Origin: Candidatus Binatia bacterium
GTDB taxonomy: Bacteria > Desulfobacterota > Binatia > UBA9968
Length of the DNA stretch: 33,797 bases
Assembly (NCBI GenBank): GCA_044869705.1
Contig: JBIOXP010000115.1
Location: forward strand, 1 to 33,797
Reading direction: 5' to 3'
Below, in pieces: positions 1 to 33,797 of this stretch. Both the position numbers and the translations under genes were made by a program. The stretch's first letter is position 1. Each line of letters starts with the position of its first letter. The notes under the pieces were generated by a model. That model worked only from the letters and a program-made list of their open reading frames with translations, had not been told where the DNA came from and did no database searches.

Positions 1-896
1 TATCTGATGATCCAAGGAAGAATAACAGTCCACGGGAAGAAACCGACCAGCGCAACAACAATGAAGTAATACCACGGCTCCGAGCGATCGAAGCTGGCGC
101 TGGTGTACCGGCCGAAATGCTCCGCCCAAAGATAGTAGTTCAGATATCCCGGGTTGCGCGCGTCCGCCTGAAGATACCAGGGGAGAACGACGGCAAGAAA
201 AACTCCAGCGCCAGGAATCAGGTAAATTCGACGCAAGATCTGCCAATCTCGACGCAGTAAAATAAAAAGAAAGAACACGATCCCGGGAATCACGAACGCG
301 ACCAAGCCCTTGACGAGGGTTCCCGCCGCGAGAGCCAGATACAGCGCCAGACAAAGAGCCGCGCGCCGGCGACGATCCTCCGTATGCGCTGCTTCGTAGA
401 AAGCCAATAGCGCGACCGTTTGAAAGAAAGTAAGCAGCATATCGAAGATCACGATCCGGGCGAGAATAAAAAATTCAACGCTGGTCACGAGAATCAGCGT
501 GCTCCATAAAGCAACCCAGCGTCCCCAATGGGAGCGAGAAAAAAAATAGATCAACAGGACACAACCGAGCGCCGACAACAGCGAAGGAAGCCGCGCGCTC
601 CATTCCGACACGCCCAAGAGCTTGTACGAAAGGGCGATCAGCCAATAAAAAAAGATCGGTTTGTCCAGAACCGGGTAGAAATTTTCATGCGGCGTGACCC
701 AATCGTTCAGCAGGAGAATTTCTCGAGCTTTTTCGGCGTTACGACCTTCATCGGGCTCGAAAAGCGCTGCGCCCCCCAACCGATAGAGGAGGATGAAACC
801 AACCACCGCGACCACAAGCCATGGCAGCCAATCGTGTGGCAGGTCGCCGGAAGAGCGGGCTTGAGAAGAATCGGCGATCTTTTCGGCGCGCGACAA
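1..896 (-). CDS. ArnT/PMT-family (GT39/GT83, GT-C fold) membrane glycosyltransferase, 3' end runs off the window
   Basis: Not in the ORF track; manual minus-strand translation gives ...LFEPDEGRNAEKAREILLLNDWVTPHENFYPVLDKPIFFYWLIALSYKLLGVSEWSARLPS...ARIVIFDMLLTFF...LVKG..., which carries the DE, KP..YW, RLPS and KG motifs of ArnT-like proteins. An in-frame TGA lies just upstream; the TTG start at 896 is tentative. Confidence 0.85.
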   Translation of the reverse strand, partial: MSRAEKIADSSQARSSGDLPHDWLPWLVVAVVGFILLYRLGGAALFEPDEGRNAEKAREILLLNDWVTPHENFYPVLDKPIFFYWLIALSYKLLGVSEWSARLPSLLSALGCVLLIYFFSRSHWGRWVALWSTLILVTSVEFFILARIVIFDMLLTFFQTVALLAFYEAAHTEDRRRRAALCLALYLALAAGTLVKGLVAFVIPGIVFFLFILLRRDWQILRRIYLIPGAGVFLAVVLPWYLQADARNPGYLNYYLWAEHFGRYTSASFDRSEPWYYFIVVALVGFFPWTVILPWIIR

Positions 897-1025
897 TGGA
901 CAAGCTCACAGACAATTAACGAGCAGGTTTACCTGAGAAGCGTTCATTTGCAAGACATTCGGCGCCATTGCGGGCACGCCTAGTCTCTCTCGCGCGCCAG
1001 GCTCAGGCAATCGAGTATGCCGAGA

Positions 1026-1054
1026 TTGACAAGCCCTACCCCGTATCGTAGCGT
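1026..1054 (+). promoter_or_regulatory. Putative sigma70 promoter for the tatA-led operon
   Basis: TTGACA (1026-1031), 17 bp, TAGCGT (1049-1054); a GGAGGTG Shine-Dalgarno precedes the ATG at 1078. Confidence 0.55.
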
Positions 1055-1077
1055 GATTCTGCCGGCGGAGGTGACAC

Positions 1078-1281
1078 ATGTTCGGCAGTCTTGGCGCTCC
1101 AGAATTGATCGTAATTTTTATCGTCGCCCTGTTGGTCTTCGGACCGAGCAAACTTCCTGAGCTCGGCAAATCGCTCGGAGAAGCGATTCGCGGTTTCAAG
1201 AAGGCGATCAATGATGCCGAGAATACTCCGGCCGATAATCCACAAGTGCTGCAAGACTCCAAAAACCGACCGCAATCGTAA
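1078..1281 (+). CDS. tatA: Twin-arginine translocase TatA/E subunit
   Basis: MFGSLGAPELIVIFIVALLVFGPSKLPELGKSLGEAIRGFKK is the classic TM helix, FG hinge, amphipathic helix pattern; strong SD. Confidence 0.95.
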   Translation: MFGSLGAPELIVIFIVALLVFGPSKLPELGKSLGEAIRGFKKAINDAENTPADNPQVLQDSKNRPQS

Positions 1282-1316
1282 GCTCGGATCACGCGCTCTG
1301 CTCTCCAGGATGAGCG

Positions 1317-2540
1317 ATGACACCGGACTGCCAATCTCGGATTTACTGGCTCGTCACGCTACTACTGCTCGCGGCAGCGACACCCGGCCATTCACAGCAG
1401 CCGGTTGCAAGTTTTTACTATGACGAGCGCGGCAGCGTGACGCGCCAGGAGCAGGATACCAATCGGGATGGCAAAATGGATCGCTGGATCTATTATGACT
1501 CGAGCGGACAGATCCAGCGGATCGAACAAGACGTCAATTTTGACGGCAAACCCGATACGACCGTCTACTACGAATCCGGAAGGCCAGCACGTCAAGAACT
1601 TGCCAGTAAGAATGACGGGCAGATCGATACTTGGCTTTATCTCAACAGCCAAGGCGAAGTTGAGCGTAAAGGCCAAGATACAAGCCATACTGGCCAACCG
1701 ACTTTATGGGTCTACTACGAAAAGGGGCAACCGGTCCGGAGCGAGGAGACGGGCAGCAACGGCAATGCTCAGCAACGACGCGTTTTTTATAAGGACGGCA
1801 AAATTGTCCGCATCGAAGAAAGCACCAACGCCGACGGCAAGCCCGATACTTTTTCTTATTTTGACAACGGCCAATTGGTGCGCAAAGAGATCGATCGCAA
1901 ACATACCGGCAAGATCGACCTCTGGGGTTATTATCAGGATAATCGCCTGATCAAACAGGAAGAGGATCTCCACGGCGATGGCAAGGTTAGCCGAGTCGTC
2001 TACTTTCGCGGTGATGAGGTGATCCGCCGAGAGGAGGATACGGGTCGTCGCGGCCGTATGGACATGGTCGAATTTTTTTCTGTCGGCCGACTGATAAAGC
2101 GGCTGCGTGACACCAAAGGCACCGGCAAATGGGATACCGTCTACTACTTTGAAGACAATCAACTCGTGCGCGAAGAACGCGATACAAAAAATAGCGGCGT
2201 GCTTGATTTTAGGACTATTTACGATAAAGGGCAGATTGCTGCTCAAGAGGCGGATACAAACGGTGATCGCCGAGTTGATGTCTGGGTCAATTTTCAAAAC
2301 GGCGAGCGCCTCGAACAGCTCGAAGACCAAAACTATCAGGGAAAAATTACCGCTCGTTATAGTTTCAAAGGCGGGCAGGTGATTGGGCAGGAGACTTTGG
2401 ACAGTGTCGAGCCGCCACGAGTTTCCAAGCCGTTCAACACGATCGAAGAAGAGCTCAAAAGCGCTCTCGAGGCAACCGCGATACAGACCCCGGCCAGCAA
2501 CTCCGTTTCCGGATTGGTTTTGGACCGACAAATAAAGTAA
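1317..2540 (+). CDS. Exported beta-hairpin repeat protein (13 x ~24-aa DxNxDG-containing repeats; MORN/YwqK/YD-like), function unknown
   Basis: Sec-type signal (WLVTLLLLAAATPGHS|QQ), then tandem repeats such as RQEQDTNRDGKMDRWIYYDSSG and RIEQDVNFDGKPDTTVYYESG. Confidence 0.85.
   Translation: MTPDCQSRIYWLVTLLLLAAATPGHSQQPVASFYYDERGSVTRQEQDTNRDGKMDRWIYYDSSGQIQRIEQDVNFDGKPDTTVYYESGRPARQELASKNDGQIDTWLYLNSQGEVERKGQDTSHTGQPTLWVYYEKGQPVRSEETGSNGNAQQRRVFYKDGKIVRIEESTNADGKPDTFSYFDNGQLVRKEIDRKHTGKIDLWGYYQDNRLIKQEEDLHGDGKVSRVVYFRGDEVIRREEDTGRRGRMDMVEFFSVGRLIKRLRDTKGTGKWDTVYYFEDNQLVREERDTKNSGVLDFRTIYDKGQIAAQEADTNGDRRVDVWVNFQNGERLEQLEDQNYQGKITARYSFKGGQVIGQETLDSVEPPRVSKPFNTIEEELKSALEATAIQTPASNSVSGLVLDRQIK
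1443..2384 (+). repeat. Protein-level tandem repeat array, 13 units of 24-25 codons
   Basis: Consensus R-x-E-x-D-x-[NK]-x-[DT]-G-x-x-D-x-W-x-Y-[YF]-x-x-G counted by eye over residues ~43-356; degenerate at DNA level. Confidence 0.85.
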
Positions 2541-2564
2541 CATCCGCCTTTCGAGGCTGTATTG

Positions 2565-3716
2565 ATGAGCGCGCGATTAAGTGTATTGCTGTTAGTGCAG
2601 GTGATCGCGCTCTCCGCCTGCGAGCCGGTGGCAGTTCAGTATCCAGCTGGCTCGTCCGGGCAAAATCCCGCCAACCCTCCGAATACGTCGCCGGCAGCGC
2701 CTCAGAATCCCGACATTACCGGCTCCCAGCGCTGGCAGCACGCATGGAGTAAGGCGATGGAAGGCATTGCCATGGGCGGTTCCCTTGCTGGCCCGTACGG
2801 TGCCGGCGGCGGATTGATCATTGGCCTTATCACCGGGTTGATTACCGCTGACGCGCACTACGGTCAGATTAACAATCAGATCTCTACAGAGCAGAAAAAA
2901 GACCAGCAGCTCGAAGCTGCCATCGATCAAGAACTAGCGCGTCAGCGCGGCTTGGAAAATCAAATCTCCAAAGCCGGCGATGGCGGCACCGGAACCGAGG
3001 TTGTAGAACCGGTTCCTAATACTACGGCTCAGCCACAAGGGTCTGCACCACCAGTATCGACCAAGCAGCCGGCCGAGAACGCCGTGATCGCATCGCTGGG
3101 CAAACCCGTGCCTCAAACGCCGCCAACGCCATTTAAAAATGTTGAAGTGCGTGACATAAACGGCGACGGTGTCGCCGATTTGTGGATTTACTATAACCCA
3201 CAGAAGCCGGGCGAAATTATTCGTCAAGAAGAGGCGACAAAAGGGGACGGCCGCGTCGATGCGTGGAGCTACTTCAAAGACGGCAAAATGGTTCGGCGTG
3301 AGGTCGATACGAAACAATTCGGCAGGCCCGATACGGTGTATTTCTACGACAACGACAAACTCGTTCGCGAGGAGCGTGATGAGACCGGCCTGGGGAGTAT
3401 GACTTATCGCGCCATTTATCAAGATGGCCGACTAGCCAAGCTCGAGAGAGACACGAGCGGCAGTGGGCGGCCCGATCTGTGGGTTTATTATGATGCCACC
3501 AGAGACGGCGAGATCGTCGTCAAAGAAGAGCGCGACCTCAACGCCGATGGCGTCGCCGACTTATGGAGCTACTATGACAATGGCCGCCTCGTTCGGCGCG
3601 ATGTCAGTGCTCTCGGCCTCGAAATACTCTCGAAGAAAGAAGAGCTTCCCGCGCCGATCACCGAACTGACGAAAATTTCTGTTCCCGGTAACGAAAATGC
3701 AGCAGATCACCGCTGA
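2565..3716 (+). CDS. Lipoprotein with glycine zipper, coiled coil and ~6 DxNxDG beta-hairpin repeats, function unknown
   Basis: Lipobox LSAC; GIAMGGSLAGPYGAGGGLIIGLITG; QINNQISTEQKKDQQLEAAIDQELARQRGLENQ; repeats such as RDINGDGVADLWIYY and RDLNADGVADLWSYYDNG. Start is ATG 2565 or TTG 2562. Confidence 0.85.
   Translation: MSARLSVLLLVQVIALSACEPVAVQYPAGSSGQNPANPPNTSPAAPQNPDITGSQRWQHAWSKAMEGIAMGGSLAGPYGAGGGLIIGLITGLITADAHYGQINNQISTEQKKDQQLEAAIDQELARQRGLENQISKAGDGGTGTEVVEPVPNTTAQPQGSAPPVSTKQPAENAVIASLGKPVPQTPPTPFKNVEVRDINGDGVADLWIYYNPQKPGEIIRQEEATKGDGRVDAWSYFKDGKMVRREVDTKQFGRPDTVYFYDNDKLVREERDETGLGSMTYRAIYQDGRLAKLERDTSGSGRPDLWVYYDATRDGEIVVKEERDLNADGVADLWSYYDNGRLVRRDVSALGLEILSKKEELPAPITELTKISVPGNENAADHR
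3141..3606 (+). repeat. Protein-level repeat array, ~6 units of the same repeat as 1443-2384
   Basis: Same consensus; two units carry 3-aa loop insertions (YNPQKPGE, YDATRDGE). Confidence 0.8.
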
Positions 3717-4719
3717 TTGGGAAGACTCTGGCGTTCTCGCGCTGTTTCGCAGTCCTTTTCTCATCCCATCGGTTTTGTTTCACTCGATCCTTGCGTTGCT
3801 CGCGTTCCGTGCAGCAATGTTGCCGATCGTGAAACCTGAACAGACGCCGATTTCAGTCCAGCTACTGGAACCACGGGAAGGAACATCGTCAAACAAGAGC
3901 ATCGGGTCCGGCAGCGGTCCTGGCGGACCGCGAACCATGCCAAAATTGGGCACGGCGAAACCGCCCGTGCAACAAACCGGAAAATTGGATCAGGGTTCCA
4001 TTGAAAGTTCGGTCCCGAGCAACACTCCCACCGAGGCCGCGCCACCGCCCAAGCCCGCGCCTCTGCCGGCTCCGAAGATTTTGGCTTCAGATTCGCACGC
4101 CGATTCGGTAAACGCGAAAGAAACTTCACCGGACTCGTTCGTGCGCTTGCCGACCAAAGAAAGTCCGACCACTCTTCCCGGCAATCCTACTGATCTCGAT
4201 CTCCGTCAGCAGCAATCTCTTGCAGCGCTCAAGGGCGCGGGGGAAGGCCCTGGGATCAAGGCGCTCAAAGAAGGTGCGCAGATACCCGGCGCACTTAAAG
4301 GAACCGGATCTGGGCTGGCGCCCTACGGCGTTCCCGGTGGCAGCGCTAGCGGTACGGGATCAACCGGTGGCGGTACGGGAAGCGGCACCGGCGGCGGCAG
4401 CGCGACCGGATTGAGAGGGCTGTCCAGCGCCGATTACAATCAATATCTCAGCCAACTCAAAAAAAGAGTGGAGTCTGTGTGGAAGTATCCTGACGGTGTC
4501 AACGGCGTGCAAAAAGTCGCGATCTTGTTCACGCTCGACAAAGCGGGTCGACTCGTGCGCTCCGAGGTGCTGGAGTCCACCGATACCAGGCTGAATGCGA
4601 GCGCGGTCGAAGCGATGAAGCGTGCATCACCATTCCCGCCGATTCCGGAGACGCTGAAAGACTTGGCCAACACCCCTCTGCGCATGCAGTTTACCGTCAC
4701 GATCGGCGTGCGCGGTTAG
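3697..4719 (+). CDS. TonB/TolA-family energy transducer
   Basis: N-terminal TM with S-x3-H (SVLFH), Pro/Gly-rich linker, C-terminal TonB_C/TolA-like domain (YLSQLKKRVESVWKYP...FTLDKAG...AVEAMKRASPFPPIP). Confidence 0.9.
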   Translation: MQQITADWEDSGVLALFRSPFLIPSVLFHSILALLAFRAAMLPIVKPEQTPISVQLLEPREGTSSNKSIGSGSGPGGPRTMPKLGTAKPPVQQTGKLDQGSIESSVPSNTPTEAAPPPKPAPLPAPKILASDSHADSVNAKETSPDSFVRLPTKESPTTLPGNPTDLDLRQQQSLAALKGAGEGPGIKALKEGAQIPGALKGTGSGLAPYGVPGGSASGTGSTGGGTGSGTGGGSATGLRGLSSADYNQYLSQLKKRVESVWKYPDGVNGVQKVAILFTLDKAGRLVRSEVLESTDTRLNASAVEAMKRASPFPPIPETLKDLANTPLRMQFTVTIGVRG

Positions 4720-4755
4720 TCATCCTGCCCGGAAACAGTCCCAATCCGCCCGGGT

Positions 4756-4790
4756 TTATTGCAATAATTTTCCTATAAGGTAATCATCAT
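4756..4790. promoter_or_regulatory. Candidate operator/internal promoter upstream of the exbB-like gene
   Basis: Perfect 12-bp palindrome TTATTGCAATAA (4756-4767) in an AT-rich gap, followed by GGTAATCATCATC (partial Fur-box similarity). Confidence 0.35.
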
Positions 4791-4812
4791 CCGATCATCG
4801 GAAGGAAAGTTC

Positions 4813-5439
4813 ATGCAGCCGCAAGGTCTCGACCTTATCGACATTATCCATAAAGGCGCCATAGCGACTTACCCGTTAATTCTCCTGTCCATCATCAGCT
4901 TGACTGTGGTGTTTGAGCGTCTATGGTCGCTCCGAAATCTTGGTGCGATTACGCTTCGAGTCACTGAATCGATTCTCGAACCCGTCAAAAAAGGCCAGCG
5001 CGATTTGGCGATTGCCATTTGTAAGCAAAACTCCAATTGGCCGGTCGGCAGAATTTTTTTGAATATCCTGGAACGGGAAAGCAGCACGCGCCTGGAAGCC
5101 GCCAATGCCATCGTTACCGAAGCGCTCTTCGAAGAAACTCAGAAATTGAAGAAAAATCTCTGGATTCTGGGAACAGTGGCCAGCAGCGCGCCTTTTATTG
5201 GCCTTCTCGGCACGGTGGTGGGAATCATTAAGTCGTTCGAGAGCATGGCGATCGCCGGAACCGGCGGTTTTGCCGTCGTCGCTGCGGGCATATCCGAGGC
5301 CTTGGTCGCTACGGCGTTAGGTCTCGGCGTTGCGATTATCGCAGTCATTTTTTACAACTATTTCCAAACCCGCATCTCGATGCTCACGGGCCTCTTTCGC
5401 ATTCAAGCCGCCAAAGTTGTCCAGCTCATGAGCGCGTGA
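4813..5439 (+). CDS. MotA/TolQ/ExbB proton channel protein
   Basis: LGTVASSAPFIGLLGTVVGIIKSF and AGISEALVATALGL signature helices. Confidence 0.95.
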   Translation: MQPQGLDLIDIIHKGAIATYPLILLSIISLTVVFERLWSLRNLGAITLRVTESILEPVKKGQRDLAIAICKQNSNWPVGRIFLNILERESSTRLEAANAIVTEALFEETQKLKKNLWILGTVASSAPFIGLLGTVVGIIKSFESMAIAGTGGFAVVAAGISEALVATALGLGVAIIAVIFYNYFQTRISMLTGLFRIQAAKVVQLMSA

Positions 5440-5446
5440 GGATTGT

Positions 5447-5872
5447 ATGGCTATGACGCAGCTAGGCGGAAGCGAAGACAGTTCTGATATCGTCGCCGAG
5501 ATCAATATCACGCCTTTGACGGATATTTTCCTCGTGCTGTTGATTATTTTCATGATCACCAGTTCGGCAATGATCGAATCCGGTGGAAAAGTGAATCTGC
5601 CGAAAGCCGTTGCGACTCAATCAGAATCACGCGGCACAACGGTGACGATCACACCGAAACACGAAATTTATGTCGATCAGAAAATCATCAAGGAAGAAAA
5701 TCTCGAAAAAGTCCTTCAGGATGCGCTCAACAATCGCGCTGACAAGACCGTGATCCTTCGTGGCGACAAGGATGTGTTGCTCGGCGACACCGTCAAGGTG
5801 ATGTCGATGATCAAACGCGCCGGCGCTTCGGAGATCGCCATCGCGGCTGAAGCGGAAAGAAAGAGTCGCTAG
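5447..5872 (+). CDS. ExbD/TolR biopolymer transport protein
   Basis: EINITPLTDIFLVLLIIFMIT (conserved Asp), VNLP, and LRGDKDV...VMSMIKRAG. Confidence 0.95.
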   Translation: MAMTQLGGSEDSSDIVAEINITPLTDIFLVLLIIFMITSSAMIESGGKVNLPKAVATQSESRGTTVTITPKHEIYVDQKIIKEENLEKVLQDALNNRADKTVILRGDKDVLLGDTVKVMSMIKRAGASEIAIAAEAERKSR

Positions 5873-5896
5873 GCCGGGCGCAAAGACTTCTCGATC

Positions 5897-7147
5897 TCAG
5901 CGCGCCGGTCCGTCGGTGGGCGGCGGCAACTGCTGCGGCTTGTTCAGGCTATCTTCACGATTGCGCTCGATTTCCCGCTGAATTTCCGCCGGACTTTTAC
6001 CCAGCCGGTTGACTTCGAGTTGCAGATTCTTTTCCTTTTCCAGGAAGACTTCCAAGTCCAAGGATTTTTGCGTGCCGGGCTGATAATAAACCGTGATCGA
6101 TTCACGACTGTTGGTGCCATCACTCGCCCGCGCCAAGACATCGATCTGATTTTTTCCTTCCGCAACCGGGACTGCCGAAGAAAAAAATCCATCGGCGGCC
6201 AACCGTAATTGCGTCGCGTTCTGCGCGATGGTCTGGTTGACGACCTGCACGTAATCGACGCCCACCACCGAAATGTTTTCCAGCACCGCCAGTGCATCCG
6301 CCGGCCGCATCACGGGCGTATACGTGCCGCCGCTCTCTTTGGCAATACCACTCGCGGCGCGCGGATAGGAGAGCGCCTCCTCCCCGAGCGCGAAGACGTG
6401 AATCTTGATGCTGGCTTTTCCAGCCAAGCGTGCCGCGTTGATCGTCAGCGCGACGTCCTCCGGTGTCATTCTCTTACTCTCGCCGATCGGCAGGGTTGGA
6501 AACCCGTCGGTGAGAAGAAATTGCACTTTGATCGCATCGGTGCGTTTTTCGCTGCTGCCAAATCCCATCAACTCACTGATGCCCAGCCGTATCCCTTCCA
6601 CCATGTTGGTGCCGCCATAAGAACCCGAGCGCAGCACGTCGCCCAAGACTTTTCGAACCCGTTCGAAATCGTGCGTGAGCGGTTGGAGCAAATTGGCGCG
6701 CTCGCTGAAGCTCAAGACGCCGACGCGCGTCGTCTCATGGTTCAGCTGAAGGAGCAGGCGGCGTGCCGCCGCCACCTCGGCGGCCAGAACGGAATTTCTC
6801 GGGTTGCGCACCGGCGGTCCGCCGAGATTCATGCCGCCAATGCTGATTTGCGGCATCGGAAAACCGGTGCTTCCCGGAGGCTGATCGGCATCGCCCAAAT
6901 CCGCGCCGGCATAAAGTGCGGTGCTGCCCGAAACATCGATCAGCAAAAAGATATCGACGTTCGCCGATCGCCCGGCTTCCCGCGCGACCTTACCGCTGAC
7001 TAATACTGATTTTTGATCCTGGGTGATCTGTGTGCCGTTTTTCGGCGAAAGGATCTGTAATTTGGGTTGTGCGGAGGCAATGGAGTCCAAACCAATGCTA
7101 CAGAAAAATAATGAGAGACCAACGAGAGCACATCGAAACAGGTCCAT
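5897..7147 (-). CDS. Exported von Willebrand factor A (VWA) domain protein with Ig-like flanks
   Basis: Signal peptide ending ASA|Q; MIDAS motifs DVSGS, GGTN and LTDG; flanking beta segments LQILSPKNG..VLVSGKV and DGFFSSAVPVAEGKNQIDVLARASDG. Confidence 0.88.
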   Translation of the reverse strand: MDLFRCALVGLSLFFCSIGLDSIASAQPKLQILSPKNGTQITQDQKSVLVSGKVAREAGRSANVDIFLLIDVSGSTALYAGADLGDADQPPGSTGFPMPQISIGGMNLGGPPVRNPRNSVLAAEVAAARRLLLQLNHETTRVGVLSFSERANLLQPLTHDFERVRKVLGDVLRSGSYGGTNMVEGIRLGISELMGFGSSEKRTDAIKVQFLLTDGFPTLPIGESKRMTPEDVALTINAARLAGKASIKIHVFALGEEALSYPRAASGIAKESGGTYTPVMRPADALAVLENISVVGVDYVQVVNQTIAQNATQLRLAADGFFSSAVPVAEGKNQIDVLARASDGTNSRESITVYYQPGTQKSLDLEVFLEKEKNLQLEVNRLGKSPAEIQREIERNREDSLNKPQQLPPPTDGPAR

Positions 7148-7236
7148 AAATCAACCTCTCCGACATGGGCGACGCTAGCATGATTGTTCAGGGCATAAAA
7201 GAGCTATCGCGGTGCATACCTTGATAGCCGGGGTCG

Positions 7237-7245
7237 TGGTATAAT
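7237..7245 (+). promoter_or_regulatory. Extended -10 promoter element (TGgTATAAT)
   Basis: Perfect TGnTATAAT ending 8 nt before the ATG at 7254. Confidence 0.6.
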
Positions 7246-7253
7246 CCGTCGAC

Positions 7254-7985
7254 ATGTTGAAGGCTAGCGTCATAGCAGGGCTGCTCTGCGTGAGTTTCGG
7301 CATCGCGAACGCACAGTACGTCGTCGTTTTAAAGAACGGGCGGCAACTGGTGGTGCAGAATTATCGCGAGGAAGGCAGCATGATCAAGTTTTCTGGCGCC
7401 GGCGGAGAAATCGGGATTAGCAAGGATCAGGTTCAAATGATTCGCCGCGCAGACGCCTCGGAGAGCGCGGCCGTGCCTGGCGTGTCATTAGATCGTCCGC
7501 CGCCATCAGCTGTCGCGGAAAGTCCGCCGACGCCGAGCGCACAGCCGGAGATGAAATCACCGGCTGTGGTTTCCGGCGACCAGCAGCAAGCCAAAAAGCG
7601 AGCACAAGAAGCCAAAGCCTATGAGGACCGGCTCAAAGACTTGACCGCACAACTGAAAGAATTGCGCGAGCGCTATTCTTTAATGACGCGAGGCAACCAG
7701 GGCCCCGAGCCGAGCTTTTTTACCACCGAAGAAGCCTTCAAAGGCCATCAGGAAGATTTGTTGTCACGACTTCGCGACGCGCAGAACAAAGCTCAAGGAC
7801 TGCCGCTCGGCGGCGCCGCGACATCGCCGCCATTTTCCCTCGACCCCCCGACAGCCTATTCCGACCGGCAAAAGCAGTTGAGCGACTTAAGAGCTCGCAT
7901 CAGTCAAGTCGAAAACGAGCGACAAAGCGTGATCGATGAGATGAGAGCAAAAGGATTCGAAGTCGGTTCGCTATTTTTGGAGTAA
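7254..7985 (+). CDS. Exported hypothetical protein (small N-terminal beta domain, Pro-rich linker, coiled coils)
   Basis: Signal peptide ending ANA|Q; VVLKNGRQL...ISKDQVQMI; heptad-rich segments. The stop overlaps the 3' end of aroQ. Confidence 0.75.
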
Positions 7986-8414
7986 CTCCGCCGCAGCGCG
8001 TATTCCCAAGAGATAACTGTTCGCGCCGAACCCGGCGATCTGACCGACGGCCACTTCCGCCATGTAGGACTGATGCCGGAATGGCTCGCGCCGGTGAATA
8101 TTGGAAATGTGAATTTCGACGGTCGGAATTCCCACCGCCGAAATCGCGTCGCGCAGTGCCAGGCTGGTGTGCGTGTACGCCGCGGGGTTGATCACGAGAG
8201 CGCCGAATTTACCCGCCGCCTCGTGAATCCAATTAATCAATTCGGCCTCGCTGTTGGACTGGCGAAAGTCAATTTCGACACCAAGGTCCTTGGCGAGCGC
8301 GCGCACTTGCTGTTCGATGGCTGGTAAAGTGACCTTGCCATAAATCTCCGGCTCGCGGCTACCGAGCAGATTGAGATTGGGACCGTTCAACACCAGGATT
8401 TGCCTATTGGCCAT
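7971..8414 (-). CDS. aroQ: Type II 3-dehydroquinate dehydratase
   Basis: [46 protein letters not shown] 8414 has a GGAGAG SD (alternative start 8435). Confidence 0.97.
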
Positions 8415-8442
8415 CGACTCTCCTCCGGCGGACATCCTCTCC

Positions 8443-9519
8443 CTACTTTCCTAATGCGGCCAAAACTTCCCTAGGCGAAAGCCAATGGAAACGAGTCTTC
8501 CCGATCCCTTCAGACATGACAAACTTGATTCTTCCCTCGGCTGCTTTTTTGTCCAGCTGGATAGCTTGAATCACGCTCTGCAGCGATACGCCGGCGGGAA
8601 TTTCGCTTGGCAATCCCGCCTCTGTGATGATCTTGAGAATGCGCTCAAAGCTTTGCTGATCACAGAAACCGAGCTGCATCGAGAGCATGGCAGCTTTGAC
8701 CATACCGACGGCCACGGCCTCGCCGTGGAGAAACTGCCGGTAATCGGTAGCCGCTTCCAACGCATGCCCAATCGTGTGCCCGAAGTTGAGCACGGCACGC
8801 TGATTTTCCTCGCGCTCGTCCATTTCCACGATTCGCGCCTTGATGGAACAAGACGTCACGATGATTCGCTGCAACAAATCGCGATCGAGCGCGACGATCT
8901 TTGTCAATTTTTTTTCCAGATCCCCAAAGAGCTGCGGATCCTCGATGATGCCATATTTGATCACCTCGGCGAGTCCCGCAAGGAGCTCTCGTTGGGGCAG
9001 TGAGGCGAGCACGTTGACGTCGATGAGAACGAGCTTCGGTTGATAAAAAGCGCCGATCAGATTTTTGCCGTTTTCATGGTTGACGCCGGTTTTGCCGCCG
9101 ACGCTTGAATCGACTTGAGCGAGCAATGTCGTGGGCACTTGGACATAGGGCACGCCGCGGAGATAAGTGGCCGCGGCAAACCCGGCGAGGTCGCCTATGA
9201 CACCACCGCCCAGCGCGAGCACAGATGATTTTCGCTCACATCTTTCGGCGATCAGCCGGTCGTAAATGGTCGTCAGTGATTTAGAGCTCTTGTGTTCCTC
9301 GCCATCGGGCACCAAGATCGGGACGACTTCAAAGCCGGCGTAATCGAGCGCGCCATGCACCGCATCGAGGTATAATTGTGCGACCGTCGGGTTTGTGACA
9401 ACGGCGACTTTGCCAGCCAATCCAGATTCCCGAAGCCGTTGGCCGAGGCTATCGAGAATACCGGCGCCGACATAGATGGGGTAAGAACGGTCGCCCAAAT
9501 TAACGTTTAGGGTTTCCAT
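8443..9519 (-). CDS. aroB: 3-dehydroquinate synthase
   Basis: [45 protein letters not shown]. Confidence 0.98.
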
Positions 9520-10126
9520 CCGGCGGTTTTTTTCTGACCTCGAGCATGCCGATAATTTTTTTTACCACCTGATCCACGGTTAGATTGCTGGTGTCGATCG
9601 TCACATGAGCCTGGGCATACCGCGATCCGCGCTGGCGCAGCAGAGCCTCGATTTTTTCCCGGCGATCGCTTCCTTGCAGAAGGGGTCTTTTGCTTGCATC
9701 ACCGGCCCTCGCAAGCAGAACATCCAACTCCGCGGAAAGCCCGATCAACAGCGCCTTGTCTCGGAGTATCTGGATATTTGCATCGTCGAGAATGACTCCG
9801 CCGCCGGTGGCGATCACCTGGTTATTCGCTTCCAGCACCGTCGTTAGCGCCTGTTTTTCCAGCTGGCGAAAGTATGCCTCGCCTTTCCGTTCAAAAATCT
9901 CTCGTACCTTGCTGCCTTCGGCTTTTTCGATGACTCGATCCAGATCGACGAAGCGCCGGCGCAGCCTTCTTGCCAATGTGCGACCAATCGCACTCTTTCC
10001 CACCGCCATGAACCCGATGAGTGCGATGTTTTTCTCCAATGTCTCGGACCGAGGTTCGTGACTTACCGCGGCATCCGACCTAAACCGCACCGCTTCCAAA
10101 CACCGCGTGACCACAAGTTTTGCCAC
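9500..10126 (-). CDS. aroK: Shikimate kinase
   Basis: IGFMAVGKS P-loop, GEAYFRQLE, ATGGG, RPLL. The start is uncertain (TTG at 10039 also plausible). Confidence 0.93.
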   Translation of the reverse strand: MAKLVVTRCLEAVRFRSDAAVSHEPRSETLEKNIALIGFMAVGKSAIGRTLARRLRRRFVDLDRVIEKAEGSKVREIFERKGEAYFRQLEKQALTTVLEANNQVIATGGGVILDDANIQILRDKALLIGLSAELDVLLARAGDASKRPLLQGSDRREKIEALLRQRGSRYAQAHVTIDTSNLTVDQVVKKIIGMLEVRKKPPDGNPKR

Positions 10127-10197
10127 GCCAGCGCAACATCCGCACTATTCGGTCACGACTTCGGCACTCCATACCTGCAGGCTCGGCGCGCATGGGG

Positions 10198-11394
10198 CTA
10201 ATAATTTTTAATTTGCTCCAGATAGTTCTCGTAATTACGCCGCACCTCGCGCAGGGAATCACCGCCGAATTTTTCCAGAAATGCCCGAGCGACCTCAAAC
10301 GCGACGACGGACTCCCCGACCACCGCTGCCGCCGGCGCCGCGCAAACATCCGAGCGCTCCACCGAAGCATCGGCAGGCTGCTTTGAGCGGAGATCCACCG
10401 ACTGCAAAGGACTCATCAAAGTCGAAATCGGCTTCATGGCCACCCTGGCGATCACCGGTGCGCCGTTGCTCATGCCGCCTTCCGTGCCTCCAGAGTTGTT
10501 GCTGCCGCGGTAAAAACCCGTCGGGACGACGCGCGGAGTCCCTTCGCTCACGTCTTTGCTCGGGTCGAAAAAGATCTCGTCGTGAACCTCCGACCCGCGT
10601 CGCCGTGCCATTTCGAAACCGAGCCCGATCTCTACGCCTTTCATGGCTTGGATGCTCATCAACGCACGAGCTAATCGTCCGTCGAGCTTGCGATCCCATT
10701 GGGTATGCGAACCCAATCCTGGAGGTAAACCGAGCACGACAACTTCGAAGATCCCGCCGAGCGTGTTGCCTTCTCTTTTACACTCCTCGATCAATGCGAT
10801 CATTTTTTCTTCGGCTTCTGGATCGGCAGTTCGGACCGGCGACTCTTCCGAGCGGGCGTAGATCTCATTGAAGGAAAGCCGATCGAGATTCGCCAGGACA
10901 TTGCCGATCGAGCGTATGTAGCCCATGATGCGGATCTCGAACGGGGCCAGCAGTTGTTTGGCGAAAGATCCAACCGCCGTTCGCGCCACGGTCTCGCGCG
11001 CGCTCGCTCGTTCGAGAATATCGCGAATATCCGAGCGATCGTATTTAAGCGCGCCGTTGAGGTCGGCATGTCCGGGACGCGGTTTGGTGACAGCGATTTT
11101 CTCGTCGCGGTCTTCGGGAAGCGCGGACATTTTCTTTGTCCAATTTTTCCAGTCCCGGTTCTCGATGCCCAGCGCCACGGGCGCGCCGATGGTTTCCCCC
11201 CAGCGAATCCCAGAACGGACTTGTGCTTCGTCTTTCTCGATCAACATTCGGCCGCCGCGTCCGTAGCCCTGCTGACGCCGCCAAAGATCATGATTAATTT
11301 TTTCGATTTGTATCGGAAAGCCCGCCGGCACCCCATCGATAACCATTGTGAGGCACGGCCCGTGTGATTCGCCCGCAGTCAAATAACGCAACAT
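10198..11394 (-). CDS. aroC: Chorismate synthase
   Basis: TAGESHG, RRQQGYGRGGRM, PRPGHAD, ERASARET, MKPISTL, ERSD. Confidence 0.98.
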   Translation of the reverse strand: MLRYLTAGESHGPCLTMVIDGVPAGFPIQIEKINHDLWRRQQGYGRGGRMLIEKDEAQVRSGIRWGETIGAPVALGIENRDWKNWTKKMSALPEDRDEKIAVTKPRPGHADLNGALKYDRSDIRDILERASARETVARTAVGSFAKQLLAPFEIRIMGYIRSIGNVLANLDRLSFNEIYARSEESPVRTADPEAEEKMIALIEECKREGNTLGGIFEVVVLGLPPGLGSHTQWDRKLDGRLARALMSIQAMKGVEIGLGFEMARRRGSEVHDEIFFDPSKDVSEGTPRVVPTGFYRGSNNSGGTEGGMSNGAPVIARVAMKPISTLMSPLQSVDLRSKQPADASVERSDVCAAPAAAVVGESVVAFEVARAFLEKFGGDSLREVRRNYENYLEQIKNY

Positions 11395-11428
11395 GCGGGG
11401 CTATCCTAGCGTAATAACTTACACCAGG

Positions 11429-13453
11429 CTAGGGGTTCCCCGGCTGCATAACCGCGACTGGTTGTCCGTTGGTTTTCTTCATCTGCTCGCGCCACAGTTG
11501 GTCGGCCGTTGGCAGGTTCTCCGAGCCGGCCGACGCGATCCGGGGTGTGATAAAGACGACCAGCTCTTCGAAGTCTTTCTGAATGCGCCAGTTTTTGAAC
11601 AACCAGCCGAGCACCGGAATGTCTTTTAGATATGGAATGCCGGCGGTGGAATTGTTGTCGGTGTCTTTGAGAATACCGCCGATGACAATGGTTTCACCGT
11701 CCTTCACTAGGACATTCGCTTCAGCTTCGCGATTGAGCTCGTCGAAGGGAACCACCGGCGAGCCTGTGCCGGCCGGCACGGTTGGCGAGTTTGCAATTGA
11801 GCTTGATTTCACTTTGATGTTCATGAGCACGAAACCATCGCTCGAAACCTGTGGGACCACGGTCAGATTGATCCCGACGTTAATTTTTTCCGTCGCCACC
11901 GCGGTTCCGGCTGCGGCGCCGCTGCCGCTGGCGATATTGGTCGAGCTTGGCAGCACGATCCGGAGAACGCGCTCGCTCTTAATGGTCGAGGGAATGTTAT
12001 TGAGCGTCACCACGGACGGCCGGGAAATAATCTTTACCAGGCCCTCATTTTCCGCGGCCGACAAAAGCCCCGCGACGTTGTTGCCAAAATAGCCGAAGCG
12101 AAACCCTGAATTTGGCACCGGCAATGCCGGTATGCTTACCGGAATACCCGCTGCCGATCCCGCGAACGGCGCGCCGGCGAGGAATCGTGAGCTCGTGATG
12201 ACCCGGCCATTGTTGAAAAGCGCATCGAGTTCCATTCCGAGAGATTGCGCAAACGTCGGTGTGGTTTCGACGAGGTTCGACTCGATCAGCACCTGGGACG
12301 TTCTCAGGTCGAATTTGCCCACCAACAAACTCACGTCGTCGATCGATGTTTGCACGTCGCGCACCATGATCGAGTTGCTGCGCTCGTCGATCACCAGTGC
12401 ATTATCCGCACGCTTGCTCATCAGCGGCCGAATCTTGGCTTCCAAGTCTTTGGCCTTGGCATAGTTCAGCGTAAAATAAACCGTCTGCATCGGCTCGAGA
12501 TCTTCTTTGGCTTTCTTCGCCGCAACCAATGCGTCCTTTTCCGCCTTGAGTGCTCCGGCCGTCGAGATCCGCACGACGTTGCCGATCTGTTCCTTATCGA
12601 GTCCGTTGGTTGCGATGAGCAAGTCCATCGCTTGGTCCCATGGCACTTCCACCAGACGCACCGTAACCCGGCGATTGACATCGTTGGTGACCACAATGTT
12701 CAAACCGCTGACTTCAGCGAGCAGACGAAATACATTTTTGATGTCGGCATCCTTGAAGTCGAGCGAGATCTTTTGACCCGTATAGGTCTTTTCGTTTGCG
12801 CGATCTTCGCCGGGCTGCAGTTTCCCCCGCGAATCACTGTTCGCACCGGTGTTTTTCTGCTGTACGTCCTGGCGTTGGCCGCCGCGGACCAGAACTACGT
12901 CACGTTTGACATTAATGGTGGGATCTAGTGCGCCAACGGTAATTTTTAATCCACCCTCTTCCGGAGCTACGGTATAGGCGGGAACGCTAGCGGCCGCGAT
13001 CTCCACGACCAGACGAAACGCCGTCTCGCCGGAGCTCAGCCGCAACGCCGACACGACGCTGGTATCAATCCGGAATAGCTCGTTGGATGGCGCCGCTTTC
13101 GCGCCGTCCAAGAGATCCAGTACGATCCGCGCCGGCTGCGGCAAAGTAAAATGGCGGTACTGGGTGATCGGTTGAGCAAATTTAATCAGCAGCGTCGTTT
13201 GTCCTTTTTCTTCGCGCACGCTCAGCTCTTGCACGCTCTGCATTCCAGTCGCCGTACCTGGTGGGATGCCGTTCGCCGGCATGGGGGACACCGGAGCTTG
13301 TGCGGCCGGTCGGATCGGCGCTTCTTTGCTCGTGGCACACCCGATGAGGCTGATCGCAGCCAAGGCGCAAATCAATCCGAACTCGAGGATTCGGAGTTGC
13401 GGATCGCGCCGCAGTTCAATATTTCGGGCAAGCATGTTCCTGCTTTTTATCAT
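11429..13453 (-). CDS. pilQ: Type IV pilus secretin PilQ
   Basis: AMIN-like domain (FTLPQPARIVLDL), YTGQKISLDFKDADIKNVFRLLAEVSGLN, VPWDQAMD, secretin core ETIVIGG..GIPYLKDIPVLGWLF..ELVVFITPRI. The start could be the second Met (13435). Confidence 0.95.
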   Translation of the reverse strand: MIKSRNMLARNIELRRDPQLRILEFGLICALAAISLIGCATSKEAPIRPAAQAPVSPMPANGIPPGTATGMQSVQELSVREEKGQTTLLIKFAQPITQYRHFTLPQPARIVLDLLDGAKAAPSNELFRIDTSVVSALRLSSGETAFRLVVEIAAASVPAYTVAPEEGGLKITVGALDPTINVKRDVVLVRGGQRQDVQQKNTGANSDSRGKLQPGEDRANEKTYTGQKISLDFKDADIKNVFRLLAEVSGLNIVVTNDVNRRVTVRLVEVPWDQAMDLLIATNGLDKEQIGNVVRISTAGALKAEKDALVAAKKAKEDLEPMQTVYFTLNYAKAKDLEAKIRPLMSKRADNALVIDERSNSIMVRDVQTSIDDVSLLVGKFDLRTSQVLIESNLVETTPTFAQSLGMELDALFNNGRVITSSRFLAGAPFAGSAAGIPVSIPALPVPNSGFRFGYFGNNVAGLLSAAENEGLVKIISRPSVVTLNNIPSTIKSERVLRIVLPSSTNIASGSGAAAGTAVATEKINVGINLTVVPQVSSDGFVLMNIKVKSSSIANSPTVPAGTGSPVVPFDELNREAEANVLVKDGETIVIGGILKDTDNNSTAGIPYLKDIPVLGWLFKNWRIQKDFEELVVFITPRIASAGSENLPTADQLWREQMKKTNGQPVAVMQPGNP

Positions 13454-13458
13454 TATCG

Positions 13459-14067
13459 CTACTCCGTTGAGAGTCGCATCGCGATATCGCGTTTTTTTCG
13501 CGCTCCATAAGCATCTTCATAAACTTCCTCGACAATGATCTGGTCGCGCCGGATTATCTTCACACGACCGTCATTACTGCCAATCGGAGTTCCAACTTTG
13601 ACGGTGTAGCCGAGGCCGGCGCTGTCCTCGACGATCGCTCGCGGCTCCTTGATATCCCAGACAATCCCGACGATCTTAAGTTGCCCGATGTCGAGGCGTT
13701 CGAGCGGCGATAGACTCTCACGTGAGCGCGACAGCGCAGTGGTTTTGAGCGTCATCGGACGGAAGGGATCGCGCCCCTCCGGTTTCATCACGTGCGCCGG
13801 CGGTGCAATTTCGGGTTTTTTCTGCGGCACCGTCATGTCGATCAGCTTGGATTCCGGCGCTGGCTTTTCACTCCCGGATAGCTGCTTTAGTTTCGTTGCC
13901 GCCGCATCGGTTAAACCCCGTAAACTCTGGCCAATGCTCGCCGGCACCTTGTTCAACTTGCCCGTAGCTTCTCTCATCTTACCCGACGGCAGCGGTTCTT
14001 CGGCGCCGTGGCTCAATGCGGCGAGGCTCAGACAAAGCACGATGACAATTTTCCTTGGCGAATGCAT
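13459..14067 (-). CDS. pilP: Type IV pilus assembly protein PilP
   Basis: GRDPFRP, SPLERLDIGQLKIVGI, VKVGTPIGSNDGRV; position between pilO and pilQ. Confidence 0.9.
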   Translation of the reverse strand: MHSPRKIVIVLCLSLAALSHGAEEPLPSGKMREATGKLNKVPASIGQSLRGLTDAAATKLKQLSGSEKPAPESKLIDMTVPQKKPEIAPPAHVMKPEGRDPFRPMTLKTTALSRSRESLSPLERLDIGQLKIVGIVWDIKEPRAIVEDSAGLGYTVKVGTPIGSNDGRVKIIRRDQIIVEEVYEDAYGARKKRDIAMRLSTE

Positions 14068-14072
14068 CGATC

Positions 14073-14696
14073 TTATTTCTTGGTTTTGGCCGCTTTCGCC
14101 TTCTCTTCGGCAATTTTCTTTCGCTCCACATCATCGAGAAAGCGAAACGCGGTAGCGACGCTGGTGGTCTCCAACACCACGTTGTCGCCACTGACGGTGG
14201 GATTCTTGAAGCCTATGTTATCGATGTTCACGAGCCGATCCATTCGTCCCACTTCATCAAAAAAACTCACCGTGTTGTGAAAAGTGCCTTTGACCGTAAT
14301 GTCCACCGGTACTTCCGCATAAAAGTCTTGATAGCTCTCGCCGCGCGGCCGAAACAGAAGAACATCAAGCCCCGACTGTTGGGCTTTGCTGGAAATGCTG
14401 CTCAGCAATTCGGGAATTTCCTTTTTCTCGGGTAACTGAGCTATCGCCTTTTTGAGCTCGGCATCGAGACGTTGCAGATCTTGACGCAGCCGCGATACGT
14501 TTGCTGCCTTTTGGGTCTTGACGGTTTTCTCGTTGCGCGCGATCTCCACACTATCGGCCAATTTCGCGATCTCGTCGGCTTTCGGGGCGAACAAAAAACT
14601 GTAGTAGAGCGCGACCATTAAAATCACAGTCACTGCGAGAATTGCGATTTTCTGCGCAGTCGAACGCTCTAGGATCGCGTCGAGGACTTGATTCAA
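14073..14696 (-). CDS. pilO: Type IV pilus assembly protein PilO
   Basis: TM, coiled coil, QLPEKKEIPELL, FYAEVPVDITVKGTFH...RLVNI; TTG start overlaps the pilN stop. Confidence 0.93.
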   Translation of the reverse strand: MNQVLDAILERSTAQKIAILAVTVILMVALYYSFLFAPKADEIAKLADSVEIARNEKTVKTQKAANVSRLRQDLQRLDAELKKAIAQLPEKKEIPELLSSISSKAQQSGLDVLLFRPRGESYQDFYAEVPVDITVKGTFHNTVSFFDEVGRMDRLVNIDNIGFKNPTVSGDNVVLETTSVATAFRFLDDVERKKIAEEKAKAAKTKK

Positions 14697-15304
14697 TGCT
14701 TCTCCTCTTTTTTTACGGCAACAGCCGCCGCGGGTGTGCTGCTCACGGGAATGGTTTCCGCCGGGCGATACACAATCGTTGTTTTAAGAGCGAACTTTTT
14801 CAATGTGGCGCTCGGGCCAGCGCCTTGAGTCGTTTCCACCAGCTCGACATCCTTAAAATACCTCGATTGCGCGATCGCCTTCATAAAGTCGGCGATCGTT
14901 TGATTGTCGGTGGCGAGCCCGTTCATCGTCAGGCTGCCGGCAGTTTCTTTGAAGTCCGTCAACCAAAGACTCGCGGGAATCGCGCTCGAAAGACTTTCCA
15001 TGACCAACACCGGCCCGCTCTTTTTCCTGTTCAGGTCTTCGATGATTTTGTTTTTGCTGCGGAAATCTTTGATTTTATTCTGCAGGTCGCCAACCTCTTT
15101 AACTTTTGCCGTCAGAGTTTGGAGTTCGGCGCGCAACGCCGAGAGTTCATTTTGCAGCTGTGAGAGCTCCCGCGATTGATAAACCAGCGCGCCGATCAAA
15201 AGCGCCGCTAAAGAGCCGAGAACGCACGAACCGATGATAATTTCGCGCCGGCGCGTGACCTCGGCTTGCAGCGCTTTGATCGGGAGTAAATTGACCCGAA
15301 TCAT
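14693..15304 (-). CDS. pilN: Type IV pilus assembly protein PilN
   Basis: N-terminal MIRVNLLP motif, TM, coiled coil, IPASLWLT. Confidence 0.93.
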   Translation of the reverse strand: MIRVNLLPIKALQAEVTRRREIIIGSCVLGSLAALLIGALVYQSRELSQLQNELSALRAELQTLTAKVKEVGDLQNKIKDFRSKNKIIEDLNRKKSGPVLVMESLSSAIPASLWLTDFKETAGSLTMNGLATDNQTIADFMKAIAQSRYFKDVELVETTQGAGPSATLKKFALKTTIVYRPAETIPVSSTPAAAVAVKKEEKH

Positions 15305-16401
15305 TTGTCTCCCGCGCGGCGAATTGACAATCCAGCGCCCACCGCAAAGTAGGGGGCCGCTTCCGTTAAAAACTCTCGATCGATGTTTTTGCTAATTGTG
15401 AAACGCCGGAACGGCTCGCTCAAACGCACCGGCACCGCCATGCGCTCCTCGAGTAAAGTTCGTAAGCCGGCGAGCTTCGCGCCGCCACCGCTGATGTAGA
15501 GCATCTTGAGACCATCGCCATCCTCGGACGAAAATCCGCCGTAGAGGCTTACGGTTCGCCTGATTTCCTCGGCAAGCTCTTCCGACATCGGACGCAGCGT
15601 TGATTCCAAGTTAAGACCGTTGTTGCCGTCCAAGATGGCGGTGGTCTTAAACGTTTCAGCGGCTTCTATCGAGATGCCGAGCTGGCTTGCCAGGCTGTCC
15701 GTGAAATAGGCTCCTCCGAGCGACAAGTCTCCGGTAAAAATTGAAATTCCGTTCTGCAGAAGTGTCATGCTCGTATACTGCGCGCCGATATGAATGATTC
15801 CGGTCACGCCGTGTTCGGCTTCACCCGCATAATTCGCTTCGTACATATTTTCCAAGGCGAAGTAATCGACGTCCATCACCATGGGCGTCAACCCAGCCTC
15901 TTCGATCGCATCGGCATAGCTGTTGATGATTTCTTTCTTCACCGCAACCAACAAAACTTCCATCTTGTTGCCGCCGTCGATTTCCTGCAGGACTTGATGA
16001 TCGAGATTGACGTTCTCGAGATTTTCCGGAATGACACTCTGTGCTTCGAATTCGATATTGGCTTCAAGTTCCGCGGGCTCTTGTTTAGGCATTTGCACTT
16101 TCTTCATAATGACCGCCCGCCCCGGCACGGCGGAAATCACCTGTGTGGATTTGACGCGGTTCTCACTGATGAGCTTGCGAATGCTTTCAACCACCGGTTT
16201 GGAGTCCACGACCATATTGTTCTGAATGGCATGATCGGGCAGCGGCAGAATACCCAGGCTGAGGATTCGATAACCATTTCGATCGACCGCGGCTTCGATC
16301 ATTTTGACCGAACTCGAGCCGATATCGAGCGCCACGTAGCCGTCCTTAGCGGCAAAAAGGTTTAGCCGCCCCGGACTAAAATTTTTCAGAAAAGCCAACA
16401 T
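15301..16401 (-). CDS. pilM: Type IV pilus assembly protein PilM
   Basis: Actin-like LDIGSSSVK, DVDYFALEN, SGGGAKL, AVGAGLSIR; heads pilMNOPQ. Confidence 0.95.
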   Translation of the reverse strand: MLAFLKNFSPGRLNLFAAKDGYVALDIGSSSVKMIEAAVDRNGYRILSLGILPLPDHAIQNNMVVDSKPVVESIRKLISENRVKSTQVISAVPGRAVIMKKVQMPKQEPAELEANIEFEAQSVIPENLENVNLDHQVLQEIDGGNKMEVLLVAVKKEIINSYADAIEEAGLTPMVMDVDYFALENMYEANYAGEAEHGVTGIIHIGAQYTSMTLLQNGISIFTGDLSLGGAYFTDSLASQLGISIEAAETFKTTAILDGNNGLNLESTLRPMSEELAEEIRRTVSLYGGFSSEDGDGLKMLYISGGGAKLAGLRTLLEERMAVPVRLSEPFRRFTISKNIDREFLTEAAPYFAVGAGLSIRRAGDK

Positions 16402-16402
16402 T

Positions 16403-16603
16403 TCAGCGTTTGAAAAGAGTCTGCTTTTGTTCGATCGTCAGCCCGAGAGCCAAGAGGATCTTGCGTTTGGTTGCCATGCGACAATCTTTGCCCTCTTCGA
16501 TTCGATTGAGAGTGAGCGGAGATATGCCCGCCAGCCGAGCTAACTCGGTCTTGCTGAGCATCTTCGCTTCGCGCATCTTCTTGACGCTGTTCTCGTGATC
16601 CAT
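16403..16603 (-). CDS. Small XRE/Cro-family helix-turn-helix protein
   Basis: NSVKKMREAKMLSKTELARLAGISPLTLNRIEEG; ends 1 nt before pilM. Confidence 0.9.
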   Translation of the reverse strand: MDHENSVKKMREAKMLSKTELARLAGISPLTLNRIEEGKDCRMATKRKILLALGLTIEQKQTLFKR

Positions 16604-16723
16604 CCCGCTGCTCTGAATTCACACTCTAGACGCGCATCGTTTAATGAGCTGCATGAGACAGCTCGGAGTCAACTAAAATTTGCATTAATTATGGCTAATT
16701 GTGGTAAGTCGTTGCGCTGTTAA

Positions 16724-16739
16724 AGCAAATTAATTGCCA
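16724..16739 (-). promoter_or_regulatory. Sigma54 (-24/-12) promoter upstream of HTH-pilMNOPQ
   Basis: Minus strand reads TGGCAATTAATTTGCT versus consensus TGGCAC-N5-TTGCW, with exact GG-N10-GC spacing. Confidence 0.7.
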
Positions 16740-16905
16740 TTGGCGCCTCGGGATGGAGCGGTTATTTGCTGAGTCAAATCAGGAAGATCCGAGAATTGAT
16801 CAAGCCATCCAGCGCCTACAGGTCGCCGTTGAACGACAGAATTGAACAGAAACGTTCGGCGCCCGTTAAGTTGCTTTTGCGCGTGCCCATCGGTACAAAT
16901 CAGCG

Positions 16906-19182
16906 ATGAAATGCGCCCGGCAATTCGCCCGAGTCGTCGTGCCGGGTCCCTTCAAAGAGCCCCTCATTTACGGCGTACCTGAATCGTTGCAGGAGCGAAT
17001 TGTTCCCGGTCTCAGAGTCATGGTGCCTTTGCACAAGAGGACCGTGACCGGCATTGTTTTGGAATCGATCTCCGAAAACTTTTTAATTCAGACCAAAGAC
17101 ATTGTCGGGTTGCTCGACGATAAGCCATTTCTTGATGCTCATTTGCTCCAGCTCGCCAAATGGATTTCGCGGTACTACATCGCACCGCTCGGCGAGGTAA
17201 TCGCCTCGATGCTGCCGCCAAACTCACGCCGGCAAAGTCAAAAGGTAATCATACTCAAGCAAGTCAAGGCCAGCGTTAGCGACGACCTTGGTGATAAGGT
17301 TCTCCGCACATTAAGGCAGCATAAAGGCAAGATGCCGAATGCCGCGTTGAAGCGCGCGGTTCCCGACGTCGCGCTGCCTGTCGTACTCGCCCGCTTGGAG
17401 TCTCGGGGAATCGTCGAGATCAAAGATCACCTGCCGATGCAACGAAGCAGCAAAGGCCACGCTTCGCCCATCGCAATAGAGCCCACGACGAATGGGCTGG
17501 GAAAGTTTCGCCTCACTCTGGAGCAGAACACTGCGCTCCACGCCATACAGAATCGCATCAGCCGCGGCGGATTCGAGACCTTTTTGCTCCATGGTGTAAC
17601 CGGTAGCGGCAAAACCGAAGTTTATCTGCGGGCTGCGGAACGGACCAAAGCGCTTGGCCGACGAAGCCTCATTCTAATTCCGGAAATTTCACTCACGCCC
17701 CAGCTGCTGGACCGCGTGAAGGCGCGCTTCCCGAACAAGACCGGCATCCTGCACAGCGCGCTCACGGCCGCTGAGCGCTTGGCCCAATGGCGCCAAGTCG
17801 CACGGGGAGATGTCGATGTCGTCATCGGCGCGCGGTCGGCGGTGTTTGCGCCGATCCCTAATCTGGGACTGATCGTGGTCGACGAAGAACACGATCCCTC
17901 CTACAAACAGGAGGAGACGCTTCGATATAACGGCCGGGACGTTGCGGTGCTTCGCGGCAAACTGTTGGAATGTCCGGTAATACTGGGCTCAGCGACACCG
18001 GCTTTGGAAACGTACGAGAACTGCAGGCAAGGGCGTTACCGGCTTTTGGAGATCACGCAACGAGTAGAACAGCGGCCGCTGCCGTCGATCGAGCCGATCG
18101 ATCTGCGCAGACGAGTGCAGTCGAACGGCTCCGGCACGGTCAGGACGGTAGAGCGGGAGTCCTTGGCTCCTGGCCGACAACTTTTCTCGGACGAGCTGGT
18201 AGAAGCACTCAACGACAATTTCGCTTGCGGGCACCAAACCTTGATTTTCCTCAACCGCAGAGGCTTCGCCAATTTCGTCCAATGCCGTAGGTGCGGGTAC
18301 GTCTGGCGCTGTCCTCACTGTAGCATCACCCTCACACTGCATCTGCAGCAAAACAGGATGTCATGTCATCATTGTGATTACCGGCGCCCGCTGACCGACA
18401 GTTGCCCGGAGTGCGGCGACGACACGCTTTCGGGCGTTGGCAGCGGCACAGAGCGAGTTGAACAGGCTCTCAAGCAGCTCGTACCCGAGGCCAGAGTAGC
18501 GCGCATGGATAGGGATACTACGCACGGGCGCGGTTCACACGAAGAACTGATTCGACGTTGGGAAAGGGGCGACATCGATATACTTGTCGGGACGCAAATG
18601 GTGACCAAGGGCCATGATGTTTTTGGCGTCACCCTGGTCGGTGCTCTGCTCGCCGATTTGTCGCTCAATATGCCGGACTTTCGCGCGGCGGAGCGAACAT
18701 TTCAGCTTTTGAGCCAGGTCGCCGGCCGTTCGGGCCGCGGCGATAATCCGGGGCGGGTCATTGTCCAAACGTATTCGCCCGATCATTACGCGATCCGATA
18801 TTTAACCGCCCACGATTACCGCGGATTTTTTACCGCCGAGCGCGAGTTTCGCCAGGCTCTGAATTACCCGCCATTCAGTCGCCTGGTCAATTTGCGCGTC
18901 GACGGTCCGAAGCTCGCCGACGTAGAGAACAAGGTCCGCTGGTTGGCGGCTCGGTTGCGCGCGCTGCAAAGTCGCAATCCGGAAATTTACCATCAGGTCG
19001 AAGTCCTCGGCCCCGCAGCAGCACCCATTGAAAAACTCCGCGACCGCTACCGCTGGCAGCTTCTTCTGCGTAGTAAGCACAGCTCGCGCCTGTTGAAGCT
19101 CGCGCGCGCGGCCAGGGAAGCGCTGCCAAACTCGCGTTCGGCGCGGCTCCACATTGATGTCGATCCATACAGTATGTTATGA
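16906..19182 (+). CDS. priA: Primosomal protein N' (replication restart helicase)
   Basis: GVTGSGKTEVY, DEEHD, four CxxC pairs (CRRC, CPHC, CHHC, CPEC), QVAGRSGR, DVDPYS. Confidence 0.98.
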   Translation: MKCARQFARVVVPGPFKEPLIYGVPESLQERIVPGLRVMVPLHKRTVTGIVLESISENFLIQTKDIVGLLDDKPFLDAHLLQLAKWISRYYIAPLGEVIASMLPPNSRRQSQKVIILKQVKASVSDDLGDKVLRTLRQHKGKMPNAALKRAVPDVALPVVLARLESRGIVEIKDHLPMQRSSKGHASPIAIEPTTNGLGKFRLTLEQNTALHAIQNRISRGGFETFLLHGVTGSGKTEVYLRAAERTKALGRRSLILIPEISLTPQLLDRVKARFPNKTGILHSALTAAERLAQWRQVARGDVDVVIGARSAVFAPIPNLGLIVVDEEHDPSYKQEETLRYNGRDVAVLRGKLLECPVILGSATPALETYENCRQGRYRLLEITQRVEQRPLPSIEPIDLRRRVQSNGSGTVRTVERESLAPGRQLFSDELVEALNDNFACGHQTLIFLNRRGFANFVQCRRCGYVWRCPHCSITLTLHLQQNRMSCHHCDYRRPLTDSCPECGDDTLSGVGSGTERVEQALKQLVPEARVARMDRDTTHGRGSHEELIRRWERGDIDILVGTQMVTKGHDVFGVTLVGALLADLSLNMPDFRAAERTFQLLSQVAGRSGRGDNPGRVIVQTYSPDHYAIRYLTAHDYRGFFTAEREFRQALNYPPFSRLVNLRVDGPKLADVENKVRWLAARLRALQSRNPEIYHQVEVLGPAAAPIEKLRDRYRWQLLLRSKHSSRLLKLARAAREALPNSRSARLHIDVDPYSML

Positions 19183-19194
19183 ATTTTTCTAGTT

Positions 19195-19737
19195 ATGGCG
19201 ATCTTGGAGATTTTGAAATACCCCGATCCAGTGCTGCATAAAGTCGCCGCGCCGGTTAAAAATATTAGCGGAGAAACAGCGCAGTTGATCGAGGACATGC
19301 TCGATACGATGTACGCCGCGCCTGGCGTCGGCCTAGCCGCGCCGCAAATCGGTGCTTCCGAGCGCATCCTCGTCATGGATGTCGATCATGAAAACCCGCG
19401 CAAGCAAGTTTACAAGCTTATCAACCCGGTGATTACCCGGGCCGAAGGCGAAGTCATTTGGGAGGAAGGCTGCTTGAGCGTCGTCGATTTTACCGCCGAG
19501 GTTCGGCGCGCAGCTCAGGTCGAAATCGTTGCGCTCGATGAACATGAGAAGGAAGTCAAAATCGCAGCCGATGGGCTTCTCGCAGTGGCACTGCAACACG
19601 AGATCGATCATCTCGATGGCAAACTATTCATCGACCGCATCAGCCGTCTCAAGCGTGATCTCTATACGCGCAGGCGAAAGAAGATGTTGAAAACCGGCGC
19701 GGAGCCACCCCAAGAAAGCGCGCGGGTAATGATCTGA
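19195..19737 (+). CDS. def: Peptide deformylase
   Basis: GVGLAAPQIG, EGCLS, QHEIDHLDG. Confidence 0.98.
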   Translation: MAILEILKYPDPVLHKVAAPVKNISGETAQLIEDMLDTMYAAPGVGLAAPQIGASERILVMDVDHENPRKQVYKLINPVITRAEGEVIWEEGCLSVVDFTAEVRRAAQVEIVALDEHEKEVKIAADGLLAVALQHEIDHLDGKLFIDRISRLKRDLYTRRRKKMLKTGAEPPQESARVMI

Positions 19738-19789
19738 AGCGCGCGCCTGCGTCCGCAACACAACCTCGCTAACACTTAGCGGATCGTCA

Positions 19790-20731
19790 ATGTCACTGGA
19801 GTGGCCGATCGTTTTCATGGGCACGCCCGAGATCGCCGCCGCAACGCTCGATTCGTTGTTTGGATCACCCGATCGGATCGTCGGCGTGGTGACCCAACCC
19901 GACCGTCCATCCGGCCGCGGCCAACGGCCGGTCCGATCGCCGGTCCGGAAACTGGCCGAAGCTCATGGCGTTCCCGTGATCACGCCCGAGAAGGTCAGGG
20001 GAGCGGAAGTGCTCGAGACGCTACGCGCGTGGCGCCCGCAAGTGATCGTGGTGGTCGCCTACGGACGGATTCTCCCGAAAACCATTTTGGATTTGCCGCC
20101 ATACGGTTGTCTCAATGTTCACTATTCGCTGTTACCGAAATATCGCGGCGCGGCTCCAGCGGCATGGACCATCATCAACGGAGAAGAGCAGGGCGGCGTG
20201 ACGACCATGAAGCTGGTGGAGAAGATGGATGCTGGACCAATTTACCTCCAGGAAGCAGTGCCGCTCGCGCCTGACGAAACGACGGGCTCGTTGCAAAAAA
20301 AACTTGCGCCGATCGGCTGCCGCGTGCTTGCGGAGACGATCCGCAGGCTCAAAGAAGGGTCTCTGCTCGCGAGAGAACAAGATGAATCCCGAATGTCCTT
20401 GGCGCCGATCCTGAAAAAAGAAGATGGACGCATCGATTGGCGCCGACCGGCCGTCGAAATCGAGCGGCGCGTACGCGGTCTGGATCCCTGGCCGGGGAGT
20501 TTCACCTATCTAGAAGGGCGTTTACTCAAGGTGCACCGGACTGTGGTCGTCAGCGAGCATCGCTCGGGCGAGCCCGGCGAAATCGTTCGCGCCGATAGCG
20601 GTGGATTTTGGATCGCCACATCAACCGGCGTCATCGGCCTCGAAGAGGTTCAACTGGAGAACAGGAAAAAACTACCAGGCTTGGAGTTTCTCAGAGGTGC
20701 GCGGGTGGCAACCGGTGATCGCCTTGGCTGA
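19790..20731 (+). CDS. fmt: Methionyl-tRNA formyltransferase
   Basis: FMGTPE, TQPDRPSGRG, NVHYSLLPKYRGAAP, MDAGPI. Confidence 0.97.
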   Translation: MSLEWPIVFMGTPEIAAATLDSLFGSPDRIVGVVTQPDRPSGRGQRPVRSPVRKLAEAHGVPVITPEKVRGAEVLETLRAWRPQVIVVVAYGRILPKTILDLPPYGCLNVHYSLLPKYRGAAPAAWTIINGEEQGGVTTMKLVEKMDAGPIYLQEAVPLAPDETTGSLQKKLAPIGCRVLAETIRRLKEGSLLAREQDESRMSLAPILKKEDGRIDWRRPAVEIERRVRGLDPWPGSFTYLEGRLLKVHRTVVVSEHRSGEPGEIVRADSGGFWIATSTGVIGLEEVQLENRKKLPGLEFLRGARVATGDRLG

Positions 20732-22082
20732 AAAGCCTCGACCGAGCGTTCGCGCTCGCGCGGCTGAAATTCTCGCCCAGGTCGATACGCAGAAGGCTTA
20801 TGCCGACATCTTGCTCGATCGAGCGCTCAAGACTGGTGTTATGGATGAGCGCGATCGAGCTCTTCTCACTGAAATCGTCTATGGCACTCTCCGGTGGCGC
20901 GGGAAAATTGACGCAGAATTGGCTAAATATTTGAACCGCGCTCTTTCTCGGACGGATGCGCGGATTCGCAATTTACTGCGTCTGACCTGTTATCAGCTGC
21001 TCTTTCTCGATCGCGTTCCGGACTACGCCGCTGTGAGCGAAGCTGTAGAAACAGCCAAGCTCTATGGAGGTAAAAAAACCGCCAGTTTTATCAATGGCGT
21101 GCTGCGCAATTTGCTTCGGGGCAAACCTCCTAACCCGATCCGTTCGGAAAACCAGTCGAGCGCGTCTCTCGCCGACGAATATTCCCATCCCGAGTGGCTG
21201 GTGAAAATGTGGACGGCACAATTCGGTCTCGAGGCCGCAGTCAGCCTGATGCGCGCCAACAACGAAAAACCGCCTTTGGTGGTGCGTGCCAACTCGCTAA
21301 AGCGTAACAGGGAACAGTTGTTGGAGTTCTTGCTAAAAGCCGGCGTTACGGCCAAGCCGACCCGCCAATCACCGCAAGGAGTTGTTATCCAATCAGCCGG
21401 CGCCGTTGAAAAGCTTCCCGGGTTCGCAGAAGGTTTGTTTCAGGTGCAAGGGGAGTCTTCTCAAATGATCGCGGCACTGCTGTCAGCTATGCCAGGAGAA
21501 CGGGTGCTTGACGCCTGTGCCGCACCGGGCGGTAAAGCGACACACATTGCCGAGACCATGGAAGATAGAGGCGAGATTATCGCGATCGACAAATCGGCTG
21601 CGGGAATTGACAAACTTCGCGAGAACCTGATGCGTTTGGGCATCAACTCCGTTCGGCCCTATCGAGCTGACGTGAGCCGCGAACTCGACGATGATTTCAG
21701 CGGGCCGTATGACCGCATAATTGTCGATGCGCCCTGCAGCGGCTTCGGCACCCTGCGCTCACATCCCGAAATCAAATGGCATCGCGACCCCGCAGATGTT
21801 TGCCGACTCGGGGCGTTGCAGTCAAAGATTCTCGACTGCGTCGCTCCGCATCTAAAAGTTGGTGGAATCCTTGTCTATGCGACCTGCACCTTGACGGCGG
21901 AGGAAAACGAGCGCAACGTGGAATCCTTTCTCGCCCGTCATCCCGGGTTTGAGTTGGAAATTGCCGCAGGCTATCTTCCCGACGAGGCACAACAGATGAC
22001 CCGCGCGAACTACTTCGAGGCGCTGCCGAGCCGGGATGATACGGACGGATTTTTTGCCGCGCGCATGAAAAGGATTTCCTGA
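20724..22082 (+). CDS. rsmB: 16S rRNA m5C967 methyltransferase RsmB/Sun
   Basis: NusB-like N-terminus (FINGVLRN), YSHPEWL, DACAAPGGK, DAPCSGFG, YATCT. TTG 20724 follows SD-like GGTGATC (GTG 20715 alternative). Confidence 0.93.
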   Translation: MAEKPRPSVRARAAEILAQVDTQKAYADILLDRALKTGVMDERDRALLTEIVYGTLRWRGKIDAELAKYLNRALSRTDARIRNLLRLTCYQLLFLDRVPDYAAVSEAVETAKLYGGKKTASFINGVLRNLLRGKPPNPIRSENQSSASLADEYSHPEWLVKMWTAQFGLEAAVSLMRANNEKPPLVVRANSLKRNREQLLEFLLKAGVTAKPTRQSPQGVVIQSAGAVEKLPGFAEGLFQVQGESSQMIAALLSAMPGERVLDACAAPGGKATHIAETMEDRGEIIAIDKSAAGIDKLRENLMRLGINSVRPYRADVSRELDDDFSGPYDRIIVDAPCSGFGTLRSHPEIKWHRDPADVCRLGALQSKILDCVAPHLKVGGILVYATCTLTAEENERNVESFLARHPGFELEIAAGYLPDEAQQMTRANYFEALPSRDDTDGFFAARMKRIS

Positions 22083-22088
22083 AAGAGC

Positions 22089-22748
22089 ATGATAAAAATC
22101 GCGCCATCGATACTCTCAGCGGACTTTAGCCGGCTCAAGGACGAAATTGCCGCCGTTGAAGCAGCGGGCGCGGACTGGCTGCACGTCGACGTCATGGACG
22201 GCCATTTCGTGCCGAACATCACCATCGGCCCTGTGGTCGTGGAATCCGTGCGCAAAGTCACCAAGATCCCTGTCGACGTTCATCTGATGATTACCGATCC
22301 GGATAAATACGCGCCGGAATTCATCAAAGCCGGCGCCGATTGGGTATCGATTCATCCCGACACTTGTCCGGATCCGAGCGCGACCCTGGAACGCATTCGC
22401 GAACTGGGCGCCAAGTCCTCCGTCGCTGTAAACCCGGATGTGCCTTTGAGCAAAGTTGACTTCTGCTTCGACCACATCGACATGATTTTGATCATGACCG
22501 TTTTTCCCGGTTTTGGCGGACAGGCGTTCATCCCCGACGTTCTGCCCAAAATCGCTCAGGTCAAACAAGCTTTTGATCAACGCCGATTAGAAATTCTGAT
22601 CGAAGTCGATGGCGGTATCAAAACCGACAATATTGGACGCGTGGTGGCTGCGGGCGGAGAGGTGATTGTTTCCGGGTCTGGAATATTCAAAACGCCCGAT
22701 TACGCCGCGACCGTCCGCCAGATGCGCCGTGCGATTCACGCCATTTAA
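22089..22748 (+). CDS. rpe: Ribulose-phosphate 3-epimerase
   Basis: IAPSILSADF, HVDVMDGHFVPN, DVHLM, PGFGGQ, EVDGG. Confidence 0.98.
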   Translation: MIKIAPSILSADFSRLKDEIAAVEAAGADWLHVDVMDGHFVPNITIGPVVVESVRKVTKIPVDVHLMITDPDKYAPEFIKAGADWVSIHPDTCPDPSATLERIRELGAKSSVAVNPDVPLSKVDFCFDHIDMILIMTVFPGFGGQAFIPDVLPKIAQVKQAFDQRRLEILIEVDGGIKTDNIGRVVAAGGEVIVSGSGIFKTPDYAATVRQMRRAIHAI

Positions 22749-22832
22749 CGAGAACTCCATCCGGTGATTTGTTGGGGAAAAGCCGCGGCGCAGCTGTTGT
22801 TTTCTGTTTTTTGTGTGTTAGTTTGAGCCCGT

Positions 22833-22909
22833 CGGGGCGTGGCTCAGCTTGGTAGAGCGCACGGTTCGGGACCGTGAAGTCGGTGGTTCAAATCCACTCG
22901 CCCCGACCA
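22833..22909 (+). tRNA. tRNA-Pro (anticodon CGG)
   Basis: Acceptor CGGGGCG/CGCCCCG plus ACCA, D arm, anticodon stem CACGG-TTCGGGA-CCGTG, T loop TTCAAAT; 77 nt. Confidence 0.97.
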
Positions 22910-22975
22910 CTTCCTGTTTTTTTATCTCACAAAGAAATTTCGTTTTGCGAGAACGGCCGAGATAGAGAAGCGCGC

Positions 22976-23245
22976 TCAATTCTCACGTTTGGCGTTCAGG
23001 ATGTATCGAACCAGCAGGGTAGCACGGTCACCGTTTTGCGTTTCCTCCAGGATCGCGTCACCGGGCCGCATCATTCGCGTCATGATTTCGTGACACTTGG
23101 GTACTCGAAGATTGGTTTTTGAACCGCCCCCCAATTCGGCAAACAGATTTCCCGATTCGACATCGACATAAGTCATGCCTTTGTGCCGCGCCGCGCTCAA
23201 CACCGCCAAAAGCTTGTTTCGAAAGTCCCATTCAGTGGGTTCCAT
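22976..23245 (-). CDS. Small hypothetical protein (89 aa)
   Basis: GGAGG SD before ATG 23245; MEPTEWDFRNKLLAVLSAARHKG...RVPKCHEIM...RPGDAILEE...LLVRY looks globular. Confidence 0.7.
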   Translation of the reverse strand: MEPTEWDFRNKLLAVLSAARHKGMTYVDVESGNLFAELGGGSKTNLRVPKCHEIMTRMMRPGDAILEETQNGDRATLLVRYILNAKREN

Positions 23246-23603
23246 GCTTCCTCCGACTTGCTCGCTTGAATTGAGCCATGCTAGCACAACCACGTGCAAA
23301 AACTACCACCCAAAGCGCTCCGGGCTTGCTCTCCCGTAAATATATCGCCTGCGCGATTCTTGGATAACGCGTTGGGTCGTCGTCCGATCGAGCGTACGCT
23401 GCATAATCGTCGCAATCGCAATAGTTGCATCCGGCGAGGTCAAGCTGATTCGCAGGAATCGGAACGCGATGAATGCTGGCAGTATAACAAATTCTGAATG
23501 AGAAAGTTTATTCCCGGTGGTGCTAATGGCGCTGATCAGCTCCGGCGAAGCTTGGTCGAGTTTTCAAACCGTCACGTAATCACCGGCTGAGATCCGATTT
23601 GAA

Positions 23604-24050
23604 TTAGAGCTCACCAGTAGGCAGCGCCACGGTTTCGTCTGTCACACGGTTTGAAAACTCTCGCTCGCCAAAGTTATGGCGGATCACTTTCTGCACATCA
23701 TGGTAGGTAATCGGTTTTTTCAAACAGATTTGAATCCCACGCGCTTTCAAATCGTACATTTCAGAATAAGGATGATTTCCTTCCATCGCGATCACCAGCG
23801 CGTCCGTCGTGTTCGCTGCATGACGTACAATGGATCTCCATTCAGGAGTGTCGAGGTCCACGATCACGGCCGAGACTTTGGCTATTTGATCCAGATACGA
23901 AAGCGTGGCTCGGAAACTCGGTGCTTGAAAAACGCGGTAACCATCATAGCTTAACAATGAGGCCAGCGCCGCCCGGGCGAAGGGATGTCGGTCGGCGACG
24001 ATAATCGTCAGATCCGCTGGACCGGATTCAATTTTTATTCCGCTACGCAT
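23604..24050 (-). CDS. Stand-alone, atypical response regulator receiver-domain protein
   Basis: IIVADRH, GYRVFQA, AVIVDLD (phospho-Asp position), CLKKPI; GGAGG SD. Confidence 0.8.
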   Translation of the reverse strand: MRSGIKIESGPADLTIIVADRHPFARAALASLLSYDGYRVFQAPSFRATLSYLDQIAKVSAVIVDLDTPEWRSIVRHAANTTDALVIAMEGNHPYSEMYDLKARGIQICLKKPITYHDVQKVIRHNFGEREFSNRVTDETVALPTGEL

Positions 24051-24087
24051 TTATCCTCCAGCCGACAAAAGCTTTGCCGGCTCTAAG

Positions 24088-24103
24088 AGCAATCGGAATG
24101 CCG
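24088..24103 (-). promoter_or_regulatory. Sigma54 (-24/-12) promoter of the receiver gene
   Basis: Minus strand CGGCATTCCGATTGCT (GG-N10-GC, TTGCT), ~38 bp upstream of the ATG. Confidence 0.65.
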
Positions 24104-24349
24104 CGCATCGTGCGTCAACGCCGAGCTTTAGCGGGCTCAATGCAACCACCGGAAATTTCGCCCTTTAGGGTGAATTTTGTTTCGACTTGCCGCAGTAAAA
24201 GAGCGCAGAAGCAGACCGCCAAATTTGACAAAACTGAGCCTCTTTTTCAGTAACCGTCGGTCTGCACAGGTTTGCTTCCCTGGGGAGCCGTTACGGATTC
24301 TCAAACGCCGTGAACCGAAACTCTGGCCGGCAGGTCCGTTAAGGAACGG

Positions 24350-25615
24350 CTAGACCGGACAGCTGCGAATTGCGCCGATTCTCTCAACGGGTGTCGGGTG
24401 CGAATAATGATAGGCGGAATACCAGGGATGCGGCGTCAAGTTCGACAGGTTCTTGATTGTCAGGTTGACCAACGCCTCTTCCATCGCTTTGCCGTCGCGC
24501 AATGTGACCGCGGCGAACTGGTCCGCTTCATACTCGTGCTTGCGCGACAACACATTCATCAGCGGTGCAAGATAGAACGTCGCCGGCCCAGACACCAAGC
24601 TGAACAAAACCAGCGCCGCATGATTCGATCGCTGCAGACCGAAAGCCGCAAACAGCGGATCATAATGCAGCAGCAAGCTCAGCAAGTACAGGCCGATCAG
24701 GAGAAAAACCGTTTGCACAATAAGCATCCGCACGATGTGCTTCAGTTTGTAGTGACCCATCTCATGGGCGAGCACCGCCAACCCTTGATTGATGGTCATT
24801 TGCTCGAGCAATGTATCGAACAAAACGATCCGTTTCGAACGACCCAAACCCGTGAAGTACGCGTTCGAATGAGCCGACCGCTTGGACCCGTCCATGGTAT
24901 AGATGCCGCTGGTTTTAAATCCGAGTTGCTTCGCCAGCGCCAGAATTCGATCGCGCAGCTCGCCTGCGGGAAGCGGCTCGAATTTGTTGAACCAGGGTGC
25001 GATGAAAGTAGGGAATATGACGATCATCAAAAGCTGGAAACCTAAAATGAAGCCGAACGCCCAAACCCACCAGTAAGGTCCCATCGCGTTCATTAACCAG
25101 AGCACAACGAACAAGAACGGCACACCGATCAGTACGCCCAGCACGACGGCTTTGAGTTTATCGAGAAGATAAAGGCCAGCCGTCGTCTTGTTAAAACCGA
25201 ACTTTGCTTCCAGATAAAACGTCGAGTAAATACTGGTCGGCAGGCTTGCCAGCGAAAATACCAACGCGACCGCAAGGCAGAATAAAATGCCCACGCCGTA
25301 GACGCCGAACGAGTAGCGCTGCGCAACTGCGCTCGCCATTCGATCCAAGCTGACCAGCAATCCACTGAACAGAACGAAGAGCGTGACGGCTCGACCGTAG
25401 ACTTCGGTCCACCGGCCAAAGCAGCCTCTTGCAAGAGTATATTGGACCGAGCGCTCGTAGTCTTCGGCACCAATTTTATCGCGGAAACAATCCGGGATTT
25501 TTTTCTCCGCCCAGCGCGCCCGAACGTAGCGCAAATTCAATTCGTTCAGAATAAATTCGATGCAGAATTCGACTAGGAACAAAACCAGGAAGAGCGCGAT
25601 GATGAACTTTTCCAT
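24350..25615 (-). CDS. M48 family zinc metalloprotease, Ste24/CAAX-protease-like
   Basis: Multiple TM helices, DGSKRSAHSNAYFTG, RIVLFDTL, HEMGH, EYEAD, YSHP. Confidence 0.95.
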   Translation of the reverse strand: MEKFIIALFLVLFLVEFCIEFILNELNLRYVRARWAEKKIPDCFRDKIGAEDYERSVQYTLARGCFGRWTEVYGRAVTLFVLFSGLLVSLDRMASAVAQRYSFGVYGVGILFCLAVALVFSLASLPTSIYSTFYLEAKFGFNKTTAGLYLLDKLKAVVLGVLIGVPFLFVVLWLMNAMGPYWWVWAFGFILGFQLLMIVIFPTFIAPWFNKFEPLPAGELRDRILALAKQLGFKTSGIYTMDGSKRSAHSNAYFTGLGRSKRIVLFDTLLEQMTINQGLAVLAHEMGHYKLKHIVRMLIVQTVFLLIGLYLLSLLLHYDPLFAAFGLQRSNHAALVLFSLVSGPATFYLAPLMNVLSRKHEYEADQFAAVTLRDGKAMEEALVNLTIKNLSNLTPHPWYSAYHYSHPTPVERIGAIRSCPV

Positions 25616-25654
25616 CTGCGCGGATGAAATCCAGTGAACGGAAGAGGCTCCGGT

Positions 25655-27922
<2,268 letters not shown>

Positions 27923-27923
27923 T

Positions 27924-28238
27924 TTAAGCCTCTTCCATTGTGCATTTCAGCGGATACTCATGTTGACGCGCCAGATTTTCAACCAGCGCGACTTTGGTTT
28001 CGGCGATCTCGTAAGTGTAGACGCCGGCGACGCCAATGCCTTTCTTGTGCACGTGAAGCATGATCTGAACCGCCTCGGTCTGCTCCTTGTGAAAGACGTA
28101 TTGCAGGACCTGCACAACGAACTCTTTAGTTGTGTAATCGTCGTTGTGGAGCAGAACTTTATAGAGGGGAGGCCGCTTGACCTTTTTTTTGGTCTCGGTG
28201 ACCAGGCCGTGTTCAAATTCCGGATCTCTGCGGCTCAT
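27924..28238 (-). CDS. clpS: Clp protease adaptor ClpS
   Basis: YKVLLHNDDYTTKEFV, MLHVHKKG, EIAETKV, YPLKC. Confidence 0.97.
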   Translation of the reverse strand: MSRRDPEFEHGLVTETKKKVKRPPLYKVLLHNDDYTTKEFVVQVLQYVFHKEQTEAVQIMLHVHKKGIGVAGVYTYEIAETKVALVENLARQHEYPLKCTMEEA

Positions 28239-28421
28239 ACTGGACCCATTACCTTAACCGAGTGAAAATAAATCTAACACGCCGTTACACCCGCTCGCAA
28301 CGATCTCAAATCTAACGACGCATCGCACGATCATTAACTTGGCGAGCGCCGGATGCTATAGTGGGCCCGTCTGTGCCAAGCGACCTGCGCGCCCTTGTTA
28401 TCAATTCTTTGGAGGTGCCCC

Positions 28422-29282
28422 ATGCTTTCCAACCGGGTGAGCGAGATCATGACCACCCACTTGACCAAGGCTTCGGTCTCCGGCTCGATTTTTGACGTGA
28501 TGCAGACAATGATCGCCGAGGACGTCGGGCGGATCATTATCACTGATGACGAAGTGCCGGTCGGGATTTTTACCGAGAAAGACGTGGTGAAGCGCGTGGT
28601 CAACGCCGGCCTCGACCCGAGAAAGGAGAGCGTCAAAAAAGTGATGACCTCACCGATTCGGGCGGTCCGCGAGGAAACTCACATCATCGAGGCCTTCGGA
28701 AAAATGTACCGCGGCAAGTATCGCCATCTGCTCGTGCGTGGCCGGCGCGGCAAAATTATCGGCATTGTTTCGATGCGCCGCATCCTCAACTTGGCCGTCG
28801 AGCTCGGCCAGGGAATGGCTGAAACCAAAACTCTCGGCGAGATCGCCACTCCGGCGCTCGGGACCATCGAGGAGACTGCCACGGTTCAGGAAGCGATCAA
28901 GAACCTGAGCGATCGAAACGTCACGGCCGTGATCGTCACCGCTGACGGAAAGCCGACGGGCATTTTTACCGAGCGCGATGTCCTGAAGCGAGTCGCCGCT
29001 CGTGAGCTCAACCCGCGTGAGACCTCGATCAAAGAGGTGATGACCATGCCGATCATTATCATGCCTGGTTCGAGCTTTGTGGGTGATGTTCTCGCCGAGA
29101 TGTATCACCGCGACATTCGAAATATGCCGGTCAGAGATGACCAAGGTAAGCTTACCGGATTGGTTTCGATGCCGGAGATTCTTCAGTTTGCGCGGGCCTT
29201 TAACATTGATGAGCAGGTGCGCCGTAGCTGGAAAGAAGTGGCTGAATACCTCGATAATGAGGATCAATACACGCCGGGGTAG
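28422..29282 (+). CDS. CBS-domain protein (two Bateman modules)
   Basis: Internal duplication GIFTEKDVVKRV / GIFTERDVLKRV and VKKVMT / IKEVMT; GGAGGTG SD before ATG 28422. Confidence 0.92.
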   Translation: MLSNRVSEIMTTHLTKASVSGSIFDVMQTMIAEDVGRIIITDDEVPVGIFTEKDVVKRVVNAGLDPRKESVKKVMTSPIRAVREETHIIEAFGKMYRGKYRHLLVRGRRGKIIGIVSMRRILNLAVELGQGMAETKTLGEIATPALGTIEETATVQEAIKNLSDRNVTAVIVTADGKPTGIFTERDVLKRVAARELNPRETSIKEVMTMPIIIMPGSSFVGDVLAEMYHRDIRNMPVRDDQGKLTGLVSMPEILQFARAFNIDEQVRRSWKEVAEYLDNEDQYTPG

Positions 29283-29295
29283 AAGGCGTAATTTA

Positions 29296-29323
29296 TTGTC
29301 TTTCAAGGCCTATGTGTTAGAAT
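29296..29323 (+). promoter_or_regulatory. Putative sigma70 promoter for korAB
   Basis: TTGTCT, 16 bp, TAGAAT with extended TG; AAGGAGG SD before TTG 29358. Confidence 0.45.
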
Positions 29324-29357
29324 CCAAAAATCGCTCGCAGACCAAGGAGGTCGTATT

Positions 29358-31178
29358 TTGGATACACCGTCGATTAATGATCTAAACATCTGCGTTGCCA
29401 CCGAAAACGGTTCGGGCAGCGCGTCGTCGAACAACATCCTGTTCAAAGCGATTTTTAAGATGGGCATTCCGTGCTCGTCGAAAAACATGTTTCCATCGAA
29501 TATTCAGGGGCTACCCACCTGGTATCAGATCCGGGCCAACGCCGACGGTTACTTGAGCCGCAAGGATGTCATCGACGTTATGGTTATGTTCAATGATGCC
29601 ACCGCCGCCAAAGACATTTACCGCGTCCGTGACGGCGGATTGATTTTATACGATGATTCGACTTCTTTGGCGGCAAATCTGAAACGCGATGGTGTCCAAT
29701 ACATCGGTTTTCCAGCCAACAAGTTGGTCGCTAAGCTCGTGCCGGCCTCGCCCTTGCGCGCCAAGCAGCGCAACATGGTTTATGTCGGCGCCCTCGCTTA
29801 CCTGTTTGGCATCGACATGTCCGTGATCAAGTCGGTGCTCGAAGACACCTTCGGCAAGAAACCCGCGGTCATTGAGTCCAACATGATCTGTATTGATGCC
29901 GGCTACCAATACTGCAAGGAGCAGAATTTCAAACAGAACATCGCACGCCTGGAGCCCATTCCCGACGGCAACAAGGGTAAAATCATCACCGAAGGCAACA
30001 CCGCAGCGGCACTCGGCGCGATCTATGGGGGCGCCTCGGTGATTTGCTGGTATCCCATCACTCCTTCGAGCTCACTGGCAGAGGCTATGGAGTACTACCT
30101 ACCCCGGCTGCGCAAGACCAAAGACGGAAAGAAAGCGTATGCGATCGTTCAGGCAGAAGACGAAATCGCTTCCGCAGGTATGGTCGTCGGCGCCGGATGG
30201 GCCGGAGCGCGCGCGATGACATCGACCTCGGGCCCAGGCGTTTCGCTGATGAACGAAACCATCGGCTTGGCATACTATGCCGAGATTCCTTCCGTATTTT
30301 TCATCATTCAGCGCGGCGGACCCTCGACTGGGCTACCGACACGCACCCAGCAATCCGATATTTCGCTCATGTACAACGCCTCTCACGGCGACACCCGGCA
30401 CATTATTCTGATTCCTCACGACATGAATTCCTGCTTCGATTTTGCGCGTCAGAGCTTCAACTACGCCGATCGCTTCCAAACTCCAATATTCGTCGCCATG
30501 GATCTCGACTTGGGCATGAACCTCTGGTCATCGGATCCGCTGAAGCTTAACCAGGAGCCTTTCGATTACGGCAAGCGGCTGAGCGCTGAACAACTCGAAG
30601 AATGGACCAAAGCCGGAAAGAAATTTCGCCGCTACTTCGATCAAGACGGCGACGGGATTCCTTATCGGACGGTACCGGGTAACCCACACCGCGTGGCATC
30701 CTACTTTACCCGCGGTTCCGGCCACGATGCCGATGCCCGCTACTCCGAAGACGAACACGATTACAAATATATTCTCGACCGTTTACGGAAAAAGTTCGAT
30801 ACGGCGCGCAAATTCGTCCCCAAACCGATCGTCGAAAAAGAGCGCGGCGTCAAGACTGGAATCGTTTGCTACGGCTCGAGCTACGAGCCGGTGCGCGAAG
30901 CGCGCGATCGGCTGAAGGCACGCGGACTAAGAACAAACCACATGCTGATTCGCGCCTTACCGCTCACCAGCGAGGTCCGTGATTTTTTCGCCGAGCACGA
31001 TACCATTTATCTCGTCGAGCAAAATCGCGATGGGCAGATGGCTGCCATCATTAAAGATGAGTGGCCTGAGCTGGGTACCAAGATCGTCAGTGTACTGATC
31101 TACAACGGCCTGCCGGCGACGCCGCTTGAGGTTGTCAATCAGATTTTCGCCGCGGCCCAATCGGCAAAAACTGCGTAA
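29358..31178 (+). CDS. korA: 2-oxoacid:ferredoxin oxidoreductase alpha subunit (fused gamma domain)
   Basis: NGSGSASSN, PSNIQGLPT, WYPITPSS, QAEDEIAS, TSTSGPG, QRGGPSTGLPTRTQQSD. Substrate specificity is not determined. Confidence 0.92.
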   Translation: MDTPSINDLNICVATENGSGSASSNNILFKAIFKMGIPCSSKNMFPSNIQGLPTWYQIRANADGYLSRKDVIDVMVMFNDATAAKDIYRVRDGGLILYDDSTSLAANLKRDGVQYIGFPANKLVAKLVPASPLRAKQRNMVYVGALAYLFGIDMSVIKSVLEDTFGKKPAVIESNMICIDAGYQYCKEQNFKQNIARLEPIPDGNKGKIITEGNTAAALGAIYGGASVICWYPITPSSSLAEAMEYYLPRLRKTKDGKKAYAIVQAEDEIASAGMVVGAGWAGARAMTSTSGPGVSLMNETIGLAYYAEIPSVFFIIQRGGPSTGLPTRTQQSDISLMYNASHGDTRHIILIPHDMNSCFDFARQSFNYADRFQTPIFVAMDLDLGMNLWSSDPLKLNQEPFDYGKRLSAEQLEEWTKAGKKFRRYFDQDGDGIPYRTVPGNPHRVASYFTRGSGHDADARYSEDEHDYKYILDRLRKKFDTARKFVPKPIVEKERGVKTGIVCYGSSYEPVREARDRLKARGLRTNHMLIRALPLTSEVRDFFAEHDTIYLVEQNRDGQMAAIIKDEWPELGTKIVSVLIYNGLPATPLEVVNQIFAAAQSAKTA

Positions 31179-31194
31179 GGACAGGATTGGAAAA

Positions 31195-32223
31195 ATGGCA
31201 GATGCAAAAGTAAATCGACTCAATCTAACCGAAAAAGATTACGACGGCGCGGCTTCGACAATGTGTCGCGGCTGCGGTCACGACGCGATTTCCGCATCCG
31301 TGCAGCGCGCCTATTTCGAAAGCAGCATCGATCCGCGCAAGGTCGTCAAACTGAGCGGCATCGGCTGCTCGTCCAAAACCCCGGCATATTTCTTGAGCCA
31401 ATCGTTTGGTTTTAACGCCGTGCACGGCAGAATGTCAGCCGTCGCCACCGGCGCCAATTTGGCAAATCAAACGTTGCTGCCGATCGGTGTGTCTGGTGAC
31501 GGCGACACTTCGGCCATCGGGCTCGGCAATTTTTGCCATATGATGCGGCGTAACGTCAACATCACCTACATCATCGAGAATAACGGAGTATACGGCCTGA
31601 CCAAAGGTCAGTTTTCCGCCACCGCCGACGTCGGCTCGGTCATGAAGGGTGGCAAAGTTAACGATATTCCAGCGATCGATTTGGCGGAGCTGGCGATCAC
31701 GCTGGGCGCAACTTATGTGGCGCGGAGCTTTTCCGGAGACCGCAAACAGTTAACCCCGCTGGTACAGGGCGCCTTGTCGCACAAAGGCAGCGCTATTCTG
31801 GATGTGATCAGCCCCTGCGTTACTTTCAATAACCACGAAGGATCGACGAAAAGTTTAAAATACGTCAAGGGTCATCTCGATCCGATCCACGATCTCGATT
31901 TCATCCCACCCTACGAGAACATCGAAGCGGATTACGATGAAGGCACGGACCATGAAGTGACCATGCACGACGGATCGCATATCATCCTGCACAAGCTCAG
32001 CAAAGACTACGATCCGACCAACAAGCTACAGGCGGTTCAGGCGATTCACGCCGCCATCGCGGAAGGGAAATTTTTGACCGGACTGATTTATTACAATCCC
32101 AACCGAAAAGAATTCGCCGACGAGTTAAATCTCTGCGACCTTCCGTTATCGGAGCTCAGCCAGGACGACCTCCAGCCGCCCCTCGAGGCACTGGAAAGAA
32201 TCAATGCTGATATGATGAAGTAG
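31195..32223 (+). CDS. korB: 2-oxoacid:ferredoxin oxidoreductase beta subunit
   Basis: CRGCGH, SGIGCSS, GDGD TPP motif, NNGVYGLTKGQFS, SPCVTFN. Confidence 0.92.
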   Translation: MADAKVNRLNLTEKDYDGAASTMCRGCGHDAISASVQRAYFESSIDPRKVVKLSGIGCSSKTPAYFLSQSFGFNAVHGRMSAVATGANLANQTLLPIGVSGDGDTSAIGLGNFCHMMRRNVNITYIIENNGVYGLTKGQFSATADVGSVMKGGKVNDIPAIDLAELAITLGATYVARSFSGDRKQLTPLVQGALSHKGSAILDVISPCVTFNNHEGSTKSLKYVKGHLDPIHDLDFIPPYENIEADYDEGTDHEVTMHDGSHIILHKLSKDYDPTNKLQAVQAIHAAIAEGKFLTGLIYYNPNRKEFADELNLCDLPLSELSQDDLQPPLEALERINADMMK

Positions 32224-32243
32224 AATTTGCGATGACTTTAAAG

Positions 32244-32283
32244 AAAGGGCCTGGCGGAGAAATCCCCCGGGCCCTTTGTTTTT
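32244..32283 (+). terminator. Rho-independent terminator (possibly bidirectional)
   Basis: AAAGGGCCTGGCGGA-gaaa-TCCCCCGGGCCCTTT followed by GTTTTT, between convergent genes. Confidence 0.85.
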
Positions 32284-32298
32284 GCAGGATTTGCTGTC

Positions 32299-32949
32299 TT
32301 AGAGTCCGACTGCTTGCTTCGTGGGCACTTCCTTCCAAGTGTCTATAATCTCGCCGGAAGATGCCACGAGTCCGAAATGCCGCCGCATATTTTCCAGCGT
32401 CCCTAGATGTAACTTGGCTTCGTACGCCGCCGAACAGTCTTCGATCATCGTGACATAGTAGTCATACATGTACCCGTCCCGCGCGGTGGTTTCGACGCAG
32501 ACATTGGTGGCAACACCGCACACGAGCACGCTCTGAATATTTCGCGCCTTTAGAACGGTGTTGAGATCGGTGTTGATAAACGCGCTGTACCGGTGTTTGA
32601 TCACTATCCGCTCGCTCGCCAGAGGCGAGATTCCCTCATAAAATTCCGCGCCCCAGGTTCCTTCACGGCACGTGCTCAAGCCGGCTTTTTGCGATGTCCG
32701 GTAGATCCACGAGGGGGTATCGGTCCATTCGCTATGCGTGGTTCGGATATAAACGATCGTCAGCCCCACGCGACGTGCTTCCTCGATCAAGCGGAGCAGA
32801 TTTGGCACCATCGCCATCGCCGCGCCGACATCTTCGCCGCGTTTGGCTGCGCTCCCGTCCGGACTGACAAAGTCGTTTTGCACGTCGACGACGATAAGCG
32901 CCGCTTTTTTGGGATCGCAGCGTTCTTTCAGAGTTCGCAAGACATCCAT
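32299..32949 (-). CDS. Cysteine hydrolase, isochorismatase family (RutB-like)
   Basis: VDVQNDF, KHRYSAF, GVATNVCVETTARD (Asp-Lys-Cys triad); AGGGGG SD before ATG 32949. Confidence 0.93.
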   Translation of the reverse strand: MDVLRTLKERCDPKKAALIVVDVQNDFVSPDGSAAKRGEDVGAAMAMVPNLLRLIEEARRVGLTIVYIRTTHSEWTDTPSWIYRTSQKAGLSTCREGTWGAEFYEGISPLASERIVIKHRYSAFINTDLNTVLKARNIQSVLVCGVATNVCVETTARDGYMYDYYVTMIEDCSAAYEAKLHLGTLENMRRHFGLVASSGEIIDTWKEVPTKQAVGL

Positions 32950-33033
32950 GGCGTTTCCCCCTTTTATGCCGCAGATGAGAATCGTAGATCGATATCGCAT
33001 CTGCGATGCTCGATCTGCGATTCCCAATCCTTA

Positions 33034-33797
33034 TCAATGATCATGCTTACGCTGCAAACCCCCATGTCCCATAGCCATGATTTCCACGCGTGTGATTTTC
33101 TCTCCGGCCAGGAGACGCGGCAAAAGCGCGTCGAAGGCGGTAAACGGATCGTGCAAGACGCACCCGGAGAGTCCCATGACTGGCGTATGGCCGAGGTAAG
33201 CCATCAAAAACATCGAACCTGGCAAGACTGGAAAACCGTGAGTTTCCACTACCGCCCCGCTTCTCCGAATCCCTTCGGGTGTTTTGTCGTCAGGATCCAC
33301 GGACATGCCGCCGCTGACGAGAATTACATCGGCCCCGGCCTGTTTGGCTTGCTTGATATTTTCGGCAATGACTTCCGGATCGTCGGGTGCCAGCTTGACG
33401 GACTCGAGTCGTGAGCCAAGCTCAGTGACTTTCTTGGTCACCACCGGGCCGAAGCCGTCTTTGATCCTGCCGGTAAAAACTTCGCTGCCCGTGACCACCA
33501 GGTGTACGCGTTTGGCCGGCATCGGCAGCACTTTTACGATCGGCTTTTCTCTGCAAAGCGCTTCGGCTCTTCGCACGAGCTCCTCTTTCACGACCACGGG
33601 AATCGTTCTTGTCCCAGCAACAACGGTTCCCTCTTTGACATATCGGTCCGCGGGCAGCGTCGCCAGCATCAGATCACCCAGTGAATTGAAACGGAAAAGC
33701 AAATCGCTGTCGACCTTCAGCAAGCCCGAAACTGTAGCAACCAGGTTGATGCGCCCCTCACTCGGGTCGGTGAGCTTCAGGTTCTCTCCCGCCGCGG
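33034..33797 (-). CDS. Molybdopterin-binding MoeA-like protein, 5' end outside the window
   Basis: Frame is open to the window edge (..PSEGRINLVA..GLLKVD); TGSEVFTGRIKDGF, GGMSVDPDDKTP, PVLPGSMF. Confidence 0.88.
   Translation of the reverse strand, partial: AAGENLKLTDPSEGRINLVATVSGLLKVDSDLLFRFNSLGDLMLATLPADRYVKEGTVVAGTRTIPVVVKEELVRRAEALCREKPIVKVLPMPAKRVHLVVTGSEVFTGRIKDGFGPVVTKKVTELGSRLESVKLAPDDPEVIAENIKQAKQAGADVILVSGGMSVDPDDKTPEGIRRSGAVVETHGFPVLPGSMFLMAYLGHTPVMGLSGCVLHDPFTAFDALLPRLLAGEKITRVEIMAMGHGGLQRKHDH

Follow-up and report, generated by a model that had tools for sequence, protein, structure and literature searches.

The window, i.e., the whole stretch of 33,797 nt analysed here (contig JBIOXP010000115.1), comes from an uncultured soil bacterium, Candidatus Binatia, and contains six co-oriented ORFs: tatA, two repeat-protein genes (repA and repB), a TonB/TolA-like transducer gene, exbB and exbD (Table 1). 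The close packing of these genes, described in the first-pass annotation, was borne out: the ORFs occupy positions 1078-5872, the spacings from tatA to exbD are 35, 21, -20, 93 and 7 nt, and the reported 20-bp overlap of repB with the transducer gene is exact. As to the single promoter-like site that had been placed in front of them, nothing upstream of tatA passed the sigma-70 scan (for the region as a whole, five sites versus 3.2 expected), and the TTGACA hexamer at 1027 is paired with a -10 hexamer that matches at only three of six positions. A 193-nt contig from an RNA library covers positions 1226-1418, from the end of tatA into repA, and gives a weak hint on transcription.

The gene-content search agreed with the earlier statement that the window encodes no TonB-dependent receptor, TolB or Pal. 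TolB-Pal is encoded elsewhere in the genome (contig C594), and the single receptor found is that of a cobalamin cluster on contig C431. Two genes downstream of exbD, for a VWA-domain protein and for orf243, had been overlooked. The VWA protein, secreted or periplasmic, consists of a VWA domain followed by an Ig-like (Glucodextranase_B-type) domain; it possesses a cleavable signal peptide of the signal-peptidase-I type and has no lipobox and no SHLS or Asp TM helix.

Table 1. Features of the locus (positions refer to the window).
Feature	Position	Strand	Description
tatA	1078..1281	+	TatA/E family, 67 aa; PF02416 76.4 bits, TIGR01411 74.8 bits
repA	1317..2540	+	Sec-exported periplasmic protein; 14 beta-hairpin repeats, conserved C-terminal helix
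repB	2562..3716	+	Lipoprotein; start TTG at 2562, alternative ATG at 2565; overlaps transducer gene by 20 bp
TonB/TolA-like transducer	3697..4719	+	PF13103 (TonB_2) 37.7 bits, above cut-off
exbB	4813..5439	+	ExbB/TolQ-family proton-channel subunit; MotA_ExbB PF01618 113 bits; GLLGTVVG
exbD	5447..5872	+	ExbD/TolR-family subunit; PF02472 96 bits; TM aspartate in TPLTDIF
VWA-domain protein	5897..7147	-	Convergent on exbD; VWA_2 33.8 bits, Glucodextran_B 38.9 bits
orf243	7254..7985	+	Exported coiled-coil protein, divergent from VWA

The repeat proteins and the transducer

Both repA and repB are built of the same unit, a beta-hairpin of about 24 residues, present in 14 copies in the former and in about 6.5 copies in the latter. 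Their first description as DxNxDG-repeat proteins was right as to the existence of repeats and loose as to the motif, which in its strict form occurs only twice in repA (47, 72) and twice in repB (198, 325). The AF2 model of repA (pLDDT 87.4, 28 strands) predicts a single-layer beta-sheet rod, with OspA (Z 9.2), the CPAP TCP/G-box (Z 9.1) and MORN proteins as the top fold matches. A TolB-like propeller identity was considered for repA and rejected in favor of this predicted rod. In profile searches neither repeat protein showed sequence similarity to any named family. The nearest are MORN-variant and Lsa25.6-type proteins, which share with repA a short beta-hairpin repeat with aromatic and glycine positions and the single-layer fold; however, repA scores under the curated cut-offs of both (24.8 versus 29.6 bits for MORN_2, PF07661; 65.8 versus 150 bits for Lsa25.6, NF050087), and the titles and abstracts retrieved for these families mention no link to TonB-like proteins.

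The lipobox of repB (LSAC) has its Cys20 invariant in all 12 orthologs (alignment A2) and is followed by a glycine-zipper-like hydrophobic segment, a coiled coil, a disordered linker and the repeats. The AF2 model is confident for the repeat domain (190-350) and of low confidence for the N-terminal part, the first 146 residues of which have no Pfam match even with E relaxed to 10. At E<=1e-3, repB is matched by 2326 cluster representatives. No OmpA/Pal-type Pfam match was found in repB which, together with the predicted rod shape of repA, leaves the loose analogy of the two proteins with Pal and TolB unsupported.

The N-terminal TM helix of the transducer bears S25-x3-H29, and a linker containing conserved Gly/Pro blocks connects it to a TonB_2-type C-domain, whose signature is AMKRASPFPPIP. 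Both S25 and H29 are unchanged in all 12 orthologs; the histidine is also kept in five of five sequences spanning lineages. The C-domain falls below the cut-off of TonB_C (PF03544, 21 versus 24.6 bits); TonB_2 is the best model for the genome's own TolA as well (69.9 bits), and the closest solved relative is the TonB C-domain 6sly (E 1.1e-5). Complex modelling of the repeat proteins with the transducer, proposed along with the first-pass annotation, placed repA and the periplasmic part of the transducer above control (ipSAE 0.39 versus 0.00 for the best control), but in a weak band: of 157 solved complexes, 116 score at least 0.39, as do two of 215 mismatched pairs, and values up to 0.60 comprised 18 of the 157 and both passing mismatches. 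The prediction had a partner pLDDT of about 51, with at least 26% of contacts common to the runs.

The ExbB-ExbD motor

The motor residues, earlier read from the sequence as intact, are so in the transducer (S25-x3-H29), in ExbD and in ExbB. As to the type of the motor, ExbB falls below both the TolQ and the ExbB equivalog cut-offs (for TolQ, 110.8 bits versus 221) and is equidistant from solved TolQ and ExbB. The pair scores higher on the TolQ/TolR models than on the ExbB/ExbD ones; this does not classify it, because receptor-adjacent Binatia motors exhibit the same pattern. The tree clade of the window ExbB (100/99 support) includes lone exbBD pairs of module-free genera, four genomes of which (G213, G233, G265, G237) harbor TolQ, a lone window-type motor and receptors.

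All the genomes are MAGs, and that of the window (G000) contains two MotA_ExbB and two ExbD matches, one pair of which is Tol, though at 88.6% completeness (7.1% contamination) the number of motors could be an undercount. The same genome has three canonical TonB_C proteins and one receptor, the latter adjoined by its own canonical TonB; in a relative (G003), two motors accompany three receptors. Since no non-Tol motor other than the window's was found in a genome with three canonical TonBs and a receptor, and since its orthologs stand alone in module-free, receptor-bearing genera, the window motor probably serves receptors encoded elsewhere too. Its orthology with lone ExbBD pairs of such genera goes part of the way towards refuting the first-pass reading and speaks against a dedicated motor. 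The window-type motor exists without the module, and its adjacency here could be secondary.

Conservation within the order and in other lineages

Among 23 loci of relatives, repB follows repA in 20 of the 21 assessable ones, and transducer-exbB-exbD follow repB in 15 of the 16 with DNA beyond repB; the exception (L032) has the transducer upstream of repA. The VWA gene is convergent in all 14 loci with enough DNA. tatA was detected upstream of repA at only 15 of the 23 loci and, contrary to its earlier assignment as an integral component, is a frequent neighbour of repA outside the module core. One paralogous locus (L016) consists of the tatA-repA pair alone, and the genome has three TatA/B genes, the window tatA among them.

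In 121 genomes of the order, repA was found in 69, the transducer in 64 and the VWA gene in 69, the genus-level profile of the transducer closely tracking that of repA. All three are present in 21-22 of 27 genera and missing from g144 (0/12), g148 (0/2), g155, g166 (0/28) and g167; the genomes are kin, so the co-loss may reflect some three or four independent losses. For three g150 genomes, the match to the transducer covers just the C-domain and lies 4 kb from repA.

The adjacency of transducer, repA and repB withstands rearrangement. The order transducer-repA-repB occurs in L032/G270, G212, G215 and G218, and in what we call arrangement B (G212, G253, G251, G218), as opposed to the window's arrangement A, repA-repB faces VWA-exbB'-exbD', a motor paralog 31-33% identical to the window ExbB. 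G270 has VWA-exbB' and the transducer-repA-repB triad on separate contigs. The two motor types form separate clades (100/99 each) and were mutually exclusive in the nine genomes checked (G000, G002, G003 and G005 versus five arrangement-B genomes). Thus the linkage of repeat proteins, transducer and motor, which the first-pass annotation had left to a gene-neighbourhood search, goes well beyond plain synteny, given the co-loss, the kept adjacency, the second motor paralog and, as described below, a fusion protein and related transducers beside giant repeat proteins in other lineages. Taken together, gene neighbourhoods and phyletic profiles support a functional module with a core of transducer, repA, repB and convergent VWA.

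In the fusion protein P0014, repA-like repeats precede a C-domain that shares 44% identity with that of the window transducer (E 4e-17), and there is no TM helix. Three GC-rich loci of other lineages (L081, L083, L084; GC 0.69-0.73) each have a transducer of the window's subfamily whose gene overlaps the beginning of that for a giant repeat protein, 1034 aa long in L081 and 1097 aa in L084; in L083 the ORF ends at the contig edge after 567 aa, and MotA_ExbB lies upstream as well. A TonB-like neighbour was found at only four of 43 metagenome loci. The widest linkage to repB-like lipoproteins is that of VWA: in a distant high-GC clade such a lipoprotein occurs with patatin and VWA (in the metagenome loci, VWA adjacent and convergent in five, patatin upstream in six, OmpA following the lipoprotein gene in one). 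Transducer or motor genes were found in none of the nine high-GC loci with context (L059-L064, L066, L067, L069), so the repB-VWA pair can evidently work without a motor.

A proposed motor-driven envelope module and its alternatives

We suppose, with a probability of roughly 55%, that the locus represents a clade-specific envelope module (transducer, repA, repB, VWA and perhaps orf243) coupled to the general ExbB-ExbD motor of the lineage. The ExbB5-ExbD2-type motor would engage the TM helix of the transducer via S-x3-H, as in Ton and Tol, and the linker and C-domain would dock on repA and/or repB and not on a TonB-dependent receptor. The VWA protein may be scaffolded by repA/repB at or under the outer membrane, and the proton-motive force would pull on or remodel this assembly; as its output we infer envelope tethering or adhesin presentation. 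Besides this module, the motor probably drives the three canonical TonB paralogs and the receptor of the cobalamin cluster. Of the first-pass reading, the tie of the repeat proteins to a TonB-like transducer and an ExbBD-type motor stands; a dedicated motor is improbable, a core role of tatA and the TolB/Pal analogy find no support, and VWA had been left out. In the literature searched, no described equivalent of the module was found, and the locus points to an undescribed motor-driven cell-envelope device.

The window resembles Ton systems in its MotA/ExbB-family channel, the TM Asp of ExbD, a transducer with an S-x3-H helix, flexible linker and TonB-type C-domain, and a motor probably serving the genome's receptor as well. 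It differs in the TonB_2 instead of TonB_C match, in the receptor-free locus (the one receptor found adjoining its own TonB) and in the transducer's phyletic profile, which follows repA, repB and VWA, not receptors. With Tol-Pal (TolQRA-TolB-Pal-CpoB) it shares a periplasm-spanning transducer with a TonB_2/TolA-like C-domain, a soluble periplasmic protein, a lipoprotein and the lack of a receptor; however, a canonical Tol-Pal cluster is present elsewhere in the genome, ExbB scores far under the TolQ cut-off, the gene order is different, and the predicted rod and the lipoprotein lack the beta-propeller and the OmpA-like Pfam match, respectively.

How the module may operate is best compared, judging from the parts of the reports used here, with the Myxococcus Agl-Glt machinery and its CglB adhesin, where a TolQR/ExbBD-type motor and transducers with TonB-C-domain-like parts docking on a periplasmic protein are combined with lipoproteins and with a VWA-domain protein that is probably the output (PMC11761067, PMC9946355). 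By the same accounts, the window system differs in having no heteromeric TolR pair, no cytoplasmic FHA or GYF domains in the transducer, no Glt-type porins in the window, a VWA protein with a signal-peptidase-I-type signal in place of a lipobox, and repeat proteins outside named families. Synteny of VWA "force transducers" with tolQ/tolR-like genes has been taken to indicate motor-driven systems yet to be discovered (Williams-Jones et al. 2025, PMC12204202), and arrangement B likewise has VWA directly beside TolQ/ExbB-type and TolR/ExbD-type genes. In the portions of that paper considered, the vWA proteins themselves carry either the TM helix that binds the motor (SHLS) or a pore helix with an Asp, whereas the window VWA carries neither and has a cleavable signal peptide, the S-x3-H helix being brought by the separate TonB_2-type protein.

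It seems unlikely that repB-VWA and repA serve as a passive scaffold or adhesin complex of the periplasm or outer membrane, with the transducer as a mere inner-membrane anchor or peptidoglycan-spanning tether exerting no force. The motor-free repB-like/VWA pair, the widest conserved one, would fit such a scaffold, as would P0014 without its TM helix and the separate contigs of G270, but the invariance of S-x3-H and the wide retention of its histidine speak against it, and so does the motor pair, of two different paralogs, which is found next door in 15 of the 16 arrangement-A loci and four of the five arrangement-B genomes. Ordinary synteny, with a housekeeping Ton system beside unrelated exported repA, repB and VWA, is slightly more doubtful. 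In close relatives the whole block from a PMT glycosyltransferase to aroQ is syntenic, including clearly unrelated genes, and both the lone motor orthologs in module-free, receptor-bearing genera and the motor-free repB-like/VWA pairs agree with this explanation; it does not foresee, however, that the transducer shares the loss of repA, repB and VWA whereas the motor persists, that the triad stays together after rearrangement, that another motor paralog has its place within this gene set, or that repeats and C-domain are fused and the same transducer subfamily neighbours repeat proteins in GC-rich lineages. The earlier idea of a self-contained, second Tol-like machine of six genes, with its own motor and tatA, in which repA and repB would take the places of TolB and Pal and the outer membrane would be stabilised or remodelled, is the least probable, since the tight gene order with its 20-bp overlap, the TonB_2 preference shared with TolA, the (uninformative) TolQ/TolR scores and the recurrent tatA-repA pair are outweighed by a non-Tol motor that is the sole one found for three TonBs and a receptor and occurs without the module, by the patchy tatA, by the predicted rod and the lipoprotein without an OmpA-type match, and by the full Tol-Pal cluster already in the genome.

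In the motor-driven module that we prefer, orf243 is the most tentative member. No Pfam family reaches its cut-off with this protein, and tblastn matches lie beside VWA in 10 arrangement-A loci and in L149, L150, L152 and L153, the gene being syntenic in both arrangements.

The locus and the motor of its genome

The six co-oriented ORFs that the first-pass annotation had placed at 1078-5872 and assigned to a PMF-driven envelope system are present as it described them, with gaps of 35, 21, -20, 93 and 7 nt (see the table below). The motor residues that it took to be intact are so: S25-x3-H29 of the transducer is invariant in 12/12 orthologs, and the transmembrane Asp of ExbD was read directly from the sequence, in 'TPLTDIF'. 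Two other details of that description fared worse. A sigma-70 scan of the region gave no passing site before tatA, where a promoter-like site had been seen, and the strict DxNxDG motif, present as claimed, occurs in just two copies per repeat protein; given the same count of strict DxNxDG..D motifs, calcium binding by the repeat loops is not proposed.

Features of the window and of other loci, with positions, strands and matches
Feature	Location	Strand	Match or content
PMT_2 glycosyltransferase, ArnT-like	3-896	-	NF009784, 148 bits, below cut-off
tatA	1078-1281	+	TatA_B_E, 76 bits
repA	1317-2540	+	MORN_2 and Lsa25.6, both sub-threshold, nothing else
repA, mature N-terminus	1395-1430	+	QQPVASFYYDE
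repB	2562-3716	+	Lsa25.6 alone, sub-threshold
repB, mature N-terminus	2619-2655	+	C-DPVPVQYPPGS
transducer	3697-4719	+	TonB_2 (PF13103), 37.7 bits, cut-off 22; TIGR01352, 40.2 bits, cut-off 27.1; TonB_C (PF03544), 21 bits, under cut-off 24.6
exbB	4813-5439	+	MotA_ExbB (PF01618), 113 bits
exbD	5447-5872	+	ExbD (PF02472), 96 bits
VWA gene	5897-7147	-	
VWA, mature N-terminus	7030-7070	-	EPKVQILSP
orf243	7254-7985	+	
Type IV pilus assembly operon and aro genes	8443-16401	-	pilM-pilN-pilO-pilP-pilQ, then aroC, aroK, aroB, aroQ
TonB_C protein and TatA/B-family gene	C33:109-1147 (L056)		canonical TonB_C, 59.5 bits; TatA/B family, 40.5 bits
repB paralog	G000:C173:3-1025 (L057)		glycine-zipper segment; cut by contig start
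Paralogous tatA-repA pair	L016:5741-7221		
Window-type ExbB of the L016 genome (G005)	C2:354295		
Joined repB-transducer ORF	L018:4098-6041		647 aa

The glycosyltransferase gene is divergent from tatA, and one was detected upstream of repA in 20/23 related loci, mostly directly. The pilM-Q operon, whose PilQ has AMIN and STN domains, lies directly beyond the VWA gene and orf243. PADLOC models of anti-phage defence systems, such as those with MotAB-like stators (e.g., Zorya), gave no family for any of the eight proteins searched at E<=0.001. As to transcription, small shares of the stretch are present in RNA libraries, as contigs, and its uncovered parts are uninformative; one contig of 193 nt from a soil library, identical to the window, extends across the tatA-repA junction, stop and start codons included. 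Since the cover is kept as contigs, a single transcript is not demonstrable from these libraries.

The genome (G000), of which the window is contig C115, is a Candidatus Binatia MAG of 5.48 Mb in 675 contigs, 88.6% complete and with 7.1% contamination. The parts of its canonical Tol-Pal cluster lie at the ends of two contigs, TolQ on C134 and TolR-TolA-TolB-Pal-CpoB on C594 (TolB, 399.7 bits). This TolQ passes the TIGR02796 cut-off at 233 bits, while the window motor fails both Tol equivalogs (TIGR02796, 110.8 bits, cut-off 221; TIGR02801, 90.8 bits, cut-off 127.3), and its ExbB and ExbD are also below cut-off on the ExbB and ExbD equivalog models. Such scores were rejected as a substitute for a TolQ/ExbB phylogeny, as all non-Tol motors of Binatia, receptor-adjacent ones included, score higher on TolQ than on ExbB, below cut-off. 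No gene of a TonB-dependent receptor (PF00593) lies within the window. The one receptor found in the genome, on C431, is adjoined by a canonical TonB_C protein (88.5 bits), and its surroundings look like cobalamin-biosynthesis genes, judged by ORF order and sequence starts; two more TonB_C proteins are encoded on C475 and C33. Because the genome has two MotA/ExbB and two ExbD matches, one pair of which is Tol, the window motor is the sole non-Tol motor found for the receptor and the three canonical TonBs. On C33 the TonB_C gene is divergent from a TatA/B-family gene, the second TonB/Tat-family adjacency in this genome.

Conservation of the module and exchange of its motor

The search with repA returned 25 loci, 23 of which are true relatives. 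repB lies directly 3' of repA in 20 of the 21 assessable loci, transducer-exbB-exbD follows in 15 of the 16 having DNA past repB, and the VWA gene is convergent after exbD in all 14 with enough DNA; the VWA protein, which the earlier reading omitted, belongs to the module set. tatA, counted there as part of the machine, was detected upstream of repA in 15/23 loci and is peripheral to the module. The expected linkage of the repeat proteins to transducer and motor is borne out in relatives, with the reservations that tatA is patchy and that distant repB-VWA loci are motor-free.

Linkage in close relatives alone could be due to inheritance, since synteny extends to the PMT glycosyltransferase and aroQ on the flanks. 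Among 121 genomes sampled from the order (G275, G280, G298 and G308 being counted in these tallies and nowhere else), the repA and VWA genes were each found in 69 and the transducer gene in 64, and all three are absent from the genera g144 (0/12; the 11 listed genomes are 84-100% complete), g148 (0/2), g155, g166 (0/28) and g167. Two of these genera, g144 and g148, retain a lone ortholog pair of the window-type ExbB-ExbD (63-70% identity) in a metabolic neighbourhood. Receptors were found in 7 of the 8 genomes with a lone motor pair that were tested, and in four of these (G213, G233, G265 and G237) the motors are TolQ and the window type only. Module-free genomes with receptors lack the transducer. 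The window motor is thus probably the lineage's general ExbBD, common to the canonical TonBs and serving receptors encoded elsewhere, and not the dedicated motor that had been proposed, an outcome that the first-pass annotation had itself named as counting against its proposal.

The motor of the module is not always the same one. In G212, G253, G251 and G218, repA-repB faces an operon of VWA, exbB' and exbD', the latter two encoding a second pair of motor paralogs, and in G270 VWA-exbB' is located on another contig. ExbB' is 31-33% identical to the window ExbB. In a maximum-likelihood tree of 38 paralogs, built from Binatia alone, TolQ, the window type together with the lone pairs, the receptor-adjacent, a fourth and the VWA-linked types form separate 100/99 clades. 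The window-type motor is present in none of these five genomes with exbB', and exbB' in none of the four fully inspected genomes with the window arrangement (G000, G002, G003 and G005). That two motor paralogs replace each other in place argues, in an unusual way, for a motor requirement of the module, and it provides a natural handle on motor-transducer specificity. A rearranged order, in which the transducer gene comes first and repA and repB follow, is seen in L032/G270, G212, G215 and G218.

Some single loci depart from these orders. In L016 a paralogous tatA-repA pair is flanked by genes for a DUF4410 protein and for pyruvate kinase, with no repB, transducer or motor; the window-type ExbB of that genome is encoded elsewhere and falls inside the window-type clade of the tree. 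Two apparent repB-transducer fusions were rejected. In L027 a stop codon separates the genes, and in L018, from a groundwater MAG, an in-frame deletion joins the last repeat of repB to the transmembrane helix of the transducer. Such a topology is implausible in a lipoprotein, and the joined ORF probably reflects a lesion or an error of assembly.

Repeat proteins and their predicted contact with the transducer

The model of repA (pLDDT 87.4) consists of 14 beta-hairpins and a C-terminal helix. Its closest folds are OspA (Z 9.2), the TCP/G-box of CPAP (Z 9.1) and MORN proteins such as junctophilin (Z 8.1), and the predicted structure is a rod of the single-layer beta-sheet type, not a TolB-like propeller. 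Foldseek matches to Rhs, teneurin and Tc proteins were dismissed, with TM-scores of 0.10-0.19 (near 0.15 for Rhs and teneurin) and rmsd >25 Å; they reflect likeness of the repeat unit and no shell. As for sequence, repA scores 24.8 bits against PF07661 (cut-off 29.6) and 65.8 against NF050087 (cut-off 150), repB 38.5 against the latter, and the repA profile found no relative among solved structures. Both proteins stay under the curated cut-offs of the MORN_2/Lsa25.6 adhesin type; the repA fold resembles MORN and OspA sheets (Z 8-9).

In the predicted model of repB the C-terminal repeat domain is confident and the helical N-terminal part is of low confidence. The lipobox Cys20 is invariant in 12/12 sequences. 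The idea that the N-terminus is a glycine-zipper domain of the SlyB/Pcp type was abandoned, as no Pfam family matched it even at E=10. A repB paralog with a glycine-zipper segment, the third repeat protein of the genome, was noted on C173; it may represent a genuine paralog or derive from the contaminating fraction.

The repeat family is large and almost unannotated, so that assignment of a role would touch many genomes: the repB profile retrieved 2326 cluster representatives at E<=1e-3, and named domains are almost absent among the 84 longer representatives scanned. A repA-like match was found in 12 of 201 genomes sampled phylum-wide (E<=1e-10), full-length in G000 alone. The nearest clusters in the protein atlas are 'hypothetical protein' of Binatota, and a lipoprotein cluster of Myxococcota (0.75) is a mere lead.

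Complex prediction of repA with the periplasmic part of the transducer gave an ipSAE of 0.39 (runs 0.39, 0.43 and 0.37), the best control giving 0.00. Among 157 solved complexes 116 attained the ipSAE mark, as did 2 among 215 mismatched pairs; scores <=0.60 belong to just 18 of these solved complexes and to both passing mismatches. With a partner pLDDT of about 51 and contacts agreeing to at least 26% between runs, the prediction weakly suggests that repA contacts the transducer. The mature N-termini of repA, repB and VWA rank with the best-conserved stretches of these proteins and could be docking strands for the C-domain of the transducer.

Relation to known force-transducing systems and to distant loci

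In the Ton, Tol and Agl-Glt systems, 5:2 proton motors drive very different outer-membrane tasks via TonB-like transducers. How many further outputs such motors have is posed as a question in section 8 of PMC12204202. The locus is a concrete candidate output with good comparative support, combining a distinct transducer subfamily with non-receptor partners (hairpin rod, related lipoprotein, secreted VWA protein). It shares with Ton a channel of the MotA/TolQ/ExbB family and the transmembrane Asp of ExbD; however, the partner in Ton is a TonB-dependent receptor, for which the window has no gene, the C431 receptor having a TonB_C neighbour of its own. Tol-Pal differs in its TolQ/TolR equivalogs and also in its TolB beta-propeller and OmpA-like Pal, whereas repA is a predicted hairpin-repeat sheet and repB has no OmpA match, so the analogy with TolB and Pal fails structurally. 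The first observation is thus confirmed in part, and its interpretation is supported in part: what stands is that a transducer of the Ton/Tol kind has the repeat proteins in its partner slots.

The closest working analogy is Agl-Glt of Myxococcus, in which GltG and GltJ with TonB-C-like domains dock on the periplasmic pillar GltD (PMC11761067), with the VWA lipoprotein CglB serving as adhesin (PMC11761067, PMC9946355). In contrast, the window has one ExbD gene in place of a heteromeric TolR-like pair, its VWA protein lacks a lipobox, and the Pfam scans, by which domain content was compared, found in it neither a porin-like nor an FHA/GYF domain. In the motor-linked vWA 'force transducers' described in PMC12204202, the vWA protein itself carries the motor-binding helix, an N-terminal transmembrane one with SHLS/His or an Asp pore helix, whereas the Binatia protein has a cleavable signal peptide instead: among 20 sequences (the window and 19 orthologs) nearly all have a Sec-type signal peptide followed by a conserved mature N-terminus, the ORF start of L153 being ambiguous, and none has a conserved His or Asp transmembrane helix. 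The single match of VWA to solved structures, 7p70 (E 0.0055), is marginal and presumably spurious. The literature search found no described equivalent and no TonB-like transducer paired with MORN-type repeat proteins (the supplements of PMC12204202 were outside its scope). The locus would be a previously undescribed form of Ton/Tol/Glt-type force transduction.

On the reading that we favour, with moderate confidence, a clade-specific module comprises the TonB_2-type transducer, repA, repB and VWA, perhaps with orf243, and would depend on an ExbBD-type motor. A more far-reaching reading is that it may be a new PMF-driven trans-envelope machine, a miniature counterpart of the myxobacterial focal adhesion, in which the motor would act through a dedicated transducer to pull on repA, as a stiff rod, and on repB, the lipoprotein twin of that rod, so that the VWA adhesin is exposed, moved or tensioned at the surface; this would give Binatia motor-driven adhesion or surface motility, different motor paralogs having been recruited twice to the same output. 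We consider this full reading improbable as it stands, at roughly one chance in seven. The hosts are uncultured, which limits following up the module.

In distant loci and in one fusion protein the parts occur in other combinations. Neighbourhoods of high-GC distant loci have a conserved arrangement of a patatin gene (-), a repB-like gene (+) and VWA (-), with a patatin-like phospholipase in six (L060-L063, L067 and L069) and VWA in five (L059, L063, L064, L066 and L067); in L063 alone an OmpA-family gene follows, upstream of VWA. No transducer or motor was seen in these neighbourhoods, which makes repB-VWA the widest linkage, able to exist without a motor. A TonB-like neighbour was found in only 4 of 43 metagenome loci. 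In three GC-rich ones, a transducer gene extends past the start of the gene for a giant repeat protein (L081, 1034 aa, and L084, 1097 aa, both full; L083, 567 aa, cut by the contig end), and the transducer has in common with that of the window the transmembrane His, the Pro-rich linker and the C-domain signature 'A(M/L)(K/R)xASPF'; MotA_ExbB is directly upstream in L083. The protein P0014 is a fusion of repA-like repeats with a C-domain that has 44% identity to that of the window transducer (E 4e-17), without a transmembrane helix. Its C-terminal region (residues 390-525), where no Pfam family was reported, contains a 'THSWGG' stretch, which we take to resemble the nucleophile elbow of serine hydrolases.
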